Shown: positions 1 through 64,000 of the stretch, piece after piece
Numbering within the stretch: the stretch's first letter is position 1
How the letters are laid out: each line of letters starts with the position of its first letter
IMG/VR virus record: IMGVR_UViG_3300044630_001234
DNA length: 64,000 bases
Direction: 5' to 3' (one strand)
Source of the DNA: a virus
Notes under the pieces: generated by a model
Databases searched by the model: none
What the model was told of the DNA's origin: nothing
What the model saw: the letters and a program-made list of their open reading frames with translations, nothing else
Made by a program: the position numbers and the translations under genes

Positions 1-120
1 CATACATTCCTGCACAATCAACTCGGCGAACCGTTCCATAAACTTTGTCTGCTCTTCCCAAGAATCACTTTGAGTTGTTTTAGCAGCCTCTTCCCAAAGT
101 TGTTTAATTCGTTCGTTCAT
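1..120 (-). CDS. MNER-family small protein, partial (N-terminus in window, C-terminus beyond the left edge)
   Basis: Minus-strand ATG at ~118-120 opens MNERIKQLWEEAAKTTQSDSWEEQTKFMERFAELIVQEC.... Same N-terminal motif as the paralogs at 117..335 and 1000..1254. ATGA overlap with the stop of the upstream gene. Confidence 0.5.
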   Translation of the reverse strand, partial: MNERIKQLWEEAAKTTQSDSWEEQTKFMERFAELIVQECM

Positions 121-335
121 TCTTCAACTCCGAAATGTTCACGTATCTTTCTACCAATTGCACTTCTAGGATGTTTACAGTTTATATGTTCCTCACAGGT
201 ACAATCCTTCACATAATCATCCGCAATACCAACACATTCCTGAACAATTAACTTGGCGAACTTTTGTAATGTTGGGCTAGGTTCATAAGCAAAGCCAGCC
301 TGTTCAGCAAGTTGTCGAATTCGTTCGTTCATCAT
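117..335 (-). CDS. MNER-family small protein (72 aa)
   Basis: Track ORF. N-terminus MMNERIRQLAEQAG, core FAKLIVQEC, C-terminus HFGVEE. Start overlaps the stop of the upstream gene (GAATGATGAAC). Confidence 0.55.
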   Translation of the reverse strand: MMNERIRQLAEQAGFAYEPSPTLQKFAKLIVQECVGIADDYVKDCTCEEHINCKHPRSAIGRKIREHFGVEE

Positions 336-520
336 TCAACTCCGAAATGTTTCTTTGCGGCATTCCATCCATATTGAAATGCTTCCCATTCTAGTTCATC
401 GTAACCATAAGCACCTGTCATAACGCTGTGCGACCTTGAATCCGATGTGTCGTCAAGAAACTTGTCAAACATATCTGATTGTTCTTGGGTGTCCCAATCT
501 TCTTTCATTCGTTCGTTCAT
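332..520 (-). CDS. MNER-family small protein (63 aa; start moved to the internal MNERM)
   Basis: Track ORF 332..604. The paralogs all start MNER, and the MNERM ATG at 518-520 lies in an ATGA-type junction with the stop of 522..758. C-terminus KKHFGVE. Confidence 0.5.
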   Translation of the reverse strand: MNERMKEDWDTQEQSDMFDKFLDDTSDSRSHSVMTGAYGYDELEWEAFQYGWNAAKKHFGVE

Positions 521-521
521 G

Positions 522-758
522 TTATTTCCAGAATTTGTACCAAGGCTTTTTAGATACAGGTTTCTCTTCGAAGTAGAGTGCATCAGGACCACATTTTTCT
601 TCAATCATGCCGGCATACTGCAAGGGTTTACTGCGTGTTATGTGTGGAAATTTAGCATTAATGGAGCCATCAATTATAGAATATCCATTTTGGGGTGCAT
701 GGCACCAATGTGAACTGTACCCTTTTGAATAATACTTACAGTCTTTGCATAATTTCAT
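522..758 (-). CDS. small Cys-rich hypothetical protein (78 aa)
   Basis: Track ORF. CKDCKYY...HWCH, a likely zinc-ribbon-like N-terminus. Sits inside the coupled array. Confidence 0.45.
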   Translation of the reverse strand: MKLCKDCKYYSKGYSSHWCHAPQNGYSIIDGSINAKFPHITRSKPLQYAGMIEEKCGPDALYFEEKPVSKKPWYKFWK

Positions 759-1003
759 TCTTCAACTCCTAGATACAAAGGCTCTATGCCCAACTCGCCA
801 ATGTTTTCAGTATAGTAGTAAACCAATCCAATGTCGGGAACAACCCCGCCCCATGGTTCTTGTCCTGGGTATTGTGGCTCTAGATAACATGGAAACAATG
901 GCATGAGCTTTTTCTCCACACTTGATCCAGTCTCAGGAAATTCAAAGTTGCCTGGACCCATGATACATCTATATCGCTTGCTGATATATCCGTATGGTGT
1001 CAT
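755..1003 (-). CDS. small hypothetical protein (82 aa) with an LGVEE C-terminus
   Basis: Track ORF. The C-terminal ...LYLGVEE encodes GGAG immediately upstream of the next start, as in the MNER paralogs. Confidence 0.45.
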   Translation of the reverse strand: MTPYGYISKRYRCIMGPGNFEFPETGSSVEKKLMPLFPCYLEPQYPGQEPWGGVVPDIGLVYYYTENIGELGIEPLYLGVEE

Positions 1004-1254
1004 AGCTCAACTCCAAAATGTTTTTTAATTTTTACGGCAAGTTTATCATACAAAACCCATCGACCATGAAGATCTACAATGCTGGCACATTCCCGCACAA
1101 TCAACTCGGCGAATTTCTCATTGAACTGTGTATGCCAACCTATATGTCCATCTTCCCAAATCTTCCCAGGAGTTTTACTTCTAACAGGGCCAGTATAAAC
1201 TTCATTCACATAGTCACCAGCCTGTTCAGCAAGTTGTCGAATTCGTTCGTTCAT
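1000..1254 (-). CDS. MNER-family small protein (84 aa; start at MNERIRQ)
   Basis: Track ORF 1000..1278. The MNERIRQLAEQAG start at 1252-1254 overlaps the stop of 1251..1487 (ATGA). C-terminus KKHFGVEL. Confidence 0.55.
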   Translation of the reverse strand: MNERIRQLAEQAGDYVNEVYTGPVRSKTPGKIWEDGHIGWHTQFNEKFAELIVRECASIVDLHGRWVLYDKLAVKIKKHFGVEL

Positions 1255-1487
1255 AACTTTTCTCCGCAATGCGGACACAGTTTGGTATTGGCTTTACGCA
1301 TTTCTTTCAGTGTCTTGGTGAGTTTACGAGCATCGGTCAAGTGACTTTTGATTATCTTACGGTCTCGTTCGTGTTTGGCCTTGCCCAATTCAGCTTTGAG
1401 GTGCAGTTTCATTTTGGCCAGGCGGCCTTCAAAGATTTCAATAAAGCCTGTTATGCCCGGACTACTGCTTGTTGGAGTACCACTCAT
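1251..1487 (-). CDS. small basic protein with a C-terminal CPHCG motif (78 aa)
   Basis: Track ORF. Lys/Arg-rich and helical, with a C-terminal CxxC. Confidence 0.45.
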   Translation of the reverse strand: MSGTPTSSSPGITGFIEIFEGRLAKMKLHLKAELGKAKHERDRKIIKSHLTDARKLTKTLKEMRKANTKLCPHCGEKL

Positions 1488-1630
1488 TTTCTACCCCACA
1501 GGAACTTTAAAGACAGTCCGTCAACTAGCCCTTTCTTGAAAGGTGTATCAGGTGCCCATGCAATATAACCAAACACCACTCCATTCACATACATCAATAT
1601 CATGAGTAGTACTATTTCAAATTCACTCAT
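1484..1630 (-). CDS. small membrane protein (~48 aa), not in the ORF track
   Basis: Manual translation gives MSEFEIVLLMILMYVNGVVFGYIAWAPDTPFKKGLVDGLSLKFLWGRK. ATGA overlaps with both neighbours continue the translational coupling chain. Confidence 0.35.
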   Translation of the reverse strand: MSEFEIVLLMILMYVNGVVFGYIAWAPDTPFKKGLVDGLSLKFLWGRK

Positions 1631-1869
1631 TTTCGTAGACCTTTAATATCTTTATACTTGACACGAATAATAGTGTGCCATTCTAAGCCAATCTTCATAG
1701 GCAGATCCAGACTGATACTGACCATAGGACCTTCTATTTCATTACGCATATTATCTGTGTAGGCAGTGCCCACATATGGGATCTTCATATACACACCTTC
1801 GACCCTATCCCCAAACTTGTATTTGGGTTTAGGGCGATTGGCTTCAAAGTATTCTGCTAGACTAGGCAT
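1627..1869 (-). CDS. hypothetical protein (80 aa)
   Basis: Track ORF. Tightly packed with its neighbours. Confidence 0.45.
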   Translation of the reverse strand: MPSLAEYFEANRPKPKYKFGDRVEGVYMKIPYVGTAYTDNMRNEIEGPMVSISLDLPMKIGLEWHTIIRVKYKDIKGLRK

Positions 1870-1872
1870 AGT

Positions 1873-2733
1873 TCATACCTCAAAGTACAGACCAGGTTCA
1901 AACCCGTTACCATCTTCCCAGGGAGTATAACCTCTTGGGTTTGCAAGCACACGAGTATCACCAATCTTATAGTCAACAGGATCATGCATGTGACCATGCA
2001 CCCATACCTTGATGTTAGGATGATCAAGAATGAACTCGCTCAACTCACTAGCATATCCACCGTTAGTTGTGGTCTCGTGTTTGTACTTTTCGTTTACGCT
2101 GGCAAAGCTAGGAGCCATGTGTGTGATTACAACAACAGGTATGTCTCTTTTTTCTTCTAGCATAAACTTAAAATATTCTTTAGTTTTTCGATGTTCTGCA
2201 AAGGTGTGGTCGGGAGTTAATTTGTAGTATAGACTCTTTTCAGGATAGAAGTTTTGTACAACTTTGTAGTCGTTCATAAAATTCTTGATTGTATAAACAG
2301 TAATAGGATCACCTTTGTTAAGGTCAGTCCATAATGTAGCACCCAGGAACAGGACACCTTCATACTCAAAGCATTCTTTTTCAAGAAGCATAACGTTTTT
2401 AGGCAATATGGCTTTAAGATCGTTGTATGTTTTGTCAAAGCGGTGATGATAGTGCTCATGATTACCCATAACCATAAACACCTGTTTGTATTTGGCGCAT
2501 TCGCTGTAGAAGAAGTCATAGGCTTTGAATGCACCCGGAACACGATCTAACAATTTAGTCTTGTGAAAATCATTCTTTAGAGTACGGTATTCGCAAATAT
2601 CACCTGCCAGAATGAGTACATCACCACCTGGCAATTCCTGGTAGCCAAATTCTAAATGTAAATCACTGACTAAATGCACAATCATGGTATCTCCTAATGT
2701 ACTTATTATACATGATTTTACCTTATCTGTCAA
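1873..2733 (-). CDS. calcineurin-like metallophosphoesterase
   Basis: Motifs VSDLHLEF, LAGDICE, MGNHEHY, ITHMAP and VHGHMHDP, the canonical D-H / GD / GNH / H / GH metal ligands. Confidence 0.7.
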   Translation of the reverse strand: MTDKVKSCIISTLGDTMIVHLVSDLHLEFGYQELPGGDVLILAGDICEYRTLKNDFHKTKLLDRVPGAFKAYDFFYSECAKYKQVFMVMGNHEHYHHRFDKTYNDLKAILPKNVMLLEKECFEYEGVLFLGATLWTDLNKGDPITVYTIKNFMNDYKVVQNFYPEKSLYYKLTPDHTFAEHRKTKEYFKFMLEEKRDIPVVVITHMAPSFASVNEKYKHETTTNGGYASELSEFILDHPNIKVWVHGHMHDPVDYKIGDTRVLANPRGYTPWEDGNGFEPGLYFEV

Positions 2734-2753
2734 GAGGTAAAACTGTGAGTGTA

Positions 2754-3101
2754 TTAGATAATGACTGGCTTTTTAAGGGCTCTATCACTATAAAGTTTAT
2801 GACCGCGTTCGCGAATCAAGTCGGCTGTTTCTTGGGGATAGTCTTCCCACTGTTCTCGCCAAAACTTTTCATCCATCTCTTCTGCACAATCAACAGCATA
2901 AATTTCATAATGGCGTTGTGTATTAAATCGTGCTCGTAATAACATACTTCGAACGATACTATCCAACGGATTTCTTTCTGTAGGTTTATCGCTCAGCATG
3001 TTGATGAGATTCTGTTTGTCGTGATGCTCGTATTGAGTAATGGGCACGATTGCTTCAATACCCAAATGATCCCAACTGAAGATGAATGCATTTGTAGTCA
3101 T
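2754..3101 (-). CDS. hypothetical protein (115 aa)
   Basis: Track ORF. No recognisable motif. Confidence 0.45.
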   Translation of the reverse strand: MTTNAFIFSWDHLGIEAIVPITQYEHHDKQNLINMLSDKPTERNPLDSIVRSMLLRARFNTQRHYEIYAVDCAEEMDEKFWREQWEDYPQETADLIRERGHKLYSDRALKKPVII

Positions 3102-3174
3102 GTACTATTATACTGGTCAAACCAGTATCTAGTCAATTGGATTTTTTGCCGGTAAATAATACAAAGGACATATT

Positions 3175-3594
3175 ATGGATAAAATTAAAAAAGCAATTTG
3201 GATGACTTTGGGATTTATTTGTTTGGGCATTGCATACATTGGAGTAGTAACGCCTGGAATTCCCTGGTCAACTCCTACTGTAGGTGCTGCCTATTGTTTT
3301 GCTAAGAGCAGTAAAAGATGGCACGACTGGATTATGAATCATAAACTGTTTGGTCCATTTCTACGTAACTGGTCTGAGAAGCGAGTGTTTCCTGTAACGG
3401 GCAAATGGGCCATGGTTATTACTATGGACATTAGTTTAATTATCTTATGGTTTACTACGTATAATTGGAAACTAGTTGCAGGCGTAGGGGCCGGAATGGC
3501 ACTCTGTGCAATCTGGGCATTACGTTACCCTAGCAGTCCTGAAGAGTATGAAGAACGCAAAGCAGCCGGAAAGAAAATTGGTTGGTTTAAATAG
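3175..3594 (+). CDS. YbaN/DUF454-family inner-membrane protein
   Basis: Four predicted TM segments. The sequence pattern LGFICLGIAYIGVVTPGIP...RW is typical of DUF454. One of the few plus-strand genes. Confidence 0.55.
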   Translation: MDKIKKAIWMTLGFICLGIAYIGVVTPGIPWSTPTVGAAYCFAKSSKRWHDWIMNHKLFGPFLRNWSEKRVFPVTGKWAMVITMDISLIILWFTTYNWKLVAGVGAGMALCAIWALRYPSSPEEYEERKAAGKKIGWFK

Positions 3595-3600
3595 TCAAAA

Positions 3601-3626
3601 GAAAAGGGCCAATGGCCCTTTTCCTT
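3601..3626. terminator. bidirectional rho-independent terminator
   Basis: aaaagGGCCAttGGCCcttttcc: a perfect hairpin flanked by A-runs and T-runs between convergent genes. Confidence 0.6.
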
Positions 3627-3637
3627 TTTATTACTAA

Positions 3638-4438
3638 TTACTTGTTCATCATCAGTGCATTAAAGTTACTTGGAACAACAATGGTCTGCACACGACCCAT
3701 CTTGATACCTTCCGAGATGTTCAACATGGCCTGTGCCTGCATAAATGCAATTGAACTGCCGCTATTATTAGCCAATGCTGCCATACGACGACTTTCAGCT
3801 TCAGCAGTCTTAACTTCGACTTCCTTCTGCTTGAGTTCGTTCTTAGCTTTAACAAGTTCGTTAGCACTTGCTACAACTGAATCAGCTGGAACTACGTTAC
3901 GAATAAGAACTTGGCTGATCATGATAGAGCCATCCAACTTTTCTTCAGTAAGATTGCGAATGATCTCGTCCTTGATGAAGTTTTCCATGTCGGAGCGGGC
4001 ATCTGCCATATCCAATGCTTCATACTTGCGAGAGGCCTTGTAGATAGCATTACGAGCATTCTGCACAATGTAATTGTACATCACGAGTGTATCGCCATCC
4101 TTAGATTCAGCGTGGAAACTCTTGTTCTTGGTTGAGTACAATTCTGCAACACTTTGTGGGTTAATGTTGTAAACAACAACAGCATCTAACTCTTTCATGG
4201 TACTATTGTCTTTGGCTACGGGAGTCATATTCTCCAACACCACGTTCACATCCTTGATTGGGAATGTAAGAATATTACCAATAAGACTTTGATTAAACGA
4301 ACCCGGCAATAGTTCACCAGGTTGAACTTGCTTATCAAAGCCAACACGAACACCAACCTCACCTGTCTCAATACGAGTACAGCCTGTTGCCAAAACAACA
4401 GCAGAGGCAATAAGAGACAATTTTACAAAACGATTCAT
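3638..4438 (-). CDS. SPFH/band-7 (HflC/prohibitin-like) lipoprotein
   Basis: Start moved to MNRFVKLSLIASAVVLATGC (lipobox LATGC). Followed by an SPFH-like core and a C-terminal coiled coil (KAKNELKQKEVEVKTAEAE). Confidence 0.65.
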   Translation of the reverse strand: MNRFVKLSLIASAVVLATGCTRIETGEVGVRVGFDKQVQPGELLPGSFNQSLIGNILTFPIKDVNVVLENMTPVAKDNSTMKELDAVVVYNINPQSVAELYSTKNKSFHAESKDGDTLVMYNYIVQNARNAIYKASRKYEALDMADARSDMENFIKDEIIRNLTEEKLDGSIMISQVLIRNVVPADSVVASANELVKAKNELKQKEVEVKTAEAESRRMAALANNSGSSIAFMQAQAMLNISEGIKMGRVQTIVVPSNFNALMMNK

Positions 4439-4534
4439 TTTAAATAACTCCAGTAGAAAAAAGAAAGAAACAAACACTAAACCCTAGAACAAAATACAGT
4501 GGCCGTAGCAAGATGTCATTGATCATATAAGTCC

Positions 4535-4711
4535 TTAAAAAAGAAATACAATTCCAAACAATAGCAACATTGCTAGTGTAGCACTAACTATAGCATACAT
4601 TCCTGTCTTTGTCAAGAACGCTGCCTGAGCACCTGTCATCTTTTGAATTCTTTGAATGCCAAAATAAATTAGCACCGCAAGGAACAAAAAGAGTAAAATT
4701 ACTCCAACCAT
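4535..4711 (-). CDS. small two-TM membrane protein (~58 aa), not in the track
   Basis: MVGVILLFLFLAVLIYFGIQRIQKMTGAQAAFLTKTGMYAIVSATLAMLLLFGIVFLF: two hydrophobic helices. Confidence 0.35.
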   Translation of the reverse strand: MVGVILLFLFLAVLIYFGIQRIQKMTGAQAAFLTKTGMYAIVSATLAMLLLFGIVFLF

Positions 4712-4814
4712 ATATTATCCTTTAAGTTAAACAGACTAAACTTTCTATATTGTGTTTGCCTGTATGCAGTAATTATACATGAAAAAACCAGGCCTGTCGA
4801 CTGTTGATTTATCC

Positions 4815-4842
4815 AAAAAAATAGGAACCTAAGTTCCTATTG
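4815..4842 (-). terminator. rho-independent terminator after the GT2 gene
   Basis: On the minus strand: AATAGGAACttagGTTCCTATT followed by TTTTTTTGG. Confidence 0.55.
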
Positions 4843-4885
4843 CTGACTACTTATCACATTGTACGCCGTCAGCGGGCGAGTATTC

Positions 4886-5602
4886 TTAACTCCAATATCT
4901 AGATGAATCTAAACTATCCCAGTATGCTTTGTTGTTACGGTTAATAAAATTCTTAACTAGGTATTTGGCCATGCCAAGATAGCCCATCTTCTTAAATCTA
5001 CGACTGTCTTGTCCAAAGTGGTGTTTGACAATTCTAAACTTTCTTGGGCTGTACTTGCGTGACAAGAAGTAGTCTTCCGACGTTGAAAATTTCTCAGGAA
5101 AGCCGCCAAACTCTTCAAAACGGTCTCTACGTGTCAGCATAAATGCTCCGACAGCAAATGGTGAGAAATATTTCATAGCATGGTTTATGGTATTAAAAAT
5201 AATGAATCCCAGCTTGGCTCTAGGGTCTCGATCATAGCATTTGATTTTTAACCCAATAAGATCTAAATTTTTTGATTCAATTGCGTCAACAGCATCTTGA
5301 ATCACATTGTCTTTAAAGAAACGCACATCAGCATCGATGAACAGAATGTAGGGTGTAGTGACTAGGCGTGCTCCATTATTCTTAGCTAATGAAACGGGAC
5401 CCCCGTCAATGATTTCTACATTTAATTCACCTTTCATTATTTGAATAACTTCTCGTGTGTTATCAGTTGAGCAGTCAGCAATTATAATTCTAGTGTCACC
5501 TATGGATTGCTGACGTAAATGCATTAGCAGATGTGCTATGTAGTTTTCTTCATTCTTACAAGGTACCACGATGGTAATCTTATCACTTATTGTTTTTTGC
5601 AT
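4886..5602 (-). CDS. family-2 glycosyltransferase (GT-A fold)
   Basis: IVVPCKNEE...IIIADCSTDNT matches the GT2 signature (DxSxD-like ADCSTD). Followed by a FIDADV acceptor motif. Confidence 0.7.
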   Translation of the reverse strand: MQKTISDKITIVVPCKNEENYIAHLLMHLRQQSIGDTRIIIADCSTDNTREVIQIMKGELNVEIIDGGPVSLAKNNGARLVTTPYILFIDADVRFFKDNVIQDAVDAIESKNLDLIGLKIKCYDRDPRAKLGFIIFNTINHAMKYFSPFAVGAFMLTRRDRFEEFGGFPEKFSTSEDYFLSRKYSPRKFRIVKHHFGQDSRRFKKMGYLGMAKYLVKNFINRNNKAYWDSLDSSRYWS

Positions 5603-5623
5603 TGTCCTTCTACCTTAAAATTA

Positions 5624-6511
5624 TTAAACTTTAGTTGCCATTTCATTGACGCTAAGGTCATCTCGCAGCTTAGTTGATCTTTGAACGTTAGTTCTATTCT
5701 TCCCGGAACGTCCTGAGGATTGCTCACGTGAACTGCTATTAGTATCAATAACCACATCGTCATTCTCCTTGGTCCAAGTTACAATTTCCCAACGTCCATC
5801 ATGATGTTCTACAAGTGCTGTACATGATTCAACCCAGTCGCCATCATTCATATATGCTATACCATCTATCTCTTTAATCTCTGCGTGATGGATGTGTCCA
5901 CATATTACTCCATCGAATCCTCGTTTTTTACAGTAAGCCACTAGATTCTTTTCAAACTGAAATATAAAGTCCACTGCTTTCTTAACTCGTACTTTAAGAT
6001 ACTTGCTTAGACTCCAATAGCCAAATCCCATGCGATGCCTGATCCAGTTGAACTTGCTGTTAGCAGATAAAATAAAGTCGTAGGCCTTATCGCCAAGGAA
6101 TGCCAGCCACGGTGCTAGTCGAGTAATGCCGTCAAACAAGTCGCCGTGAGTGACTAGATAGTGTTTGGTGTCTACACCAATGTGTTCAAATTGATTAACC
6201 ACTTCCACATTACCAAAATTAATACCATATGGCATTAATGGACGGAGGAATTCATCGTGATTGCCTGCTACATAGATTACTCGTGTGCTACGTTTGGCAT
6301 GTCCCAGTATACGGCGAACCACGTTGGTATGGCTTTGTTTCCAACGCCATTTGTTTTGTTGTATGCGCCACACATCTAATATATCTCCAACGAGATAAAG
6401 TGTTTCGCATGTGTTGTGTTTGAGAAAGTTGTTTAACTTGTCTGCTTGACTATCCCTGGTCCCTAAGTGTACGTCAGAAATAAAGATAGAGCGATAAGTT
6501 TTCGGCGTCAT
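5624..6511 (-). CDS. LpxH-like (UDP-2,3-diacylglucosamine pyrophosphatase family) metallophosphoesterase
   Basis: SIFISDVHLG, LYLVGDILDVW, AGNHDEFL, THGDLFD and CGHIHH mirror the LpxH motif order. Confidence 0.6.
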   Translation of the reverse strand: MTPKTYRSIFISDVHLGTRDSQADKLNNFLKHNTCETLYLVGDILDVWRIQQNKWRWKQSHTNVVRRILGHAKRSTRVIYVAGNHDEFLRPLMPYGINFGNVEVVNQFEHIGVDTKHYLVTHGDLFDGITRLAPWLAFLGDKAYDFILSANSKFNWIRHRMGFGYWSLSKYLKVRVKKAVDFIFQFEKNLVAYCKKRGFDGVICGHIHHAEIKEIDGIAYMNDGDWVESCTALVEHHDGRWEIVTWTKENDDVVIDTNSSSREQSSGRSGKNRTNVQRSTKLRDDLSVNEMATKV

Positions 6512-6532
6512 ACCAATATTTATCGCTCTAGA

Positions 6533-6562
6533 GTGTGTGTAATGTTACAGTTGTGTTAAATT
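6533..6562. repeat. direct repeat, copy A (gtgtgtaatgttacagttgtgttaaatt)
   Basis: Matches the copy at 7193-7226 at 26 of 28 positions. Lies just downstream of the stop of the 189-aa gene. Confidence 0.7.
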
Positions 6563-7132
6563 TTATATTGGTAATGCTATCTGATATGCACCAGAGATAT
6601 CAAAGTGGCTAGCAGTATTTGTTGCAGAAACTGGAGTGGAAGATTTCCAAGCCAAATCTGTTGCGCTTCCAGAATAATATAATTTCATTATAGTTGTAGA
6701 ATCAGCAATATCTGTAATTCCTGCAATATGATAAATTGCATCATTAGGGGTAGGAGCATGTAAAGTTCCACCACGAATAGTCACAGTGTGAGCAGTTGGG
6801 AATGGTAGTGTAAATTGATATTGACTTGCAGAACCAAAGTCAGTAGTATTAGCGAAACTCACATTAATTCTAAAGTGGCAGATTAGTCCTTGAAGAACAT
6901 AAGTGCCAGTAGTAACAGTTCCAGCAAGAGTATTGCCAGTAACAGTTTTAAATTGTGGAGTGAATGATTGAAATGCAGTACCACCACCGAATGGGATACC
7001 ACCTGGAGTTGTACCATCAGATATACGGAGTGGAGTTGCACCACTCGGATCATAAAATATTTCGCCTACTCGTCCTACATGCGTCTCTGCGGTACCCGAT
7101 ACTGCTTTATTTACGAGTTTTCTTACAGTCAT
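6563..7132 (-). CDS. hypothetical Thr/Gly-rich protein (189 aa), bracketed by direct repeats
   Basis: Track ORF. AAAAGGA Shine-Dalgarno site 7 nt before the ATG. Beta-rich composition, possibly structural or a receptor-related accessory protein. Confidence 0.5.
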   Translation of the reverse strand: MTVRKLVNKAVSGTAETHVGRVGEIFYDPSGATPLRISDGTTPGGIPFGGGTAFQSFTPQFKTVTGNTLAGTVTTGTYVLQGLICHFRINVSFANTTDFGSASQYQFTLPFPTAHTVTIRGGTLHAPTPNDAIYHIAGITDIADSTTIMKLYYSGSATDLAWKSSTPVSATNTASHFDISGAYQIALPI

Positions 7133-7162
7133 ATACTATCCTTTTATTCTATAAAATATTTA

Positions 7163-7192
7163 TCCAAAAGAAAGGGCTACCGAAGTAGCCCT
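7163..7192 (-). terminator. rho-independent terminator after pstS
   Basis: On the minus strand: GGGCTACttcgGTAGCCC followed by TTTCTTTTGG. Confidence 0.6.
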
Positions 7193-7226
7193 GCTGTGTG
7201 TAAGATTACAGTTGTGTTAAATCTGT
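7193..7226. repeat. direct repeat, copy B (gtgtgtaagattacagttgtgttaaatc)
   Basis: See copy A. Lies between the pstS stop and its terminator. Confidence 0.7.
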
Positions 7227-7280
7227 ACCAAAGTCCATTTGTGTGTAAACGGTTTGCCTTCGGCCTTGTGTTTCAGTATC

Positions 7281-8285
7281 TTATTTGATCTGAGACCAGA
7301 CACGCTCACGGATCTGTTTTGTCAAACTGTCCGGTAATGCTACATAGTCTAAGTCTGCGGCATCTTTCTTGCCATTCTTAAATGCCCAATCAAAGAACTT
7401 TAGCACTTCGTCACTGTTGGCCTTGTTGGCAGGGTTCTTGTACATGATAATGAAACTGGCAGAACTTACTGGCCAGGCATTAGGATTCTTTTGATCCACA
7501 ATACTCAATCCCATTCCAGGCACACTGAACCAATCAGCGCCATCTGCGGCTGCGGCAAATGTTAGGTCATCTGGTGACACATACTTGCCTGATCGGTTTT
7601 GTAGTTGTAGAAATACCATATTGTTTTTCTTAACATAGGCATACTCTACATAACCGATACTACCTTTAATTCTATTCACATTGGCAGCAACACCTTCATT
7701 GCCTTTGCCACCGACTGAATTTGGTGAAGGCCATTTAACTGCCGCACCACGACCTACTCGGCTCAACCACTCGGGGCTAACTGTAGCAAGATAGTCTGTC
7801 CAGTTGAATGTTGTACCACTACCATCAGCACGATGTACAATGGTGATGTTTTCGTTAGGCAGGTTCTTGCCTGGATTCAATGCTGTTAATTTAGGGTCAT
7901 TCCACTTAGAGATATTACCCATAAACACTTCAGCCATTACTGGGCCGGTGATACGTAGTTCGCCCGGTTTGAAGCCATCTAAGTTCACTACAGGAACTGT
8001 TCCGCCGATGATAGCAGGGAATTGAACTTGACCATTCTTGTCTAAGTTTTCTCCGCTGACAGGTGCGTCAGTTGCTCCAAAGTCCACAGTCTTGGCATTG
8101 ATTTGACGAATGCCGCCGGATGACCCGATGCTCTGATAGTTCATACCGGTGCCTGTGGCTTTTTTGTAGCCTTCAGCCCACTTGGCATAGATTGGGAATG
8201 GGAAGGTGGCACCTGCACCTGTGATGTCTGCGGCTTGTACTGATACTGCCACCGCGGCAAATAAAATAGCAAATAATTTTTTCAC
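7281..8285 (-). CDS. pstS: phosphate ABC transporter periplasmic phosphate-binding protein PstS
   Basis: GTG start after an AAGGAG site gives the signal peptide MKKLFAILFAAVAVSVQA. The mature protein DITGAGATFPFPIYAKWAEGYKKATG...SIGSSGGIRQI is a canonical PstS. Confidence 0.85.
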   Translation of the reverse strand: MKKLFAILFAAVAVSVQAADITGAGATFPFPIYAKWAEGYKKATGTGMNYQSIGSSGGIRQINAKTVDFGATDAPVSGENLDKNGQVQFPAIIGGTVPVVNLDGFKPGELRITGPVMAEVFMGNISKWNDPKLTALNPGKNLPNENITIVHRADGSGTTFNWTDYLATVSPEWLSRVGRGAAVKWPSPNSVGGKGNEGVAANVNRIKGSIGYVEYAYVKKNNMVFLQLQNRSGKYVSPDDLTFAAAADGADWFSVPGMGLSIVDQKNPNAWPVSSASFIIMYKNPANKANSDEVLKFFDWAFKNGKKDAADLDYVALPDSLTKQIRERVWSQIK

Positions 8286-8365
8286 TGTAAGTCTCCTTGT
8301 GTTAGTGATATTAATATTTAAACACAAAATGATTACAGTATGATTACAATTTTAAGAAATTTTAG

Positions 8366-8399
8366 TCAAAAAAAGGACTCCTAAGAGTCCTTTTAAACC
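8366..8399 (-). terminator. rho-independent terminator after the vWA gene
   Basis: On the minus strand: AAAGGACTCttagGAGTCCTTT followed by TTTTTGAC. Confidence 0.6.
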
Positions 8400-8401
8400 G
8401 C

Positions 8402-18002: not shown

Positions 18003-18473
18003 TTAACCTCTTCTCATCATAGAAATTTCAATTGCTTCTTCATCGCTAAACACTGGCACAGCATTTGACTTATGCATAGTAGCGATACCTTTGACTTTAG
18101 TTCCTGTATAAACAGGGCTTGGCTTTAATACAGCGACACCCAATCCGCTGTTCAAACTTTTAATATGTGCATTACTGCGATCTGCAGGAATATTTAAAGA
18201 GTAGTGACCGGATAGGCTGGTAGATTCGAGTCCGCGACTACGTTTGCGTTCTTCTTGTTCCATGCCCTGACGTTTGAGTAGAGCTTTCCATTCTTTATCC
18301 AATTGTTCACTCCTACGTTTAGCTTCGGCAGATGCAAATTTGATCTTGCCTTTACGTTTACCCGTAGTACTTAACCATGGGCCTTCAAGATGCATTGTCA
18401 TAATTTTCCCACGCTTTCTTTTCAAAGTTCCAATGACGGCTATCATAGAAGTTAAAATGAATACAATAGCCAA
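18003..18473 (-). CDS. hypothetical basic protein (156 aa), possible N-terminal signal anchor
   Basis: Track ORF. N-terminus MAIVFILTSMIAVIGTLKRKRGK. Confidence 0.45.
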   Translation of the reverse strand: MAIVFILTSMIAVIGTLKRKRGKIMTMHLEGPWLSTTGKRKGKIKFASAEAKRRSEQLDKEWKALLKRQGMEQEERKRSRGLESTSLSGHYSLNIPADRSNAHIKSLNSGLGVAVLKPSPVYTGTKVKGIATMHKSNAVPVFSDEEAIEISMMRRG

Positions 18474-18665
18474 ACAGACCAGCTTCTAAATCAAGTCCGG
18501 CATGACTTTGTCGTACAGTCCAACTACAAGTGAATAACACTAGAGTAAAGTCTCTAGTAAACTCTAATTCAACAAACTTATGTTTGAACGGAGTTTTGTA
18601 ACTACGGCACCATAAGTTCTTAAATCGATTGCTCCACGGATTGCGGAGACTGAAGTTTAGAGATA

Positions 18666-18998
18666 TCATGCTGTTTCAAGAACAGGGAAATCAATAGGAT
18701 TAGCAGTATTGGATGTATGTGGCTCAAATGTTTTTTGAACCTTGCTAGGAATGCCCGTAAATCGAAGCACTTGCCCATTAGGTGCAATTTTGAGTGATCC
18801 CGCAACTACCCAAATTTGTTTATCAGATGCATCAATACCTGCTAACTTTCGTACTACACCGTTGATCAATCCGCTTGCAGTATCCTTGCCGCGATTCCAA
18901 TGATAGGTAGTGCCCTTGTTTGTCCAAATCTGCTCGTCACCACTATCGGCTAGGCAATGTTGTTTGACTTTAGTTAATGTGTATTCCGAGTTGTTCAT
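18666..18998 (-). CDS. hypothetical protein (110 aa)
   Basis: Track ORF. Confidence 0.5.
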   Translation of the reverse strand: MNNSEYTLTKVKQHCLADSGDEQIWTNKGTTYHWNRGKDTASGLINGVVRKLAGIDASDKQIWVVAGSLKIAPNGQVLRFTGIPSKVQKTFEPHTSNTANPIDFPVLETA

Positions 18999-19084
18999 AG
19001 AACCTCCTAATGTGTATGTCTATGTTATCAGTATATAACAAAACTGGTTTTATTGCAACCGATAATTTTACCAAAAGAAAACCC

Positions 19085-19445
19085 GCCGAAGCGGGTCTGG
19101 TTGTTTCTGTTACGAGGTATTTCCTACCCTAAGCGGTGTTTAGGCCGCTAAGGCAAAATGTGAGTCATTTGCAGTTACTTTTTTTGCTTCTTCGACCGGG
19201 TTACCCCAATCCTACGGGTTCTGCTTTCCCGAGCTGTCCACTCTGTTACTCTTTGCCCTGTCGAAACTATGCAGGCCCATTATAAAACACACTACGAACT
19301 CATCCTGCTGAATTTTCCGCTGTTCTCAACTAGATTCATCAGTTTTCGAGGCTGACCGCACCCTAGTATCTAATGTGTTTTATGGTGGACCTGGGGGGAT
19401 TCGCACCCCCGTCCAGAACACTTTTCTCTTTGCTTCATACAGCAA
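19085..19445 (-). ncRNA. ssrA: tmRNA (SsrA), circularly permuted two-piece type. The acceptor piece lies upstream of the coding piece. Tag reading frame GCA AAT GAC TCA CAT TTT GCC TTA GCG GCC TAA encodes (A)ANDSHFALAA.
   Basis: On the minus strand the T-arm and 3' acceptor GGACGGGGGTGCGAATCCCCCCAGGTCCACCA occupy ~19383-19414. The partner 5' acceptor strand GGGCCUG-CAUAG-UUUCGACAGGG (G3:U70 Ala determinant, UUCGAC motif) lies ~105 nt downstream at ~19278. The intervening segment is bracketed by the inverted repeat UAAAACACA / UGUGUUUUAU. The tag ORF at 19140-19172 is preceded by GCAAAAAAAGUAACU (compare E. coli GCAAAAAAUAGUC-GCA). A terminator hairpin GACCCGCuucgGCGGGUUUUCUUUUGG lies at ~19081-19105. 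Confidence 0.8.
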
Positions 19446-19455
19446 TAACTTATAT

Positions 19456-19782
19456 TTACACTCTAAAACTTTCTCCGCACCCGCATTTATCACGTTCATT
19501 AGGATTGCGAAATTCAAATCCTTCATTGAGTCCATTACGAGCCCAATCAACATTAAGTCCCTGTAAGTATGCAAGTGACTTTGCATCAACTAGTACTACA
19601 AAATCTGGTTGAGCAAAATTAGTAACTCCCTCTTCGGCAATGTAGCTGTCAACATATTCTAACGTATATGCAAGTCCGCTACATCCTGTAGTTTTTACAC
19701 CTAGCCGTATACCAATACCCTTGCCGCGTTTGGACAGGAGTTGTAGGATTTTCTTATTGGCTGTGTCGGTTACGGTAATCAT
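19456..19782 (-). CDS. iscA: Fe-S cluster insertion protein IscA/HesB family
   Basis: GIRLGVKTTGCSGLAYTLEY and the C-terminal NPNERDKCGCGESF give the three conserved Cys of A-type carriers. Confidence 0.8.
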   Translation of the reverse strand: MITVTDTANKKILQLLSKRGKGIGIRLGVKTTGCSGLAYTLEYVDSYIAEEGVTNFAQPDFVVLVDAKSLAYLQGLNVDWARNGLNEGFEFRNPNERDKCGCGESFRV

Positions 19783-20140
19783 TCACAGCCGCCTTGATAG
19801 CATCTTCTGCTAGAATTGAACAATGTATCTTTACTGGCGGTAGGGCTAGCTCTTCGGCGATTTCGGAGTTTTTAATTGATCCGGCTTCGTCAAGTGTTTT
19901 TCCCTTGACCCATTCTGTAATGAGGCTCGAACTCGCAATAGCCGATCCGCAGCCATACGTTTTAAATTTTGCATCTGTAATAATACCTGTATCATGATCA
20001 ACCTTTATCTGTAGTTTCATTACATCACCACAAGCAGGAGCACCGACCATGCCAGTACCAATGTTATCATCATCTTTTCCAAACGATCCGACATTGCGCG
20101 GGTTTTCGTAATGGTCAATAACCTTGTCTGAGTAGGCCAT
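19754..20140 (-). CDS. iscU: Fe-S cluster assembly scaffold IscU/NifU-like
   Basis: MAYSDKVIDHYENPRNVGSF, GAPACGDVMKLQIKV, TYGCGSAIASSS and the LPPVKIHCSILAEDAIKAA motif. Canonical IscU. Confidence 0.85.
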   Translation of the reverse strand: MAYSDKVIDHYENPRNVGSFGKDDDNIGTGMVGAPACGDVMKLQIKVDHDTGIITDAKFKTYGCGSAIASSSLITEWVKGKTLDEAGSIKNSEIAEELALPPVKIHCSILAEDAIKAAVNDYRNRHSQ

Positions 20141-20490
20141 TACTTACATTCAATATAGATAGCTTGGACAAATTGTCCATATTGGTTTTTAACCCAACCA
20201 AAGTTCTCAAATGGATATGTACCTTGTGGGCATTGTATAATTGGAGAACCTTGTACAATCGGTGGTTGAACAACGACAGTGGGAGTCTCAATGGGTCTAT
20301 TATTATTTGCAATGGCAGCGCCTACAACTCCACCAATGATCAACGGAACAAATACTTGTCCCCAATTTCCTCCATGATGGTGGATTACTCTTGGACCATG
20401 ATATCCATGATGGCCGTGATGTCTATGTTGTGCTGACGCTGTGCCAACAAGGGCAAAAGATAAAACAAGTGCAGTCAATAATTTCTTCAT
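20140..20490 (-). CDS. secreted histidine-rich protein (likely periplasmic metal-binding)
   Basis: Start moved to MKKLLTALVLSFALVGTASA (signal peptide, GGAG Shine-Dalgarno site). The mature protein begins QHRHHGHHGYHGPRVIHHHGGNWG. Confidence 0.55.
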   Translation of the reverse strand: MKKLLTALVLSFALVGTASAQHRHHGHHGYHGPRVIHHHGGNWGQVFVPLIIGGVVGAAIANNNRPIETPTVVVQPPIVQGSPIIQCPQGTYPFENFGWVKNQYGQFVQAIYIECK

Positions 20491-20641
20491 AACTTTCTCC
20501 ATGATGTATATATAACGCCTTAGCCCTATATTACGTTGACACATTTGACGGAATCCGTAGGGCTTGTGGAGTCTCCGTCTAACTACAAGGTCTTTCACCT
20601 TGGCAACCTGCTATGCAGATTTACCCCTATCGGATACTATA

Positions 20642-20790
20642 TTTAATTAATTCTGCTATAGTTCAGCACCATACCAGAACCGTACATGCTTTCAGCAAGC
20701 ATTTTACATTCCCAATCGTTGTTAGCATTGACTACAACGTCAGCAGTTTGATACTGATTAAGTCTAACCCAAACACGATATTGATACATA
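20642..20790 (-). CDS. possible small ORF (~49 aa) downstream of csp, not in the track
   Basis: MYQYRVWVRLNQYQTADVVVNANNDWECKMLAESMYGSGMVLNYSRIN. Perfect AAGGAG 6 nt upstream of the ATG. Coordinates approximate. Confidence 0.3.
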
Positions 20791-20798
20791 CTAACTCC

Positions 20799-21005
20799 TT
20801 ACTTTACAGATTGAATGTTCTGAGCCTGTTTACCATTCGGGCCATTAATTACTTCAAATTGGACAAGTTCGTCTGTTTTCAAAGTTTTATAGCCCTCCAT
20901 TTGAATTTGGCTAAAATGTGCAAACACATCTTCACCGCCTTCGTCTGATACAATAAATCCAAAACCTTTGGAATTATTAAACCATTTTACTTTACCTTGT
21001 TGCAT
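20799..21005 (-). CDS. csp: cold-shock protein (CspA family)
   Basis: [35 protein letters not shown] carries the RNP1 (KGFGFI) and RNP2 (VFAHF) motifs. Confidence 0.85.
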
Positions 21006-21057
21006 TACTGCTTCCTCTTGTTATTATTATACTGGATTTTTACCAGTTTGTCAACCA

Positions 21058-21894
21058 TTATATTTTACTTGGACGCCAGCAACTTACCCAATTTGCGTTA
21101 TTTGCACCTGTTCCGCCCGGATAAGATTTGGTTATATCTCCGTCATCTGGGTTATTCTTTCCACCACTAGGGGTTTGATTACCACCCACAAAGGTAAATT
21201 TACCATTTTGGGCAGTATAAACAAAGTTAACGTGTCTATAACTCCAAAATGCTATATCACCGGGCTGTGCTTGATCTTTAGGAACTTGCGTAGCGTTCCA
21301 TTTTCCCGGACTGGTCGTAATTGCGGCCGCACTTGCAGTTTGGAAATATCGATATCCGCAACTTTTTAATCCAAAATTAATAAATCCCATGCACCAGGCC
21401 GTTTGGTCTGTTGTCCAAGGGCTACTGCTCGGGTATCCTAAATTCTGCCATACGCCTGTAATCGTAGGATTACTAGGTTTTCCGCCTTGTCCGGTTTCGC
21501 GCCACTTACCTTGTGCAGCCTCGTCGAGGCATTTTGTCAAGAAAGGTACAAGACTAGAAAACGTAGTATCAGTTGATATTGTTGATACTGCCGCAGTAGC
21601 AGTAGTAGCATCATCTACAGTGCCGGCATAGTTGGCCTTAACACCATCAGCTGCCGCAGCCGCATTATAATACTGATTAGGTTGCCCAGTCTGAGCAGCA
21701 ACATAGGTATTAACCTGTGCGGTTACTTCTTCTACTACTAGCGGATCTAACTCTACTGATACAGACACACTGATCCCACCAAAGGTTCCGCTGCCGCCAG
21801 GCGATAGCCAGAGAGCTATGGGAACATTATTAGCGTAGACGTTGCCGCTATGGTAAACGTCTGTAAGTCGGCCGGTGCCGGGAATGTATGGCAT
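21058..21894 (-). CDS. CHAP-domain (NlpC/P60-like) cell-wall peptidase; candidate endolysin or virion-associated lysin
   Basis: C-terminal QTAWCMGFINFGL (catalytic Cys) ... FWSYRHVNFVYTA (His). Low-complexity Ala/Thr-rich N-domain. Confidence 0.6.
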   Translation of the reverse strand: MPYIPGTGRLTDVYHSGNVYANNVPIALWLSPGGSGTFGGISVSVSVELDPLVVEEVTAQVNTYVAAQTGQPNQYYNAAAAADGVKANYAGTVDDATTATAAVSTISTDTTFSSLVPFLTKCLDEAAQGKWRETGQGGKPSNPTITGVWQNLGYPSSSPWTTDQTAWCMGFINFGLKSCGYRYFQTASAAAITTSPGKWNATQVPKDQAQPGDIAFWSYRHVNFVYTAQNGKFTFVGGNQTPSGGKNNPDDGDITKSYPGGTGANNANWVSCWRPSKI

Positions 21895-21914
21895 ATTAAT
21901 CTCCTATCATATAT

Positions 21915-22203
21915 TTACGATAAAGCAATACCAGTTGTTCCCTGTACATATTGATCGGCTGCACTTTTCTCTGCAAGTACCATTACAATGATGTGACTGT
22001 GTTTAATAGTAACATTGTCACTGCCACCCAAGAACATAAATGGCATCATGCCCAGTCCTTGTGCGCCGATGCTAACACTCTTAGGTCTGTTTAGTTTAAC
22101 ATACTCATTAGTATCTTCATCTAAACGTCCGATGATTTCTTCACCGGAAATTAATTTAATGCTCACTGTGTCACCGGTGGCTGCGGGTTTTTGAATTAAC
22201 ATA
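21915..22203 (-). CDS. hypothetical protein (~96 aa; start moved to MLIQKP)
   Basis: Track ORF 21915..22265. AAGGA Shine-Dalgarno site 7 nt before the internal ATG, which removes the overlap with the upstream gene. Confidence 0.45.
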
Positions 22204-22671
22204 TTATTCCTTATCTTCTTTTTTGGGTATTTCGCATAAAGCTTCGAGTGTTTTATAATGCTCATAGGCTTTTTTAAGAGCTGCGAAGTGCTCTAGTTTT
22301 GCAGGGTCTGGTTGGAGTATGGCAAGCCGGTTTGAAATAGTTTCCATAAACTCTGAGATATTCCGGCCGTTTATCATAACCTTGCCTTCGAACTCTGCGT
22401 CACCTGAGACTTTTAAACCTGGAGTTGACGAACTACTGCTTATATTCCAATTTGTGTTGCTCCAGCTAGTGCCATTCAAGCCGCTGGTTAGAAAGCTACC
22501 AGAGCTACCGACTGCACCATAGTTACTACCGCTACCGTTACTAATAGTAATGCTAGATGGTGTTGTACTATAGGAGTAATTATAAGAGTTCATACTAGTG
22601 GAATCTATAAACATATCACCAGTTAACTCATCTTGAACATCTATAGTGATTGTATTATCTTTATCATCCAT
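22204..22671 (-). CDS. hypothetical Ser/Thr/Asn-rich protein (155 aa)
   Basis: Track ORF. Low-complexity central region. Confidence 0.45.
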   Translation of the reverse strand: MDDKDNTITIDVQDELTGDMFIDSTSMNSYNYSYSTTPSSITISNGSGSNYGAVGSSGSFLTSGLNGTSWSNTNWNISSSSSTPGLKVSGDAEFEGKVMINGRNISEFMETISNRLAILQPDPAKLEHFAALKKAYEHYKTLEALCEIPKKEDKE

Positions 22672-22890
22672 TTAGATGTGCCTTTAGTTCAGTAAAGCCA
22701 CCAATGAGTTGATCATCGATAAAGATCTGTGGTACTGTTCTTGCTGTGGGAATTGCTTCTAACAATTCTTCTTTAGAATATCCATCACCAATTTTCTTTT
22801 CTTCAAATGGAATACCTCGTTGTTTTAATAATGCCTTTGCCTGTTCGCAAAATGGGCAGTGGTACTTCGACCACACAATTGCTTTAGTCA
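22664..22890 (-). CDS. glutaredoxin (NrdH/Grx-like), ~75 aa
   Basis: Start moved to MTKAIVWSKYHCPFCEQAK (AAGGAAG Shine-Dalgarno site). CPFC active site, TVPQIFIDDQLIGG motif. Overlaps the nrdB stop by ~13 nt. Confidence 0.8.
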
Positions 22891-22901
22891 TTTTTACTTC
22901 C

Positions 22902-24002
22902 TTATAGATCTGGTAGTTCTTCATAGCTAACTGAATCACTCATAACACCAATAACATAATTGGTGCTTTCGTTTTCTTGTAATGCAGTTTGTTTCTTATT
23001 GATATTAACATGCTTGTTAAACCAAGGGATAGGGCTCATCTTTGGATGTTCTGCTAGGTACTTGATGCCAATTTCTTTTAGTCTAGTAAATGCAGTATAG
23101 TCAACAAAGTCTTTCAATATGCTGGCGTTCAATCCAATGACCACACCTTTCTTGAACAAGTATTCAGCCCAGGCCTTTTCTTCTTGAATGACTTCCATAT
23201 ACATAGCGTATACTTCTGCTTCACACTCTTTTTCAATTTCAATAAAGTCTGGATCGTCTTTGGTTACATTGTTGATCAACCAACCAGTCCACTCTGCGTG
23301 AAGTAATTCGTCTTGCAAAATCAAACTGATGATGTTGCCGTTACCAATGTAGATTTTATTCTCTACCATAGCAAGTGACGTGGCGAAGGATACCATAAAA
23401 CGTAGAGCTTCGAGTGCGTATGATGCATGTAGGGCCATCCATATGGCTCGCTTGTGAACGTGTAGTCCAACATCTTCACCCAACTCTTTACGGCTGTTAA
23501 GAATATGAAGGTCTTCATAGTAACGACCAACACTAGCAGCCATACCAGCAATTTCAGCCGTGTCGTGAATCTTGTTAAACTCATCTTTAGGTACTCCGTA
23601 GACGTTACGAATAATGTGACTATAGCTCTTGCTGTGAATACTTGTTTCGAAGAAACTCCAAGTAAGTGTTAGTGCTTCAAGTTCTGGAATTGAACAGACT
23701 GGTCCAAACACTTGGAAAGGTGCGCGGCCTTGAATACTGTCTAGGGCAGTTTGTCTTAACAGGTTACTGGTAAAGATATGTTTAACAGCATCACTGGCTT
23801 CTTTGTGATCCATCTTATCTTTGGTAAGACTAATCTCTTCAGGTACCCAGAAAAAGCCACGAGCAAGTTCTTCGTACTTCTGTAGTTTAGGATACTTAAC
23901 TTCCTCAAAACGTTGCACTGTTACGGGACCAGCAGGGTCTAAGAACATAGTTCGTTTAAGGTAATTCGTTTGTTTTGAAAAATTGTATTGTGCTTTTGAC
24001 AT
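22902..24002 (-). CDS. nrdB: ribonucleotide reductase class Ia small subunit
   Basis: Di-iron ligands and the tyrosyl radical region (EALRFMVSF..., LQDELLHAEW). Length 366 aa. Confidence 0.9.
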   Translation of the reverse strand: MSKAQYNFSKQTNYLKRTMFLDPAGPVTVQRFEEVKYPKLQKYEELARGFFWVPEEISLTKDKMDHKEASDAVKHIFTSNLLRQTALDSIQGRAPFQVFGPVCSIPELEALTLTWSFFETSIHSKSYSHIIRNVYGVPKDEFNKIHDTAEIAGMAASVGRYYEDLHILNSRKELGEDVGLHVHKRAIWMALHASYALEALRFMVSFATSLAMVENKIYIGNGNIISLILQDELLHAEWTGWLINNVTKDDPDFIEIEKECEAEVYAMYMEVIQEEKAWAEYLFKKGVVIGLNASILKDFVDYTAFTRLKEIGIKYLAEHPKMSPIPWFNKHVNINKKQTALQENESTNYVIGVMSDSVSYEELPDL

Positions 24003-24003
24003 A

Positions 24004-24405
24004 TTAAATAACCAATTCCTGCCATGATGCTAAGTCATTGGACCATATGTACTTCTTCCCGTCATCAGGTGGAGGTGATGGCGGTTCCCATCCGCATATT
24101 GTTTCATTAAATACCCAGCCATTGGGATGGGAAAACTGCATAGCTTGTGCAATTCTAACCGCACGTTCTTCTGCGGTATATCCTACTAGAGTATGCACAT
24201 CACGTACTACATCATCGTGGTGTAACTGATATATTGATTCAATTCTCTCATAAGGTCCTGCAAGCGGCGCAGAGACTCGTTCAAACACTTTTAATGTGTT
24301 TGGAAGATTGGCAGGATCAAATTGAGGATTGGCCTGTCTTAGATTGTCTTCTAGAATAGGATGATCTACAATCTGTCCGTTGATATATTTTATATATAAT
24401 TTCAT
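24004..24405 (-). CDS. hypothetical protein (133 aa) inside the nrd operon
   Basis: Track ORF between the aldolase and nrdB. Confidence 0.5.
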   Translation of the reverse strand: MKLYIKYINGQIVDHPILEDNLRQANPQFDPANLPNTLKVFERVSAPLAGPYERIESIYQLHHDDVVRDVHTLVGYTAEERAVRIAQAMQFSHPNGWVFNETICGWEPPSPPPDDGKKYIWSNDLASWQELVI

Positions 24406-24423
24406 TGTTATTCCTTTTATAAT

Positions 24424-25059
24424 TTAATACTTACCACTTGCAAGTACTATTTTGCAAATGTGTTCTAATCGTTCAATATGCTCAAAAGCACGCCATGGAC
24501 TTGTATCAATGGCAACTACTCCGTGTCCTTTAATACCTACAATGTCAAAATTAATTGTACCATCTTTTCGAAGCCACAGATTTTCATGACAACGATCAGC
24601 AAGCTCTTGACTAATAGGCGGCACATCTCCTACGTTCTTAGCTACTTTTGTATAGCGATTTAATTCTGGAAACTCTACACTAACTGTGCTTAGATCAATG
24701 CCGGCATGCATGGCCGCAATACAGTAAGTAGGATGAACGTGTACAACTACACGAACGTCATTACTATGCTGTCCCATTGCTCGTTGCAAACCAAAATGCA
24801 ATGGAATTTCTCCACTGGGCTTTAGTTTTTCGCTAATATCAGTATAGGGCAGTTCAGTCCAGTTATACCGATTAACTGGTTGATGCAATATGCCAATCTT
24901 TTTAAACTGATCCGGCTGTAGTGTTTGCTTACGTACACCACTAGGTGTGATGTAAAAGTGATCACGGTCGTGATGACGGATACTTACATTGCCATCACGG
25001 CTAGTAATCCAATTGCGTTTATACGCATCTAACATCACATCACAAATTGTTTCCAGCAT
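24424..25059 (-). CDS. class II aldolase/adducin-family protein (fuculose/ribulose-phosphate aldolase/epimerase-like)
   Basis: RDGNVSIR (substrate phosphate), VVHVHPTY (zinc His), IKGHGVVAIDTSPWRAFEHIERLE. The order matches AraD/FucA/MtnB. Confidence 0.65.
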   Translation of the reverse strand: MLETICDVMLDAYKRNWITSRDGNVSIRHHDRDHFYITPSGVRKQTLQPDQFKKIGILHQPVNRYNWTELPYTDISEKLKPSGEIPLHFGLQRAMGQHSNDVRVVVHVHPTYCIAAMHAGIDLSTVSVEFPELNRYTKVAKNVGDVPPISQELADRCHENLWLRKDGTINFDIVGIKGHGVVAIDTSPWRAFEHIERLEHICKIVLASGKY

Positions 25060-25074
25060 TAATATATTCTCAAT

Positions 25075-27399
25075 TTATAACTTACATGCTTCGCAGTCAT
25101 CGTCTAATTCTTCATAGACTGTTACTGGTGAAAGTGTAATTGCACTACTTGTATTTGTCATGTCGGCCTTGGCGCCAACCTTATTAATTAAACTATAGTA
25201 TATAGTCTTTAGTCCCCATCTGTAAGCCAGCATTAAGTTTTTGGCAATTACAGTTGCAGGTACTTTGCCTCCTGCATAATTGGCGGGATTATAGAATGTA
25301 TTTGTTGACAAACTCTGATCAATGTAAACAGCCAATACTGAAGCTGTCTTCAAATAGTCAACACAATCTTTCTGATCCCACATTAACTGATAACGGTTCT
25401 TTAATCTCTTGTATTCTGGTACTACCTGTACAAACGATCCTGCCTTTGATTCTTTAACACTAATCATTTCCATGGGCATTTCAATTCCGTTAGTACTATT
25501 TAATACAACTGAACTAGACTCTACCGGAGCCACAGCCATCAATGTAGCATTGCGAATACCATACTTCTTCATACGTGCTCGTAACGGTTCCCAATCCATG
25601 CTGGGTGTAAAGTCAGTGAGTTCATTAACTCCAGCCTTGCGCCTTTCCCAGGGAAATACTCCCTTACCGTAGTAAGTGTACTGACTACGTCCGCATGGGC
25701 CTCGTTCTTGGGCAAGCTCGACACTGGCTTCAGTAAGGTAGTAGGCCTGATGTTCCATCCAACGCTTAACTTCTGCTAATGCTTCAGGAGTTCCATATTT
25801 GAAACTCTTACGAGCATGCCAGTAAGCAAGATTAGTAATGCCGACTCCCAACGGTTCAAAATCTGTATTGGCCAATTTACTTTGTATACTTAGGAAGTCT
25901 TGATAGTTTAATAAGTTACTTAAACTACGAACTAGTACACGACATGCTTTTCTCATCTCTTGCGGATTTCTGAACGCCCCCCAGTTGATTGACCCAAGAG
26001 TGCAAAGAGCAATTCGTCCCTCTGGATCTTCAATTCTTTGGAAAGGTCGGGTGGGTAAAAGTATCTCCTGGCATAGGTTTGATTGATATATTGGGTCCAC
26101 CGTCGTATCAAAGGGACCCTGGTTGATAACGTTGTCGATGTTGACAAGATAAATGCGCCCAGTATCAGTTCTCTCTTTAAGAATTCCATTTTTGAATATC
26201 TCATCTGCCGATACAACTTTCTTTTTCTTTGTCTTATCTTGTTCATATTGTAGATACAACTTTTCAAATTCTGCGCTGTTACGATAGTAGGCTTCGTATA
26301 GGTCTGGAACTTCTGCCGGATCAAATAAACTCATTGTTTCGCCACGCTTATAACGATTCCAGAACATGGCATTAACTACTACACTGTAATCCATTTGGCG
26401 CACACGAGTTTCGTCTGTTCCTTGATTATTTTTAAGTACAATGAGATCTTCAAATTGAGCATGCCACACTGGGAATGTAACCGTACAGCTGGCATTGCGT
26501 ATGCCGCCCTGACTGCATGATCTTAAATCAGCAAACCATTTCTTTAGGAATGGTATCATACCCGTATGTTTGATTTCACCATTGCGAATTGGGGCGCCTA
26601 ACGGTCTGATTCTGCCTATTTCGAGACCAATACCGGCTCGTTTTGAGGCATATTTGGCCATCATTTCGCCTGCGGCGAATATCGAATCAAGGGTATCGTC
26701 ACTGCTAATAAGCACACAACTACTGAACTGTTTAGTTGTAGTACCGAGGCCAGCAAGCACAGGAGTAGCGAGAGTAAAATGACCATCGGACGCACATTCA
26801 TAATATTCCTTTACTAATTTTAATCTAGTTTCTTTAGGTTCACTGTGAAACGCAGTTGCGGCGGCAATAGCGTAACGAACCTGTGGGGTTTCATAAATTT
26901 GTCCTGTAGCACGATTTTGTACAAGATATTTTTCTGCTAGTTGGGCAATGGCAGCAAAAGTGTAACCTTCATCTTTATCGTGATCTAAAAATAAATCAAT
27001 GATCTTCCATTCGTCTTCAGTGTACCAATCTAGTAATTCACTAGTATACATTCCAGATTTAATGTTCTTCTGTACAATTTCATATAGGGGAGGAGGATCG
27101 TATGCACCGTATACTTCTTTGCGTAACATACTAACACGTTGCCTGCCTGCTACATATTGATAGTTAACATTGTTAATTTCTGGGTTTTCAGTTTCGTCAA
27201 TTAAATTAACCATGGCCTTGAGCAATAACTCATCTATGGTCTGAGTAGTCATTCCGTCGTGCAATTCTATTTGTGCTTTAATTTCAATCATTGATGGACT
27301 AACTCCATCAATGCCTCTGCAGCCGTGGGCTACCTGTCTCTGTATTTTTGCGATATCTAACGGGACACGATGCCCATTACGCTTGACCACTGTGATCAT
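25075..27399 (-). CDS. nrdA: ribonucleotide reductase class Ia large subunit
   Basis: 774 aa. ATP-cone N-terminus (VVKRNGHRVPLDIAKI), catalytic region NLCQEILLP ... ALCTLGSIN, C-terminal CEACKL tail Cys pair. Confidence 0.9.
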   Translation of the reverse strand: MITVVKRNGHRVPLDIAKIQRQVAHGCRGIDGVSPSMIEIKAQIELHDGMTTQTIDELLLKAMVNLIDETENPEINNVNYQYVAGRQRVSMLRKEVYGAYDPPPLYEIVQKNIKSGMYTSELLDWYTEDEWKIIDLFLDHDKDEGYTFAAIAQLAEKYLVQNRATGQIYETPQVRYAIAAATAFHSEPKETRLKLVKEYYECASDGHFTLATPVLAGLGTTTKQFSSCVLISSDDTLDSIFAAGEMMAKYASKRAGIGLEIGRIRPLGAPIRNGEIKHTGMIPFLKKWFADLRSCSQGGIRNASCTVTFPVWHAQFEDLIVLKNNQGTDETRVRQMDYSVVVNAMFWNRYKRGETMSLFDPAEVPDLYEAYYRNSAEFEKLYLQYEQDKTKKKKVVSADEIFKNGILKERTDTGRIYLVNIDNVINQGPFDTTVDPIYQSNLCQEILLPTRPFQRIEDPEGRIALCTLGSINWGAFRNPQEMRKACRVLVRSLSNLLNYQDFLSIQSKLANTDFEPLGVGITNLAYWHARKSFKYGTPEALAEVKRWMEHQAYYLTEASVELAQERGPCGRSQYTYYGKGVFPWERRKAGVNELTDFTPSMDWEPLRARMKKYGIRNATLMAVAPVESSSVVLNSTNGIEMPMEMISVKESKAGSFVQVVPEYKRLKNRYQLMWDQKDCVDYLKTASVLAVYIDQSLSTNTFYNPANYAGGKVPATVIAKNLMLAYRWGLKTIYYSLINKVGAKADMTNTSSAITLSPVTVYEELDDDCEACKL

Positions 27400-27433
27400 T
27401 AAGTAACCTCTTTTTATTGTTCTAAGCTGATAT

Positions 27434-27868
27434 TTACCTTGGGGCGCTAACTTCTATTAGATTTTCTAGTCTAAACGAATCAGGCACTTCGGGTAAAAGA
27501 ATTGGCCCATTATCACTGTAGTTTATAACCCAATTGTCATCAATATACAGTAAATTATACTGTCTTATTCGATTAGAGTCAACTAATGTTCTCAGTTCAA
27601 TCTTACTATCTTTAAATTTTTTTGTCAATTTCAAAGTCCAGCCAATCATTAGTGCTTTAGTAAAATCATCATATCTATTTTCTACAATAATTTCCCAAGG
27701 GCTAGGCCAGCTTTTTTGGTAGTACGGGTCTACACTTTTATTATGGGGAGTGAAGGGAGCCAGATGCCAAAAATCCCATACAGTTTGTAAAGGATCTTCA
27801 ACTTCGTCTAACTTTCTTCTATGATCTGCCCACTCTGTTAATCTACTATCTACAGGTTGGTTAAACAT
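27434..27868 (-). CDS. hypothetical protein (144 aa)
   Basis: Track ORF. Confidence 0.5.
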   Translation of the reverse strand: MFNQPVDSRLTEWADHRRKLDEVEDPLQTVWDFWHLAPFTPHNKSVDPYYQKSWPSPWEIIVENRYDDFTKALMIGWTLKLTKKFKDSKIELRTLVDSNRIRQYNLLYIDDNWVINYSDNGPILLPEVPDSFRLENLIEVSAPR

Positions 27869-27875
27869 TTTTTCC

Positions 27876-29642
27876 TTACAGCATTAATCTTGTTTGCATT
27901 TCTACTCGAACAATCGAAGTTAATGTTGGATTAACACCTAATAACTCATAATATTTATAAGTAGGTTCAACAGTAACTCCCCAATATAAGCCGCCGTCAG
28001 ATCCAGATGCGTTGTAGTCATCGTGTAAGCTAACATCGCTCGGAGTAGCGCCTGGCCTGATATAAACTTGTAGAACTCCCATTGTATTGATCAAGCCGTC
28101 ATTTGACGTGCAGTTATATTTTAAATTTAAATATTGTGCTTCGCTAGTTATAGGCAATCTCATGATCGTTGTTGCAGTATTGGCAATTAAAGTCGATGTA
28201 GTTACTGAATTAAGATCTATAGTGGCTCTACCCTCTATTAGTGGATAGTATGTATATGTTGTTCCAAAATTTGAATTTTGAAAAAGTTCTCTGCCAAAAT
28301 AATCATTAACGCTGGCATTGCCTTTAGTTGCAAATTTTATAACAGAAGTTCCTACGCTGTTGCTGCCTTCGACTATTCCTTGATCCCCAACTCTAATAAA
28401 AGAATTATTTTCGCTAACGTGGAAAGTGGCTGCGCCGTTTCTATTAGGTCCGACAAAAATTCCTTGATTGTAAATATTTTGAAATTTGTTGTTTACAATT
28501 CTAGCATAGGTAGGTCCGTTAGTTGCTACTACGTTGGTAGTAGTACTGAATGCGGTGCCGTATGTTGAATAGTTAAAACTATTATTTTGAATTACAATAT
28601 TGTTAGTATCATAATTTGATCTGACGCCATAATATAGCCCTTCAAACTGACATTTGTCAATTAGAATGTTTTCAGAGGTACATGCATTGTATCCCCTAAT
28701 GTCTATTCCTGTGTAGCCTGGTCCAACAGCTGGGTTGAGTAAGGACGTATATGTTCCTTGAAATTTTACTTCCCGAATAATTGCATTATCTACACAGTCT
28801 AAACTTATAAGAGCTAAGTTCGGATTAGACGGACTAGACACAGTGTATCGAAGGGTCATGCCTTCAATGTGAATATTCTTAGGTTGGCCTGGACCAGTTA
28901 TTGACAGTGTTAGACTGCTTGTATTAAGAGCGTCAAACTCTCCGTGGTCGTAATTATTTTCTGAATGTTCACTTCTTCTGCCCTTCCAGTCAACAGTTTG
29001 AAAAATACCACTACCTGCTGTAATATCTTCAATGATAGTTTTGTCTATGCCTTCACCAATAATAACTGTATCTCTAGGAATCTTTAATGTCTGTCCTATC
29101 TTATAGATACCTGCAGGGAAGAATAATTTTTTATTATATCGCAACGATACTTCAGTATCGTACTGAGTAGCAGTATTGTAGATATCCATGTCTAGAAATA
29201 AATGATCAATAGCTGTTTGTAAGGCAATGCTGCAATCAATAGAATCAGTTGCTGTAGTACCAACTACTCCAAAATCTGCAACACTGACAAAATCGTCTAA
29301 TTTATTCTGTACACTTCTTGTAACTCTATCATTAACGGTTGGTGCAAATCCTAATATATAAGTTGAGGAAGTAATTGTTTCTGACTGATCAATATTCCAG
29401 ACATAATTTGTTGTAGTATTGAGCATTCCACTAGATACAAAACTAGTGAATAAACGAACATCGTTTTCAGTCAATACTCGTATATTAGCATCACGAGCTC
29501 CGCCGTCTTCTCTTTTTAAACCAATGTATAAGGTTTCATTATCTGTTGCCCAAGCAAATTCACCACCTGCTAGCTGCGGAATGCCTGTTTGATTTTCTTG
29601 TCCTCTTCGGACTTGTATTTTTGCTATCTCAATAACGGCCAT
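27876..29642 (-). CDS. tail-fibre/tailspike-like protein with an N-terminal 'QxRRG' module and a parallel beta-helix (pectin-lyase fold) core
   Basis: N-terminus MAVIEIAKIQVRRGQENQTGIPQLAGGEFAWATDNETLYIG (Mtd-N / tail-fibre N-domain signature). Repetitive N-x-x-I-x-N beta-helix rungs (IVIQNNSF, IVNNKFQNIYNQGIFVG). Confidence 0.6.
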   Translation of the reverse strand: MAVIEIAKIQVRRGQENQTGIPQLAGGEFAWATDNETLYIGLKREDGGARDANIRVLTENDVRLFTSFVSSGMLNTTTNYVWNIDQSETITSSTYILGFAPTVNDRVTRSVQNKLDDFVSVADFGVVGTTATDSIDCSIALQTAIDHLFLDMDIYNTATQYDTEVSLRYNKKLFFPAGIYKIGQTLKIPRDTVIIGEGIDKTIIEDITAGSGIFQTVDWKGRRSEHSENNYDHGEFDALNTSSLTLSITGPGQPKNIHIEGMTLRYTVSSPSNPNLALISLDCVDNAIIREVKFQGTYTSLLNPAVGPGYTGIDIRGYNACTSENILIDKCQFEGLYYGVRSNYDTNNIVIQNNSFNYSTYGTAFSTTTNVVATNGPTYARIVNNKFQNIYNQGIFVGPNRNGAATFHVSENNSFIRVGDQGIVEGSNSVGTSVIKFATKGNASVNDYFGRELFQNSNFGTTYTYYPLIEGRATIDLNSVTTSTLIANTATTIMRLPITSEAQYLNLKYNCTSNDGLINTMGVLQVYIRPGATPSDVSLHDDYNASGSDGGLYWGVTVEPTYKYYELLGVNPTLTSIVRVEMQTRLML

Positions 29643-29682
29643 GGAAATATCCCCTGTATGGGATATTTATGCGTTGAGATGC

Positions 29683-30405
29683 TTACTTAGCCAAGGCGTA
29701 GTATTCTTCTACTTTAGTAAGCCACATATCCTGATACTTGTTAAAATCTTCAGATTTTAGATCAAACTGCTGATACACTTCACCGCCTACTTTAATGCTG
29801 TCATCCCCACGACTACACATAAAGATAACGCCTCGACGCATATCAGTACCGTAAACTGCATTATGTGCCATAATGTAAGCCATTAGCTGTAAGTAGTAAT
29901 CTTCAACCCACTCTGCTTTCTTAGGCTTATTTGTCTGCTTGTGATCGCATACAGCAGGAACACCCTCGTATACACCCACTAGGTCAGTAGTTCCACTATA
30001 TAAACCTGGAAAGTATAAACTTTGTTCCATGGCCCATACTTCATCCATTTTGCTTAGGCCGTTAAGGATAATTTGATCTGCCATTGCATTGGCTTTGATA
30101 TGAACTGGGTTATTACCCGGCTGTCGTTGCTCTCCAATTAGGAAACGTTCTAAATTGGCGTGCATTGCTGTTCCAACTCCAGCAGCCTCTGTAGTAATTT
30201 GTTGTGCTTTCTCAACACCAACACGTTTCTTCCATTCGTTTAAGTGTGTCATATCCTTAGTTGCCGAAAGGATAGTAGTAACGCTAGGTAGGCTCTCCCC
30301 ATCCGGTGTACGATATACACGTTTGCGAGTAACAGGATCATTAACCTGTACGCAGTTTTTATATTGGAATCGTTCAACGAACGGAGGGGGAGTATAGATT
30401 GTCAT
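29683..30405 (-). CDS. putative PD-(D/E)xK nuclease (YqaJ/lambda-exonuclease-like)
   Basis: TDLVGVYEG...AVCDHKQ matches the D...E.K catalytic triad pattern. Low certainty. Confidence 0.45.
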   Translation of the reverse strand: MTIYTPPPFVERFQYKNCVQVNDPVTRKRVYRTPDGESLPSVTTILSATKDMTHLNEWKKRVGVEKAQQITTEAAGVGTAMHANLERFLIGEQRQPGNNPVHIKANAMADQIILNGLSKMDEVWAMEQSLYFPGLYSGTTDLVGVYEGVPAVCDHKQTNKPKKAEWVEDYYLQLMAYIMAHNAVYGTDMRRGVIFMCSRGDDSIKVGGEVYQQFDLKSEDFNKYQDMWLTKVEEYYALAK

Positions 30406-30437
30406 AAACTTAATTATAACAACTTTAACTCAGGATG

Positions 30438-30782
30438 TCAAATATTTGGCTTTAATTGTTTGGCATTGCTAGATGCCATGGCCGATACAGCAGGGCTAGC
30501 GCCTACTTCAGCTGGTTGTTCTTTGTCTTGATTGGCTGTTTTGGTCTTTAGTAAGACAGCGCCATTATCTAATATATCGGCAATAACGTCACCGGCTGGG
30601 TCAACTGCATTTTTAAGTGCAATTAATCCATCCGGTGTACTGATACCTAAGCCAAACGGTTTAATCAATTTCATAACAACGGCAAATGGCAAAGTTGAAC
30701 TTTGCCCTGCCCTGTTTGCTTGACCTTGTAGAACTGCTAGAACATCTCTAGCACTGCCTAGGTCTACTTCTAATAATCTCAT
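30438..30782 (-). CDS. hypothetical protein (114 aa)
   Basis: Track ORF. Confidence 0.45.
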   Translation of the reverse strand: MRLLEVDLGSARDVLAVLQGQANRAGQSSTLPFAVVMKLIKPFGLGISTPDGLIALKNAVDPAGDVIADILDNGAVLLKTKTANQDKEQPAEVGASPAVSAMASSNAKQLKPNI

Positions 30783-32260
30783 TTAGCTAATTTAGATAGG
30801 ATAGAGTGGCTTTCAGCTAGCTTGCGAGCAAACTTGCTTTCACGCATTTCACGACCAGTTGTGCCCATGCCTGCGGCTGCATCACTGGCACCAAACTCAT
30901 CAGCTGGCGCATTCATTTCATCAGGAGCTGCCATATCCATACCTGGCTCTGGAGGCATATCCATACCTGGCTCCATGCCCATTGCGGCATCTGGAGTGGC
31001 TTCACCTGCTAGTACAGCAACAGCATTGCTTACTGCTTCACGTTGTTGTGTTAGTACTTCTAGGGTAGCACTCAGTGCTGGTCCAACTGCTTGCTTGAAA
31101 GTTTCTGCTTCTGCTGCTCCGAAGTCAGCTTTGATAGCATCTGCTAGTTCAATCATTGTCTTGGTCTGATACTGACCAACACGTTGCATCCATGATGTGT
31201 AATCATTGACCATATCGCCGGCAGCGGTAATGGCCTTAGCCTTACCTTCTTCGTCTTCTTGTAACAAGAAACCAATGCTTTCATTAACAAACCTAACATT
31301 GTGTTTGAATTGGCTTTCTTTAACCATATTCTTTTTGCAATCAGCTACCATTTGTTTTAATTCTTTTTGGTCGCAATCGGGATGCATTTTGCAAATCTCT
31401 GCTACGGATTTTCCGTCTTTACACATTTTCTTAACGTGTGTCATTGATGGTAATTTGCCGTCAGCTTCTTCCATGCCTTCTTTAACTTTCTTGGCTTTCT
31501 TATCGCTGTCAGGTGCCTTAGGAGCATCTTGGCCGCCATAGTTCTTACCAGCTGTGTGTTTTAGGCCTGTGGCAGTTTTAGTAATCTCGCCGCCTGTGCT
31601 AGACTTTTTCTTTTCGCCTTGCTTCATACCAGCTGTACCAGCGGCTGCTTTCTTGGCATCGTCAACTGTTGGGAAACCTTCTTTAACTTTAGCAAAAGGA
31701 TTAACGCCTTTCTTAGGACCTTCTTTCTTGCTAGCAACTGCTTTTTTCATTGGCTCTTTCTTGTCGCCATCTTTGTCCATGTCTAAGAAATCGGGCTTTG
31801 CACTTTCTTCAAATGGCTTGCCTGCCTTAGCAGCGGCTTTCTTACGACTGCCCATAACTTCAGCTTTAGGGCTTTCTTTCTTGCCGTCGCCATCATAATC
31901 TTTAGCGGCTGTGCCGGCAGCGTGAATCTTATACTTAGGTGCTTTAACACCCTTTTTAGCCTCGCTTAGTTGTGACATTTTGTCACGTAGTTTTTGCATT
32001 TGTTCGCCTAGCATTTCTTTAATCCTTGTGTTTAGCAAGGCTAGCATAGCCTTGTCTTTTTGGTATGTTTCATTGGTTAGCAAATCATTAATACCTGCCT
32101 TACCTTCTTGCTGGAACACTCGAGTACGAAGTTTATTTCGCATGTCTTCTAGTTGTTCTCTAGAATACTTAGTAAAGTTGACATTGACGCCAAACATTTT
32201 ATTCATATTCTCTTTTAGTTGAGAGCTTGTAGGGTTGTTTCTAAAATCGCTTGTCTTCAT
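30779..32260 (-). CDS. Lys/Ala/Gly-rich low-complexity protein (493 aa); candidate internal virion, ejection or scaffold protein
   Basis: Long KKxxK/AAK/GDKKE low-complexity stretches, coiled-coil N-terminus, PGMDM repeats near the C-terminus. Confidence 0.55.
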   Translation of the reverse strand: MKTSDFRNNPTSSQLKENMNKMFGVNVNFTKYSREQLEDMRNKLRTRVFQQEGKAGINDLLTNETYQKDKAMLALLNTRIKEMLGEQMQKLRDKMSQLSEAKKGVKAPKYKIHAAGTAAKDYDGDGKKESPKAEVMGSRKKAAAKAGKPFEESAKPDFLDMDKDGDKKEPMKKAVASKKEGPKKGVNPFAKVKEGFPTVDDAKKAAAGTAGMKQGEKKKSSTGGEITKTATGLKHTAGKNYGGQDAPKAPDSDKKAKKVKEGMEEADGKLPSMTHVKKMCKDGKSVAEICKMHPDCDQKELKQMVADCKKNMVKESQFKHNVRFVNESIGFLLQEDEEGKAKAITAAGDMVNDYTSWMQRVGQYQTKTMIELADAIKADFGAAEAETFKQAVGPALSATLEVLTQQREAVSNAVAVLAGEATPDAAMGMEPGMDMPPEPGMDMAAPDEMNAPADEFGASDAAAGMGTTGREMRESKFARKLAESHSILSKLAK

Positions 32261-32289
32261 ATATGTTCCAAAAGAATGATTAAATTTAT

Positions 32290-32760
32290 TTATCTAAACC
32301 GCATCAGTTTGTCAAAGCCATTGAATATAGTCTTTCTATGCTGTTCTTTTCGGTGTTTTGCAATATTAAATTTAGTAAACATTACATCTGCTCGATCTAC
32401 GTTGTTGGACTTTAAATTACGTTCTGCTAGGGTTAAATGCAGTTCTTCTTCAAATAGTGCATGTCCGTATCCACGGTCAGCATCCAATAATTCATCATCT
32501 AGATACTTGCCCAATGCTAGTCTATTGGCTAGCATAGCAGCAGTTTGTGGTAAATTTATAAATTCAACAACTGCTTCATTACTATAGTTTAAAATGCTAT
32601 AGAAGCCAGTTTTGTTTCTTTTGATTGTATAGTAGCCTACCCGTATTAAACCATCAGGTGTTTTAGTAGGGACGACAATCCCCTGGCGCTTTAATTGTTC
32701 TTTAACATCAAGGCCAAGTTGCTTAACTTTCTTGTAGATGTCATCAGGAGTTTGTTTCAT
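32290..32760 (-). CDS. hypothetical protein (156 aa)
   Basis: Track ORF. Confidence 0.5.
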   Translation of the reverse strand: MKQTPDDIYKKVKQLGLDVKEQLKRQGIVVPTKTPDGLIRVGYYTIKRNKTGFYSILNYSNEAVVEFINLPQTAAMLANRLALGKYLDDELLDADRGYGHALFEEELHLTLAERNLKSNNVDRADVMFTKFNIAKHRKEQHRKTIFNGFDKLMRFR

Positions 32761-32953
32761 TTATATTCTTTATCAGCGTTCGGCTATCATTACTTATTGT
32801 ATATATGCCTTTCCTGACAAGGTTCTGAGCCAACCATTGGTCGTGTTCGCCTAGACTATTAATAGAAACTTTAGTGCTATGGCTTTCGATGAACTGTTGT
32901 TCTTGATTAGTTATAGCGATACTGGTACCCGAAAGTAATTGTGCTATTTTCAT
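32744..32953 (-). CDS. hypothetical protein (69 aa)
   Basis: Track ORF. Confidence 0.4.
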   Translation of the reverse strand: MKIAQLLSGTSIAITNQEQQFIESHSTKVSINSLGEHDQWLAQNLVRKGIYTISNDSRTLIKNINETNS

Positions 32954-32954
32954 A

Positions 32955-33374
32955 TTAAACTCCCGGAACTGGAGCTCCGCCAGTAGGCGGTGTACTACCT
33001 GCCGGTGCAGCGGCGCCTTCGGGTTTTTTACTCATAATTGTTTTCATTAGTCCTGCCATCTGTGTAGGCAAGCCTGGTTTGGAAATAGTGGCTTTGGCAT
33101 AATCGCCAAGTACTTTTTCTTGGTCAGGAGTTAGTTGTTGTTTTTGTTGTATAGCTGTAAACGCTTTGAGAAAGTCATCTGAGCTGTTTACATTAATTTG
33201 ATTTTGTTTTAACAGTTGATCTAATTGCTTACTGTTAGGATCTGTTTCCGGCTGACCTGGAGCAGAAGTAGCCGGCTTTTGAGCTGTACTTTGTACCGGT
33301 TGGCTTGTGGGCATTGTAGAGGAACCTGTAGTTCCTATAGGGCCTTGCTCTGATATGAGGTCTGATATACGCAT
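32955..33374 (-). CDS. Pro/Gln/Gly-rich hypothetical protein (139 aa)
   Basis: Track ORF. Low complexity. Confidence 0.45.
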   Translation of the reverse strand: MRISDLISEQGPIGTTGSSTMPTSQPVQSTAQKPATSAPGQPETDPNSKQLDQLLKQNQINVNSSDDFLKAFTAIQQKQQLTPDQEKVLGDYAKATISKPGLPTQMAGLMKTIMSKKPEGAAAPAGSTPPTGGAPVPGV

Positions 33375-33679
33375 TATTTTATAAGTGTTAAAATGGTTTC
33401 AGCATGTGCAGATGCCCAACTTACTACCACAGCACCGCCAGCAATCATATATACCCACTTTTGCTTCCACTTCTCTAATTCTGTAATTTTAGTTGCAAGT
33501 TCGGCATGTTGATTACAAGACGCTGAATACATGTCGTCTAATTTACCTATTAGACTATCTCTTGTGTTATCAAGACAATCATGCATCTCTTTAACGTCTG
33601 TCTTGAGGTCGTCAAGTTTTCCGTTCAAATTCTCAACTTTGGTTTCAACTATACCAATTCGTTCTACTGTAGTGGCCAT
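33374..33679 (-). CDS. coiled-coil protein with a C-terminal TM anchor (101 aa)
   Basis: Heptad region followed by WVYMIAGGAVVVSWASAHAETILTLI. Tail-anchored topology. Confidence 0.45.
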   Translation of the reverse strand: MATTVERIGIVETKVENLNGKLDDLKTDVKEMHDCLDNTRDSLIGKLDDMYSASCNQHAELATKITELEKWKQKWVYMIAGGAVVVSWASAHAETILTLIK

Positions 33680-33724
33680 TTAGGCTATCTCCTTAAGTTG
33701 TGTAATACCTACTAATGCGGTGCC

Positions 33725-34153
33725 TTAAATGGTGCCTTGGAGTGCCTTGATGATTGTGTTTTTAGTTGCAGAATCTTTTAATTCAAAGATCGGCTTGACT
33801 ATATTTATAGTTTCTGTTAATTTTTGGATAACGGGAACACTGTGTACGTCTTCAATTAAACTGCCAATGACGTTGCCGTCATCGCTGACATATACACCTG
33901 ATCGGTCAGGAACAAATCTAAATGTCCATACAGCATGTTTACCTTTAAACTCTGTGCCAAATCCTAGACCTTTAACATCCTTGACTTCCATCTGCGGGGC
34001 AGTGTCGTAGGTTATAATGGATCTGATTTCGACGCATTGTTTAAGTGTAGTAAAGTTTCTATGTTGATCGTGTTCAAGCTGACTGCCCTGTTTAGGTCTT
34101 GCAACCTTAGTGTCGGTGATATCGACTAATGTTTGTATTTCAATAACTTGCAT
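33725..34153 (-). CDS. hypothetical protein (142 aa)
   Basis: Track ORF. Confidence 0.5.
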   Translation of the reverse strand: MQVIEIQTLVDITDTKVARPKQGSQLEHDQHRNFTTLKQCVEIRSIITYDTAPQMEVKDVKGLGFGTEFKGKHAVWTFRFVPDRSGVYVSDDGNVIGSLIEDVHSVPVIQKLTETINIVKPIFELKDSATKNTIIKALQGTI

Positions 34154-34179
34154 AAAGTACCTATATAATTATAGATATT

Positions 34180-34212
34180 TATGTCAAAAGAAAAGGCGTA
34201 TAAAAATACGCC
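34180..34212 (-). terminator. rho-independent terminator after the 130-aa gene
   Basis: On the minus strand: GGCGTATttttATACGCC followed by TTTTCTTTTGAC. Confidence 0.55.
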
Positions 34213-34232
34213 TTTGTCACTTAATTTAAAAA

Positions 34233-34625
34233 TTAAATGTTTGTTGCAACACCAGCAACTACTGATGTAGAAGCGTTATCTACGCTTTGTAGGTTACCAG
34301 AAGCCTGAACTAGGTCTTCTAAGTGAGCAGCGAAAGTTTCGCTGTTTGTGCCATCCCAGTAGTCAGTACCGAAGTTGCCACCAAGTGCAACAACACCGAT
34401 AGAAATTTCTGTGTTGCTGTTCTGTGGGCTACCGATGATTTCGATAGAGCAAACTTGAGCAATAGCGTCAAGTGCTGCTACAACTGGTGAACGAACACCA
34501 GCGGCTGTTGCACCTAACTTAGCGTTGATAGCGCTTGGAAATGTCAACGTGAAAAACTGTAGTGTTGGTCCGTTCTTGAAAAGTGGTAATACAACCTTTT
34601 CGTTCTTTTTAATTTGTTCTGCCAT
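34233..34625 (-). CDS. hypothetical small protein (130 aa) with a strong Shine-Dalgarno site and its own terminator; candidate abundant virion component
   Basis: AAGGAG site 9 nt upstream of the ATG. Ala/Gly/Val-rich, beta-type composition. Confidence 0.5.
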   Translation of the reverse strand: MAEQIKKNEKVVLPLFKNGPTLQFFTLTFPSAINAKLGATAAGVRSPVVAALDAIAQVCSIEIIGSPQNSNTEISIGVVALGGNFGTDYWDGTNSETFAAHLEDLVQASGNLQSVDNASTSVVAGVATNI

Positions 34626-34718
34626 TTTAATGGTCTCCTTGATCTTTTTTTTAAGCTCCCCTATGGAACTTGTATGTTTTTATTTAGTCTTTTTAGAAAA
34701 AAATACCTGTTATGGCCA

Positions 34719-35141
34719 TTAATCTTCTTCTTTTACATCGCCTTCGATAATCTTAAGACTACGAGTAGTTTCTTTTATATCTCGAGCCTTGCGTATGCCT
34801 CGAGTAAACTTACTAGGATCACTGCCTTTAATGCTGTTAATAAACCTACGTTCTAATTCGTAGGCCTGCTCAGGCGGGAAATTTTCTTTGATTGTTGCCA
34901 GAAGATTAATGGCACTATTGATAACATGCGTGGCTCTAGACTCTATTACTGCTTCATTGTCTTTTTTGAATGTAATTGAGTTTAGTTCTTCTAGAAGACT
35001 TTTTGTGGCTCTTTTCAAGTTAGTATCCTTTGCAATATTTAGCGAATTTGTAATCATAGTATAGCATAATGATTGGAGGAATAAAACCTTGTAAATTGTG
35101 CGGTCGCAATATATAATATATAAATACTCAGTAGAAACCAT
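34719..35141 (-). CDS. hypothetical protein (start uncertain: 35141 or the internal Met at ~35057)
   Basis: Track ORF. The N-terminal extension would overlap the plus-strand promoter. Confidence 0.4.
   Translation of the reverse strand: MVSTEYLYIIYCDRTIYKVLFLQSLCYTMITNSLNIAKDTNLKRATKSLLEELNSITFKKDNEAVIESRATHVINSAINLLATIKENFPPEQAYELERRFINSIKGSDPSKFTRGIRKARDIKETTRSLKIIEGDVKEED
35082..35115 (+). promoter_or_regulatory. sigma70-like promoter for the plus-strand island
   Basis: TTGTAA-17 nt-TATAAT (ttgtaaattgtgcggtcgcaatatataat). Confidence 0.5.
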
Positions 35142-35172
35142 GAGTCTCTACAGTTTAACACACAGGAAAAAT

Positions 35173-35349
35173 ATGAAATACATATCAGATAGAATGTTGG
35201 CTATTCTAGAACGTTTAAGTGAAATGTTCCCAGGATCTAGCTATCAAAGCCGTTTGGATCAATATCTAAGCACCAAAGGCATTACCGATGCCGCTCAGTT
35301 GGAAAACTACATCCGACAATTCAATTCTCAAAAGGAATCTTATCTATGA
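35173..35349 (+). CDS. small hypothetical protein (58 aa; start at MKYISDRML)
   Basis: Track ORF 35098..35349. The start was moved downstream of the promoter to the ATG preceded by AGGAAAAAT. Confidence 0.4.
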   Translation: MKYISDRMLAILERLSEMFPGSSYQSRLDQYLSTKGITDAAQLENYIRQFNSQKESYL

Positions 35350-35468
35350 AAAACTTTTTAAACACATTATACCAATTTAGCCTAAGTATTGGACAGGCAA
35401 GAGCTGCGGCCGCAATGGCCCGTGCTGGTATGCATGAAGAAGCTAAAGCAATTATGATGGCCAAATAA
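35346..35468 (+). CDS. small hypothetical protein (40 aa), not in the track
   Basis: MKNFLNTLYQFSLSIGQARAAAAMARAGMHEEAKAIMMAK. ATGA overlap with the upstream gene. Confidence 0.35.
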   Translation: MKNFLNTLYQFSLSIGQARAAAAMARAGMHEEAKAIMMAK

Positions 35469-35486
35469 GTTCCGATAAATATTGGC

Positions 35487-36062
35487 ATGAAATTAGTGTA
35501 CATACACGGTGCCAATGCCACCAGCGAGAGCTTTAACTATATCAAGAGTAAACTGGGCACAGGCCTTGACATTAACTATGACAGCCGCAACGGGTTTGAA
35601 AATAACCTAAAAGACATGCAGTTGACATTACAGGACCATAAGGACCTAGTTTTTGTTGCACATAGTCTAGGTGGTATATACAGTTTGCATTTGTCTAACT
35701 CAATGCCCAATGCTGTTAAGGGTGCTGTTACATTGAGTACACCTTATGGTGGTGCAGAAGTAGCAGATTATGCTCAATACTTCTTACCATTCAGCAGACT
35801 AATGCGAGACATTGGTCCTAGTTCGTGGGTTATGAAGCAGGCCAGCCGCATTAAGATACAGCATCCTTGGACCAACATAGTAACAGTCAAGGGCCAAAGT
35901 CCGTTTATGCATGAACCCAACGATGGTGTAGTAACCATTGCCAGTCAAAAGCATCATGCGGATATGGAATTAGTAGAAGTAGAATGTAATCACTACGAAG
36001 TTGTGCTCAGTGATCAAGTTGTTAAACTTGTTAAGGAACGAGTAAACAAGTTTAAAAAATAA
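35487..36062 (+). CDS. alpha/beta-hydrolase (lipase/esterase-like serine hydrolase)
   Basis: Nucleophile elbow VFVAHSLGG (GxSxG), downstream acid and His candidates (NDGVV, HH). Length 191 aa. Confidence 0.65.
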   Translation: MKLVYIHGANATSESFNYIKSKLGTGLDINYDSRNGFENNLKDMQLTLQDHKDLVFVAHSLGGIYSLHLSNSMPNAVKGAVTLSTPYGGAEVADYAQYFLPFSRLMRDIGPSSWVMKQASRIKIQHPWTNIVTVKGQSPFMHEPNDGVVTIASQKHHADMELVEVECNHYEVVLSDQVVKLVKERVNKFKK

Positions 36063-36076
36063 TTCATATCGCTTTA

Positions 36077-36108
36077 CATACAGTTAGTAACACTGTATAA
36101 TAAATATA
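36077..36108 (+). promoter_or_regulatory. sigma70-like extended -10 promoter
   Basis: TTACAT-16 nt-TGtATAAT upstream of ORF 36162. Confidence 0.45.
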
Positions 36109-36161
36109 TACACAGCAATAATGCTGTTTACACATAGACATTAAACACACAGGAGATTAAT

Positions 36162-36434
36162 ATGTCAACAAAATTTGAAACCCCTAAGCTACCAGAAGTT
36201 AAATTTAACAAGAATGGTTACGAAATCCGTACTGATATTCTTGGTATGGCAAAAAGCCTAGTACAAGACGACTTTCAATCTAAGTTTGCAGGTTGGGAAA
36301 TGACTGCTACTCGAGACGAGAAGACTGGTCAAATCGTTAGCACAGTAGCAATGCCAGCATTTCCAGGATTAGACAAGGTATTGGAAACAGCCGAAAAGAT
36401 GTACAGCTTTGTTAACGCTGGCGTTAAGAAATAA
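36162..36434 (+). CDS. hypothetical protein (90 aa)
   Basis: Track ORF. AGGAGATTAAT Shine-Dalgarno site. Confidence 0.5.
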   Translation: MSTKFETPKLPEVKFNKNGYEIRTDILGMAKSLVQDDFQSKFAGWEMTATRDEKTGQIVSTVAMPAFPGLDKVLETAEKMYSFVNAGVKK

Positions 36435-36477
36435 TTAATAATAATATAGGGCATAGCCCAAATAATATATAGTAAGT

Positions 36478-36506
36478 AAAAAAGGACCTTCGGGTCCTTT
36501 TTTTAT
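36478..36506. terminator. bidirectional rho-independent terminator
   Basis: aaaaaGGACCttcgGGTCCttttttt between convergent genes. Confidence 0.6.
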
Positions 36507-36907
36507 AGTGGCTTGCTTTTTAAGTATTCCGGATAGCGTTTGTTAAAGTTACGCATAATAACTCCTGCTATTTCATGTGCTTGATTTTCGTGGGGACTGC
36601 CAGTTTCCCCACTGTCTGCATGTAATTCACCATTCATATTCTGTTTAAAATGCACTAGTTCGTGTGCTACGGTTCTTAGTATATCTACAGGATGACGATT
36701 AGACAATGCCACTGCCAGCATGTTGTCGTCCGGAGAATACATGCCAAAGCTAGGTTGATCGCCTGTATTTAAGTCCGGTGCAAAACGCATCTTAGGAAGA
36801 CTGTCTACTTCTAGCACTTCCATAGCCAATGGCAGAAACTTTTTAAACATTTCTACAACATTGGCATTTTCCTGTGCGCCTTCAACAATAAACTGACTTG
36901 CTCTCAT
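36503..36907 (-). CDS. putative zinc metallopeptidase (HExxH)
   Basis: VAHELVHF plus a downstream ENQAHE. Small (134 aa) minimal-metzincin/SprT-like layout. Confidence 0.5.
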   Translation of the reverse strand: MRASQFIVEGAQENANVVEMFKKFLPLAMEVLEVDSLPKMRFAPDLNTGDQPSFGMYSPDDNMLAVALSNRHPVDILRTVAHELVHFKQNMNGELHADSGETGSPHENQAHEIAGVIMRNFNKRYPEYLKSKPL

Positions 36908-36915
36908 AGCAGTAT

Positions 36916-39900
36916 TTAGCGTCGGACAAAGTGATAGTCTCCGTCGGGCCCGTTGTTGCTAAAAATACCCTGACAATCAAAACCTTGTTCATCCATATAG
37001 GCAATGACTTCGTCTTTTAACGGGGCGCCTTTATTATACTCTACTACCTGTAGTTCTAAGATAACGTGCTTTACGTCTTTAAGTGTTTCTACAGCACCTT
37101 TTAGTACATCAAGTTCTGCACCCTGTACATCCATTTTAACAAAGTCTGGTTTGGGGAATCTTTTAAGATTTGATACTGCATCAACTGTAACTGTTTTTAA
37201 CTTACGCTTATGCGTGTCGTTGAAATAATTTACAGTATCTGGATTAACTACTTCGTTTTCTTTGTAGTAGCTGTTACCACCCGGGTGAATATCGTTTTGA
37301 TAAAACTCAACTTCTTTGCCGGTTTCATTGCTCAGTACACCTATGTGGTATTTCATTCTGCGTTCTTGATACAAGAACTCTGTACTATCCATTGCTTCAA
37401 AAGCTACTATCTCTGCGTCAGGCCATATGCGAGCAGCTTCGTTAGTCCAATGTAGTACACAGGCTCCAATGTCGTAGATTACTTTAGGTTCAAGACCGGC
37501 TGTTTTTAATCCAGCAAGATAGTCTACATGACTTCTAGGTATCAATCGTTGGCTACCTAGTTCTCGCAGCCTTGTTTGAATGTTAGCTACCGGAGACGTA
37601 TCGATAGCAGGAATGTTATTATCAACATTAAAAGTAAAACTTCCTGTGTGCTGGCATTGTATAGTTGTATCGGCCCAAATCTTAAAACCTTTTTCTAAAG
37701 CCTTACGACAAAAGTCAACATCTTCCGAAACAGTGTCTTTGTGATTGATAGCACTATAATATTTAAACTGTGGATAACCTATGGCCTTGAATACTTCTGA
37801 TTTAACTAATACACAGCCAAACCCGCAGCCTGCAATTTCAACTAGTCCCCTGTCTTTAATTTTACCGTAGGGTATATTAGTAACTCCGCCGCGGTCATTT
37901 TTTTCATATAGTTCGAGTATATGCAGTCCTGGCTTGCGTTGAATATACAGTCCGCTGACAACATCCTTGTCATGTGCTAGAAGTTTTGATAGTGTGTCTT
38001 TAGGGAAAGCAATGTCGCTGTCTACGCTGAATAGATAATCAAATCCATTGACTACCCAATCTGCTATCAAGTTGCGAACTTGATCAATGTTGTAGCCATA
38101 GAAGAATTGAAACGTAGTTTCGTAGCCTTCTGGTACTTCTAAATCATATATGGCCTTGAATGTGTCAGGCTCTATGTTACGGGCTGTAGGGATTCCTATC
38201 AGTATCTTTTTTTTTGAAGCATTCATTTTCTTTACAATTATTTGTGCGTTTTGATTCTGCTCAACAGCGTTAACTTTATAGTCATTGAGCGGATTAATGT
38301 CATTATAGTTATACACGACATCTTGTAGGCATTTAACTTTGTTGGGATCTGCGGCTTCTATCAGAGCGTAGAATACCGATCCATCTCCACCAGCTTTAAA
38401 CCACTCACCTCGTTCATTTTGAAACAAACTGTCTGCAATATCATTGAGCAGATATTTTCTAAATGTACGTAAGTGTGTGTAAGGTAATATCCAATTGAAG
38501 TGATGATTCCTATAATCACGAGCTTGTTTAACATGCTCTGGATAAGGCTGGCTAATCAATGGAATGTTATCAACCATTGACCAGCATGATCCATAGGTAA
38601 ACTCTGTAGTACCGTCATATAAGGCATTATACTGACTGAAGATAGTGTTATCGTTGACAAGACTGTCATCACCATCTAACAGCATAATAATAGAGTTGTT
38701 ATTCATTAGGCTGCGTATGTGTTCAATCTGATTACGCACTGCGCCACGATTTTCTGTGTTAACAGCAATTTTAAATCTATCCTGCACTTCTTTAGGCAGT
38801 GCTGCCACTGTGGCCGTTAACACTTCTACAGTATTGTCAGTAGAACAATCGTCAATTAAAATATGCACATAGTTATCGTAGTCCTGTGCGGCTACACTCT
38901 GTATACACTTGGCAATGTAGTCAGCACAGTTATAGAACGGACTGATAACTACAATAGGTTGTTCGTTGCCTGTTTTATAATTTTCAAGTTCGATAGTGTT
39001 ATGAAACTTGCGATTCCAAATCTTGTGTACTCTACGATTGATCTTAGTCACTGCACGATATTCGCTACGAGACAAATATAAGCCTAACTTCTGAACCATC
39101 AACTGTTTCCACTGTAGGGCCACTGTGTCCCAACCTGCTAGGTCCTTGACAATGTTACAGTAGTATTGTTTTTGTTGATGTAGGTACTTGTTGTGATATG
39201 CTTGTACAGTCATAGCAACAAACTTCTCAACCTGCTCTGGCACATTGATATCAGGAAATAGACCGTTAGGTTCTATAGCATAGTCAATGTGATAGCAAGC
39301 ACCTTCTAATGCAATTTCTTCTAAGGCGCCAAATCTGCAGGTAATAGCAGGTGTGTTATACAGTAGACTCTCTAATGTACTGATACCAAACGTTTCAGGG
39401 AATGCTGCCGGATACAACATGAAGTTTGCTAGAGTAAGTATGTCGGCAATTTCACGTTGTGAAATAACTCCCGTAAACTCTATGCCTAGTTTAGCCAGTT
39501 CAGGATCTGCAGCCATGGCCCGCCAATCTTTTTCTTGTTGATCAGGTTCGCTGCCTGTGCTAAATCTATAATAGCCGCCTATGATCTTTAACTTAGCTGT
39601 AGGGATGTGTCTTTTAACGTGTGGCCAAATATACTTAACCAACGGAATCATGCCCTTGGTCACACTTGCATTGTAGACAAACAAGTTAGGGTCTTTAGCT
39701 TTAATGTCTACTTCTGTTTTAAAGTTTCGAGCACCATTACGTGTGATAAAAAACTTATTCTTTAACACTTCAAAGTTGCGTCTGCGTCCGTGGTGGCAAT
39801 TAGCCACATAGGTTAAGTGGAAGTCGCTGAGTGTAAAGATATCTGTAATGCGATTAGACGTTGCTAGTTCTTCAATTAGATTATCACCGAGACAAAATGT

Positions 39901-40284
39901 ATCGTGCATCCATAGCGCACGAACTCGAGCTTTTGCTATTACTCTATTATACAGATCCATGTTCTGGAAAGGAGTAGATCTTATGTCGTTTAATTTAGGG
40001 TAATCACTAGCGTCTGTAAATGGAATCACGGTACGTGAGCTTACAACAATGTCAAACTCATGATCCAGTGCAAGGTCGGTAAGTGGGCGATATGTGACCA
40101 TATCATAAACACCTGGACGAGCATGATCAATGCCGCAGTTGTTAAACACAGTCACGGTAAATCCAATTTGAGCAAGTTCTCTGCTCATCAGTGTAACAGC
40201 ACTTTCGCTGCCCCCTAAACCTTGTTTGTCTACAGTAGTACCATCATAGGGTATACCGATAATATCAATAATAGCGATCTTCAT
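36916..40284 (-). CDS. multidomain glycosyltransferase/methyltransferase (GT4 - GT2 - second GT-A - FkbM MTase), 1122 aa
   Basis: N-terminal GT4: GGSESAVTLMSREL ... ETFGISTLESLLYNTPAIT. Central GT2: ISPFYNCADYI...HILIDDCSTDNT. Third GT-A-like: ILIGIPTARNIEPD...FSVDSDIAF. C-terminal FkbM: VIYDIGACVLHW ... VKMDVQGAELDVLKGA. Confidence 0.75.
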   Translation of the reverse strand: MKIAIIDIIGIPYDGTTVDKQGLGGSESAVTLMSRELAQIGFTVTVFNNCGIDHARPGVYDMVTYRPLTDLALDHEFDIVVSSRTVIPFTDASDYPKLNDIRSTPFQNMDLYNRVIAKARVRALWMHDTFCLGDNLIEELATSNRITDIFTLSDFHLTYVANCHHGRRRNFEVLKNKFFITRNGARNFKTEVDIKAKDPNLFVYNASVTKGMIPLVKYIWPHVKRHIPTAKLKIIGGYYRFSTGSEPDQQEKDWRAMAADPELAKLGIEFTGVISQREIADILTLANFMLYPAAFPETFGISTLESLLYNTPAITCRFGALEEIALEGACYHIDYAIEPNGLFPDINVPEQVEKFVAMTVQAYHNKYLHQQKQYYCNIVKDLAGWDTVALQWKQLMVQKLGLYLSRSEYRAVTKINRRVHKIWNRKFHNTIELENYKTGNEQPIVVISPFYNCADYIAKCIQSVAAQDYDNYVHILIDDCSTDNTVEVLTATVAALPKEVQDRFKIAVNTENRGAVRNQIEHIRSLMNNNSIIMLLDGDDSLVNDNTIFSQYNALYDGTTEFTYGSCWSMVDNIPLISQPYPEHVKQARDYRNHHFNWILPYTHLRTFRKYLLNDIADSLFQNERGEWFKAGGDGSVFYALIEAADPNKVKCLQDVVYNYNDINPLNDYKVNAVEQNQNAQIIVKKMNASKKKILIGIPTARNIEPDTFKAIYDLEVPEGYETTFQFFYGYNIDQVRNLIADWVVNGFDYLFSVDSDIAFPKDTLSKLLAHDKDVVSGLYIQRKPGLHILELYEKNDRGGVTNIPYGKIKDRGLVEIAGCGFGCVLVKSEVFKAIGYPQFKYYSAINHKDTVSEDVDFCRKALEKGFKIWADTTIQCQHTGSFTFNVDNNIPAIDTSPVANIQTRLRELGSQRLIPRSHVDYLAGLKTAGLEPKVIYDIGACVLHWTNEAARIWPDAEIVAFEAMDSTEFLYQERRMKYHIGVLSNETGKEVEFYQNDIHPGGNSYYKENEVVNPDTVNYFNDTHKRKLKTVTVDAVSNLKRFPKPDFVKMDVQGAELDVLKGAVETLKDVKHVILELQVVEYNKGAPLKDEVIAYMDEQGFDCQGIFSNNGPDGDYHFVRR

Positions 40285-40329
40285 GCTATTAATTATACAC
40301 TCTTTATCTGGATAGTCAAAGATATTGGA

Positions 40330-43300
40330 TTAGAACCAATATGCTGATAGTACAGTTGCACCGTCTGTACCGGTTCCTGCTACAAAAAAGTTTTCTGAAC
40401 CTATTAAACTATTGGTAATAGATCTAGAACCTGCTGTAGCAGCACTTAAATTCTGGAAAGCAAATATCTTTAATTGAACAGCATCATTGGTTATAGTATC
40501 AACTGTTACTATTTGATCGACTCTATCAATACCGATGCTTTCTGGATAAGGCATTCTATTAGTATATACGTGTGATCCTTCTCTATTGTATGAGGATCCA
40601 CCAATTGTTGAACTCTTAACAGTTGCAGTTGCTACTGCAATTACAGCAGTAACTGCACCGGCGTTTGTAGCTGGAAATGCTCGACCGCTGCCCCAGATAA
40701 TACGCACGGCACCGACACCGCCCCAACCACCACCGTAGCTGGTACCAGATCCGCCGCCACCGCCACCAAATGCACCACCGTTAATGATACGTAGACCGCT
40801 TTGTCCCGAACCTTCGCCACCACGGCCTTGTTCGCCACCTGAACCACCGCCGCCGCCGAAATAACTAGAACTTCCAACACCATCCGCGCCTTTTCCAAAT
40901 ATGCCAACACCGCCGCCTGCAGGTACACCATATGTACTTGAATAATAACCAGATGCTGCACCAGCGCCTGATCCTGCTGGTGGATTGTAGGCCGTAAAAT
41001 AACCTCCGGCATTATCAGCACCCTGGCCGGCATATCCGCCTGCGCCAGCGCCGCCCCTATTCCAAGATCCTTCAAATGCTCCATTACCGCCACGTCCACC
41101 GCCATCTCCTAAGAAGCCGCCGCCGTAGCCGCCACCGAATGAGGTAGCACCAGGGCCGCCGCGTCCACCACCATAACCTGCTACTGTAGCAGTTGAGATA
41201 AAGTAACTGGTACCGCCTAGGTTCGTTGATAGGTTACTTGCGTTGCTAGTTGATTCACCACCTTGACCAACTACAACAGTATATGATACTCCGGGAGTAA
41301 CTGGAATGTTATTCTTCCAACCTAGGCCACCACCACCACCGCCACCAGAACTCCAAACATGGCCACCACCGCCTCCGCCGCCTACGGCTACAACACTTAC
41401 TGATGTAACTCCGCTTGGTGCTGTCCACGAATATGTACCTGTAGTAACATAAGTCGCATCACCCGCTGTTGGATAGGATCCAGTGCCACCTGTTGGAACC
41501 ACTCCGCTGATTACACCTAACTTAGGAGTTGATGTTCCTGTAGAATAGCAGGTAATTTGATTAATGCTGCCAATAGCCGACACAACAACAGTATTTCCAT
41601 CGCCGCCATTACCGCCTGATACACTAGAGGTTGTGATAGTTACTATTGATCCGGCAGTATAGTTACTAGTACCTTTAAGGCCAATAACTGTAAATGACCA
41701 AGATGCAGTTGTTATAGTCGATATAGAACTAATTGTAGGATCTAACTCAAGTTCACCAGTTGAGTAAATTGAATTAATCGCTCCTGGAGTAGGAGCTACG
41801 CTACCATATGCTAAACAGCTAATACTATAACTGCTGGTATTAACCACAGTAATATATACAATATTTCCTTGCCCAAGATTACCAACTCTAGCCTGTGCAG
41901 AAAGAATATCTTTAGTAGCAAATCCAACTGTTGAACTCAGTCCTGTTATATCAAATATCCAAGGACCCGAACCTATTACAGTTCCAATGGTACCTACTGC
42001 GCCTGAATCTACACCTATCGAGATCGATGCGCTAAATGTTGCTCTAGTAGTGGTTGTAATAATCTTTGCATTATCAGCAGTTCTAACATAATTGCCAAGG
42101 TGTCCAGCAGCGTTGACTGATACAGTAGCCGCTTGCTGGCCGCCGTACAAGAATCCTTGATATTCAGGAATAACCCATCTAGACTTACCATAGGCTACTG
42201 TAGTATCTCTGGTATAACTACCTACAGGTTCTGTTGCCTGATTACCAATTAGATTTCCTTCGGCGTATGGACTATTAGCTGTAATAGTAACTATCATCGA
42301 GTCATTACCATTATCACTAGGCAGAGCACTAAATCTTTGTCTAATAACCGGAGTTTCAGATGCATTTGCACCTGCAATTAATACAGATGCTGCTGGTCCT
42401 GATCTAGCACCGAAGCCGGTATAGATTGTACTAGTTGATATTGGTGCGTAATTAATAATTGGTAATGCAACTCCGGTTGAATAATCTGTCCCTAGCCATT
42501 CAGATTTCTTAATTCTAATATTACTAAAGCCGCCAAAGGTACTGTTTACAGAATAAAAACTACTATCGAAGTAAACTGTCTGACCTGTTCCTTTAAACAC
42601 TGAATAGAGTAACTTGCTACCGTTATAATGTTTAATGTAACCATCGGTGGTATAAACAATGTAAAACTTATTAGCTGGATTCCAAGATCCACCTTGGTCA
42701 CCTAAATTTGAACCGTTATGATGAATATTGAAATTGTTAGACTGGTACGGATATGCAGCCCAGTCTATGGTATCATAACTTGCATTAGCAGTTGGGTCAG
42801 CGTTCCAACCTATCATGGCATAGCTAGCACCGTTATCTGTGGCTGCTGCTTGCTTATAGAATTCCATGGTAACAGGTGCTGTAAATCCCGTTGAAATATA
42901 TGCTTGATTATCCCAGTTAATTGATCCTGAAGTTTTAAAAACAGTTACGTCAGTGGTTCCGTTATTTGTTACTGTTAAGTTCCCGGACGCAACTAACGTT
43001 ATTGTTTCGTAGGGAACAGTTACAGTCGAGAAGGACATTACTGCACCAGTTGTAGATACAGTTCCTATTCTACCAGAAGTTGCAGTAGCAGTTGATAAAC
43101 AAGTGATCTGTTCGCTGTTAAGCACCGACGTTACATACACTGTAGCTGTGCCTAGACTACCTACCATGTTAGTAGCAGTGATAATTGACCCATATATAAA
43201 TGCATTAGTGGATGTTAGGCCGGATATAGTAAATGTATATGGTGCTATTGTAGTTATAGGTGTAAATGGATTTATCACTGATACTACAGCAGAGGTCTGT

Positions 43301-46300
43301 GTTATCGTATTATTGTAAGACGAATTATCAATAAACGATGTACTTTGGCAAGTTAATAAAACTGTGTATGTACCTGTTGAAATAGGTGCAATATTTGTAC
43401 CACTGATTTGTGTTGTAGCCAAAGTAGATGTGGTAGGTGTAAAATTACCGGTGTAAACTGCCAGGCCTTTTACCAGTCTAAAATTAGATAGGTAGCCGTT
43501 AAAATATTCTGAATATCCTCTGGCGTTACCAATTAAAAATGGCTCTGTATTATCTGCACCCATTGAAATAGCCACTGAATACACCAATGAACCGTTTACA
43601 TATATGTTTAATGTAGAACCAGTGTAGACCCATGCACAGTGACTCCATACTCCTGCAGTTAATGTATAGCTTGAATTGTATTCAGTTCCATTATAAAAAC
43701 TGATAACACCTGTGCTGATTCTTAAAAAACCCTCATACGATGTAGTGCCAGAACTAGTAACACGTTTACAAAAGATAGCACGATATGCAGAGTAATCACC
43801 GTCTGGTCTAATCCAGCACTCTGCTGTCCATGCTAGGTTGTTTAAATTAAAATTAGTAGAGTGAGCAATCTGTAGGAAACTAGTTGATCCATTAAAACTG
43901 ACACTGTAGGAACTAGTATTAGTTAGAGTCGATACGCCAGTTACTGGTCCGATATAATTTCCGATGTCTGGACCGGCGGAATAAATTCCAACAATAGTAC
44001 CAGTGGTCGGTGCTAAGGTTCCATTTTGAGCTATACAGGTTATGGACGTACTACTATTAACCTCAGTTACTATTACAGTGTTACCACCGAAACTTCCACC
44101 TAATGGTGTTGATCGTACAATAGTACCTGTGGTAAATTGTGCAGTTGACCTTAGTTGTTGAATGGTCAGTGTCCAAGGATTTGTTCCGGATACTGAAGTA
44201 ATTAATCCTGGGGTGGTATCTGATGTTACTGATAAGATGTTGGTCAACGTGCCAACATTATAATCTCTAATAGTAGCACTAGATACTGAAACTACACTTA
44301 CAAACGCTGATTGCACTCCGAAGTATTTGTTTTCTAATGGAGTTGGTATTGTTACACCAGAAGATGACCCACTTGCAATTCCAGCTGTGTATATTTCTAA
44401 GATTTGAGCGGCTGTTAATTCACCGCTTATAACTTGTATTGCATCTAAGGCAGTCGGAGCTTCAGTACCTGCATACGGGTAACCGTTGCCTATGTAACTT
44501 GTTCCAGGATAACTTGAGTTAACAGCTATGTTAGTTAGTTCCTTAACTCCGTTAACGTATGCATCCACCTGATAATTTGATTTAACTACCCAAGCTAGGC
44601 AGAACCAATTATTTGTGTTTACTAAAGTTGTTCCAACGTTTTGTGTTGCATTGGCTACACAAATTTTTCCTGAGCTAATTCCCAGACCCCAGTATATGCT
44701 GTTTGCAGGATCACTGAAAATAGGCACACTAGGAGAATATGATCCGCCGCTGGCAGTTTGAGTTCCTTTGTACCATGCTACATAAGTCTTACTCCAATTA
44801 CTGGCCACTGTGGTTAATTCGTTGATTCTTAGATAATTACTGGCCATGTTCCAACCAGTAGCGTGTCCGGTATTTTGAACACCGCCTGTAGTAGGGAATG
44901 TTAAACTACCGGTTGTAGTCAATGAATAGGAGCCTGATATAGTAATTGCACCACCGTTGAATTGAATACCTAATAATTTCGTAGCACCAGGCGGAGTTAA
45001 AAGTTCATTTCCGAGTGAAACACCACTGTAACTAGAACCGGTATACGCCTGTACTGTACCGGCCCATACTAGACGTACAAATCCGTTACCACCGGAGCTG
45101 GCTAGGCCAGTTCCACCATCCCAAGAACCACCACCACCACCGCCAGGAAATCCACCTTCTCCACCCCGCGATCCTGCTGAAGATAATCCGTTGCCTGCAC
45201 CGCCGTTAGTGCTAGAAACTATAGGAGTATAGGTAGCAGATCCACCACCACCGCCACCTGTTACGTTATTTTGTCCAGCACCGCCAGCACCACCACTATA
45301 TCCACTATTAGAACCTCCTGTGCCTGCTGAGAAACTTGCGGCACCGCCACCACCAGCGCCAGCGCCCCCATTAAACCCAGATTGATATAAAGTACCGCTA
45401 GGACTGTATGAAGTACTACCGTTTCCGCCCGCACCTCCCAAACCACCTGCGCCGCCACCACCACCACCTCCGTCCCAACCAGCGCCGCCTGGGCCACCGG
45501 CGTAACCCCCAGTGGTTACCCCGCCTGGAGTATTAGCAAAACTAGGAGCAGCAGGTGCCGGAGCACCTGGATTAGTGCTGTAAGGCGTACCACCGATACC
45601 ACCGGGGACAGTCATAGTGAATGAGCCAAACGCAACTGAGCTCAATCCACCATCTGGTGCTTTTGTATTTTTTGTCGCAGTGGCTATTCCGCCTAATCCA
45701 ACAACTATGGTAAGAGTTTGACCCGGAGTCACTGATAGGTTATTGAAGAATCCAGCCGATCCACCAGAGCCACCACCGCCACCACCGTCACCGCTGTTTC
45801 CGTCATCACCTGCGCCACCTGCGCCAACTGCCATTACTGATAATGTAGTTGCATTTGAAGGAACAATGAATGTATATGTTCCAGGCGCAGTATAATTTTG
45901 ATCAGTTTCTACTGGCACTGGTGGCGTATATGTTCCGCCGGGGACACTGATAGAGTCGATCAATCCCGCAGTTGGAGCAAGGCTGCCGATTCCACCATAG
46001 GCTACAGCAATAATGCTAGTAGGGCTAGTAACTGTAGATACAGTTACCGTACTTCCTACGCCAAAACTTCCAAGTTTACCCGAACTGGTTGTTGCTGTTA
46101 TTATCGAAGTAGCTGTTAACGAAGATACAGTACTAGATGAAATATTGTAAATTCTAAAGATCCAAGAAGAACTTGTAATTGGAGTAACTCTGTAAACAAA
46201 GGTTCCTGTTGTGCTAGGATTAATTTCGGAATTGACTTGAGTTGATATACTAGTGCTAGTTGATGAAGTTGTATAAAATTTAGTAAATGCTAGAGTACCA

Positions 46301-49300
46301 GTGTTGAATAATCTAGCAGGCGAGTATCCGTAGGTTTCTGATGGTACATTGACTCTGAGAAAATACCCAGTTTGTAGTATACTCTTTCTTTCTAAGGTTA
46401 ATCTTCTGGTGTCATAGACCACGCTACCCGTAATGTTAGGAACGTGATTTTGCTGGAATAATTTTGGAGAATTTTTAATACTCGGAGATCTAAGATCATA
46501 AGACGGGCCGCCAACTGTTGAACTCTTAGTAAATGGAGTTACAACGGCTGCAACAGCACCAGTTATTTCAGTAACATTACTAGTTGGGAATGCTCTACCT
46601 GTACCCCAAATAATACGTACAGCTCCTTGGCCGCCCCACCCACCACCATAGCTGGTACCAGAGCCACCGCCACCGCCACCGTATTTTCCGCCATTGATTG
46701 TCTTAAAACCGCTTTGTCCCGAACCTTCGCCACCACGGCCTTGTTCGCCACCCGAACCACCAAATCCACCATAGAATTGTCCGCTAGCGCCACCACTCGA
46801 TCCTTGACCATATATACCTACACCGCCGCCTGCTGGTACGCCATATGTACTTGAATACCAGCCACCTGTACCGCCGCCGCCGCCTGCAGGAGCGGCATTA
46901 CCACTGCTACTACCACCATATGAGTCTGCGCCACGGCCTGTATATCCTCCAGCACCAGCTCCACCGTAATTCCATGATCCGTCAAAGGCACCATTACCAC
47001 CTCGTCCACCACCATCACCTTGATAGCCACCACCATAGCCACCACCAAACGAAGTAGCATTGGGGCCACCGCGCCCTCCGCCGTATCCTGCTACTGTAGC
47101 AGTTGAGATAAAGTAACTGGTACCACCTAGGTTTGTGCTATTGTTATTTGCATTAGCAGTCGATTCGCCACCTGATCCTACTACAACGGTATAGGTCTGA
47201 CCAGGTGTAACTGAGATGTTGTTTTTCCATCCCAAACCACCGCCACCACCGCCACCTGAACTCCAAGTGCTGCCGCCACCACCACCGCCACCTACTGCTA
47301 CAACACTCACTGATGTAACTCCTGCTGGAGCGACCCATGAATATGTACCTGTGGTAATATAAGTTGCATCGCCAGGCTGTGCCGGTAATGAACCTGTAAG
47401 CCCTGTTAGATACGGTCCAACTATTGTTCCTGCAATTGGAGTAGTTGTTCCCGTAACATAACAGATAATTTGTGTATTGTTAAGAATAGATTTAACTAGT
47501 ACTGTATTTCCTAGACCAAAACTACCTGTTACTGATGTAGCGGTAACTACAGCAGCCACAGATAGATAGCCAGTGCCCTTAATACCTATTACATTAAATT
47601 CCCACGATGTTGTTGATGTAGCTGTAACTGAAGTAATTGTAGTGTCAGGTATAATTTCGCCAGTGGCGTATATCGCATTAAGTATTCCAGTAGTAGGAGC
47701 TACAGATCCGCCAAATGCAGAAACTGTAATCGATGAAGTTCCAGTATTGGTAACATATACAACATTTCCTGTACCTAGTGTAGCAGATCTCTCAACTACA
47801 GAAATTACAGATTTAGAAGGTAATTCAAGACTTGACGACATTCCAGTAATTGTAAATGTCCAGGGTCCGACTAATGGTGTTCTAAACGTTGGTAATGATG
47901 TACCGGCTGACGCAGAAAATGTAAATGTTACTCCTGTAGCAGTGAAAGTGTGTATAGTATAAGTACCGGCTGTGGTTACAGTTCCGCCCTGACATCTCTG
48001 TGAGCCAGGATATCTAACAATAACAATACCACTGCCGCCAGAGCCTGATCCACTAGACCAACCACCGTTCGCAGCCCAGTAACTTCCACCACCACCGCCG
48101 CCCCCTGTGCCTGCAATAGCGTTAGGTGTTCCGCTACCTGTAGTAGTAGCATTAACTTCGTTGGTATATACGTTATAATTGTAGTAGGTTGTAGTACCAG
48201 CACCGCGTCCGCCGCCTGCAAATCCATCACCTGCTCGTTCACTACTGTTACCACCGCCACCGCCCCCGCCTGCATACCATCGCCATGTGCCAGAGATATC
48301 AAATGCTTTACCAGCGCCACCATTACCGCCTGGTGCTGAACCTGATCCATTTACACCTGCACCACCAGCTCCACCACCACCAGCTCCTGTCCATGTATAG
48401 CCAGTTGTACCACCAGCATTACCATAGGCGGCCGCGCCATTTACACTAGTTTGAGTAGCTGAACCACCACCGTTTTGATAAGCGGAACCTCCGCCTGAAC
48501 CACCGTTCATTTTGCCGCCGTCAAACCCCTGTCCAGTACTTCCGCCGCCACCGCCACCTTGTGCAATATAAGTTCCAAAAGAAGAGTTTCCGCCCTTGTT
48601 GCCGTTGGCGTTTGTTGAGTTAGCAATAGCAACACCACCTGCGCCTACTATAACATCATATGCACTAGATAATGTTACACCAGTAGCATAAAGAACTCCG
48701 CCGCCGCCACCGCCACCGTTACCGTTTGTGGTATTATTGTTACCACCCGATCCGCCACCCGCAACAACTAAAATATCGGCAACAATAGACTGTACAGGGG
48801 GAGGAGTATAAGTGCCACCTGTAGGTGTAATACCGAGAATTGATCCATTGGTGGGAGCAACAGTGGCTGTATTAGCCACTGCAATAATACTGGTACTATT
48901 AGTCACAGTATAAACATAGACTGTGCCGTCACCAAAACTTCCAAAACTGCTTGAATTTGTATTGGCAGAGATTATTGTGCCAAACGTTAGGCCAGATGTC
49001 TGTGTTGAGGATAGTTGCTCAATGGCAAATGCATAAGTTGCTGTGGTTATCAGTTCCACTCCGTAGATATTGGCATTAAGATATACTGGATTAGTAACAG
49101 TATTAATAATTCCAACTCCTGCACCATCACGATTAACAGGAATACTGATTGAATTAGTGCCTGTTGTGAATAACTTTGTCGAAGTTGAATATCCGTAGAC
49201 CGTCGACGGAGTTTGGATACGTTGATAATTAAACGAATTGTTTAATGTAATTATCGTAGCTGAAGTTAATAGGCGTGTAGTTGGATATGCAATGACCAGT

Positions 49301-49485
49301 GGAGTAATAAAACTATTATAGTTTACGCCATCCACTGGTCTATTGCCAAACTCGTAGGCACGCCCATTGGGATAGTATTGTCTGGCATACTCCCCTCTTA
49401 CATTGTACTGAGCAATTACAGTAACCGAAGCTCCAACAACTGTGGTGTTGAAGTTCTTTTTAGATCCGTCAATTACTTGCGGCAT
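40330..49485 (-). CDS. giant glycine-rich structural (fibre/fibril) protein, 3051 aa, with a LamG/ConA-like lectin domain and an internal tandem duplication
   Basis: Single uninterrupted ORF. Poly-Gly tracts (GGGGGGGS...). LamG-like segment (ECWIRPDG...VWSHCAWVYTGSTLNIYVNGSLV...GNARGYSEYFNGYLSNFRLV). Two ~560-aa near-identical blocks (...TGTYSWVAPAGVTSVSVVAVGGGGGGG... / ...TGTYSWTAPSGVTSVSVVAVGGGGGGG...). Confidence 0.7.
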   Translation of the reverse strand: MPQVIDGSKKNFNTTVVGASVTVIAQYNVRGEYARQYYPNGRAYEFGNRPVDGVNYNSFITPLVIAYPTTRLLTSATIITLNNSFNYQRIQTPSTVYGYSTSTKLFTTGTNSISIPVNRDGAGVGIINTVTNPVYLNANIYGVELITTATYAFAIEQLSSTQTSGLTFGTIISANTNSSSFGSFGDGTVYVYTVTNSTSIIAVANTATVAPTNGSILGITPTGGTYTPPPVQSIVADILVVAGGGSGGNNNTTNGNGGGGGGGVLYATGVTLSSAYDVIVGAGGVAIANSTNANGNKGGNSSFGTYIAQGGGGGGSTGQGFDGGKMNGGSGGGSAYQNGGGSATQTSVNGAAAYGNAGGTTGYTWTGAGGGGAGGAGVNGSGSAPGGNGGAGKAFDISGTWRWYAGGGGGGGNSSERAGDGFAGGGRGAGTTTYYNYNVYTNEVNATTTGSGTPNAIAGTGGGGGGGSYWAANGGWSSGSGSGGSGIVIVRYPGSQRCQGGTVTTAGTYTIHTFTATGVTFTFSASAGTSLPTFRTPLVGPWTFTITGMSSSLELPSKSVISVVERSATLGTGNVVYVTNTGTSSITVSAFGGSVAPTTGILNAIYATGEIIPDTTITSVTATSTTSWEFNVIGIKGTGYLSVAAVVTATSVTGSFGLGNTVLVKSILNNTQIICYVTGTTTPIAGTIVGPYLTGLTGSLPAQPGDATYITTGTYSWVAPAGVTSVSVVAVGGGGGGGSTWSSGGGGGGGLGWKNNISVTPGQTYTVVVGSGGESTANANNNSTNLGGTSYFISTATVAGYGGGRGGPNATSFGGGYGGGYQGDGGGRGGNGAFDGSWNYGGAGAGGYTGRGADSYGGSSSGNAAPAGGGGGTGGWYSSTYGVPAGGGVGIYGQGSSGGASGQFYGGFGGSGGEQGRGGEGSGQSGFKTINGGKYGGGGGGSGTSYGGGWGGQGAVRIIWGTGRAFPTSNVTEITGAVAAVVTPFTKSSTVGGPSYDLRSPSIKNSPKLFQQNHVPNITGSVVYDTRRLTLERKSILQTGYFLRVNVPSETYGYSPARLFNTGTLAFTKFYTTSSTSTSISTQVNSEINPSTTGTFVYRVTPITSSSWIFRIYNISSSTVSSLTATSIITATTSSGKLGSFGVGSTVTVSTVTSPTSIIAVAYGGIGSLAPTAGLIDSISVPGGTYTPPVPVETDQNYTAPGTYTFIVPSNATTLSVMAVGAGGAGDDGNSGDGGGGGGSGGSAGFFNNLSVTPGQTLTIVVGLGGIATATKNTKAPDGGLSSVAFGSFTMTVPGGIGGTPYSTNPGAPAPAAPSFANTPGGVTTGGYAGGPGGAGWDGGGGGGGAGGLGGAGGNGSTSYSPSGTLYQSGFNGGAGAGGGGAASFSAGTGGSNSGYSGGAGGAGQNNVTGGGGGGSATYTPIVSSTNGGAGNGLSSAGSRGGEGGFPGGGGGGSWDGGTGLASSGGNGFVRLVWAGTVQAYTGSSYSGVSLGNELLTPPGATKLLGIQFNGGAITISGSYSLTTTGSLTFPTTGGVQNTGHATGWNMASNYLRINELTTVASNWSKTYVAWYKGTQTASGGSYSPSVPIFSDPANSIYWGLGISSGKICVANATQNVGTTLVNTNNWFCLAWVVKSNYQVDAYVNGVKELTNIAVNSSYPGTSYIGNGYPYAGTEAPTALDAIQVISGELTAAQILEIYTAGIASGSSSGVTIPTPLENKYFGVQSAFVSVVSVSSATIRDYNVGTLTNILSVTSDTTPGLITSVSGTNPWTLTIQQLRSTAQFTTGTIVRSTPLGGSFGGNTVIVTEVNSSTSITCIAQNGTLAPTTGTIVGIYSAGPDIGNYIGPVTGVSTLTNTSSYSVSFNGSTSFLQIAHSTNFNLNNLAWTAECWIRPDGDYSAYRAIFCKRVTSSGTTSYEGFLRISTGVISFYNGTEYNSSYTLTAGVWSHCAWVYTGSTLNIYVNGSLVYSVAISMGADNTEPFLIGNARGYSEYFNGYLSNFRLVKGLAVYTGNFTPTTSTLATTQISGTNIAPISTGTYTVLLTCQSTSFIDNSSYNNTITQTSAVVSVINPFTPITTIAPYTFTISGLTSTNAFIYGSIITATNMVGSLGTATVYVTSVLNSEQITCLSTATATSGRIGTVSTTGAVMSFSTVTVPYETITLVASGNLTVTNNGTTDVTVFKTSGSINWDNQAYISTGFTAPVTMEFYKQAAATDNGASYAMIGWNADPTANASYDTIDWAAYPYQSNNFNIHHNGSNLGDQGGSWNPANKFYIVYTTDGYIKHYNGSKLLYSVFKGTGQTVYFDSSFYSVNSTFGGFSNIRIKKSEWLGTDYSTGVALPIINYAPISTSTIYTGFGARSGPAASVLIAGANASETPVIRQRFSALPSDNGNDSMIVTITANSPYAEGNLIGNQATEPVGSYTRDTTVAYGKSRWVIPEYQGFLYGGQQAATVSVNAAGHLGNYVRTADNAKIITTTTRATFSASISIGVDSGAVGTIGTVIGSGPWIFDITGLSSTVGFATKDILSAQARVGNLGQGNIVYITVVNTSSYSISCLAYGSVAPTPGAINSIYSTGELELDPTISSISTITTASWSFTVIGLKGTSNYTAGSIVTITTSSVSGGNGGDGNTVVVSAIGSINQITCYSTGTSTPKLGVISGVVPTGGTGSYPTAGDATYVTTGTYSWTAPSGVTSVSVVAVGGGGGGGHVWSSGGGGGGGLGWKNNIPVTPGVSYTVVVGQGGESTSNASNLSTNLGGTSYFISTATVAGYGGGRGGPGATSFGGGYGGGFLGDGGGRGGNGAFEGSWNRGGAGAGGYAGQGADNAGGYFTAYNPPAGSGAGAASGYYSSTYGVPAGGGVGIFGKGADGVGSSSYFGGGGGSGGEQGRGGEGSGQSGLRIINGGAFGGGGGGSGTSYGGGWGGVGAVRIIWGSGRAFPATNAGAVTAVIAVATATVKSSTIGGSSYNREGSHVYTNRMPYPESIGIDRVDQIVTVDTITNDAVQLKIFAFQNLSAATAGSRSITNSLIGSENFFVAGTGTDGATVLSAYWF
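40605..42285. repeat. intragenic tandem-duplication copy 2 (approx.)
   Basis: Protein-level and shadow-ORF similarity to 46530-48210 (offset ~5.93 kb). Confidence 0.5.
46530..48210. repeat. intragenic tandem-duplication copy 1 (approx.)
   Basis: See copy 2. Minus-strand shadow ORFs 46563..47069 and 40641..41105 share ...VVQVANKAVVAKVRDKAV.... Confidence 0.5.
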
Positions 49486-49500
49486 TAGCTTCTACTACTA

Positions 49501-51228
49501 TTAAATGTCAACGCTGGCAATAATATTATTGACGCCACCACCTGTAATAGTCAAGTTAACAACTGTACTCGCACTAGCACTTGTAGTAACTGTTAAGTTC
49601 TTAGTGCTGTTAGTAGTAAACAACATAGTATTACCATCAATGGCCAAGTTTACAGATGTTGAAATTCGCAGTCCATCTGAGCCATAAGCATCTACTGTAC
49701 AGCTTGTAGAAATGTTACTACCAGTAAAGGTAAAGTTAGTACTGGCCATAACAACGTTGATTGTAACCGGAATAGTAGGAGTAATCATGTGTAATACACC
49801 CTGTGCTTTTTCACGGCTGAATCCCCAAATTCTGTTAGTTTGATCTAGACCAACCATACGGAATTCATACGGATATGTTCCAGTTGGCGCCCACCCTGTG
49901 CTAGAGTTGAAGCTGAAGAACTTCATTTGTAGAGTTACAGGTGCCATCACCTGTGTGCCTGTTGCATTAATAGGCATAAAGTCTCTAGGAATATCGTTGA
50001 CAGTTGGGAATGTGTAAGAACTGTGATAAGTCAATACGTCATCTCCTGTGCCTGAACCAATGGTGTAGGTCATCATTGTACGTTTTTGTGATGTACTCCA
50101 ACGAGTTGGTCCACTGTTGGTATGTGCAAACTTGTCAGTTAACCAGAATGTGATGTAGTTTACACCATCAACTGTAAACTGATAAGGCTTCATGTGCCAG
50201 CTATAGTAGTTGTAACTACTGGTACCTTCAGTGGTATATCTTGTCGCGTAAGTAGCATAGGTATTTGCACCTGAATAGGTCATTGTACAGTTAGTAGCTG
50301 ACACTGAACCATCAGCTGGGTTCCATACATAACGAATTGGTGCTAGGGCACTGTTAGTATCGTAGTGACTACTGTAAAGTACACGACGAGTCGAACTTGC
50401 ACGTCTAATGTTACTTGGCCAAGATTTTGGTGAAGTTAATGAAGTGTTACTTCTATAGCTTGCACTAATTATATCAGTCCTAGCATATGTAGTAGGGTGA
50501 ATTTTATAAAAATAATACTGACTGTAACTGCTGCTATAATCTGTTACGCCTACTGCGTGTATGAATCCCTGATCATCTACACCCATGAAGAAGTTCTTGC
50601 AGTAAGTACCAGGAGTGTCTACAGTACTAAAACTGGTTGTAACAGTTTCATATTGATTGACGTATACCCAGTAATCACCTTGTGATCCGCCCATAGCAAT
50701 ACCCCAAAGTCTACCGTTTGATACATCTTCATAGCAGAAATGGGTTGGCAGGTTAGCAACGTTATTGAAAGATGTTGCCCCCGAGCCAGCAGTTATATCA
50801 GTGCTACCATATAAGAAATTATAGTTATTACCTGCCGATCCTTTGACGTCGCCACCATGGGAGTAATAGGCATTCGCATGTACTTTACCATTAATGGTCT
50901 TCCACATTCTTCTTACTGGAAAATAATTCCAGTCAAGGGATACATTATAGGTAGATTCCATGTTATTATCATAAGGAGTACTTGTGTCAGAGTTAGCCCA
51001 ACATTGGATAGTACCTTTTTCCAAGTACATAATACCCCATGCATCGTCAGCAAATCCTGTATAATAGAGGTCGTTATAGTTAAACGACCAATTTTTTTGG
51101 AATAAAGGAGCTAGGGTAGTAGTATCATGCCCCTGAGTGCTGATAAACAATCTATTGTTAGTTAGCACTGGATCTTCTACTAGAACATAATATCCAGCAC
51201 CTAATCTTTTAACGTGTATTTCAGCCAT
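49501..51228 (-). CDS. hypothetical structural protein (575 aa), beta-rich, Tyr/Thr/Ser-rich
   Basis: Track ORF between the fibre genes. No catalytic motifs. Confidence 0.55.
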   Translation of the reverse strand: MAEIHVKRLGAGYYVLVEDPVLTNNRLFISTQGHDTTTLAPLFQKNWSFNYNDLYYTGFADDAWGIMYLEKGTIQCWANSDTSTPYDNNMESTYNVSLDWNYFPVRRMWKTINGKVHANAYYSHGGDVKGSAGNNYNFLYGSTDITAGSGATSFNNVANLPTHFCYEDVSNGRLWGIAMGGSQGDYWVYVNQYETVTTSFSTVDTPGTYCKNFFMGVDDQGFIHAVGVTDYSSSYSQYYFYKIHPTTYARTDIISASYRSNTSLTSPKSWPSNIRRASSTRRVLYSSHYDTNSALAPIRYVWNPADGSVSATNCTMTYSGANTYATYATRYTTEGTSSYNYYSWHMKPYQFTVDGVNYITFWLTDKFAHTNSGPTRWSTSQKRTMMTYTIGSGTGDDVLTYHSSYTFPTVNDIPRDFMPINATGTQVMAPVTLQMKFFSFNSSTGWAPTGTYPYEFRMVGLDQTNRIWGFSREKAQGVLHMITPTIPVTINVVMASTNFTFTGSNISTSCTVDAYGSDGLRISTSVNLAIDGNTMLFTTNSTKNLTVTTSASASTVVNLTITGGGVNNIIASVDI

Positions 51229-51231
51229 TTT

Positions 51232-51404
51232 TATTCTTCCTCAGTTTGTGGTTTAGTAGCTTCCCACCATGCTAATGCTTCTTCTTCGTCGGCCCATAGT
51301 TCCTGTGATCCAGTATCAGTGGGTTTAAATGGCTGATGTATCAAATGACGTTCTCCGTCAAACACGTCAAGAACTCCATTATTATATACTGTACGTATGC
51401 TCAT
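51232..51404 (-). CDS. small acidic protein (~57 aa), not in the track
   Basis: MSIRTVYNNGVLDVFDGERHLIHQPFKPTDTGSQELWADEEEALAWWEATKPQTEEE. AAGGA Shine-Dalgarno site. Fills the gap between the two structural genes. Confidence 0.4.
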
Positions 51405-54400
51405 TTATATATTCCTTGTATATGTAAAAGTAACGGTCAAATCTGACCCTGCGTTAATGTTTCCAATATTTATCACATCAACAGTGATATAATCATTTGC
51501 ATTGATATTAATTGTTGATGTGTTCAGGGCAGATACCGTTGTTGATGTATTTATAGTCAATGTAGCCGTTGAGTTAGAATTAATATTAACTCTAACATCT
51601 ACGCCCTGTGAACCCACAGGCGCAACTTCTACTCGAGCTTTCATGCTGGTTATTGTGCTGTTTACCGGTACATACCACTTTTCAGTGCCAGGATTCACTG
51701 TTAATACGCCCGGTTTTCTATAGTGTCTTTCTAGTACAGTAGCGCCGCCTGCGCCCCCATCTCCGGGATCACCTTTTTCACCCTTACTACCTGTAAAACC
51801 CTGGGCGCCATTGGCACCGTTTGTACCTGCTGAACCAGTATATCCAATAGGACCAGTATAGCCCATGTCGCCTTTACTACCAGTATATCCAATACTACCT
51901 GTAAAACCTGTTGCGCCAGTGGCACCTCCAGTACCGGCAGTACCTTCCGGGCCTTGGCTACCTGTAAATCCTATTTCACCTTGACTACCTGTAAATCCAG
52001 CAGCACCACGACTACCAGTGTAACCAGGACCACCTTGGCTACCAGTGTAACCTATTTCACCTTGACTACCGTCATAACCTCGAGCACCAACTACTTGGCC
52101 ATTTTGATATATGTTCCCAGTATAATTAATATCACCTCGAACATACAGACCACCGCCAATTCCCATACCGCCGTAGGCCACTACTGCGGCACTGACAGTT
52201 GACGTTGCTGTGGTTACATTAAGGAATAAAAAGGTACTGGTTGTACTTGTTGTTAGGCCAGCAGTACCTGTTAGACCAATAGGTCCTGTGGCGCCACGTG
52301 GCCCTTGACCACCTTGCTTGCTCATTTCTAGAGCTATATAATCAATCCAGGTTCTGTAGCTAATGTTTCCGCCATCGATGTGGTTTAATCTTAGGGTAAC
52401 TGCGCCACCCGAAACATAAGGGTCAGAATCAATTACGCCTAGTGCTAATTGATACCAACCTGGCAATCCAGAATAAACTGCAAATGTATTCCAAGCAGAA
52501 GTAACATAGTTGTATAGATCGATATTAATTGTATGATCAGAACTTTGAGTATAGTTAATGTTTAATACAACACGGTTGAATTCTGTAATACCCGTAAAAC
52601 CAACATAAACAATATATCCAGGACTAGTGACCGCATCATTAATACTGTAGAATCCAGAATTTGTTGCGGTGTTGTAGTCGTTGAATGTTCGAATATCCAG
52701 TACTGTACCAAAATTGTAACTACCATAGGCAGTGTCTGTCCCTGCTAGGGTTGGCAAACCTGCAAACTCACTAGGATCATTGGTAATGTAAGCCGCAGGG
52801 TAGGTTACTGTTAACAGATCGTTTGAAGTGATCACTGAAGATCCACCAACAACTAAAGAACCGCCTACATATAAATTACCACCAATGCCAGCACCACCTG
52901 CTACTACTAATGCACCTGTAGTAGTCGATGCAGATGCAGTTGTGCTGGCTAAAATTGCGGCACCAGTTTTAAATAATCCGTATTCTGTCCCAGTGAATAT
53001 TCCGCCCACCTCTTCACCGTTGCTGTACCACTCTAAATATCCACTAGAGTTATCCAACCCCAAGAATGCATTTTTATCTTGGCCTTTGTAATAGTGATAG
53101 ACAAAACCAATGTCTTTGCCATCATCTATTGTCCAACTATGTTCAGTCCCAGTACTGCCTAAAGGAACGTGTACATTAACTAAGTTATCAGTGTAGACTG
53201 TGTTAGTAGAATATATGTAGGTACTTGTACCGGCAAATATAACATTATTTTGAAAGTATGCGGGACCATCAACATATAAGCTGCCATTAATACCAACTCC
53301 ACCTGCAACATATAACGAATTGTCTACAAGAGTAGAAGTGCTAGATAGCGTAGATAGTATACTAATCCTACCGCCAATGTTTACATCCTGACCTATGCCA
53401 ACTCCCCCAGGTGTTGTAATAGCACCTGTGGTGGTAGAAGTTGAATTAGTTGTAGTGTTTACAAATAAAGTCTGTGATATTTCAGTTTGTCCCAGTGTAC
53501 TAGATAGTCCACTGGATGTGGTTAATACCTCGGCATTGTTAAGATATGCAGTACCTGCAACATATAAATTCTGCCCAATTCGTACATCTAGACCAATGCC
53601 AACACCACCTACAACCTGCAATGCACCTGTGGTAGTTGACGTAGCGTTAGTAGTTGTATTGACAACAAAATCTTGAGTAACCTGTGTTAGACCTTCTACG
53701 CTGGTAATTCTAGAAGAAGTAGTTAATACTTCTGCATCATTAAGATATGCAGTACCACCAACATACAGATTGCCCTGTATGCCTACACCACCGGCAACTT
53801 GCAAGGCTCCAGTTAGTGTTGATATAGCAGTAGTGGTATTGGTTATTGTGAATATTTCAGCAAACGGACTACCGCCGCCTTCACCAATGGATGTATCGTA
53901 ACTAAGTTGACCAGTGGTTGTGTTATAATATACAACAAACGAGGTACCGGTATTAGCAAGTCCACCTACAAATAATGCCCCGCCAATTCCAACTCCGCCT
54001 TGGACCTGCAGAGCACCAGTAGCAGTTGAAGTGGCATTAGTATTAGTGTTAACCTGGAGGGTCTGATTAATAATAGAACTACCTAGAACACTAGAAAGTC
54101 CACTTTGTGTGGTCAATATTTCAGCACCGTTTAGGTAAGCAGTTCCCCCAACGTGTAGATTTCCTGCAACTACCGCGCCGCCTTGAATTCGCAGGGCATT
54201 TGTATTATAGCTGAATCTATCAGACGCTGTTGAAAATATTGTAACAACACCAGCTGTACTAACTGTTACCATTTCGGACCAAGTTCTAACGTTAGAAGAA
54301 GTTGATCCTATTAATATACTGCCGTCAACAGAAGGCGGTCCTAGATCAGGTTCTGCTTGACTGAGGCTAAGATTATTATATCGATCAACGGTGAGTCTAT

Positions 54401-54449
54401 CACCATAAACCTTTTTTACCTTGCCGGTTAAGAGTCTACTGTTACTCAT
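51405..54449 (-). CDS. fibre protein with seven ~50-aa tandem repeats, a collagen-like Gly-X-Y segment and a C-terminal beta domain (1014 aa)
   Basis: Repeats of T(T/N)TNATSTTTGALQVxGGVGIGGNLYVGGTAYLNNAEVLTTSS. Collagen stretch GYTGSQGGPGYTGSRGAAGFTGSQGEIGFTGSQGPEG...GEKGDPGDGG. Confidence 0.7.
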   Translation of the reverse strand: MSNSRLLTGKVKKVYGDRLTVDRYNNLSLSQAEPDLGPPSVDGSILIGSTSSNVRTWSEMVTVSTAGVVTIFSTASDRFSYNTNALRIQGGAVVAGNLHVGGTAYLNGAEILTTQSGLSSVLGSSIINQTLQVNTNTNATSTATGALQVQGGVGIGGALFVGGLANTGTSFVVYYNTTTGQLSYDTSIGEGGGSPFAEIFTITNTTTAISTLTGALQVAGGVGIQGNLYVGGTAYLNDAEVLTTSSRITSVEGLTQVTQDFVVNTTTNATSTTTGALQVVGGVGIGLDVRIGQNLYVAGTAYLNNAEVLTTSSGLSSTLGQTEISQTLFVNTTTNSTSTTTGAITTPGGVGIGQDVNIGGRISILSTLSSTSTLVDNSLYVAGGVGINGSLYVDGPAYFQNNVIFAGTSTYIYSTNTVYTDNLVNVHVPLGSTGTEHSWTIDDGKDIGFVYHYYKGQDKNAFLGLDNSSGYLEWYSNGEEVGGIFTGTEYGLFKTGAAILASTTASASTTTGALVVAGGAGIGGNLYVGGSLVVGGSSVITSNDLLTVTYPAAYITNDPSEFAGLPTLAGTDTAYGSYNFGTVLDIRTFNDYNTATNSGFYSINDAVTSPGYIVYVGFTGITEFNRVVLNINYTQSSDHTINIDLYNYVTSAWNTFAVYSGLPGWYQLALGVIDSDPYVSGGAVTLRLNHIDGGNISYRTWIDYIALEMSKQGGQGPRGATGPIGLTGTAGLTTSTTSTFLFLNVTTATSTVSAAVVAYGGMGIGGGLYVRGDINYTGNIYQNGQVVGARGYDGSQGEIGYTGSQGGPGYTGSRGAAGFTGSQGEIGFTGSQGPEGTAGTGGATGATGFTGSIGYTGSKGDMGYTGPIGYTGSAGTNGANGAQGFTGSKGEKGDPGDGGAGGATVLERHYRKPGVLTVNPGTEKWYVPVNSTITSMKARVEVAPVGSQGVDVRVNINSNSTATLTINTSTTVSALNTSTININANDYITVDVINIGNINAGSDLTVTFTYTRNI

Positions 54450-54783
54450 TGCTTGTTTCTAGAATACTTAGTACTAGGTTAACGCTGGCATTGGCGCCAG
54501 CACTGGCTGTAATGGATGCACCTGTTTCAATAACTAATTTTCCAGTGGTTATTTCGGCAGAGTCGTTTACTGGAATTTCAAAATCTTTCAACATGATAAA
54601 ATTTGTTTCATTTTTAACCAATGTAAATCTCACTGTCACTGGGTCATTACCAATATTGGTGGCCTGGGCACCAAGCACAATAGTAGTAAGACCGTCAGGT
54701 GTGGTGTAAATTGTTGCAGTAGTAGTAGTTAATTCAACTGCTTTTGTTTTAAACGAATTTAAGGGTAGGGCTGCGGTTGCCAT
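54442..54783 (-). CDS. hypothetical small structural-region protein (113 aa)
   Basis: Track ORF. Thr/Ala-rich, beta-type. Confidence 0.5.
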   Translation of the reverse strand: MATAALPLNSFKTKAVELTTTTATIYTTPDGLTTIVLGAQATNIGNDPVTVRFTLVKNETNFIMLKDFEIPVNDSAEITTGKLVIETGASITASAGANASVNLVLSILETSNE

Positions 54784-54786
54784 GTT

Positions 54787-57700
54787 TTATGATCCTATTG
54801 CTAATATATACGGTGTCAGAACTGCGAACAAACTCTTAGTGAACGTTCTTCCGGAGATCGTTCCTAAATTTCTATTTATGGTTAAATCATTACCAATTCG
54901 GAAATCTCCGCGTTGGTCAGTGCCTGTGAAATAAACTTTACCACCGTTAATTTCTACTGCTTGATTAGCACTAATGGGTTCGCCACCAAGACTAGGCAAT
55001 GACGCATTAATATTAACCCCTGCGCCAATCCATTCAAATGAATGTCCTGATGATGTAATCAAACTGTATTGATGGAAGGTTACCACAGTATTGTCATTGA
55101 TTATGCTCGGTACAAATTCTTCTACTGTAACAGTACTAGAATATCCATTTTCAACAATGCTGGCAACGATGTCTACAAGAGCCTGTGCTATAGCAGATTG
55201 TGTAGATGTAGCAGCAGTAGAGGTGGTACTTTGCGGTACCACAAGTTGTTGCGTTGGGCTTATGACATTATTAACAAGGCAGTCATCTATGATTGTTTTA
55301 ATAAAATAGTAGGCTGCCACTGTTGCAGGTTTTGTATTTGCAGGAATTGTAAGCACCGCACCATTATAGTAGGCATCGGCAGCGTTGGCAGTTTGGCTGT
55401 TACCCCCATATAATACATCGTAGGTCACAGCATCTATAATATATCCTACATCTCGTTTGCAAGTAGAGGTACTGTATACCAGTCCCACAAAACTAGTATT
55501 AACGTATGCTATTGTTTCAGCTTGAATAAAACTTCTATTTGCTAATAATAGATTAAACGCATTGTTAACTGTAGTGCTAGTATTAGCAGTAAGATTAATA
55601 GGAGTCCGAGTAGGTGCTACACTAGGTCCAGTATTAATTATATCAGTGATCGTAGTTATCAAACTATTAACTAATCCAATCTCTGTTGATCCTGCCGTTC
55701 CTGTAGTTATTGCCTGAGCAACTGATGTTTGATATCGATTTGTAACAGTGGTACCTGTAATAATCTTAGCCGAAATATCTTTGATAAAATTATATGCCGC
55801 AGTAGTTTGCGGTATCTCATTTCTTATTTCAGAACTACTTGCATTATATCCATAGTAATATACACCACTCATAATGCTTTGCCTATTGCCGCCATGTAAT
55901 AGGTCAAATGCCACTGAGTCAATAATATATCCTAGATCTCGATAGCAGGTTGCAGTGTTATAACTAAATCCAGGATTATTAGCGTTGATCCAATCTATTG
56001 TATCAGTTTGTATACTTGCTTTATTAGCCAGTATCGCATTATATGCCAATACAATACCGGCATCGGTGCTAACAAAACCGTTAGGCTCTACACGATTACT
56101 AACATCACCGGCACCATTGTTAATAATATCTAGTATTATATCAAAGTGATTAGTCACCGTAGTTGATGCTGTTAAGCCGCCTGCTGTAAATGATATAGTG
56201 CCCGCTAATCCCCTTGCATGAATTATTGCGTTAGTAGTTGTTGTTAATTGTTCAAAAATATTTCCAGTATAATTGCCCTGGCTCCAGTATTGTAATCCTG
56301 CAAACGTGCTCTGACTAGTGCCTCCGTACAAAATATCAAATGCTAGAGAATCAACAATAAATCCAGTATCTCTGTAACACGATGTTGTATTATAAGTAAA
56401 ATTACTGATATATGCCACTGTTTCTTCAGCAATAAAATTTTTATTATTTTGAAGAATAAGGCTGGCATTTACTGTAGCTGTAGTCGCACCAGTTGGAGGA
56501 GTAAACAATAACGCAGGTACTACACTTAACCCTGTTTGTAAGATGTTTAAAAATACGGTAAACAATCCGACAACTCTAGAATACGGATCAGATGGACCAT
56601 TAATCAATAATGCAAGTACCTTAGTTCTTAAGAAATTTACAGCACTTATTGTTTGAGTTTTCTGAGCTGTAAATATTGTTAAAGTTTCTCTGTAGTAACT
56701 AGCAGCTTCATCAATGGTTCTATAATTAGTGTTTAGTACCATGTCGTAGGCTATTGAATCTAAAATATCTCCAACGTTTCTACTAAAATTAAATTGATTA
56801 TAATCAAATCCCGGAAATTCTTCTAATACGTGTTTAATTGTTTCAATCTGTAATTTAGTTTTTTCATCAAGGATAGTCTGTCTTGCATTTCTGTATGTTG
56901 CAGATTCGGCAGTTAGACTAGGATATGTTATGTCAGTATTACCAGTCTTAAATGCTGTACTTGCACTAATAGTATAGTAATCACCATCACCAAAACTTAC
57001 TGCATCACCAATTCCAGGTTTTTGAGTTAAATTGTCAATTACAAATTCGAGACCGTTTGTTGCTCCGTTGACTTTACCTGAATAATTTGCAGAACTTACT
57101 CCGTCTGCATAAAGAGCATAATTACCAAAGCTACTATTGCTGTTAGTAATAGAACAATTACCACCAGACTCACATAAGAAACCTTTGTCACAACAGATAG
57201 TAAACACAGAAACTAGCTGTGTATATCCACCATTGAGCATGTGTACACCGATACCACCTTGATTGTACTGTGTATACGCATCAACCACCATAGATTTTGT
57301 ACCCAGTGCGTGACTTCCATCTACACGCATACCAGTTCCGTTGCTGGTCATTGATGTACAGTTTTGTACGTAAGGGCTGGTTGAAATAACACCAGCACTA
57401 CCATCTGGATTAAACGCTACAGCAGCAGCTGGACTCACATGGTCCTTGAATGTCATATGTGCTAGATAACATCCGTTATTAACGTAGAATAAATCTTGAG
57501 TAACATTCTGAGGTCTAACTATTACAGATCTTAGATTATCTCCTACAACAGATACAAAATCTGGAACAGTCATAGGATTATTTTCTATATAATCTCCGCT
57601 CTTAACAAAAATAGTAGTGCCACGTGTAGCTATTGCTAACGCAGCCCGAATAGTAAGTTTACTTAAATTTAAACTAGTACCCGAGTTACTGTCGTTACCA

Positions 57701-57939
57701 CTTTCACTGACATATAAAACATTGCTAACAGCCATGTTACCGATACTACCAGCATATCCAGTACTACCCGCAAAGCCTCTTAGGCCGCCATAATCTAATT
57801 CGGTCCAGGTGTCAACACCGTTGCCAATTTTAAAAAGATCGGTATCTGTTTCGATACCCATTTCCGCGACAGCTAAAACGGGGTCAACAGTTGCCCATTC
57901 GTTTGCAGTACCACGTCTAAATTGAATTTGAACAGCCAT
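54787..57939 (-). CDS. large tail-fibre-like protein (1050 aa) with the N-terminal 'QxRRG' module
   Basis: N-terminus MAVQIQFRRGTANEWATVDPVLAVAEMGIETDTDLFKIGNG matches the start of the 588-aa protein. Followed by a beta-helix-like region and repeated ~90-aa C-terminal units (CYRDxGxIxDSxAxDxLxGG repeated four times). Confidence 0.65.
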   Translation of the reverse strand: MAVQIQFRRGTANEWATVDPVLAVAEMGIETDTDLFKIGNGVDTWTELDYGGLRGFAGSTGYAGSIGNMAVSNVLYVSESGNDSNSGTSLNLSKLTIRAALAIATRGTTIFVKSGDYIENNPMTVPDFVSVVGDNLRSVIVRPQNVTQDLFYVNNGCYLAHMTFKDHVSPAAAVAFNPDGSAGVISTSPYVQNCTSMTSNGTGMRVDGSHALGTKSMVVDAYTQYNQGGIGVHMLNGGYTQLVSVFTICCDKGFLCESGGNCSITNSNSSFGNYALYADGVSSANYSGKVNGATNGLEFVIDNLTQKPGIGDAVSFGDGDYYTISASTAFKTGNTDITYPSLTAESATYRNARQTILDEKTKLQIETIKHVLEEFPGFDYNQFNFSRNVGDILDSIAYDMVLNTNYRTIDEAASYYRETLTIFTAQKTQTISAVNFLRTKVLALLINGPSDPYSRVVGLFTVFLNILQTGLSVVPALLFTPPTGATTATVNASLILQNNKNFIAEETVAYISNFTYNTTSCYRDTGFIVDSLAFDILYGGTSQSTFAGLQYWSQGNYTGNIFEQLTTTTNAIIHARGLAGTISFTAGGLTASTTVTNHFDIILDIINNGAGDVSNRVEPNGFVSTDAGIVLAYNAILANKASIQTDTIDWINANNPGFSYNTATCYRDLGYIIDSVAFDLLHGGNRQSIMSGVYYYGYNASSSEIRNEIPQTTAAYNFIKDISAKIITGTTVTNRYQTSVAQAITTGTAGSTEIGLVNSLITTITDIINTGPSVAPTRTPINLTANTSTTVNNAFNLLLANRSFIQAETIAYVNTSFVGLVYSTSTCKRDVGYIIDAVTYDVLYGGNSQTANAADAYYNGAVLTIPANTKPATVAAYYFIKTIIDDCLVNNVISPTQQLVVPQSTTSTAATSTQSAIAQALVDIVASIVENGYSSTVTVEEFVPSIINDNTVVTFHQYSLITSSGHSFEWIGAGVNINASLPSLGGEPISANQAVEINGGKVYFTGTDQRGDFRIGNDLTINRNLGTISGRTFTKSLFAVLTPYILAIGS

Positions 57940-57965
57940 GTTTAAGTATCTTCTTTATCTCATAT

Positions 57966-60900
57966 TTATATGACTACGCCGCCACCGTCTATTGGCTCAA
58001 TTCCACCGTAAATAGTGTTGGGAATTCCGCCATCTAAATTAGGACTGCCTCCCGAGCCACCGCTACCTCCCCCACTTCCGGAAAAGCCTGCGCCCGCACT
58101 ACCTGTATAACCACGAATTTGACCCACATCTAACCAAGTAGGATTTATCCAAACGTGTAAGTGGCCGTCATTTGATGTTAGATATCCGTCTCCTGTTGTT
58201 CCATTATATGGATTTGGAAGTCCTGCGGCCGACCCTACAAACCCAACAATATTTAATCCGTTACCAGGAGCACCTTGACTACCTGTAAATCCCGAACCTG
58301 CCGAGCCTGTATAACCCTGCGGAATACTGAAATTTAATACCGCATCGTATTCAGTGCCTGTGTTAGTTACTGTAGGGATTGAACCAGCGGTTCCAGTTGT
58401 TACAACACCAATTGTAATTGTAGAAGTACTACCACGACTACCTGCATAGCCTAATGCGGCTGCTTCACCTGGAATACCTTGACTACCTGTAAAACCTGTA
58501 GCACCTAGAGGTCCTACACTACCCGAATATCCTAAACTTCCTGAATATCCTAAACTACCACTAAAACCTATAGGTCCTCTAGACCCTGTGTATCCTATAA
58601 TACCCTGGAAGCCTTGTTGTCCTGCTGAACCTGTAAAACCTATAAAACCTTGTTCGCCTACAAAGCCAGTATCACCTTTACTACCTGTAAATCCAGTACT
58701 GCCGTCATATCCCTGGCTACCAGTAAAACCTATACTACCTGCAAATCCTCGACTTCCAGTGTAACCTTCACTACCTGCAAATCCAGAAAACCCTCGACTA
58801 CCAGTAAAGCCCGTAATACCAAAGCTACCCGTATAACCCGTTGATCCAAAGCTACCAGTAAAGCCTGTAACACCCTGAGATCCAACGTAGCCAGTATCCC
58901 CCTGACTACCAGTATAACCAATGACTCCCTGTGATCCAGTAAAGCCAATAACACCCTGACTGCCAGTAAATCCAACAGCACCTCTGCTACCTGCATAGCC
59001 TCTATCACCCTGGTCACCTGTTCTAGCAAAGGTAACAACAACAGTCATTCCATCTGTGAATGTACCCGATCCTGACAGATATGAAACAGGTACATGGAAA
59101 TGATTAGCTGATGGTATGCCTTCTTCAGTGTGAGATCCTGTTATAGCAAATAGGGCAAAATTACTAGGATCTGCTTTTTCTGCTATTGAGAAGTGACCTT
59201 TGATCTGCGAAGTAGAATCATCTATGGTCTGCAGATATGTATAAATTGATTCGCCTAGCTTATCATTAAAATTAATGTAGGCTACTGTAGTGCTTCCAGA
59301 AAAAGTTAACGTATCAAATTCAATCTCACCACCTAGTGGATCTGTGCCTATTACATCGGTGCTATACAGGAACTCAAAGGCTGCTCCACCGAATCCACCT
59401 TGTTCGCCCTTGCTACCAGTATATCCTAATACGCCTTGGCTACCTGTGTAACCTATGTCACCTTGTGATCCGGTATAACCTATTTCACCTTGACTGCCTG
59501 TGAAACCTATATCGCCTTTGCTACCTGTATATCCTAAACTACCAGTAAATCCAATATTACCCTGTGATCCAGTATAACCTATATCACCTTTACTACCAGT
59601 GTATCCAGCAAAACCTTCCGAACCAGCATCACCTTTCTCACCTTGACTACCAGTGTAACCCTGACTACCTGAGTAACCTTGGCTACCAGAATAGCCTTGG
59701 CTACCAGAATAGCCTTGACTTCCTGTCCATCCTTGAATACCCTGAATGCCTTGATCACCTTTGTCGCCTTTACTGCCAGTGTATCCTATATCACCTCGAC
59801 TACCAGCATACCCTTTTTTGTCTTGTATATTAATATAGCCGATCATTCCGCTATGGAATACACATTGATATACTATTTGATCCGGAGCATCATATGGTAC
59901 CCTATATGAAACAAGTATGTTTGTTGCATAATTTCCCGTGGACGGATTATTATTTTCCATTCCGGGCAAGTTATTAGTGTTTCCACTAGCGTATCTAAAT
60001 GCCAACGGATGTGAGCTAGTTATATTTTGTAAATCAAAGTATACTAAGTCACCTCTTACTATTGTAAGTGTAGGGTAATTACTAGAAAATCCGTCTACAG
60101 TGTAATTAAATGCTCCTGCAGGATTATTCATTATGAATAATTGACCGCCTTGGCTACCAACATAACCAACACTGCCTGTATATCCTTGACTACCTGAGTA
60201 ACCTATACTACCTGTGAATCCTAATCCGCCACGACTACCTGTAAATCCAAAACTTCCTATGAATCCGGTGTCACCTCGAGATCCTGTAAATCCTCGTGAA
60301 CCAGTAAAACCTAATGCTCCAGCTGCACCAGCAGTTCCTTGACTACCAGTGTAACCACGGCTACCACTAAAACCTGTAGCACCTTGGTCGCCTGTGTTAC
60401 CTGCACTACCTTGACTGCCCGCATAACCAGAACTACCTACAAATCCTGTTTCGCCCCGACTACCACTGTATCCAATTTCACCTTGACTACCTGTATAGCC
60501 GCCTGGATCACCTTGTGGACCTATACTACCTGTATAACCAACGCTACCAGTATAACCCAAGGCAGCGAATGCACCTGGAATACCTGCACTTCCAACAAAG
60601 CCTGTAAGACCTCGACTACCATTATAGCCCGCACTACCTGTAAAACCTGTAATACCTGCACTGCCAAGAAAACCTCTACTACCTGTAAAGCCTGGTGGAA
60701 CATCGGCGGAGATTGTTAGTTGTTTAGGAGCGGTGCCTGTATTGGTTGCTAATATAATATTGTTACCAGCAACTAATTTAATTGTATCTAGGCCTTGCGC
60801 TACTAATGTTTCTTGTCCATCTACTTCCCAATACTTGAAAGTAGAATTCATTCCGATCTTAACTGCACCTGCGCCTAGATCGGTGACATCAAATCCTGCA

Positions 60901-63900
60901 TCACTGTCGAATCTAATAGTGTCAATGTTTGTAATTACATTAGAAACTGTAGTAGCATCTATTAAACTAACAGTTAGTTTAGAGGAGCTACCTGTGTAAC
61001 CTGTCTCGCCTGGTGCGCCAGCACTACCAGTAAATCCTGCGCCTGCGGAGCCAGTAAATCCAGCTCCGGCACTACCTGTATAACCTATAGCTGCGGCTTC
61101 ACCAGGAAGACCTTGACTACCTGTAAAACCAGTATCACCACCGGATCCAGTGTAACCTGTATCACCATACGAACCTGCATAGCCAACTGAGCCTGTAAAT
61201 CCAGTAAAACCTGTAAGACCTCGACTACCAGCATAACCAACTGGTCCTTGGTCACCTTGGCTACCTGCATAACCTTCACTGCCGGTATAGCCCAGACTAC
61301 CAGTAAATCCTCTTGATCCAGAATAACCAACATCACCTCGACTACCTGTATAACCTAAGGCTGCAAATGCACCTGGGATACCTTGGCTTCCAACAAAACC
61401 AGTATCGCCTTTATCGCCTTTGTCGCCCTTACTACCTTGGAATCCGGTGTCACCTTTTGATCCAACAAATCCTGTAAATCCAGTATCACCTTTGCTACCA
61501 GTAAAGCCAACAACACCTTGGCTACCAACAAAACCTGTATCGCCTTTATCACCTTTACTACCAGTATATCCTAAACTGCCAGTAAAGCCAACAATGCCCT
61601 GTGAACCAGTATAACCCAAGGCAGCATATTCACCTGCAATACCTTGACTACCGGTATAACCTAGACTACCTGTATAACCAAGATCGCCTCGACTACCTAA
61701 GAAGCCCTGATCGCCTTTGTCACCTTGACTACCAGTGTAACCAATACTACCTGTATATCCTAAATCGCCTCGACTACCTTGGAATCCTCTTTCACCTTGG
61801 ATACCCTGACTACCTGTAAAGCCAAAATCACCCTGTGTACCTTGGATACCTTGGAAACCACGACTACCAGTAAAGCCAGTTTCGCCTTGACTACCTGCGA
61901 ATCCTAGGCTACCAGTAAAGCCAATAACACCCTGGCTACCTGTGTAACCTATGTCGCCTTGACTACCTGAATAACCTATTACACCTTGGCTTCCTGTGAA
62001 ACCTTGTTCGCCTTGAATACCCTGTTCACCCTGAACACCTTGTGATCCAGTATAGCCGCCTGCAGGTCCCGCTGGGCCTTCATCTCCTTTACTACCAGTG
62101 AATCCAGTATCACCCTGGAAACCTTGATCACCTTGTGTACCTAAGCTACCAGTGTAGCCTAATTCACCTATCTCGCCTTGATCACCTCGATCACCTTTAC
62201 TGCCAGTATATCCACGTGACCCTACAAAACCTAGAGCACCTGTGTCACCTTGGAAACCTCTACTACCAACAAACCCAGTGCTACCTACAAATCCCGAGAA
62301 TCCTCTTGATCCAGTAAAGCCAACATCACCTCTTGATCCTACAAACCCAACAAGGCCTCTACTACCTGTGTAGCCTTTGCCTTCTGTGAATAAAATGTAT
62401 CCATAGTTGTTGGGATTTACAATACTTTGATAGACTATGTAGTCTTGTATTAGAATAGGAATTTCTATGTATATTACTATACCGCTTATAGTTTCCTGAG
62501 AACCTGAAGGAAATCCAGGAACTATGTCTGTATCATTGCCCGGTTCTGTCCTAAAAGCAACTGCGTCACCACCAGTTATTGCAGTTAAGTCAAGATAATA
62601 ACTCTGGCCTCTAATGAATGTCAGTGTTGGATTTAATTCAGCGAATCCTGTTACGTTAAAATTAGCATTAACTGACATGAATTGGTATCGAGTGCCGCCT
62701 TGGCTACCACTGTAGCCAATGCTACCTGTAAATCCCTGAATACCTTGGCTACCAACAAAACCAGTACTGCCTGTAAATCCGGTGCTACCTGTATATCCCT
62801 GGCTTCCAGTGTAACCTTGGTCACCTTTGCTACCGGAGTAACCAAAGTCACCTTTGCTACCGGAGTAACCAAAGTCACCTTTGCTACCGGAGTAACCACT
62901 ATCTCCTTGGCTTCCTGTAAAACCAATAGCGTCATAAGCACCACGACTACCACTAAAACCAATAACACCTTGTGAGCCAGTAAATCCAGTTGATCCACTA
63001 TATCCAATTGAGCCAACAAAGCCCGCTGACCCTGTGTACCCTTGGCTTCCAGTAAATCCCTCACTACCTGAGTAACCTTCTGAACCAGTGAAACCTTCTG
63101 AACCAGTAAAACCTTTACTTCCTGAGTAGCCGCGACTACCAGTGTAACCCAACTCACCTTGTGAGCCGTCATACCCAGTTACACCAGCACTACCAGTATA
63201 ACCAACACTACCAGTATAGGCCCTGCTACCTGTAAAACCTGCAATACCCTGACTACCTACAAAGCCCGTACTACCTAAGAAACCTTGACTACCTGTATAA
63301 CCTTGACTACCTGTATATCCAAAATCACCTGCACTACCTACAAATCCAGTGTCGCCACGAGATCCTGCAAATCCTCTTGAACCTGTAAAACCTAGACTAC
63401 CAGTGTATCCTTTGCTACCAGTGTATCCTTTTCCCTGTGTTATTGTAGGTTGAATAACAGCTATAGTAAATGCAGCACTGGCAGTTTGTGGTACCTCATC
63501 TGTGGCTATAACAGTATATTCTGTAGCAGTAGTAACTGCTGTAGGTGTGCCTGTTATTTCACCAGTAACCGTGCTGAAAACTAATCCTGCAGGTAATTGA
63601 GTTGGTGATATAGCATAGGTGATAGTTCCAAAGCCGCCGCTAGCACTAATAGGTGTGAACTCAGTAGGAGTACTGATATCTAAACTGTATGCATTGTTGA
63701 CTGCTGTGACAATTAATGGGTCAGGAATAAAATCATTAACAGTTAAATCAAATGTACCTGTTTTACTATTACCATAAGCGTCAGTAGCGGTAACTGTGTA
63801 CACATCAGTTGTGGCAACAGCGGTAGGAGTCCCAGAAATTTCACCGTTACTTGGATTAAAAGTCAATCCACTGGGTAGTGCAGGACTTAACAAATAGGCT

Positions 63901-64000
63901 ATTTGATCACCTGTGGCAGTTACTGGCCTTACTGGACTTATAGCACTGTATTTGATAAAAATCAGTGTAAGATTATTAACTGTTAAAACAACAGGACGAG
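57966..64000 (-). CDS. giant collagen-like repeat protein, partial (>2000 aa; N-terminus beyond the right edge)
   Basis: The reading frame stays open from 63893 to the window end (...RPVVLTVNNLTLIFIKYSAISPVRPVTATGDQIAYLLSPALPSG), so the 63893 start given by the track is not the true start. Hundreds of Gly-X-Y triplets (GYTGSKGYTGSLGFTGSRG...) are interrupted by beta-sandwich inserts, with Ig-like domains at the N-terminus. Confidence 0.75.
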   Translation of the reverse strand, partial: RPVVLTVNNLTLIFIKYSAISPVRPVTATGDQIAYLLSPALPSGLTFNPSNGEISGTPTAVATTDVYTVTATDAYGNSKTGTFDLTVNDFIPDPLIVTAVNNAYSLDISTPTEFTPISASGGFGTITYAISPTQLPAGLVFSTVTGEITGTPTAVTTATEYTVIATDEVPQTASAAFTIAVIQPTITQGKGYTGSKGYTGSLGFTGSRGFAGSRGDTGFVGSAGDFGYTGSQGYTGSQGFLGSTGFVGSQGIAGFTGSRAYTGSVGYTGSAGVTGYDGSQGELGYTGSRGYSGSKGFTGSEGFTGSEGYSGSEGFTGSQGYTGSAGFVGSIGYSGSTGFTGSQGVIGFSGSRGAYDAIGFTGSQGDSGYSGSKGDFGYSGSKGDFGYSGSKGDQGYTGSQGYTGSTGFTGSTGFVGSQGIQGFTGSIGYSGSQGGTRYQFMSVNANFNVTGFAELNPTLTFIRGQSYYLDLTAITGGDAVAFRTEPGNDTDIVPGFPSGSQETISGIVIYIEIPILIQDYIVYQSIVNPNNYGYILFTEGKGYTGSRGLVGFVGSRGDVGFTGSRGFSGFVGSTGFVGSRGFQGDTGALGFVGSRGYTGSKGDRGDQGEIGELGYTGSLGTQGDQGFQGDTGFTGSKGDEGPAGPAGGYTGSQGVQGEQGIQGEQGFTGSQGVIGYSGSQGDIGYTGSQGVIGFTGSLGFAGSQGETGFTGSRGFQGIQGTQGDFGFTGSQGIQGERGFQGSRGDLGYTGSIGYTGSQGDKGDQGFLGSRGDLGYTGSLGYTGSQGIAGEYAALGYTGSQGIVGFTGSLGYTGSKGDKGDTGFVGSQGVVGFTGSKGDTGFTGFVGSKGDTGFQGSKGDKGDKGDTGFVGSQGIPGAFAALGYTGSRGDVGYSGSRGFTGSLGYTGSEGYAGSQGDQGPVGYAGSRGLTGFTGFTGSVGYAGSYGDTGYTGSGGDTGFTGSQGLPGEAAAIGYTGSAGAGFTGSAGAGFTGSAGAPGETGYTGSSSKLTVSLIDATTVSNVITNIDTIRFDSDAGFDVTDLGAGAVKIGMNSTFKYWEVDGQETLVAQGLDTIKLVAGNNIILATNTGTAPKQLTISADVPPGFTGSRGFLGSAGITGFTGSAGYNGSRGLTGFVGSAGIPGAFAALGYTGSVGYTGSIGPQGDPGGYTGSQGEIGYSGSRGETGFVGSSGYAGSQGSAGNTGDQGATGFSGSRGYTGSQGTAGAAGALGFTGSRGFTGSRGDTGFIGSFGFTGSRGGLGFTGSIGYSGSQGYTGSVGYVGSQGGQLFIMNNPAGAFNYTVDGFSSNYPTLTIVRGDLVYFDLQNITSSHPLAFRYASGNTNNLPGMENNNPSTGNYATNILVSYRVPYDAPDQIVYQCVFHSGMIGYINIQDKKGYAGSRGDIGYTGSKGDKGDQGIQGIQGWTGSQGYSGSQGYSGSQGYSGSQGYTGSQGEKGDAGSEGFAGYTGSKGDIGYTGSQGNIGFTGSLGYTGSKGDIGFTGSQGEIGYTGSQGDIGYTGSQGVLGYTGSKGEQGGFGGAAFEFLYSTDVIGTDPLGGEIEFDTLTFSGSTTVAYINFNDKLGESIYTYLQTIDDSTSQIKGHFSIAEKADPSNFALFAITGSHTEEGIPSANHFHVPVSYLSGSGTFTDGMTVVVTFARTGDQGDRGYAGSRGAVGFTGSQGVIGFTGSQGVIGYTGSQGDTGYVGSQGVTGFTGSFGSTGYTGSFGITGFTGSRGFSGFAGSEGYTGSRGFAGSIGFTGSQGYDGSTGFTGSKGDTGFVGEQGFIGFTGSAGQQGFQGIIGYTGSRGPIGFSGSLGYSGSLGYSGSVGPLGATGFTGSQGIPGEAAALGYAGSRGSTSTITIGVVTTGTAGSIPTVTNTGTEYDAVLNFSIPQGYTGSAGSGFTGSQGAPGNGLNIVGFVGSAAGLPNPYNGTTGDGYLTSNDGHLHVWINPTWLDVGQIRGYTGSAGAGFSGSGGGSGGSGGSPNLDGGIPNTIYGGIEPIDGGGVVI

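Follow-up and report, generated by a model that had tools for sequence, protein, structure and literature searches.

A mosaic family of small phage proteins built on three in-frame DNA blocks, one of them a candidate translational coupling junction

Organization of the small-gene array

The array described here comes from an uncultured freshwater jumbo phage and lies at the left end of the window, by which we mean the whole 64-kb stretch of DNA that was analysed. All the array genes are present as ORFs, every one on the (-) strand (Table 1). A preliminary description had counted at least four paralogs with a common N-terminus, core and C-terminus. This holds for genes A, C and D, which share a head, MNERI(R/K)QL, a core, FA(E/K)LIV(R/Q)EC, and a tail, (K/E)HFGVE(L/E); the first 38 nt of A and C are identical. 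It does not hold for gene B, which lacks the FAELIV core and comes from a family of its own, with 39 members and the pattern DWDTxEQ...GYxExEWEAFQYGWNAAKKHFGVE. Only a 12-nt head (ATGAACGAACGA) and a 21-nt tail are common to gene B and the paralogs. Most members of the gene B family begin at MK(K/E)DWDT, an internal Met, and do so without the MNER prefix, and the gene B homolog in contig L001 has a different N-terminus. Within the 64 kb, ATGAACGAACGAAT occurs four times, always within the array (none of 100 shuffles reached four copies), and all four copies of GGAGTTGAR are also found there.

Table 1. Features of the array and its surroundings, in window coordinates
Feature	Position	Strand	Description or basis
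Paralog D	1..120	(-)	N-terminal 40 codons, MNERIKQLWEE...FAELIVQECM; runs off the window; from translation
Paralog C	117..332	(-)	71 aa; 72 aa with start at 335
Gene B	332..520	(-)	62 aa; family distinct from the paralogs
Cys-rich gene	522..758	(-)	78 aa; unrelated, interleaved; shared junction at entry; ends KFWK, without the tail
82-aa gene	755..1003	(-)	Unrelated, interleaved; ends ...LYLGVEE; tail junction GGAGTTGAAGAATGA; repeat family D4
Paralog A	1000..1254	(-)	84 aa
CPHCGEKL-ended gene	1251..1487	(-)	78 aa; unrelated; last codons give GGAG 8 nt before the paralog A ATG (GGAGAAAAGTTATGA)
C-to-D junction block CATTTCGGAGTTGAAGAATGAACGAACGAAT	107..137	(-)	Tail codons, SD GGAG, ATGA overlap, head codons
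B-to-C junction block CATTTCGGAGTTGAATGATGAACGAACGAAT	319..349	(-)	Repeat and motif comparison
Junction from 82-aa gene to Cys-rich gene (CTAGGAGTTGAAGAATGAA)	754..774	(-)	Identical SD and overlap cassette links two unrelated genes
Junction from paralog A to 82-aa gene (TTTTGGAGTTGAGCTATGAC)	999..1019	(-)	Repeat and motif comparison
Core block of paralog A (AAATTCGCCGAGTTGATTGTGCGGGAATGT)	1087..1116	(-)	Repeat family D2; counterparts: D 4-33, C 234-262
Sigma-70 promoter, perfect consensus TTGACA-17-TATAAT	2705..2733	(-)	Upstream of metallophosphoesterase gene; L166 6835-6863

The array had been said to continue past the left edge of the window, and it does. Contig L166 matches the array DNA at 100% over 1,900 nt (window position = 9568 - L166 position) and completes paralog D as a protein of 84 aa with the C-terminal end IKEHFGVEE (L166 9448-9702). 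To the left of paralog D, L166 carries four more small unrelated genes and then DnaK, so that the total of MNER genes in this phage is only four. Here the array is short, with three paralogs and one junction-sharing gene, and relatives have a median of 2 copies per locus of about 9 kb, with a longest abutting run of 4.

The small accessory genes of the array occupy a hyperplastic region downstream of the sigma-70 consensus promoter, and the metallophosphoesterase gene is the first of the co-directional string that includes them. That promoter (12/12), which precedes the whole gene string, was the only strong one; promoter-like sites were absent from the junctions, and same-strand terminator-like sites from the array. 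DnaK, HSP20 and ClpS are encoded directly downstream of the array and ClpX inside the window. A tmRNA is also encoded, and this distant gene was the sole match in an Rfam scan, which found no known RNA in the array.

Two variable modules on a predicted three-helix scaffold

The central 30 or so residues of the paralogs had been described as the part that differs. This is too simple, as there are two variable inserts, one on either side of the core: insert-1 separates it from the head and insert-2 from the tail. Paralog A consists of the head, a conserved A-type insert-1 (DYVNEVYTGPVRSKTPGKIWEDGHIGWHTQFN), the core FAELIVREC, a variable insert-2 and the tail KKHFGVEL, and paralog C of the head, a short insert-1, the core FAKLIVQEC, a conserved insert-2 and the tail EHFGVEE. 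The families of A and C are opposites in this respect, with insert-1 kept and insert-2 varying in the A family and the reverse in the C family. In the alignment of the A family, the first 56 residues are nearly invariant and are followed by a variable segment of 20-45 aa. In that of the C family, insert-1 is hypervariable, C44, C46, H49 and H54 are invariant and C52 is nearly so; insert-2 of paralog C carries a C-x-C-x2-H-x2-C-x-H cluster.

AlphaFold predicted a scaffold of three helices (pLDDT 85-88), for which no informative structural relative was found; the same three helices recur in both models. The AF2 model of paralog A (pLDDT 88) has helices at residues 3-19, 40-62 and 69-80, and that of paralog C (pLDDT 85) at residues 3-12, 18-41, 47-50 and 58-67. 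As modelled, a member of the family is a protein of about 60-105 aa whose helices carry the head (MNERIxELAxQAG), the core (KFAELIV.EC) and the tail (IKxHFGVEE).

Among proteins of one module type, dN/dS was 0.02-0.32 at dS 0.2-1.5; the dN/dS ratios are biased downwards because the module clusters were defined at 60% identity or more. Judged from thousands of full-length homologs, purifying dN/dS and confident AF2 models, the ORFs are real coding genes. The blocks did not turn out to be non-coding repeats: the frames are intact and under purifying selection.

A reused junction between adjoining genes

Adjoining genes overlap by 4 nt. Each start had been reported to overlap the preceding stop, which is the case for A, C, D and the Cys-rich gene (ATGA) but not for B (TAAC ATG). 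The overlap reads TTATGA before A, GAATGATGAAC at B/C and GAAGAATGA at both C/D and 82-aa gene/Cys-rich gene. As proposed, the conserved C-terminus contains the Shine-Dalgarno (SD) site: GGAG lies 7 nt before the ATG, and GGA is the Gly codon in 97% of tails. The interleaved genes had also been thought to use the same junction. The Cys-rich gene does; the CPHC-ended gene has a similar layout (GGAGAAAAGTTATGA) but a different sequence. With GGAG placed 7 nt ahead of an ATG and the stop overlapping that ATG, a ribosome that finishes one small gene could start the next. By sequence, the small genes of the array look expressed and translationally coupled.

The arrangement is general among relatives. 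The start overlaps the stop in 471 of 486 (97%) tail-bearing ORFs, an ORF of 40 aa or more follows from the overlapping ATG in 91% of cases versus 34% for other ATGAs, and the gene after the junction is of the MNER type in 158 cases and of another type in 208; any count that includes loci L046-L165 is biased towards tandem tail-to-head junctions, because these loci were picked by a 22-mer of the junction itself. The tail is also found on unrelated protein bodies; besides gene B, these include a membrane peptide of 41 aa in L001 and proteins that are beta-rich or resemble Zn ribbons. A structured junction RNA was considered and rejected, as the junction RNAs fold no better than shuffled sequences (z -1.3 to +0.5).

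A large superfamily confined to uncultured freshwater phages

The superfamily comprises at least 4,878 clusters at 50% identity, with at least 2,479 homologs of paralog A and 710 of paralog C, and is confined to uncultured freshwater phages. Its members are located in long same-strand runs of small genes without a Pfam match, on contigs of 4-374 kb that represent many phage types. An exact 22-mer of the junction occurs in more than 120 IMG/VR contigs. A cellular origin was rejected: among 185,579 species genomes, the 22-mer was found only in three short contigs of freshwater MAG bins, which are probably phage contamination of those bins.

Against 50,697 phage records, neither a nucleotide search with positions 1-6000 nor tblastn with paralog A gave a match, and a canonical family member used as a query against phage records gave nothing, even at E<=1; no cultured phage carrying the superfamily was found. 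Pfam, PHROGs and PADLOC searches with all eight small proteins, and PHROGs searches with five canonical relatives, returned nothing significant, and a PDB sequence profile search had no match. BFVD returned only uncharacterised proteins of uncultured phages (best E 9e-4, 34% identity). Entries named "Uncharacterized protein [uncultured Caudovirales phage]", such as A0A6J7WSW9, are probably members of the superfamily. No other neighbours, by structure or by sequence, were found, and these have no annotation, family or described function. None of PADLOC, Pfam, PHROGs, PDB and BFVD gave a clue to function, and a literature search by motif and description found nothing on the superfamily. A blastn search with a 76-nt junction gave short marginal matches only, the best-looking being in Rheinheimera phage Barba, in which an unrelated Cys-rich protein ends ...HLGGEE* on AGGAGGTGAAGAATGA, an SD-in-tail design of its own.

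Codon fixation in the head, core and tail blocks

Codon usage in the blocks was counted at loci picked without reference to the junction. In the blocks, Arg is encoded by CGA in 89% of cases (12% in the background), Asn by AAC in 86% (39%) and Val by GTT in 97% (37%); in the tails Gly is encoded by GGA in 97% (23%), and the core Glu by GAG in 92% (30%). The fixed codons are often ones that are not preferred in the background, and fixation of the core codons holds across 74 genes. The stop codon after the tail is TGA in 47 of 48 cases. In 176 gene pairs, dS was 0.42 in the blocks versus 0.88 in the adjacent insert, and dN 0.16 versus 0.11. Within the A family, the difference in synonymous diversity is a moderate one (heterozygosity 0.18 versus 0.32, one-sided p = 0.035), and the blocks are not free of synonymous variation. 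The conserved tracts measure about 45 nt at the junction (-22 to +25) and about 30 nt at the core. Part of this conservation is accounted for by constraint on the protein, since the blocks double as predicted structural helices.

Mosaic combinations of modules

Among 371 unique proteins we distinguished 259 types of insert-1 and 271 types of insert-2. The A-type insert-1 is paired with 26 types of insert-2, and 66 types of insert-2 occur with at least two types of insert-1; three complete 2x2 rectangles were found. Insert-2 sequences with at least 90% nucleotide identity are found behind unrelated insert-1 sequences, and the reverse is also seen. Internal breakpoints of similarity (n = 574, at 90% identity or more) lie within 20 nt of a block in 64% of cases, as compared with 7.0% +/- 1.1% for random positions, and in 71% versus 25% under a local control, an enrichment that is partly expected, because any alignment will continue across a block that all sequences share and end once the inserts diverge. 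The core block alone holds 141 breakpoints. The enrichment is evidence of mosaicism and does not bear on the mechanism or rate of exchange.

The array had been called diversifying and likened to hypervariable anti-defence or host-takeover gene arrays. Diversification by mutation is not borne out, as module types are conserved across many contigs. With the low dN/dS found within module types, the diversity is combinatorial rather than mutational. The idea of cassettes fares better, in that members of the family are mosaics, with exchange of their parts at the conserved blocks.

Discussion

The array is probably best explained by a three-block scaffold combined with a coupling junction and with exchange at the blocks. 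It lies within a hyperplastic region of small genes in an uncultured freshwater jumbo phage, and three of its genes are members of a very large superfamily of unannotated phage proteins, the scaffold blocks of which are conserved also as DNA, probably with two jobs. One job would be coupling: the tail codons TTC-GGA-GTT-GAA-GAA-TGA set GGAG 7 nt before the ATG of the ATGA overlap, and a ribosome could thereby pass on to the next gene, whichever gene that is. The other would be exchange, with the junction and core tracts serving as homology patches. Recombination among paralogs and co-infecting phages, a mechanism that we infer, would then swap entire genes where it falls at a junction and halves of genes where it falls at the core, and the outcome would be a combinatorial library of module pairs. 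Unrelated genes that land beside a junction may gain the tail and sometimes the 12-nt head, of which gene B and the 82-aa gene are possible examples.

Ordinary divergence of a protein family, in which the blocks are structural helices, their codons reflect ancestry or local preference and the inserts are fast-evolving loops, seems improbable to us. The blocks do map onto the three predicted helices, their amino-acid substitutions are conservative and synonymous variation is present. Codons such as CGA, GAG and GGA, however, were fixed despite their low background frequencies, and dS in the blocks is half that in a neighbouring insert that is more conserved as protein, with a higher dN in the blocks. 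Divergence also sits poorly with near-identical inserts beside unrelated partners, in both directions, and with an identical 21-nt tail on unrelated proteins. Slightly less probable still is that translation signals alone are at work, with convergence on a tail of SD, spacer and ATGA, with the head codons AAC-GAA-CGA providing an A-rich, unstructured start region and with no special recombination. GGAG at optimal spacing, the nearly constant TGA stop, junction RNAs without stable structure and the independent SD-in-tail of the Barba protein would all agree with this, but it leaves unexplained a codon-fixed core block of about 30 nt far from any start, the breakpoints clustered there, and the His, Phe and Lys codons kept before GGAG on unrelated proteins.

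That the HFGVEE C-terminus is a peptide signal (a degron, adaptor tag or sorting tag) for phage ClpX, ClpS, DnaK or tmRNA we regard as very unlikely. The phage encodes ClpX, DnaK, HSP20, ClpS and tmRNA, and the tail occurs on unrelated bodies. The co-occurrence with Clp proteins, however, is seen in one genome only, whereas the family spans contigs of many sizes and phage types; a peptide would not require synonymous fixation of GGA, GTT, GAA and TGA; and in the models the tail ends a structural helix. Even smaller is the chance that we assign to targeted hypermutation by a DGR-like system or to positive selection on point mutations, for which the very large number of insert types and a protein with an Mtd_N domain encoded elsewhere in the window could be cited. 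The low dN/dS within module types speaks against it, as do inserts that vary in length, are unalignable between types and do not vary in a position-specific manner; no template/variable repeat pair is present in 1-3200, and no reverse transcriptase was seen among the annotated ORFs. Least credible, to a degree that we consider negligible, is that the blocks are non-coding repeats and the ORFs spurious. The small size of the ORFs is all that would favor this, against frames intact in thousands of relatives, purifying selection, confident structure models and SD-bearing starts at every junction.

Under the scaffold-and-exchange reading, the array proteins could, tentatively, have an accessory role, with modules that bind different targets of the host or the phage. 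For a part in anti-defence or host takeover the pointers are circumstantial, namely the setting of small accessory genes in a hyperplastic region and the sigma-70 consensus promoter upstream. A bolder proposal, to which we give only a small chance, is that the codon-fixed blocks are a dedicated "grammar" with which freshwater phages assemble, exchange and co-express a repertoire of small binders, acting as inhibitors of host factors or of anti-phage defence. If so, one DNA would encode a scaffold, a ribosome-binding junction and a recombination site, with selection keeping the exchange function, and at least several hundred types each of insert-1 and insert-2 on one three-helix scaffold would constitute a population-level library. 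Much of the "dark matter" of phages consists of small genes without a known function, and the present superfamily has neither a family name nor a structure. Its design is unusually clean, with two modules shuffled around three in-frame DNA blocks, one of which is a reusable ribosome-binding junction, and offers a concrete case of synonymous sites under a dual constraint, of protein and of DNA. The 22-nt junction, together with the head, core and tail motifs, makes it simple to locate hyperplastic regions in phage contigs from metagenomes, and a scaffold with hundreds of natural module pairs is a ready set for tests of accessory-protein binding.

Several known systems resemble the array in part. 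In the hyperplastic regions of T4-type phages, small non-essential genes are separated by repeated conserved motifs, the PeSL (promoter-early stem-loop) cassettes, which are described as intergenic and as consisting of a sigma-70-like promoter and a terminator stem-loop (Arbiol et al., 2010, PMC2839356; Comeau et al., 2014, PMC4122927). The likeness is that a short repeated DNA motif acts both as an expression signal and as a homology patch for modular shuffling; here too, mosaic breakpoints coincide with the motif. In contrast to PeSLs, the blocks of the array are intragenic and in frame, they comprise a ribosome-binding site and a stop/start overlap without promoter, terminator or stem-loop, and an internal core block splits the gene into two exchangeable halves. 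The blocks work like PeSLs, which does not imply that they are PeSLs. The array would extend modular shuffling from the intergenic PeSLs into coding sequence.

Translational coupling through an ATGA overlap, with the SD inside the upstream gene, is a general feature of bacterial and phage operons. The anatomy of the array is the same, with GGAG 7 nt upstream of a TGA-overlapping ATG. Ordinary coupling, however, uses sequences specific to each junction, whereas here one sequence is reused, synonymous sites included, across thousands of genes in many phage lineages, and gives unrelated proteins the same C-terminal peptide. In polymorphic toxin loci with orphan cassettes (CdiA-CT after VENN, Rhs core/tip), an in-frame motif bounds the exchanged modules. 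A conserved in-frame boundary motif, homologous recombination and many module combinations would be common to both systems, but polymorphic toxins are large secreted bacterial proteins with paired immunity genes, and the proteins of the array are phage proteins of 60-105 aa with two boundaries and no delivery domain; Pfam and PADLOC revealed no toxin or immunity family among them. Finally, the modular theory of phage evolution recognizes short boundary "linker" sequences at the mosaic joints of lambdoid phages. As in the array, short shared sequences at gene boundaries are the joints between otherwise unrelated segments, but in lambdoid phages the joints occur sporadically, mostly where one gene meets the next, whereas the three blocks of the array form a fixed pattern within one protein family.

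Shared blocks in a string of small genes

Paralogs A, C and D share a head (MNERIxELAxQAG), a core (KFAELIV.EC) and a tail (HFGVEE), here called the blocks, and lie in a minus-strand gene string headed by a metallophosphoesterase gene. The array announced in the preliminary description is real: the 64 kb contain four copies each of ATGAACGAACGAAT and GGAGTTGAR, all of them inside it. A and C are the same over their first 38 nt and diverge completely beyond. L166, a contig from a different sample, matches the window at 100% across the common 1,900 nt; read from it, full-length paralog D has 84 aa and ends in IKEHFGVEE, and past D come four further unrelated small genes, followed by those for DnaK, HSP20, ClpS, heme oxygenase and bilin reductase. 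The heptamer GAGTTGA is present in the core (GCC GAG TTG ATT) and, in another frame, in the tail (GGA GTT GAA), which may be a coincidence or a shared DNA-level signal.

The count of at least four paralogs stands for A, C and D only. Gene B resembles them solely in its N-terminal MNER and C-terminal KKHFGVE, and belongs to a separate family of 39 members. Because most of these start with MK(K/E)DWDT, the 12-nt ATGAACGAACGA ahead of gene B looks like a junction fragment rather than an ancestral N-terminus. A B-homolog in another phage (locus L001) has a different N-terminus and the same tail, and its locus also encodes a 41-aa membrane peptide ending in AKKDFGVDE. In P0101, an A-type member (contig L176, 5001-5384), the frame continues past HFGVEE without a stop for another 40 aa, a Cys-rich stretch of Zn-ribbon-like character (SKGWVCPKCG...CPNGYH...CPMYG) that apparently stems from fusion with the downstream gene.

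Features of the window and of contig L166
Feature	Coordinates	Strand	Remarks
Paralog D	120 to past window edge	-
Paralog C	332-117	-
Gene B	520-332	-
Cys-rich 78-aa gene	758-522	-
82-aa gene, unrelated	1003-755	-	C-terminus LGVEE
Paralog A	1254-1000	-
Small gene	1487-1251	-	ends CPHCGEKL
Small gene	1630-1484	-
Small gene	1869-1627	-
Metallophosphoesterase	2685-1873	-	heads the string
Sigma-70 consensus promoter, TTGACA-17-TATAAT	2705-2733	-	perfect 12/12; upstream of 2685-1873
Second sigma-70 promoter match	~3107-3136		11/12; upstream of 115-aa gene
Core blocks with GAGTTGA	4-33, 234-262, 1087-1116
Tails with GAGTTGA	123-131, 335-343
SPFH/Band-7 protein	3638-4477	-
Second metallophosphoesterase	5624-6511	-
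PstS-like phosphate-binding protein	7281-8327	-
DUF7788/DUF2828 protein	8402-9799	-
ClpX	14545-15777	-
Permuted (two-piece) tmRNA, phage-encoded	19140-19444	-	Rfam RF04321, 111 bits; ARAGORN 19049-19475
Giant ORF, 3,051 aa	40330-49485	-
1,014-aa protein	51405-54449	-	collagen repeats
1,050-aa protein	54787-57939	-	Mtd_N (major tropism determinant N-terminal) domain; weak phycobilisome-like match
Giant ORF, 1,975 aa	57966-63893	-
DnaK/HSP70, HSP20, ClpS, then heme oxygenase, ferredoxin-dependent bilin reductase, CsgF/CsgG curli-secretion homologs	L166 10838-14782

Assortment of modules and mosaic joints at the blocks

A homologs are near-invariant over their first 56 residues and vary in length and sequence over the following 20-45; C homologs show the opposite pattern. 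The 371 unique proteins of the family, drawn from about 160 loci, comprised 259 types of insert-1 (between head and core) and 271 of insert-2 (between core and tail). The A-type insert-1 was joined to 26 different insert-2 types, 66 insert-2 types had at least two insert-1 partners, and three complete 2x2 combinations were present. Inside one module type dN/dS was 0.02-0.32 (pooled, 0.10 and 0.15; dS 0.2-1.5). Thus, the modules are functional units that are conserved, and the diversity lies in their combination, arising by exchange and not by the hypervariation previously proposed.

Breakpoints, defined as internal ends of matches of at least 90% identity (n = 574, all fetched loci), fell within 20 nt of a block in 64% of cases, as against 7.0% of random positions; with a control confined to 600 nt on either side of a block, the figures were 71% and 25%. 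Cores accounted for 141, tail-head junctions for 132 and heads for 92. The pattern is that of a mosaic whose joints lie at the blocks, in agreement with the earlier cassette idea; it does not in itself reveal how the exchange takes place.

The blocks are also conserved as DNA. At loci picked by unrelated peptide motifs, single codons prevailed in the head (Asn AAC, 86% versus 39% in the background; Arg CGA, 89% versus 12%), the tail (Gly GGA, 97% versus 23%; Val GTT, 97% versus 37%; Glu GAA, 98% versus 70%; stop TGA, 47/48) and the core (Glu GAG, 92% versus 30%; Ala GCC, 93%; Leu TTG, 92%; Ile ATT, 99%). Across 176 pairs of A-type genes, dS was 0.42 in the blocks versus 0.88 in the adjacent A-insert, and dN 0.16 versus 0.11; heterozygosity was 0.18 versus 0.32 (p = 0.035). 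The conserved tract of the junction is about 45 nt long, that of the core about 30 nt.

Proposed coupling at the tail and comparison with known systems

The 486 tail-ending ORFs showed ATGA in 421 cases, GTGA in 20 and a one-base overlap in 30. Since GAA followed by TGA gives ATGA automatically, the downstream frame was examined: in 91% of cases it ran on for 40 codons or more without a stop, versus 34% for all other ATGAs of the same loci, in line with a ribosome-binding site embedded in the tail, as first described. The next gene was MNER-type in 158 cases and another in 208, and no stable structure was detected in the junction RNAs. Members of the family are set among small genes that lack Pfam matches and abut one another in long series on one strand; copies per locus have a median of 2 and a maximum of 11, with at most 4 directly abutting. 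In the window phage the array is short, which amends the earlier reading.

Gp028 of Rheinheimera phage Barba1A (2280-2525 of its locus, L173), an unrelated Cys-rich protein, ends in EHLGGEE* on AGGAGGTGAAGAATGA and overlaps the next gene. A design in which a Shine-Dalgarno site shapes a G-x-E-E C-terminus has therefore also arisen independently elsewhere. Such an origin, however, explains neither why the Lys, His and Phe codons are conserved nor the core block. The closest known analogue in mode of working is the shuffling mediated by promoter-early stem-loop (PeSL) cassettes of T4-type phages (PMC2839356, PMC4122927). PeSLs are by definition intergenic, with a promoter and a terminator, whereas the array blocks are not intergenic and have neither; the blocks lie outside that definition, and the resemblance is one of working.

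Size and distribution of the superfamily

Database searches gave at least 2,479 homologs for paralog A and 710 for paralog C. A mixed-profile search of 1.84 billion proteins (E<=0.001) gave 4,878 representatives of 50%-identity clusters, nearly all of 70-105 aa and, where named, 'hypothetical' throughout except for one wrong enzyme name. P0209, an 83-aa homolog of paralog C, is called 'tRNA A37 threonylcarbamoyladenosine dehydratase' by JGI, clearly a misannotation given its size and family. The small proteins of the array had no significant match in Pfam, PHROGs or PADLOC, and the superfamily had no hit of any kind among PDB sequences or cultured phages; none of these searches assigned a function. 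No paper on its motifs was found; this is a large protein superfamily without any description in the literature searched. Its samples are freshwater metagenomes. More than 120 IMG/VR contigs, 4-374 kb in length, contain the exact 22-nt junction GGAGTTGAAGAATGAACGAACG; in a search of 185,579 species genomes it turned up only in three short contigs, all from freshwater MAG bins.

The phage and its other genes

Given its genes for ribonucleotide reductase, ClpX and PstS, its tmRNA and its ORFs, the longest of 3,051 aa, the window comes from a phage that is large and uncultured and may be a cyanophage; a search of 50,697 phage records gave no near relative. A permuted tmRNA is a typical feature of a few bacterial lineages, some cyanobacteria and alphaproteobacteria among them; the one in this phage (tag peptide ANDSHFALAA) may therefore hint at the host. 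The set of proteostasis and pigment genes is unusual, with ClpX in the window and the rest just past its left edge; heme oxygenase and ferredoxin-dependent bilin reductase are cyanophage-type auxiliary genes. The 3,051-, 1,975-, 1,050- and 1,014-aa products are probably fibre or adhesin proteins, and the Mtd_N match raises the question of a diversity-generating retroelement elsewhere in the genome. The PstS-like, DUF7788/DUF2828, SPFH/Band-7 and second metallophosphoesterase genes are of the auxiliary kind typical of phages from aquatic habitats.

Follow-up and report, generated by a model that had tools for sequence, protein, structure and literature searches.

Does the minus strand of a 64,000-nucleotide stretch of viral DNA (IMGVR_UViG_3300044630_001234, called the window in the following) carry a genuine circularly permuted tmRNA gene, and does such a gene say anything about the host of the phage? 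Two-piece tmRNAs originated independently in Alphaproteobacteria, some Cyanobacteria and some Betaproteobacteria, according to three sources (PMC9004378, PMC11915505, PMC3978253); the original prediction had correctly named the alphaproteobacterial and cyanobacterial groups and had left out the betaproteobacterial lineage. Two-piece tmRNAs of phages have also been published before (Buchholz 2022; Al-Shayeb 2020). Buchholz et al. counted 53 of them among 402 tmRNA-bearing phage genomes (PMC9004378), tmRNAs as well as bS21 have been described for huge phages (PMC7162821), and a tmRNA database contains 11,946 permuted sequences and 79 phage sequences (PMC11915505).

In the whole 64-kb window, ARAGORN reports one RNA gene, a permuted tmRNA* on the minus strand (19049-19475) whose tag is ANDSHFALAA*, the asterisk being the program's mark for permuted genes. 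Independently, the Rfam model RF04321 (tmRNA_permuted) matches 19140-19444 on the same strand over the full model (1-213) with 111.4 bits and an E-value of 6.8e-21, its gathering threshold being 47 bits, and the two detectors are concordant. Each of the diagnostic tmRNA elements that had been predicted for this strand was located in the sequence, in the permuted order of acceptor piece, spacer and coding piece. The acceptor piece (19383-19444, minus strand) is supported by the RF04321 alignment, by ARAGORN and by the sequence, as well as by covariation of P2 with the coding piece in 79 distinct family sequences. It contains the 5' strands of P2 (GCUGU 19443-19439, UGU 19420-19418 and CUG 19416-19414), a T-arm GGGGG/UGCGAAU/CCCCC (19410-19394) with the loop UGCGAAU, the acceptor 3' strand CAGGUCC (19393-19387) and the discriminator A with an encoded CCA (ACCA, 19386-19383). 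After an intervening segment of 104 nt (19382-19279, minus strand) follows the coding piece (19070-19278, minus strand), defined by the sequence, the RF04321 and beta_tmRNA alignments and a terminator scan. It starts with the 5' acceptor strand GGGCCUG (19278-19272), which pairs with CAGGUCC into a 7-bp acceptor stem comprising G1-C72, G2-C71 and the expected alanine identity pair G3:U70, next to the discriminator A73, as in a tRNA-Ala-like domain.

Directly 3' of GGGCCUG, the minus strand reads CAUAGUUUCGAC, the D-loop analogue (CAUAGUUUCGA, 19271-19261), and the 3' strands of P2 follow (CAG 19260-19258, GCA 19256-19254 and ACAGC 19237-19233), the two pieces pairing as GCUGU/ACAGC, UGU/GCA and CUG/CAG. 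P2 is succeeded by a hairpin CGGG/CCCG (19231-19215) and a second hairpin with a GUAA loop (19211-19194), which stand in the place of PK1, for which inspection of the stretch upstream of the resume codon found no convincing H-type pairing. Helix 5 (CUUAGCGG/CCGCUUAG, 19152-19129) carries the stop codon of the tag in its loop. The 3' end of the gene is formed by an intrinsic-terminator hairpin, AGACCCGC UUCG GCGGGUUU followed by a U run, which the terminator scan places at 19079-19098 (minus strand), in agreement with the predicted closing hairpin, and which aligns with the terminal hairpin of the beta_tmRNA model. As had also been noticed, the surroundings are phage-like, with genes for tail-fibre and baseplate proteins, nrdA/nrdB/grx, exonucleases, PstS, bS21 and ClpX nearby. 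Together, these observations support the reading of the locus as a genuine tmRNA gene, circularly permuted (two-piece), within a phage-like region.

The tag frame GCA AAU GAC UCA CAU UUU GCC UUA GCG GCC UAA (19172-19140, minus strand; ARAGORN) encodes ANDSHFALAA followed by a stop. Its resume codon, the alanine codon GCA at 19172-19170, is preceded by an A-rich stretch and UAACU, the resume context that the original prediction had described, and its C-terminus is hydrophobic and of the ALAA type; the frame opens with neither a start codon nor an SD. The tag had been given as AANDSHFALAA, of which the encoded ANDSHFALAA stands, while the additional leading A is the alanine carried by the charged tmRNA. 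Among 71 ten-residue tags of the family (among the matches listed), the peptide is conserved as A-N-D-S/E-x-F/Y-A-L-A-A and the codons vary synonymously: Ala9 is encoded by all four alanine codons (GCA/GCU/GCC/GCG), Leu8 by UUA/UUG/CUA and Ser4 by codons from both serine boxes (UCA/UCC/AGC/AGU). This pattern supports translation of the tag and selection on its peptide. Some family members have long tags of 27-31 residues (L011, L042, L051 and L052, on contigs of up to 347 kb, and L067 and L081), examples being ANVNKTVTVSGKNLKFSARSAKEALAV, with a terminal LAV in place of LAA, and ANADTFEFGALNFTGNTVRGAANEGRFALAA. A literature search with the tag strings returned no match.

Concerning the type of the tmRNA, the best model within clan CL00001 is beta_tmRNA (RF01850), which aligns end to end at 19076-19480 with 83.2 bits; the window copy thereby lies 0.8 bits under the RF01850 gathering score of 84 bits and just outside the curated family despite its full-length alignment. 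Scores above 84 bits are reached by the family members L123 (152 bits) and L124 (110.5 bits) and the tmRNA of Stenotrophomonas phage Mendera (92.1 bits). Alpha_tmRNA (RF01849) and cyano_tmRNA (RF01851) were dropped in clan competition as lower-scoring overlaps of beta_tmRNA. The window copy works like the beta type and is evidently related to beta_tmRNA, albeit just under the curated line.

A megablast search of 50,697 phage records with the 20 kb surrounding the locus found no nucleotide match, so the window phage does not correspond to a known isolate. Judged by NrdA, the nearest isolates are the Xanthomonas phages X1 and BUDD (59-60% identity), followed by Ralstonia phage RSP15 and the Stenotrophomonas Mendera group (54-56% identity). 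In X1 and BUDD, a permuted tmRNA gene is located about 3 kb from nrdA (X1 L001 7977-8427; BUDD L002 7978-8429), with the tag VAANDADYSVARYA according to ARAGORN and about 77 bits for RF04321; in Mendera (Menderavirus), the distance to nrdA is about 600 nt (L130 11085-11458) and the tag is VAANDDSYTVRIAA. The window tmRNA lies upstream of grx-nrdB-nrdA in the direction of transcription, and the same relative position is found in X1, BUDD and Mendera. In their GenBank/RefSeq records, the tmRNAs of these three phages are without annotation, and in the BUDD record a hypothetical CDS (USV41083.1) is drawn over the tmRNA gene.

The Xanthomonas and Stenotrophomonas hosts of these phages have a one-piece tmRNA, and no permuted tmRNA is known from these groups. 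They also fall outside the lineages with permuted tmRNA reported in the literature (PMC9004378). A mismatch between phage tmRNA type and host has likewise been described for the phage Melnitz (Buchholz et al., PMC9004378). The suggestion that the gene points to SAR11, other alphaproteobacteria or marine cyanobacteria therefore does not hold, since the best clade model is beta_tmRNA and syntenic homologues reside in phages of Xanthomonas and Stenotrophomonas; the tmRNA type does not identify the host. Nor is a phage-borne permuted tmRNA unusual, as had been thought, given the share of two-piece forms among the phage tmRNAs surveyed (53/402, PMC9004378) and the abundance of the family in viral contigs described below. 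Table S1 of that survey (PMC9004378) gives 'Permuted' for three Stenotrophomonas phages, Mendera, Moby and YB07, which are among the closest NrdA relatives of the window.

An exact copy of the 28-nt T-arm/acceptor end GGGGGTGCGAATCCCCCCAGGTCCACCA is present in at least 120 viral contigs of IMG/VR; among the matches listed, 17 of these contigs are 100 kb or longer, the largest measuring 364 kb. By comparison, a collection of bacterial and archaeal genomes with one genome per species (185,579 species) contains the 28-mer in two short contigs only, and the cultured phages of the INPHARED collection do not contain it. The two contigs, about 20 kb each and binned into Bacteroidota MAGs, both encode a permuted tmRNA of the beta type and probably represent mis-binned phage DNA, although their PHROG annotation was uninformative. 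L124 also bears a cluster of tRNA genes. With at least 120 viral contigs set against two short MAG contigs, the lineage looks phage-resident.

A peculiarity of this lineage concerns the contact between T-loop and D-loop. Position 55 is almost always U in tRNA and tmRNA. The window T-loop UGCGAAU (19405-19399) has G at this position, and the D-loop analogue (19271-19261) has UAG instead of UGG. Across the loci compared (L003-L137, X1, BUDD and Mendera), relatives with the canonical UUCGAUU T-loop keep the GG of the D-loop whereas the G55 clade has UAG, the exception being one family member that combines GG with G55. The swap to A18/G55 may represent covariation of the G18:U55 tertiary contact; the change of T-loop position 55 from U to G and of the D-loop from GG to AG probably took place as a single evolutionary event, and the association is hence suggestive only.

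Directly upstream of the tmRNA on the same strand lie iscU (19754-20140, minus strand; Pfam NifU_N, 184.9 bits) and iscA (19456-19782, minus strand; Pfam Fe-S_biosyn, 60 bits), the stop codon of iscA being 11 nt before the first modelled base of the tmRNA at 19444. The promoter scan revealed no recognisable sigma-70 promoter immediately 5' of the tmRNA; the closest promoter-like site (20179-20152) precedes iscU. Because of this arrangement, iscU, iscA and the tmRNA probably form one transcription unit. Close IscU homologues (92-99% identity) are all metagenomic, and the contigs inspected are phage-like, with a giant T4 gp9/10-like protein and sodB-iscU-iscA, and lack a tmRNA; an attempt to derive a host or donor from them was abandoned, as such contigs give no host clue. 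In L138-L143, which have sodB-iscU-iscA with an IscU 95% identical to that of the window, no tmRNA follows iscA, which makes the tmRNA an insertion of variable presence with respect to this module.

Further downstream, 3.3 kb from the tmRNA, clpX (14545-15777, minus strand) is recognised by its Pfam domains zf-C4_ClpX and AAA_2, next to the bS21 gene rpsU (14322-14558, minus strand; Ribosomal_S21 PF01165, 53.6 bits), whose start overlaps the clpX stop in a tight clpX-rpsU pair. An identical ClpX protein with the same neighbour was seen in several JGI metagenomes and one Logan assembly. IGF is the usual ClpP-docking motif of ClpX. The phage protein aligns with the ClpX chain of PDB 6vfs (E 2.9e-123), keeps the GYVG and RKH motifs and carries VGF where IGF would stand. 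If the analogy with the E. coli protein holds, ALAA-tagged substrates could be among its targets. The proximity of clpX to the tmRNA had been pointed out, but among the matches listed 1 of 122 family loci has ClpX within the flank covered. The idea of a tmRNA-ClpX module that is conserved was given up, as ClpX/bS21 recur in 1 of the 122 loci, IscU/IscA in 2 and NrdB in 17 (again among the matches listed). As the neighbourhoods differ in this way, the tmRNA is conserved to a far greater degree than the genes around it. Neither smpB nor clpP was found among the window ORFs tested, so the RNA would depend on host factors.

Other features of the window were recorded in passing. The region 8402-10341 (minus strand) holds the gene of a DUF2828/DUF7788 protein that may be Ro60/TROVE-like (phrog_850, 'RNA-binding protein'), and upstream of this gene are a perfect TTGACA-17-TATAAT promoter (10341-10313) and an ORF-free stretch of about 470 nt. 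This stretch, for which neither an Rfam match nor a fold signal (z = -0.64) was obtained, may be a long leader or a new ncRNA. The PstS-like phosphate-binding protein (phrog_5385, 7281-8327, minus strand) is typical of aquatic phages, and two giant ORFs, 40330-49485 (minus strand, 3051 aa) and 57966-63893 (minus strand, 1975 aa), lie among the tail-fibre genes.

The G55/A18 clade, with its at least 120 uncultivated viral contigs, some above 300 kb (IMGVR_UViG_3300043570_001980, 3300027759_000045 and 3300031787_007614), could be taken as a phage-adapted lineage without bacterial or cultured counterpart that has properties distinct from those of host tmRNA and perhaps forms a module with ClpX and bS21. 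This broader reading is rather unlikely. If it were true, the altered T-loop/D-loop contact and the leader-trailer helix described below may change processing, modification by TruB/TrmA and competition for SmpB, and in phages like that of the window the tmRNA, ClpX and bS21 might work jointly as a semi-autonomous module for translation quality and takeover. Also improbable is a competitive role, in which the phage tmRNA would displace or outcompete the host tmRNA and take over trans-translation rather than merely add rescue capacity, and could thereby block a host response that depends on tmRNA or channel tagged proteins to the ClpX of the phage. Such a role would fit the zinc-finger domain and the GYVG and RKH loops of the phage ClpX, the presence of bS21, the unusual A18/G55 and the extreme conservation of the TLD across very different phage genomes, and there is a precedent in a phage TLD-only tmRNA that inhibits host tmRNA, cited in PMC11915505. 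However, the tag shows no phage-specific feature and corresponds to the canonical ANDxxFALAA degron, and clpX is not linked to the tmRNA in the relatives.

Whether the gene is under selection at all can be judged from the family, a set of 123 sequences with the 28-mer (among the matches listed), of which about 80 distinct members were compared. The complete permuted order, with the 5' acceptor strand and the D-loop motif downstream of CCA, is present in 110 of the 123. In 79 distinct sequences, P2 changes in a compensatory manner from GCUGU/ACAGC to GUUGU/ACAAC and AUCGU/ACGAU; one pair occurs as CG in 56, UA in 14 and UG in 6 sequences, and another as UA in 69, AU in 3, CG in 3 and GC in 1. 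The hairpin after P2, counted by an anchored search, is present in all of 84 distinct sequences, in 13 different complementary versions of its stem.

The spacer tells the same story. In the minimum free energy (MFE) fold of the window, the trailer (19382-19370) pairs with the leader (about 19295-19283), UAAAACACAUUAG with CGUAGUGUGUUUUA, over 13 bp, with UAAU (19282-19279) opposite ACCA; the inverted repeat UAAAACACA/UGUGUUUUA corresponds to this leader-trailer helix, in line with the predicted segment of some 100 nt closed by an inverted repeat. In the family, the segment right after ACCA pairs with a segment ending 4 nt before G1. Among the matches listed, 74 distinct members pair on average at 8.69 of 9 positions, compared with 7.28 +/- 0.10 when the partners are shuffled (200 shuffles, maximum 7.61), and in these 74 cases each column shows 3-5 pair types, several of them Watson-Crick. 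The helix is also found in X1, BUDD and Mendera. Spacer length ranges from 25 to 491 nt across the 28-mer sequences among the matches listed; spacers of 342-491 nt, in L064, L122, L057, L082 and L017, have the same closing helix. The helix is thus shown by covariation to be conserved, which is indicative of a structured precursor, and together with the acceptor stem it might extend over about 20 bp, RNase III-like in size.

The covariation in the inter-piece helices, the hairpin and the leader-trailer helix, together with the synonymous variation of the tag, argues for selection on the RNA and points to a gene maintained as a two-piece tmRNA. A decaying copy of a bacterial ssrA carried along as a non-functional passenger, for example after imprecise excision of a prophage from an ssrA attachment site, would be conceivable given that ssrA is a common integration site and that ssrA fragments occur in prophages (PMC9004378). 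Yet the gene is intact in its two pieces as well as in the tag frame, helix 5 and terminator, the covariation and synonymous substitutions in about 80 distinct sequences amount to purifying selection, no integrase was found among the window ORFs tested and the sequence is essentially absent from bacterial genomes, which makes a passenger very improbable. That a one-piece tmRNA or a tRNA-Ala-like element was miscalled as permuted has next to no probability, as it could draw on the tRNA-like T-arm and acceptor end and nothing more, whereas no 5' acceptor strand, which had been named as the sign of a one-piece fold, lies upstream, the sole GGGYCUG that the minus strand offers near the locus lies 3' of the CCA end and so excludes a one-piece arrangement, ARAGORN finds no tRNA in the window and the permuted models align over their full length.

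The locus is therefore best regarded, with a high degree of confidence, as the functional two-piece, beta-like ssrA of an uncultivated phage akin to X1, BUDD and Mendera, belonging to a phage-resident lineage rather than to a recent capture from a host. On this reading, transcription, probably together with iscU-iscA, would run to the terminator at 19079. In the precursor, the trailer after CCA would pair with the leader before G1, as the covariation shows, to extend the acceptor stem and close a spacer of arbitrary length. By analogy with bacterial permuted tmRNAs, host RNase P would cut 5' of G1 and host nucleases would trim the 3' end to the encoded CCA; the 104-nt spacer would be discarded, leaving the acceptor and coding pieces held together by the covarying P2 helices. 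Host AlaRS would be expected to charge the RNA, because G3:U70, G2:C71 and A73 are present, and host SmpB and EF-Tu presumably deliver it to ribosomes stalled on broken mRNAs. Translation would resume at GCA and add (A)ANDSHFALAA, a step backed by the synonymous variation, and the ALAA-COOH end would target the product to ClpXP-type proteases, possibly including those with phage ClpX. The net benefit would be that ribosomes are kept free and amino acids recycled while the infection yields truncated mRNAs.

Viewed in this way, the window gene adds one more well-supported case of large aquatic phages with their own two-piece tmRNA. It stands for a very conserved phage-resident clade that is abundant in metagenomic viral contigs and absent from the cultured phages and essentially from the bacterial genomes that were searched. 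Because homologous beta-type copies occur in Xanthomonas and Stenotrophomonas phages, the form of a phage tmRNA, permuted or not and alpha, beta or cyano, is unfit as a host marker. Three details appear to be undescribed in the literature covered, namely the size and conservation of the clade, the covarying leader-trailer helix and the change of U55 to G with GG to AG. The helix and the A18/G55 swap offer handles on the processing of permuted precursors, which is poorly understood even in bacteria.

Among known systems, the E. coli tmRNA shares with the window gene the G3:U70 pair, a resume GCA after an A-rich stretch and UA(A/G)NN, an ANDxx(Y/F)ALAA degron and a stop codon in the loop of helix 5. 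It is a one-piece molecule with four pseudoknots, whereas the window RNA is in two pieces, lacks pseudoknots 2-4 and has PK1 replaced by or reduced to hairpins. The betaproteobacterial two-piece tmRNA, reportedly described by Sharkady and Williams in 2004, is another: beta_tmRNA agrees with the window gene in its permuted order, in the P2 pairing that joins the pieces, in having one hairpin after P2, in a tag of the ANDxxFALAA type and in a G+C hairpin at the end, and its model aligns end to end. In contrast to it, the window gene resides in phages, with an acceptor end that is essentially absent from 185,579 bacterial species genomes, has the T-loop UGCGAAU (G55) with UAG in the D-loop rather than UUCGA with GG, and belongs to a family with a long, variable spacer (25-491 nt) and a covarying closing helix. 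The marine myophages Melnitz, HTVC008M and Mosig, large lytic phages of aquatic bacteria, resemble the window in their phage-borne permuted ssrA and their translation-related genes, and here, too, the tmRNA type need not match the host (PMC9004378). Their tmRNAs differ in being of the alphaproteobacterial type, some with a glutamine riboswitch in the 3' domain (PMC9004378), whereas Rfam detected no riboswitch at the window tmRNA. X1, BUDD and Mendera are the closest cultured relatives. Their tmRNAs lie among phage tRNA genes, which are absent from the window, the tags (VAANDADYSVARYA, VAANDDSYTVRIAA) differ from that of the window and exceed it in length, the canonical UUCGAUU T-loop is combined with a GG D-loop and the blastn alignment is limited to the 84-85-nt acceptor region at about 77% identity; nevertheless, the gene is homologous and syntenic near nrdA-nrdB-grx (NrdA 54-60% identity), and it resembles the window gene in the leader-trailer helix with a UGAU spacer before G1.

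What the first reader, a model, noticed from the sequence alone, without database searches (positions are those of the whole stretch)
36916..40284. 1122-aa four-module enzyme (GT4-GT2-GT-A-FkbM methyltransferase) abutting the collagen-like and glycine-rich fibre genes
One polypeptide combines three glycosyltransferase modules of different folds or families with a C-terminal FkbM SAM-methyltransferase. A second free-standing FkbM MTase (13202-14248) and a GT2 (4886-5602) are also present. It lies directly next to giant fibre genes containing collagen Gly-X-Y repeats and Thr/Ser-rich tracts, which are the classical acceptors for viral self-glycosylation (mimivirus fibrils, chlorovirus capsid glycans). 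A phage building methylated-sugar glycans on collagen-like virion fibres with its own multi-GT enzyme would be largely undescribed.
Basis: partly seen in the sequence, partly recalled or inferred. Interest (0 to 1): 0.7.

Follow-up and report, generated by a model that had tools for sequence, protein, structure and literature searches.

The report
Four-module glycan-building enzyme beside phage fibres
An uncultured large freshwater-type tailed phage encodes one 1122-residue protein that joins three intact sugar-adding enzymes to a methyl-adding enzyme, and it always sits beside giant collagen-like or glycine-rich tail-fibre genes, so it most likely sugar-coats the virus particle, though no experiment shows this yet.

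Summary
ORF 36916-40284 (-) encodes 1122 aa with four modules:
- M1: GT4-type GT-B, aa 1-434.
- M2: GT2 GT-A, aa 439-686.
- M3: an STIV-A197-like GT-A, aa 690-894.
- M4: an FkbM methyltransferase, aa 900-1122.

All catalytic motifs are invariant across the family alignments. The protein has no membrane segment.

The family is absent from GenBank phages as a whole protein. It is common in metagenomes: more than 120 full-length clusters, at least 360 IMG/VR contigs and 367 representative clusters. M1 signature peptides were not found in 185,579 bacterial and archaeal species genomes. Modules are duplicated, inserted or lost exactly at the junctions, and their order never changes.

In three different gene arrangements the gene stays next to giant Gly/Ser/Thr-rich or collagen-like fibre genes with (G-[Y/F]-T-G-S-x)n repeats. 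It has its own conserved sigma70-type promoter.

Best reading (about 0.5): a cytoplasmic assembly line that builds a short, methyl-capped glycan on virion (fibre) proteins. This is analogous to chlorovirus A064R and to mycobacteriophage virion glycosylation. The acceptor is inferred, not shown. Host-envelope glycan and DNA glycosylation remain rivals.

Novelty: a new variant of a known kind.

The parts
36916..40284 (-). Complete ORF of the four-module enzyme (1122 aa plus stop)
   Evidence: ORF list and translation. Full-length homologues at 95-67% identity in more than 120 clusters. AF2 model with mean pLDDT 81.6.
38983..40284 (-). Module 1 (aa 1-434): GT4-type GT-B glycosyltransferase. Contains G24-G-S-E27 and the E297-x7-E305 motif.
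38227..38970 (-). Module 2 (aa 439-686): GT2 GT-A glycosyltransferase. Contains D479 and the D537-G-D-D540 (DxD) motif.
   Evidence: Pfam Glycos_transf_2 at 75.7 bits. PDB phmmer hits to GalT1, TarS-like, K4CP and PmHS2. Motifs are invariant.
37603..38217 (-). Module 3 (aa 690-894): A197-like GT-A glycosyltransferase. Contains V754-D-S-D757, C820-G-F-G-C824 and S853-E-D855.
36919..37587 (-). Module 4 (aa 900-1122): FkbM-family SAM-dependent methyltransferase. Contains D938-x-G940 and D1052-x-Q-G-x-E1057.
   Evidence: Pfam Methyltransf_21 at 60.5 bits. TIGR01444 at 60.9 bits against a 37.7 cut-off. 42% identity and TM 0.94 to the Moumouvirus Monve FkbM protein H2EDQ1. pLDDT is about 90 or higher.
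40292..40319 (-). Sigma70-type promoter with an extended -10 (TTGACT-N16-TGTATAAT). It ends 7 nt before the ATG, in the 45-nt gap after the fibre gene.
   Evidence: 11 of 12 match to consensus. The pattern TTGAC-N16-19-TATAAT occurs 9 times in the window, all on the coding strand, against 0.42 expected. The motif TTGAC..TGTATAATTAATAGCAT(AT)ATG is conserved upstream of the gene in 13 related loci with different upstream genes.
40330..49485 (-). Adjacent 3051-aa glycine-rich/LamG fibre protein and candidate acceptor. It has a Ser/Thr-rich tract at aa 1062-1159.
   Evidence: Pfam Gly_rich_2 (105 bits) and Laminin_G_3 (75 bits). PHROG tail-fibre families. Composition G 19%, S+T 24%.
51405..54449 (-). 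1014-aa collagen-repeat tail-fibre protein (46 G-X-Y triplets).
   Evidence: Pfam Collagen at 54 bits. PHROG tail-fibre families. Triplet count.
54787..57939 (-). 1050-aa tail-fibre protein with an Mtd_N N-terminal domain.
   Evidence: Pfam Mtd_N. PHROG tail fibre and baseplate families. About 30% identity to cyanomyovirus tail fibres.
57966..63893 (-). 1975-aa collagen-like fibre protein and prime candidate acceptor. It has 401 G-X-Y triplets in a (G-[Y/F]-T-G-S-x)n pattern.
   Evidence: Pfam Collagen at 512 bits over 18 stretches, plus He_PIG. Ser fills 137 of 401 X positions and Thr fills 111 of 401 Y positions.
36503..36907 (-). 134-aa ORF starting 8 nt downstream of the enzyme gene, probably co-transcribed. 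Function unknown.
   Evidence: ORF list. A 134-aa ORF holds the same position in L001, L002, L006 and L007. Only weak PHROG hits.
13202..14248 (-). Free-standing FkbM methyltransferase (348 aa) with its own sigma70-type promoter at 14296-14325. It could add a second methyl group.
   Evidence: Pfam Methyltransf_21 at 70 bits. Promoter. Only distantly related to module 4.
4886..5602 (-). Free-standing GT2 glycosyltransferase (238 aa).
   Evidence: Pfam Glycos_transf_2 at 68 bits. 28% identity to module 2 over 112 aa.

Best explanation
The gene encodes a soluble, cytoplasmic 'assembly-line' transferase of an uncultured large tailed phage. Three catalytically intact glycosyltransferase modules use host nucleotide-sugars to add sugars one after another: M1 is a retaining-type GT4 GT-B, M2 a GT2 GT-A and M3 an A197-like GT-A. 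The C-terminal FkbM module then O-methylates the glycan, probably its terminal sugar, acting as a cap. The most likely acceptors are Ser/Thr hydroxyls of virion proteins made in the same cell, above all the giant collagen-like (G-[Y/F]-T-G-S-x)n and glycine-rich fibres encoded next to it. The result would be glycosylated fibres. The enzyme is transcribed from its own sigma70-type promoter, so it can be present in catalytic amounts before or independently of the fibre proteins.

Shown here: the architecture, the intact motifs, solubility, virus-restricted distribution, modular evolution, linkage to fibre genes and the promoter.

Inferred: the order of action, the donors, the methyl cap, and the identity of the acceptor.
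For: 1. Four modules are verified and their catalytic residues are invariant in the 121- and 38-sequence alignments.
2. There is no hydrophobic segment. The highest Kyte-Doolittle 19-residue mean is 1.49.
3. Linkage to fibre genes. In about 38 of 42 related loci with flanks (50-93% identity), large Gly/Ser/Thr-rich or collagen-like ORFs lie within a few kb. Three arrangements occur:
   - directly downstream of the fibre gene, as in the window, L003 and L006;
   - divergent, about 100 nt from a 2310-aa or 1964-aa collagen-like ORF (L053, L065);
   - a plus-strand gene embedded among minus-strand Ser/Thr-rich giant ORFs (L057).
4. The fibres in the window and in relatives carry Ser at 30-43% of X positions and Thr at 20-46% of Y positions of the G-X-Y triplets.
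5. Module-3-type GT genes sit one small ORF after, or directly after, the major capsid gene in three unrelated small phages. In cyanophage S-SCSM2R one lies about 2 kb upstream of the baseplate and giant structural genes.
6. Module gain and loss happen at the junctions, and the order stays colinear: M1-M1-M2-M3-M4(-M4), or an extra GT2-like module between M2 and M3. This is what is expected for glycan-structure diversification.
7. Module 4 is 42% identical to a giant-virus (Moumouvirus) FkbM protein.
8. Functional precedents exist. PBCV-1 A064R is GT+GT+MTase with a separate MTase A061L, and it builds capsid-protein glycans (PMC9614988). WsaE is 2 GT + MTase, and its MTase makes a 2-O-methyl cap that terminates the chain (PMC2943079). 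Mycobacteriophage virions are glycosylated (cited).
Against: - There is no direct evidence for any glycan on any virion protein.
- The M2-M3 tandem aligns with the polysaccharide polymerases PmHS2 and K4CP. That would fit a free or lipid-linked polymer equally well.
- The gene carries the same sigma70-type promoter class as non-structural genes such as the exonuclease and the free-standing MTase. It sits at the border between the fibre block and the non-structural block. Part of the synteny in close relatives may therefore be simple conserved gene order.
- The window encodes no sugar-nucleotide pathway that would point to a dedicated glycan.
Confidence: 0.5

Rival explanations
1. Host-envelope glycan remodelling. 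The enzyme extends and methyl-caps a lipid-linked glycan (O-antigen, capsule or EPS) at the cytoplasmic face of the host membrane, like ABC-transporter-dependent O-antigen or S-layer-glycan enzymes. This would change the infected cell surface, for example to exclude superinfection or prevent adsorption of progeny to debris.
For: - M1 is closest to lipid- or sugar-acceptor GT4s: WlaC/PglH, PglJ-type, PimA, WaaG and WbnH.
- The M2-M3 tandem resembles the capsule polymerases K4CP and PmHS2.
- A multi-GT enzyme with a chain-terminating methyltransferase is the logic of WsaE and of the E. coli O8/O9 systems (PMC2943079).
- The sigma70-type promoter suggests expression with non-structural genes.
- Large cyanophages carry many GT genes that authors interpret as cell-surface modifiers (PMC12801897).
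Against: - No initiating phosphoglycosyl transferase, flippase, Wzm/Wzt or ligase was found in the window or in flanks of relatives.
- M1 signature peptides were absent from 185,579 bacterial and archaeal species genomes, so the family is not a recently captured host O-antigen gene.
- Persistent linkage to fibre genes through rearrangements is not expected for a host-surface function.
- Module-3 relatives lie inside the structural operons of small lytic-type phages.
Confidence: 0.2
2. DNA hypermodification. The modules build a methylated oligosaccharide on hydroxylated or hydroxymethylated pyrimidines of phage DNA, to evade restriction.
For: - Multi-sugar DNA glycans made by several phage GTs are known (Pyle 2024, cited; PMC13326640).
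- The promoter is of the early or non-structural type, and RNR and exonuclease genes lie downstream.
Against: - The window and the +/-10 kb flanks of relatives contain no dCMP/dUMP hydroxymethylase, hydroxylase, thymidylate-synthase-like gene, DNA-base kinase or dedicated NDP-sugar pathway. Described DNA-glycosylation genes cluster with such genes (PMC13326640).
- From general knowledge of the family, FkbM-type O-methylation of a DNA-linked sugar has no precedent.
- The conserved neighbours are fibre genes.
- The similarity to DNA GTs is no better than to dozens of unrelated GT4s.
Confidence: 0.1
3. Synthesis of a free or otherwise anchored polysaccharide or small glycoconjugate that is unrelated to the virion. 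Examples are a cytoplasmic methylated polysaccharide, a storage or osmolyte glycan, or a decoy.
For: - The tandem GT-A pair resembles the processive bifunctional polymerases PmHS2 and K4CP.
- No acceptor-recognition domain is evident beyond the four catalytic modules.
Against: - No rationale or precedent is known in tailed phages.
- It does not explain the persistent linkage to fibre genes.
- It does not explain the structural-operon position of module-3 relatives.
Confidence: 0.1

Closest known systems
Chlorovirus PBCV-1 A064R (638 aa; beta-L-rhamnosyltransferase, alpha-L-rhamnosyltransferase and 2-O-methyltransferase) with the separate methyltransferase A061L
   Same: - A virus-encoded, soluble, single polypeptide that strings glycosyltransferase domains in front of a C-terminal SAM methyltransferase.
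- Its domain order equals the reaction order, and it finishes a virion-protein glycan with a methylated terminal sugar.
- A second, free-standing methyltransferase is encoded elsewhere in the genome, as here at 13202-14248 (PMC9614988).
   Different: - It belongs to a eukaryotic giant virus, not a tailed phage.
- It has two GT domains (a GT-A and a novel fold) rather than GT-B + GT-A + GT-A.
- Its acceptor is an N-linked capsid glycan.
- No sequence relationship was demonstrated here. A064R was not among the top 50 BFVD structural hits.
Mycobacteriophage virion glycosylation (Freeman et al. 2023, Cell Host Microbe; cited in PMC12619734)
   Same: Tailed-phage-encoded glycosyltransferases that O-glycosylate the phage's own structural proteins in the host cytoplasm.
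   Different: - There the enzymes are separate small GT genes, and the acceptors are the C-termini of the capsid and tail-tube subunits.
- Here there is a four-module fusion with a methyltransferase, in a proteobacteria-like promoter context, linked to collagen-like and glycine-rich fibres.
- Homology was not tested because the paper is not held in the library.
Geobacillus stearothermophilus WsaE (methyltransferase plus two rhamnosyltransferase domains) and the E. coli O8/O9 chain-terminating methylation
   Same: A soluble trifunctional enzyme in which GT domains build repeats and the methyltransferase domain adds a 2-O-methyl cap that terminates elongation (PMC2943079).
   Different: - It is bacterial and works on a lipid-linked glycan that is exported by Wzm/Wzt and then transferred to an S-layer protein by an oligosaccharyltransferase.
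- Its MTase is N-terminal.
- None of those partner genes is seen here.
Bifunctional tandem GT-A polymerases (E. coli K4 chondroitin polymerase K4CP; Pasteurella heparosan synthase PmHS2) and human collagen galactosyltransferase COLGALT1
   Same: The M2-M3 pair aligns as a unit with these two-GT-A-domain enzymes. Foldseek E values are 5e-15 for PmHS2, 7e-12 for K4CP and 1e-9 for COLGALT1.
   Different: - Sequence identity is only 12-15% and the global TM-score is low, which reflects uncertain inter-domain geometry.
- M3 belongs to the small A197-like GT-A type, not GT2 or GT25.
- There is no evidence of processivity.
STIV A197 (Sulfolobus turreted icosahedral virus glycosyltransferase, PDB 2c0n)
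   Different: - A197 is a stand-alone 197-aa archaeal-virus protein.
- The biochemical target of A197 was not examined here.
Collagen-like spore glycoproteins BclA/BclA3 with the adjacent glycosyltransferase SgtA (Bacillus, Clostridioides difficile)
   Same: Proline-poor prokaryotic collagen-like G-X-T repeats are glycosylated by a GT encoded next to the collagen-like gene (PMC7157674 abstract).
   Different: - It is a bacterial spore surface system, not a virus.
- No homology was tested.
- The acceptors here are unproven.

Membership tests
GT4-type GT-B glycosyltransferase (module 1) | Two-Rossmann-domain GT-B fold | tested here: met
GT4-type GT-B glycosyltransferase (module 1) | Pfam Glycos_transf_1 match above the gathering score | tested here: met
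   32.3 bits against 26.4. Glyco_trans_1_4 scores 32.3 against 27.
GT4-type GT-B glycosyltransferase (module 1) | E-x7-E motif in the C-terminal Rossmann domain | tested here: met
   E297-TFGISTL-E305 is the only EX7E in the protein. Both Glu residues are invariant in 38 sequences.
GT4-type GT-B glycosyltransferase (module 1) | Retaining stereochemistry and donor identity | not testable with these tools
   Needs an enzyme assay.
GT2 GT-A glycosyltransferase (module 2) | Pfam Glycos_transf_2 above the gathering score, plus a DxD motif | tested here: met
   75.7 bits against 23.3. D537-G-D539-D540 and D479 are invariant.
A197-like minimal GT-A (module 3) | GT-A fold superposable on STIV A197, with a DxD motif | tested here: met
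A197-like minimal GT-A (module 3) | Membership of a curated Pfam or CAZy family | tested here: not met
   No Pfam family is above threshold. Anp1 (GT62) scores 23.5 bits against a 28.8 cut-off. Only phrog_1574, 'unknown function', matches.
FkbM-family methyltransferase (module 4) | PF05050 and TIGR01444 above their cut-offs | tested here: met
   60.5 bits against 22.7. 60.9 bits against 37.7.
FkbM-family methyltransferase (module 4) | Class-I SAM-binding motif (D-x-G-A...) | tested here: met
   In Y937-D-I-G-A-C942, D938 and G940 are invariant. The module has a Rossmann-like fold with pLDDT of about 90 or higher.
FkbM-family methyltransferase (module 4) | O-methylation of a sugar hydroxyl | not testable with these tools
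   Inferred from the fusion to three GTs and from the A064R and WsaE precedents.
Virus-encoded virion-glycan synthase (A064R-like, functional class) | Several transferase domains plus a methyltransferase in one soluble viral polypeptide | tested here: met
Virus-encoded virion-glycan synthase (A064R-like, functional class) | The glycan product is attached to a virion protein | not testable with these tools
   Only genomic linkage to fibre genes and the structural-operon position of M3 relatives are available.
Virus-encoded virion-glycan synthase (A064R-like, functional class) | Sequence or structural homology to A064R itself | tested here: inconclusive
   A064R is not among the 50 best BFVD matches. 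The list is dominated by other giant-virus and phage GT/FkbM proteins. No direct comparison was possible.
Phage DNA-glycosylation system | Co-localisation with pyrimidine hydroxymethylase or hydroxylase genes and nucleotide-sugar genes | tested here: not met
   None was found among the window ORFs scanned or in the flanks of relatives. Only 64 kb of a genome of at least 240 kb was seen.
ABC-transporter-dependent O-antigen / S-layer glycan pathway | Presence of an initiating phosphoglycosyl transferase, Wzm/Wzt and a ligase or oligosaccharyltransferase | tested here: not met
   Not found in the window or flanks (the same calls). Host-encoded partners cannot be excluded.

The most novel reading that the evidence does not exclude
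A widespread lineage of uncultured large (about 240-380 kb) aquatic tailed phages coats its giant collagen-like tail or whisker fibres with virus-made, methyl-capped O-glycans. The glycans are built directly on the Ser/Thr of (G-Y-T-G-S-x)n triple helices by a single evolvable four- to six-module enzyme. This would be the bacteriophage counterpart of giant-virus fibril glycosylation, with modules (for example the FkbM domain, 42% identical to a Moumouvirus protein) shared between the two virus realms. Module shuffling would diversify the glycan.
Probability: 0.35. Interest if true: 0.75.

Novelty: new variant of a known kind. Interest (0 to 1): 0.58.

Why it matters
Self-glycosylation of virions by virus-encoded enzymes is established for giant algal and amoebal viruses. 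For tailed phages it has only recently been shown, in mycobacteriophages. If this enzyme glycosylates fibres, three things would follow:

1. Phage virion glycosylation would extend to abundant environmental large phages with probably Gram-negative-type hosts.
2. It would give a compact, soluble, modular four-activity enzyme for glyco-engineering of collagen-like proteins.
3. It would offer a natural system in which module gain and loss can be related to glycan structure and to host-range or defence evasion. More than 350 viral contigs already carry 3-, 4-, 5- and 6-module versions.

It would also connect phage and giant-virus glycosylation toolkits. Even if the target turns out to be host LPS or DNA, a conserved virus-restricted GT-B/GT-A/GT-A/FkbM fusion is an uncharacterised enzyme family worth assaying.

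Tried and rejected
- DNA-level search of GenBank phages found no match. tblastn found only module 3. No cultured relative is available.
- 'Moraphage' identity (PMC12619734) was considered and not adopted. Those phages are predicted to infect Bacteroidota, whereas this window uses TTGAC-N17-TATAAT promoters. The paper mentions only generic GT orthogroups.
- Degenerate-domain hypothesis: rejected, because all motifs are invariant.
- Membrane-bound synthase: rejected, because there is no TM segment.
- Recent duplication between the fusion modules and the free-standing FkbM or GT2: rejected, because they are only remotely similar.
- Recent capture from a bacterial O-antigen cluster: no support. 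The genome-contig scan gave only two generic GT2 hits. Caveat: the patterns used were module-1 peptides.
- T4-type late promoter TATAAATA: not enriched, 5 found against 6.9 expected. The transcription class of the fibre block could not be defined.
- Using fold to decide the acceptor: uninformative. M1 is about equally similar to lipid-, sugar-, protein- and DNA-directed GT-B enzymes.
- The afdb50 fold library was unavailable. The Freeman 2023 paper is not held.
- Sugar-nucleotide biosynthesis genes: none found among about 45 window ORFs scanned. A class II aldolase (24424-25059) is the only sugar-phosphate-type enzyme, and it has no clear link.

Full report
OBSERVATION. The ORF at 36916-40284 (minus strand, ATG start, 1122 aa) is present exactly as described.
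- Pfam finds Glycos_transf_1 (aa 202-329, 32.3 bits against a 26.4 cut-off), Glycos_transf_2 (aa 446-615, 75.7 bits) and Methyltransf_21/FkbM (aa 938-1103, 60.5 bits). NCBIfam TIGR01444 (fkbM_fam) scores 60.9 against 37.7.
- The third module (aa ~690-894) has no Pfam match above threshold; Anp1/GT62 reaches only 23.5 of 28.8 bits. It matches phrog_1574 (1.6e-27, 'unknown function') and two PHROG glycosyltransferase families.
They are only remotely related to modules 4 and 2.

ANATOMY. An AlphaFold2 model built on a 38-sequence alignment has mean pLDDT 81.6. Its low-confidence linkers lie at aa 435-438 and 895-899, with a dip near 681-690. These give M1 = 1-434, M2 = 439-686, M3 = 690-894 and M4 = 900-1122.
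- Foldseek aligns the M2-M3 tandem as one unit with the two-GT-A-domain enzymes PmHS2 (5e-15), K4CP (7e-12) and COLGALT1 (1e-9).
- The expected catalytic residues are all present and invariant in the family: G24-G-S-E27 and E297-x7-E305 in M1; D479 and D537-G-D-D540 in M2; D755-S-D757, C820GFGC and S853-E-D855 in M3; D938-x-G940 and D1052-x-Q-G-x-E1057 in M4.
- No 19-residue window reaches transmembrane hydrophobicity (maximum 1.49), and the N-terminus is the first beta-strand of a Rossmann fold. The protein is therefore soluble and cytoplasmic.

DISTRIBUTION AND MODULARITY.
- GenBank phages have no DNA-level match, and only module 3 has protein-level matches.
- The 5.8-billion-protein collection holds more than 120 clusters with the full architecture at 95-67% identity, on contigs up to 383 kb.
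- An exhaustive search of 50%-identity representatives finds 367 clusters with E below 1e-30. These include stand-alone M1, M3 and M4, M1-M2, M3-M4 and M1-M2-M3 proteins.
- IMG/VR holds at least 360 contigs with a relative.
- Module-1 signature peptides were not found in any true relative among 185,579 bacterial and archaeal species genomes.
- UniProt/BFVD already contains a 57%-identical 1119-aa 'uncultured Caudovirales phage' protein, which is uncharacterised.
- Longer variants carry whole-module insertions exactly at the junctions: about 240 aa (a further GT2-like module) at residues 686-689; about 446 aa (a second GT-B) at 433-436; about 215 aa (a second FkbM) at 893-903.
- Among the fetched loci the architectures are M1-M2-M3-M4 (70), M1-M2-M3 (9, some truncated by contig ends), M1-M1-M2-M3-M4 (6) and M1-M1-M2-M3-M4-M4 (2). 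The order is always colinear.

CONTEXT. The window belongs to a large tailed phage.
- It carries RNR subunits, a PD-(D/E)XK exonuclease and PstS, and its fibre proteins match PHROG tail-fibre and baseplate families.
- The fibres resemble cyanomyovirus tail fibres at about 30% identity. Other genes resemble those of 160-360 kb phages of proteobacteria.
- Upstream of the enzyme gene, and co-directional with it, lies a fibre block:
  - a 3051-aa Gly_rich_2/LamG protein (40330-49485), ending 45 nt before the enzyme's ATG;
  - a 575-aa protein;
  - a 1014-aa collagen-repeat protein;
  - a 1050-aa Mtd_N fibre;
  - a 1975-aa collagen-like protein with 401 G-X-Y triplets in a (G-[Y/F]-T-G-S-x)n pattern, with Ser at 137 X positions and Thr at 111 Y positions.
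- 'Abutting' is therefore accurate for the glycine-rich gene only. The collagen-like genes are 11 and 17.7 kb away.

SYNTENY TEST. In 42 related loci with usable flanks (50-93% identity), about 38 have large Gly/Ser/Thr-rich or collagen-like ORFs within a few kb. Three arrangements occur:
- the enzyme gene directly downstream of a fibre gene that varies between loci (1147, 1526, 1650-1730 or more than 3300 aa);
- the enzyme gene divergent from, and about 100 nt away from, a 2310-aa (521 triplets) or 1964-aa (454 triplets) collagen-like ORF (L053, L065);
- the enzyme gene alone on one strand among opposite-strand Ser/Thr-rich giant ORFs (L057).

The collagen-like proteins of relatives keep the same Ser(X)/Thr(Y)-rich hexads. 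As independent evidence, module-3-type GT genes lie one small ORF after, or directly after, the major capsid gene in three unrelated small phages (MW202711, MW202496, Microcystis phage Mel-JY34). In cyanophage S-SCSM2R one lies about 2 kb upstream of the baseplate and giant structural genes.

A QUALIFICATION.
- The 45-nt gap upstream of the gene holds TTGACT-N16-TGTATAAT, which ends 7 nt before the ATG.
- The pattern TTGAC-N16-19-TATAAT occurs nine times in the window against 0.42 expected. All nine are on the coding strand and all lie within 2.7-40.3 kb. They include sites upstream of the exonuclease and of the free-standing FkbM gene, and none lies inside the fibre block.
- The motif, including the sequence down to the ATG, is conserved in 13 relatives whose upstream genes differ.
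- The enzyme therefore heads its own sigma70-type transcription unit at the border of the fibre block. This fits an enzyme needed in catalytic amounts, and PBCV-1 GTs are also early genes (PMC9614988). It also means adjacency in close relatives is weaker evidence than operon membership would be.
- A T4-type late motif is not enriched.

MECHANISM (inferred). M1, M2 and M3 add sugars from host NDP-sugar pools in sequence. The window encodes no sugar-nucleotide genes. M4 O-methylates the product, plausibly as a terminal cap. The free-standing FkbM enzyme may add a second methyl group, as A061L does after A064R-D3 in PBCV-1. The acceptor is most likely Ser/Thr of virion fibre proteins. I put this at about 0.5.

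RIVALS.
- Host-envelope glycan remodelling (0.2) is favoured by M1's closest folds, by the polymerase-like tandem GT-A and by the WsaE and O8/O9 methyl-cap logic. Against it: no initiating, export or ligation genes were seen, the family is virus-restricted, and the fibre linkage persists.
- DNA hypermodification (0.1) is suggested by similarity to the HY126, T4 alpha-GT and T4 beta-GT folds. That similarity is no better than to many other GT-B enzymes. No hydroxymethylase or hydroxylase genes accompany the gene, unlike the described clusters (PMC13326640).
- A free polysaccharide or small glycoconjugate (0.1) is not excluded.

COMPARISON AND NOVELTY.
- Functionally the closest characterised system is chlorovirus A064R (GT+GT+MTase) with A061L. 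Architecturally, WsaE and the tandem-GT-A polymerases are comparable.
- Within phages, the precedent is mycobacteriophage virion glycosylation by separate GT genes.
- A four- to six-module GT-B/GT-A/GT-A/FkbM fusion in tailed phages, linked to collagen-like fibres, was not found in the literature searched.
- Module 4 is 42% identical (TM 0.94) to a Moumouvirus FkbM protein, which hints at exchange with giant viruses.
- I rate it a new variant of a known kind. It is real and well supported as an enzyme, but its target is unproven.

LIMITS.
- Only 64 kb of a genome of at least 240 kb was seen.
- The genome-contig scan used module-1 peptides only.
- Inter-domain geometry in the model is uncertain (pTM 0.56).
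- Fold similarity cannot assign the acceptor.
- The host is unknown.

Noticed in passing
window 19049-19475 (-) and 14545-15777 (-): The phage encodes a permuted (two-piece) tmRNA with tag peptide ANDSHFALAA (ARAGORN; Rfam RF04321 at 19140-19444, 111 bits against a gathering score of 47). A ClpX-like unfoldase (zf-C4_ClpX + AAA_2) lies about 3 kb away. The phage therefore carries both an ssrA-tagging RNA and a homologue of the unfoldase that recognises ssrA tags.
   Followed up: partly
window 2705-2733, 3107-3136, 10313-10341, 13165-13193, 14296-14325, 21026-21054, 27554-27582, 30413-30441, 40292-40319 (all -): Nine TTGAC-N16-19-TATAAT sites occur, all on the coding strand, against 0.42 expected. 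This looks like a sigma70-type promoter class that covers the non-structural part of the window and is absent from the 40.3-64 kb fibre block. It argues against a Bacteroidota host.
   Followed up: partly
L092 5863-6492, L094 2367-3011, L095 4767-5462: Stand-alone module-3-type (A197-like, phrog_1574) GT-A genes sit directly after, or one small ORF after, the major capsid protein gene in three unrelated phages of about 39-44 kb (two Manatee Spring phages and Microcystis phage Mel-JY34). This suggests capsid or tail glycosylation may be common in small aquatic phages.
   Followed up: partly
window 27876-29642 (-): A 588-aa pectate-lyase-like beta-helix protein (Pect-lyase_RHGA_epim, 39.7 bits) lies between the exonuclease and the RNR genes. 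It is conserved at the same place in relatives (643-670 aa in L001 and L006). It could be a tailspike or depolymerase encoded away from the fibre block.
   Followed up: no
window 54787-57939 (-); L003 643-2892: The fibre proteins carry an Mtd_N (major tropism determinant N-terminal) domain. No reverse transcriptase or template repeat was looked for, so a diversity-generating retroelement link is untested. The same 1050-aa protein also gives a marginal Pfam 'Phycobilisome' hit (29.9 bits, no stretch passing on its own), which is probably spurious.
   Followed up: no
window 36503-36907 (-): A 134-aa ORF starts 8 nt after the enzyme's stop codon and is conserved in that position in close relatives (L001, L002, L006, L007). 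More distant relatives (L003) have a 323-aa ORF there instead. It has only weak PHROG hits, including a metallo-protease family at E 2.5e-4. It could be a partner of the enzyme.
   Followed up: no
L008 6247-11658 and 11655-12338; L009: The six-module version (1803 aa: GT-B, GT-B, GT2, GT-A, FkbM, FkbM) is followed by an overlapping 227-aa gene with a faint Glyco_transf_25 signal. In that lineage the glycan toolkit is therefore expanded further.
   Followed up: partly
window 7281-8327 (-), 3638-4477 (-), 1873-2733 (-), 5624-6511 (-), 24424-25059 (-), 10785-11315 (-), 8402-9799 (-): Auxiliary genes seen: a PstS-like phosphate-binding protein, an SPFH/Band-7 protein, two calcineurin-like phosphoesterases, a class II aldolase, an Rv2179c-like 3'-5' exoribonuclease, and a DUF2828/DUF7788 protein (phrog_850, 'RNA-binding') that is shared at about 48-50% identity with phages of 160-360 kb (Ralstonia RSP15, Serratia BF, Erwinia phages).
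   Followed up: no

Follow-up and report, generated by a model that had tools for sequence, protein, structure and literature searches.

Brush-type glycine domains are regarded as receptor-binding (PMC9608196, PMC13243192, PMC13243795, PMC13252515), but have been recognised as receptor-binding modules only recently, and few structures exist: S16 gp38, Pam3 gp24, and Bxb1 gp33/gp29. One recent paper raises the distribution of the polyglycine brush as an open question (PMC13243795). In S16/T2-type gp38 (PDB 6F45), the polyglycine-II lattice is built from conserved Gly motifs, and the hypervariable stretches between them set receptor specificity. Pam3 gp24 (PDB 7YPX/7YFW) is trimeric and has fewer than 300 residues (PDB chains of 280 and 289 aa), with an alpha-helical N-terminal shaft, one brush domain at the distal end, and a dedicated chaperone, gp25. 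The Bxb1 tail wing brush gp33 and tail spike gp29 (PDB 9D93) are small, single-brush accessory proteins whose brush fingers have been proposed to bind lipid. At the level of gene neighbourhoods, the closest described system is the host recognition cluster of marine T4-like myophages, with its fibres, ConA domains, collagen repeats, Mtd domains, and glycosyltransferases (PMC7029224); in pelagimyophages these glycosyltransferases have been suggested to alter the host surface. The word glycine has zero occurrences in that paper, and the Pfam family PF21722 (Gly_rich_2), which proved central here, was not named in the literature that we searched.

We analysed a 64,000-nt stretch of DNA from virus record IMGVR_UViG_3300044630_001234 (the window, to which all nucleotide coordinates refer). 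Its minus strand carries, at 40330..49485, one uninterrupted ORF of 3051 codons plus stop, just as a sequence-only reading of the window had described it (a single glycine-rich ORF of 9.2 kb and 3051 aa); Gly makes up 19.3% of the product, Thr 12.9%, and Ser 11.5%. We consider it likely that the source is an uncultivated tailed phage, about 170 kb in genome size, whose virion carries the product of this giant gene as a modular adhesin, probably a side fibre of the tail or baseplate; the gene is set in a host-recognition cluster. Its start codon lies 15 nt past the stop of an upstream 575-aa gene, and orthologs of the giant protein share the identical start MPQVIDGSKKNFN. The chain would comprise about 19 modules that fold independently, like beads on a string, namely an N-terminal anchor, eight spacers, four brush domains, two LamG domains, and four others (L1, X, Y, and C-terminal), which we mapped with our own HMMs. 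In order along the minus strand, with the two adjoining genes, the features are:

49501..51228 (-), upstream 575-aa gene, always beside the giant gene in relatives
49096..49485 (-), N-terminal domain, aa 1-130, kept in 20 relatives, no family match
48787..49077 (-), spacer beta-barrel S1, aa 137-233, own HMM, AF2 pLDDT 80-87 and all-beta
47896..48786 (-), brush domain GR1 of 'IVIVRY' subtype, aa 234-530 (aa 225-530 by own HMM), 10 Gly-rich motifs
47359..47904 (-), spacer beta-barrels S2 and S3, first part of block A, aa 528-709
46465..47364 (-), brush domain GR2 of 'AVRIIWG' subtype, second part of block A, aa 708-1007, 11 Gly-rich motifs
46210..46488 (-), linker domain L1, aa 1000-1092, no family match
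45904..46206 (-), spacer beta-barrel S4, aa 1094-1194, own HMM
44866..45897 (-), brush domain GR3 of divergent subtype, aa 1197-1540, own HMM
44251..44853 (-), divergent LamG-like domain LG1, aa 1545-1745, found by hhalign against LG2
43936..44220 (-), spacer beta-barrel S5, aa 1756-1850, own HMM
43354..43923 (-), canonical LamG/ConA-like domain LG2, aa 1855-2044, Pfam PF13385
43009..43284 (-), spacer beta-barrel S6, aa 2068-2159, own HMM
42001..43023 (-), domains X (aa 2155-2300) and Y (aa 2300-2495), neither with a family match
41446..42006 (-), spacer beta-barrels S7 and S8, first part of block B, aa 2494-2680, own HMM
40537..41454 (-), brush domain GR4 of 'AVRIIWG' subtype, second part of block B, aa 2678-2983, 10 Gly-rich motifs
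40333..40563 (-), C-terminal domain, aa 2975-3051, kept in relatives, no family match
36916..40284 (-), downstream gene for a 1122-aa fusion of GT1 and GT2 glycosyltransferases and an FkbM methyltransferase, adjacency kept in relatives

The regions ahead of the glycine tracts, earlier taken to be Ig-like, instead model as small beta-barrels: they comprise eight copies of a rare fold of about 90 aa that has no Pfam family, and match neither an Ig-type family nor the Ig beta-sandwich fold. Pfam at E ≤ 1 gave no match for the N-terminal domain, L1, X, Y, the C-terminal domain, one spacer domain, or LG1 searched alone; that search matched no known attachment domain to the N-terminal domain, which we presume to be the virion anchor and for which AF2 gave no confident model (pLDDT about 25 from a 12-sequence input). 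NCBIfam added nothing further on the giant protein except one weak match in the LamG region. By hhalign, X and Y are not related to LamG, nor the spacer domains to the terminal domains.

PF21722 matches the giant protein at 105.4 bits over four stretches (gathering cut-off 24.3), the best being aa 223-492 in the GR1 region. Each of the two blocks does have a non-glycine part followed by a glycine-rich part, as first described, but the protein has four glycine-rich domains, not two. Each brush domain has 9-11 Gly-rich motifs of the GGGGxGG type (about 10-14 are typical of known brush domains); glycine makes up 32% of residues within brush domains versus 10% elsewhere, and the protein has 16 runs of at least five glycines. 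AF2 modelled aa 528-1011 with pLDDT 80-95 in the core of the brush domain, which is predicted to be a TNF-like beta-sandwich with a polyglycine bundle. DSSP assigns neither helix nor strand to aa 300-430 of this block-A model, where pLDDT is mostly 66-92, with one ten-residue block at 54; this is compatible with, though no proof of, the polyglycine-II/PPII backbone in a hexagonal lattice that marks the known brush domains. A disordered, low-complexity protein was rejected because the AF2 fold of aa 528-1011 is confident, and a collagen-like structure because G-X-Y runs are absent (no run of at least four triplets, and no Pfam Collagen match).

Foldseek with the same model ranked solved brush proteins of the Pam3 gp24 / Bxb1 gp33 type at the top, as a fold-level match, and in BFVD it retrieved 154 viral proteins at E ≤ 1e-3, including one protein of Prochlorococcus phage P-SSM2 and minor tail proteins of mycobacteriophages. 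A phmmer search of PDB sequences with the whole giant protein found no match, and a profile of 41 brush domains found the Pam3 fibre at E 0.06 only; PDB sequence searches being thus marginal, the tie to the solved brush proteins rests on predicted structure. Against 50,697 phage records, neither tblastn of block A nor megablast of the giant gene gave a match, and tblastn of the first 3000 aa gave LamG matches only, the glycine domains probably being hidden from tblastn by its low-complexity filter. Some distant Gly_rich_2 homologs come from bacterial MAGs (Planctomycetota, Elusimicrobia), and the brush domain is therefore not restricted to phages. Among 10-11 orthologs, Gly columns of the brush domains are 92-96% conserved versus 70-75% for non-Gly columns, and patches such as aa 778-786, 810-817, 2751-2757, and 2825-2835 have conservation of only 0.1-0.3. 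These short, nearly unconserved patches fall between Gly-rich motifs.

A LamG/ConA-like domain had been placed between the two blocks, and is there, though not as a single copy. Pfam PF13385 (Laminin_G_3) scores 75 bits over two stretches (cut-off 27.6; best aa 1866-2005), and the divergent LG1 aligns with LG2 by hhalign at a probability of 86.8% (E 4e-6). The best cultured-phage tblastn matches of the LamG region are cyanomyophage genes annotated 'virion structural protein'. The LamG domains probably add glycan binding.

We found 230 metagenomic relatives of the giant protein at E ≤ 1e-10; relatives occur intact in more than 10 independent metagenome assemblies. A scan of IMG/VR with a single N-terminal sequence found no match, whereas an N-terminal alignment found one locus. 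Compared with ortholog P0006, dN/dS is 0.04-0.31 in every domain, which indicates that purifying selection acts on the giant gene; positive selection on whole domains was rejected, no domain exceeding 1.

The neighbourhood is rich in fibre genes. Collagen-like genes lie at 51405-54449 and 57966-63893, on either side of a tail-fibre gene with an Mtd_N domain (54787-57939), and fibre-type genes extend from 40330 to 63893, about 23.5 kb; they had been summed to more than 17 kb with a collagen-like protein downstream, but the collagen-like genes are upstream of this minus-strand gene. The gene order is the same on an IMG/VR viral contig and a 168.8-kb contig, and the upstream fibre genes vary, being collagen-like in the window and locus L002 and LamG-rich in L001 and L003. 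By BLASTP, the giant protein has no domain in common with its neighbours. The always adjacent 575-aa protein may be a partner of the giant protein. Capsid, sheath, and baseplate hallmark genes are all absent from the 64-kb window, and its NrdA reaches no more than 55-60% identity with proteins of cultured phages, the best matches not being cyanophages.

The brush fold, the LamG domains, and the fibre and collagen-like neighbours together support the surface fibre or adhesin first proposed as the most likely identity. We infer a virion location, receptor binding, and the oligomeric state of the protein. It is unlikely, we judge, that the protein belongs to the virion yet is not the primary receptor-binding component, acting as a capsid or neck fibre, whisker, or long decoration fibril that senses the environment or adheres weakly and non-specifically to particles, mucus, or cells. 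Such a role would suit the bead-on-a-string layout with its many spacers and internal brush domains and the fact that no baseplate-attachment domain can be recognised, and the Mtd_N fibre could then be the primary receptor-binding protein. All solved brush-fold proteins, however, are tail-tip or tail-fibre components, the PHROG matches of the giant protein fall in tail categories (phrog_416, 'minor tail protein', spans aa 1120-1357), and its variability lies between the glycine motifs, as in the specific adhesins gp38 and Pam3 gp24.

We think it very unlikely that the product lies outside the virion, either as a bacterial-type surface adhesin carried as cargo or as a protein of the infected-cell surface that acts, for example, in superinfection exclusion with the adjacent glycosyltransferase. 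The distant Gly_rich_2 homologs in Planctomycetota and Elusimicrobia MAGs are annotated as surface proteins, the large glycosyltransferase/methyltransferase gene always adjoins, cluster glycosyltransferases may act on the host surface as suggested for pelagimyophages (PMC7029224), and aa 15-25 are moderately hydrophobic. Yet the giant gene sits within one block of fibre genes in a single strand orientation, its close relatives are found only on phage-like contigs (one an IMG/VR viral contig), and the structural matches are phage tail proteins; a structural role is also in keeping with purifying selection on a gene of this size (9 kb) inside a hypervariable fibre cluster.

Blocks A (aa 528-1011; 46453-47904) and B (aa 2494-2981; 40543-42006) each read spacer, spacer, brush domain (S-S-GR). 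The sequence-only reading had found two related blocks at roughly these places, each put at about 560 aa rather than the actual length of about 485 aa (1.45 kb), and had taken them for near-identical products of a recent tandem duplication. On that account, two near-identical 1.7-kb modules would recombine frequently, and fibre length would vary as at a contingency locus. The blocks are clearly homologous: blastn aligned 1212 nt at E 2e-153, and blastp with 200-aa chunks as queries reached E values as low as 4e-47, whereas self-BLASTP of the whole protein returned the trivial self-match alone. They share an exact run of at most 45 nt, their start-to-start spacing of 5910-5913 nt is divisible by three, so that a crossover would stay in frame, and gene length does differ among relatives. 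Their identity, however, is only 65% in protein (the N-terminal half about 48%, the Gly-rich half 66-80%) and 66% in codon-aligned DNA (70.6-78% in the best stretches), with 54% identity at third codon positions within identical residues. Nor are they in tandem: these 1.45-kb units stand 5.9 kb apart, and Tandem Repeats Finder reported only two trivial arrays of 12-21 nt in the giant gene. All eight full-length close relatives that we compared have A and B where this protein has them, and orthologous blocks are 67-94% identical, far closer than A and B of one protein, so the duplication is not recent. Concerted evolution of A and B was rejected, because A-B identity is no higher within one protein (61.8%) than between different proteins (60.8%). 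The product of about 1080 aa expected from a crossover is absent among relatives, and the length differences are located in middle cassettes. A recent duplication is thus highly improbable, and sequence comparison shows the two S-S-GR blocks to stem from an ancient, non-tandem internal duplication. There is next to no likelihood that misassembly, by a chimeric join or repeat collapse, produced the long ORF or its internal repeat, for all that repeats inside metagenome-assembled genes can suffer it: both blocks recur in the same order in the eight relatives, which come from JGI, ENA, and Logan assemblies, a fragment identical over its 1877 aa (P0005, 100%) lies on another contig, the blocks are too diverged for collapse, and the intact reading frame is under purifying selection throughout.

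Length does vary among relatives (2868-3289 aa), as had been anticipated, by changes in the middle cassettes and not by block recombination. The relatives keep both protein ends and swap the middle: LamG, Gly-rich, and spacer cassettes are gained, lost, and exchanged among orthologs, GR3 is swapped for other cassettes in some of them, domain X is a cassette found in only some relatives, and ortholog P0007 has lectin domains nested within brush domains. The giant protein is itself a patchwork, with 83-97% identity to P0001 over aa 1101-2100, and 89-98% to P0002 versus only 67-76% to P0001 over aa 2401-3000. The alignments thus indicate that mosaic recombination between phages shaped the gene. 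Stand-alone proteins of 500-1100 aa that consist of an S-S-GR or S-S-GR-LamG unit are found as well.

For the modular virion adhesin that we favour, a mechanism can be proposed by analogy with the solved brush proteins. The conserved glycine motifs would form a rigid scaffold, as in Pam3 gp24, Bxb1 gp33/gp29, and S16 gp38, and the variable, non-glycine loops would touch host-surface receptors. Several heads on one chain would allow multivalent adsorption, possibly to more than one receptor, and specificity would evolve by phage-phage recombination that swaps whole mid-gene cassettes. A bolder version, which we hold to be improbable as a whole, gives each of the four brush and two lectin heads a different ligand, so that one chain would serve multi-receptor or multi-host adsorption and co-occurring phages would swap head cassettes, including lectins nested in brush domains as in P0007; in this joint reading, the spacer would be a previously undescribed beta-barrel family of about 90 aa, and the adjacent GT1-GT2-methyltransferase may glycosylate the Ser/Thr-rich fibre. 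If the multi-headed reading were true, it would amount to a cassette-based host-range system unlike single-tip fibres and DGR-type diversification.

No concept is overturned here, since the parts, the likely role, and the type of genomic island are all already known. The giant gene and its 230 relatives show brush domains strung four or five per chain with lectins and a dedicated spacer fold, and show that aquatic phages shuffle brush domains as cassettes. They offer a concrete family in which to study how host range is set and changed in large uncultivated phages, and a cleaner account of the "glycine-rich low-complexity" giant ORFs that annotation pipelines leave hypothetical.

Set against the described systems, the locus most resembles the pelagimyophage/cyanomyophage host recognition cluster in its surroundings: both are hypervariable islands, and the window from 36.9 to 63.9 kb has the same content of fibre, ConA/LamG, collagen, Mtd, and glycosyltransferase genes. 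The marine T4-like cluster is flanked by VrlC and gp14, neither of which was seen in the window by PHROG scans of selected ORFs. The giant protein is more than 10 times longer than Pam3 gp24, with four brush domains rather than one; a helical shaft is not predicted for it, and we recognised no gene for a chaperone. Characterised fibres carry the brush domain at the distal tip, whereas GR1-GR3 of the giant protein are internal and only GR4 lies near the C-terminus, followed by a 77-aa domain. Bxb1 is a siphophage of a mycolic-acid-walled host, and so its brush proteins belong to another lineage and domain context. With gp38, the giant protein shares the pattern of conserved glycine and variable loops, without a match in sequence or structure, including the gp37-docking N-domain. 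The glycine-rich domain of ALK/LTK (PDB 7LIR, 7LRZ, 7N00) belongs to a eukaryotic cytokine-receptor ectodomain, and the likeness is at the level of fold only. The closest counterparts to single cassettes are P-SSM2 Q58MM8 (485 aa), which matches the modelled S-S-GR block by Foldseek at E 8e-19 with 33% identity over 461 columns, and metagenomic proteins of 533-1146 aa with S-S-GR or S-S-GR-LamG layouts. Each of these stand-alone proteins has one cassette, whereas the giant gene joins four brush and two LamG domains in one chain.

The giant gene (40330-49485, minus strand) is one open reading frame of 3051 codons with a single terminal stop, as the sequence-only reading had claimed, and its start codon lies 15 nt past the stop of the upstream gene. 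The product is rich in Gly (19.3%), Thr (12.9%) and Ser (11.5%); Pfam recognizes four stretches of Gly_rich_2 (PF21722; 105 bits) and two of Laminin_G_3 (75 bits), and HMMs made from the protein's own repeats divide it into ∼19 modules: glycine-rich "brush" domains (GR), beta-barrel spacers (S), LamG-like domains (LG), terminal domains (Nt and Ct) and modules without a family match (L1, X and Y).

Modules of the giant protein
aa 1-130, Nt
aa 137-233, S1
aa 234-530, GR1
aa 528-619, S2
aa 614-709, S3
aa 708-1007, GR2
aa 1000-1092, L1
aa 1094-1194, S4
aa 1197-1540, GR3
aa 1545-1745, LG1
aa 1756-1850, S5
aa 1855-2044, LG2
aa 2068-2159, S6
aa 2155-2300, X
aa 2300-2495, Y
aa 2494-2587, S7
aa 2582-2680, S8
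aa 2678-2983, GR4
aa 2975-3051, Ct

The four GR domains, with 9-11 glycine-rich motifs each, make up 41% of the chain, and Gly accounts for 32% of their residues versus 10% elsewhere; no collagen-type G-X-Y runs occur in the protein. LG1 resembles LamG but is divergent (hhalign against LG2: 86.8%, E 4e-6). Relaxing the Pfam threshold to E <= 1 still gave no match for Nt, L1, X, Y, Ct or the S domains. The regions ahead of the glycine-rich tracts, earlier taken for Ig-like, are in fact eight copies of the ∼90-aa S module (29-48% mutual identity), for which an S1 model is all-beta (pLDDT 80-87). Inside the GR domains there are also three shadow ORFs of 124-154 aa, read in another frame or from the opposite strand; long GGN codon runs, which have no stops in alternative frames, explain them best, and we found no independent evidence for coding by any of the three.

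S spacers and shadow ORFs
48787-49077, 47359-47904, 45904-46206, 43936-44220, 43009-43284 and 41446-42006 (-), S spacers
40641-41105 (-), shadow ORF
47976-48350 (-), shadow ORF
47573-47962 (+), shadow ORF

An AlphaFold2 model of aa 528-1011 has a mean pLDDT of 72, with 80-95 in the GR beta core; polyglycine-II geometry is presumed for the domain. Its structure matches are headed by phage tail proteins, and the same proteins are the top matches in Foldseek.

Structure matches to the model
Cyanophage Pam3 tail fibre 7ypx_A: 16.5, 186, 26%
Bxb1 "tail wing brush" gp33: 12.5, 164, 35%
Bxb1 tail spike gp29: 9.6, 201, 16%
Invertebrate ALK glycine-rich domain 7lir_B: 8.3, 128, 20%

In the Pam3 fibre, gp24, an alpha-helical shaft leads into a TNF-like sandwich and then a glycine-rich domain related to S16 gp38 and ALK, in which conserved GGGGxGG motifs make the lattice and the less-conserved distal loop tips are the proposed receptor contact (PMC9608196). 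By sequence only, a profile of 41 GR domains, taken from the window protein and metagenomic homologs, matches gp24 weakly (E 0.06), with the hallmark motifs still aligning. In BFVD, 154 viral proteins match the model at E <= 1e-3, including a 485-aa P-SSM2 protein (33% identity), mycobacteriophage minor tail proteins and megavirus "collagen-like" proteins. Across the GR domains of 10-11 orthologs, conservation is 92-96% in glycine columns and 70-75% in the other columns, and short patches between motifs have almost no conservation; gp38-type adhesins show the same pattern of glycine-rich motifs and hypervariable segments.

The evidence best supports a gene product that acts as a giant, modular adhesin of the virion and that probably forms a side fibre of the tail or baseplate. 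The ORF, its domain map, the fold match, the duplication's age and position, the mosaicism and the purifying selection are demonstrated; a place in the virion, binding to a receptor and the oligomeric state are inferred. Several brush and lectin heads with beta-barrel spacers between them would provide multivalent host binding, and cassette exchange between related phages would re-assort adhesin specificity. Alternatively, the same polypeptide could form an accessory, non-specific fibril, which we consider unlikely, or serve as a surface protein outside the virion, which is less probable by about half.

Self-comparison of the chunked protein revealed one long internal repeat (aa ∼540-997 versus ∼2507-2967), with 48% identity in the first ∼160 residues and 66-80% in the glycine-rich remainder. 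The two blocks previously read as a recent, near-identical 1.7-kb tandem duplication do lie about where they had been placed, and are the two S-S-GR units (block A, aa 528-1011; block B, aa 2494-2981), but they span ∼485 aa each and are clearly diverged: the best DNA alignment has 70.6% identity over 1212 nt, the best ungapped stretches 75-78%, and codon-aligned identity is 66%, falling to 54% at the third position of identical residues. Nor are they in tandem, as they start 5910-5913 nt apart, and Tandem Repeats Finder reported nothing besides two 12-21-nt arrays. A database search retrieved 230 homologs at E <= 1e-10; close relatives are 2868-3289 aa long and about 80% identical, and in all eight full-length ones compared both blocks occupy the same positions.

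Identity of blocks A and B
Block A versus other proteins' block A: 67-92%
Block B versus other proteins' block B: 63-94%
Block A versus B within one protein: mean 61.8%
Block A versus B between different proteins: mean 60.8%

Together, the shared positions and these identities indicate that the duplication is older than the split of these phages and that the copies evolve independently. A recent duplication generating ongoing length variation is thus very improbable. The only sign that the blocks have exchanged sequence is their longest exact common run, 45 nt encoding GGEQGRGGEGSGQSG in both (46708-46752 and 40798-40842; gene nt 2734-2778 and 8644-8688), a site at which block B varies in other phages; it may, tentatively, be a short gene-conversion patch. 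One homolog fragment matches the window protein with 100% identity along all of its 1877 aa, and an assembly artefact is hardly credible.

Relatives keep the front (Nt-S-GR-S-S-GR-L1-S) and back (Y-S-S-GR-Ct) of the giant protein and differ in the middle, where GR, LamG, S and X cassettes vary in copy number and order. Comparison with two orthologs marks the window gene itself as a mosaic: aa 1101-2100 are 83-97% identical to P0001 and absent from or 62-86% identical to P0002, and aa 2401-3000 are 67-76% identical to P0001 and 89-98% to P0002. Synonymous divergence from a third ortholog, P0006, which ranges from 0.28 (S7) to 1.28 (GR2), also indicates recombination, and dN/dS of 0.04-0.31 in every domain shows a functional gene under purifying selection. 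A further ortholog, P0007, seems to have a LamG inserted within a GR domain (aa ∼1188-1740, outside the window), in the order GR start motif LVVGGGG, complete LamG, and GR remainder ending GSGIVVIRY, an arrangement that would amount to one binding head nested in another. The S module is rare: searched as a profile built from all eight copies, it hits just 83 of 1.84 billion cluster representatives (E <= 1e-3). In seven of the ten best matches beyond the earlier homologs (E <= 1e-10), S modules are accompanied by Gly_rich_2, Laminin_G_3 or both, and these proteins, 414-1146 aa long, are arranged as S-S-GR or S-S-GR-LamG. The cassettes linked in the giant protein thus exist as small proteins in their own right as well.

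Elsewhere the window encodes nrdA, nrdB, an exonuclease and a PstS-like phosphate-binding protein (phrog_5385, E 1.5e-62); PstS-like genes are auxiliary metabolic genes characteristic of phages in phosphate-poor waters. No cultured phage is close (best NrdA identity 55-60%), and a scan of all 64 kb detected no tRNA genes. The phage also encodes a permuted (two-piece) tmRNA that matches the full Rfam model RF04321 (111 bits, gathering score 47, E 7e-21) and for which ARAGORN, calling 19049-19475, predicts the tag ANDSHFALAA. Such tmRNAs are typical of Alphaproteobacteria, some cyanobacteria and some Betaproteobacteria, and may therefore hint at the host.

7281-8327 (-), PstS-like gene
19140-19444 (-), permuted tmRNA

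The large neighbours of the giant gene all share its strand.

36916-40284 (-), 1122-aa GT1-GT2-FkbM methyltransferase fusion
49501-51228 (-), 575-aa protein, no Pfam family
51405-54449 (-), 1014-aa collagen-like fibre
54787-57939 (-), 1050-aa tail fibre with Mtd_N domain
57966-63893 (-), 1975-aa collagen-like protein

The order 575-aa gene, giant gene, GT/methyltransferase gene and 134-aa gene recurs on a 168.8-kb ENA and a 48-kb JGI contig, and the order 1051-aa, 1014-aa, 575-aa and giant genes in an IMG/VR viral contig. The 575-aa protein, encoded directly upstream in the window and in three related loci (L001, L002 and L003), is a candidate partner, adaptor or chaperone. The fusion, directly downstream in the window, L001 and L003, might add glycans to the Ser/Thr-rich fibre or alter the surface of the host. 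Farther upstream, the window and L002 carry the collagen-like (1014 and 1975 aa) and Mtd_N (1050 aa) genes, and L001 and L003 carry LamG-rich proteins (863-1699 aa); these differences (51405-63893) fit a hypervariable host-recognition island. The component parts and this island type have been described before, and the glycine-rich domain has an existing Pfam model; the searchable literature yielded no account of several brush domains chained in one polypeptide, of a dedicated S spacer fold, or of cassette-level shuffling of such domains. The cluster matches the "host recognition cluster" of marine T4-like pelagimyophages and cyanomyophages (PMC7029224).
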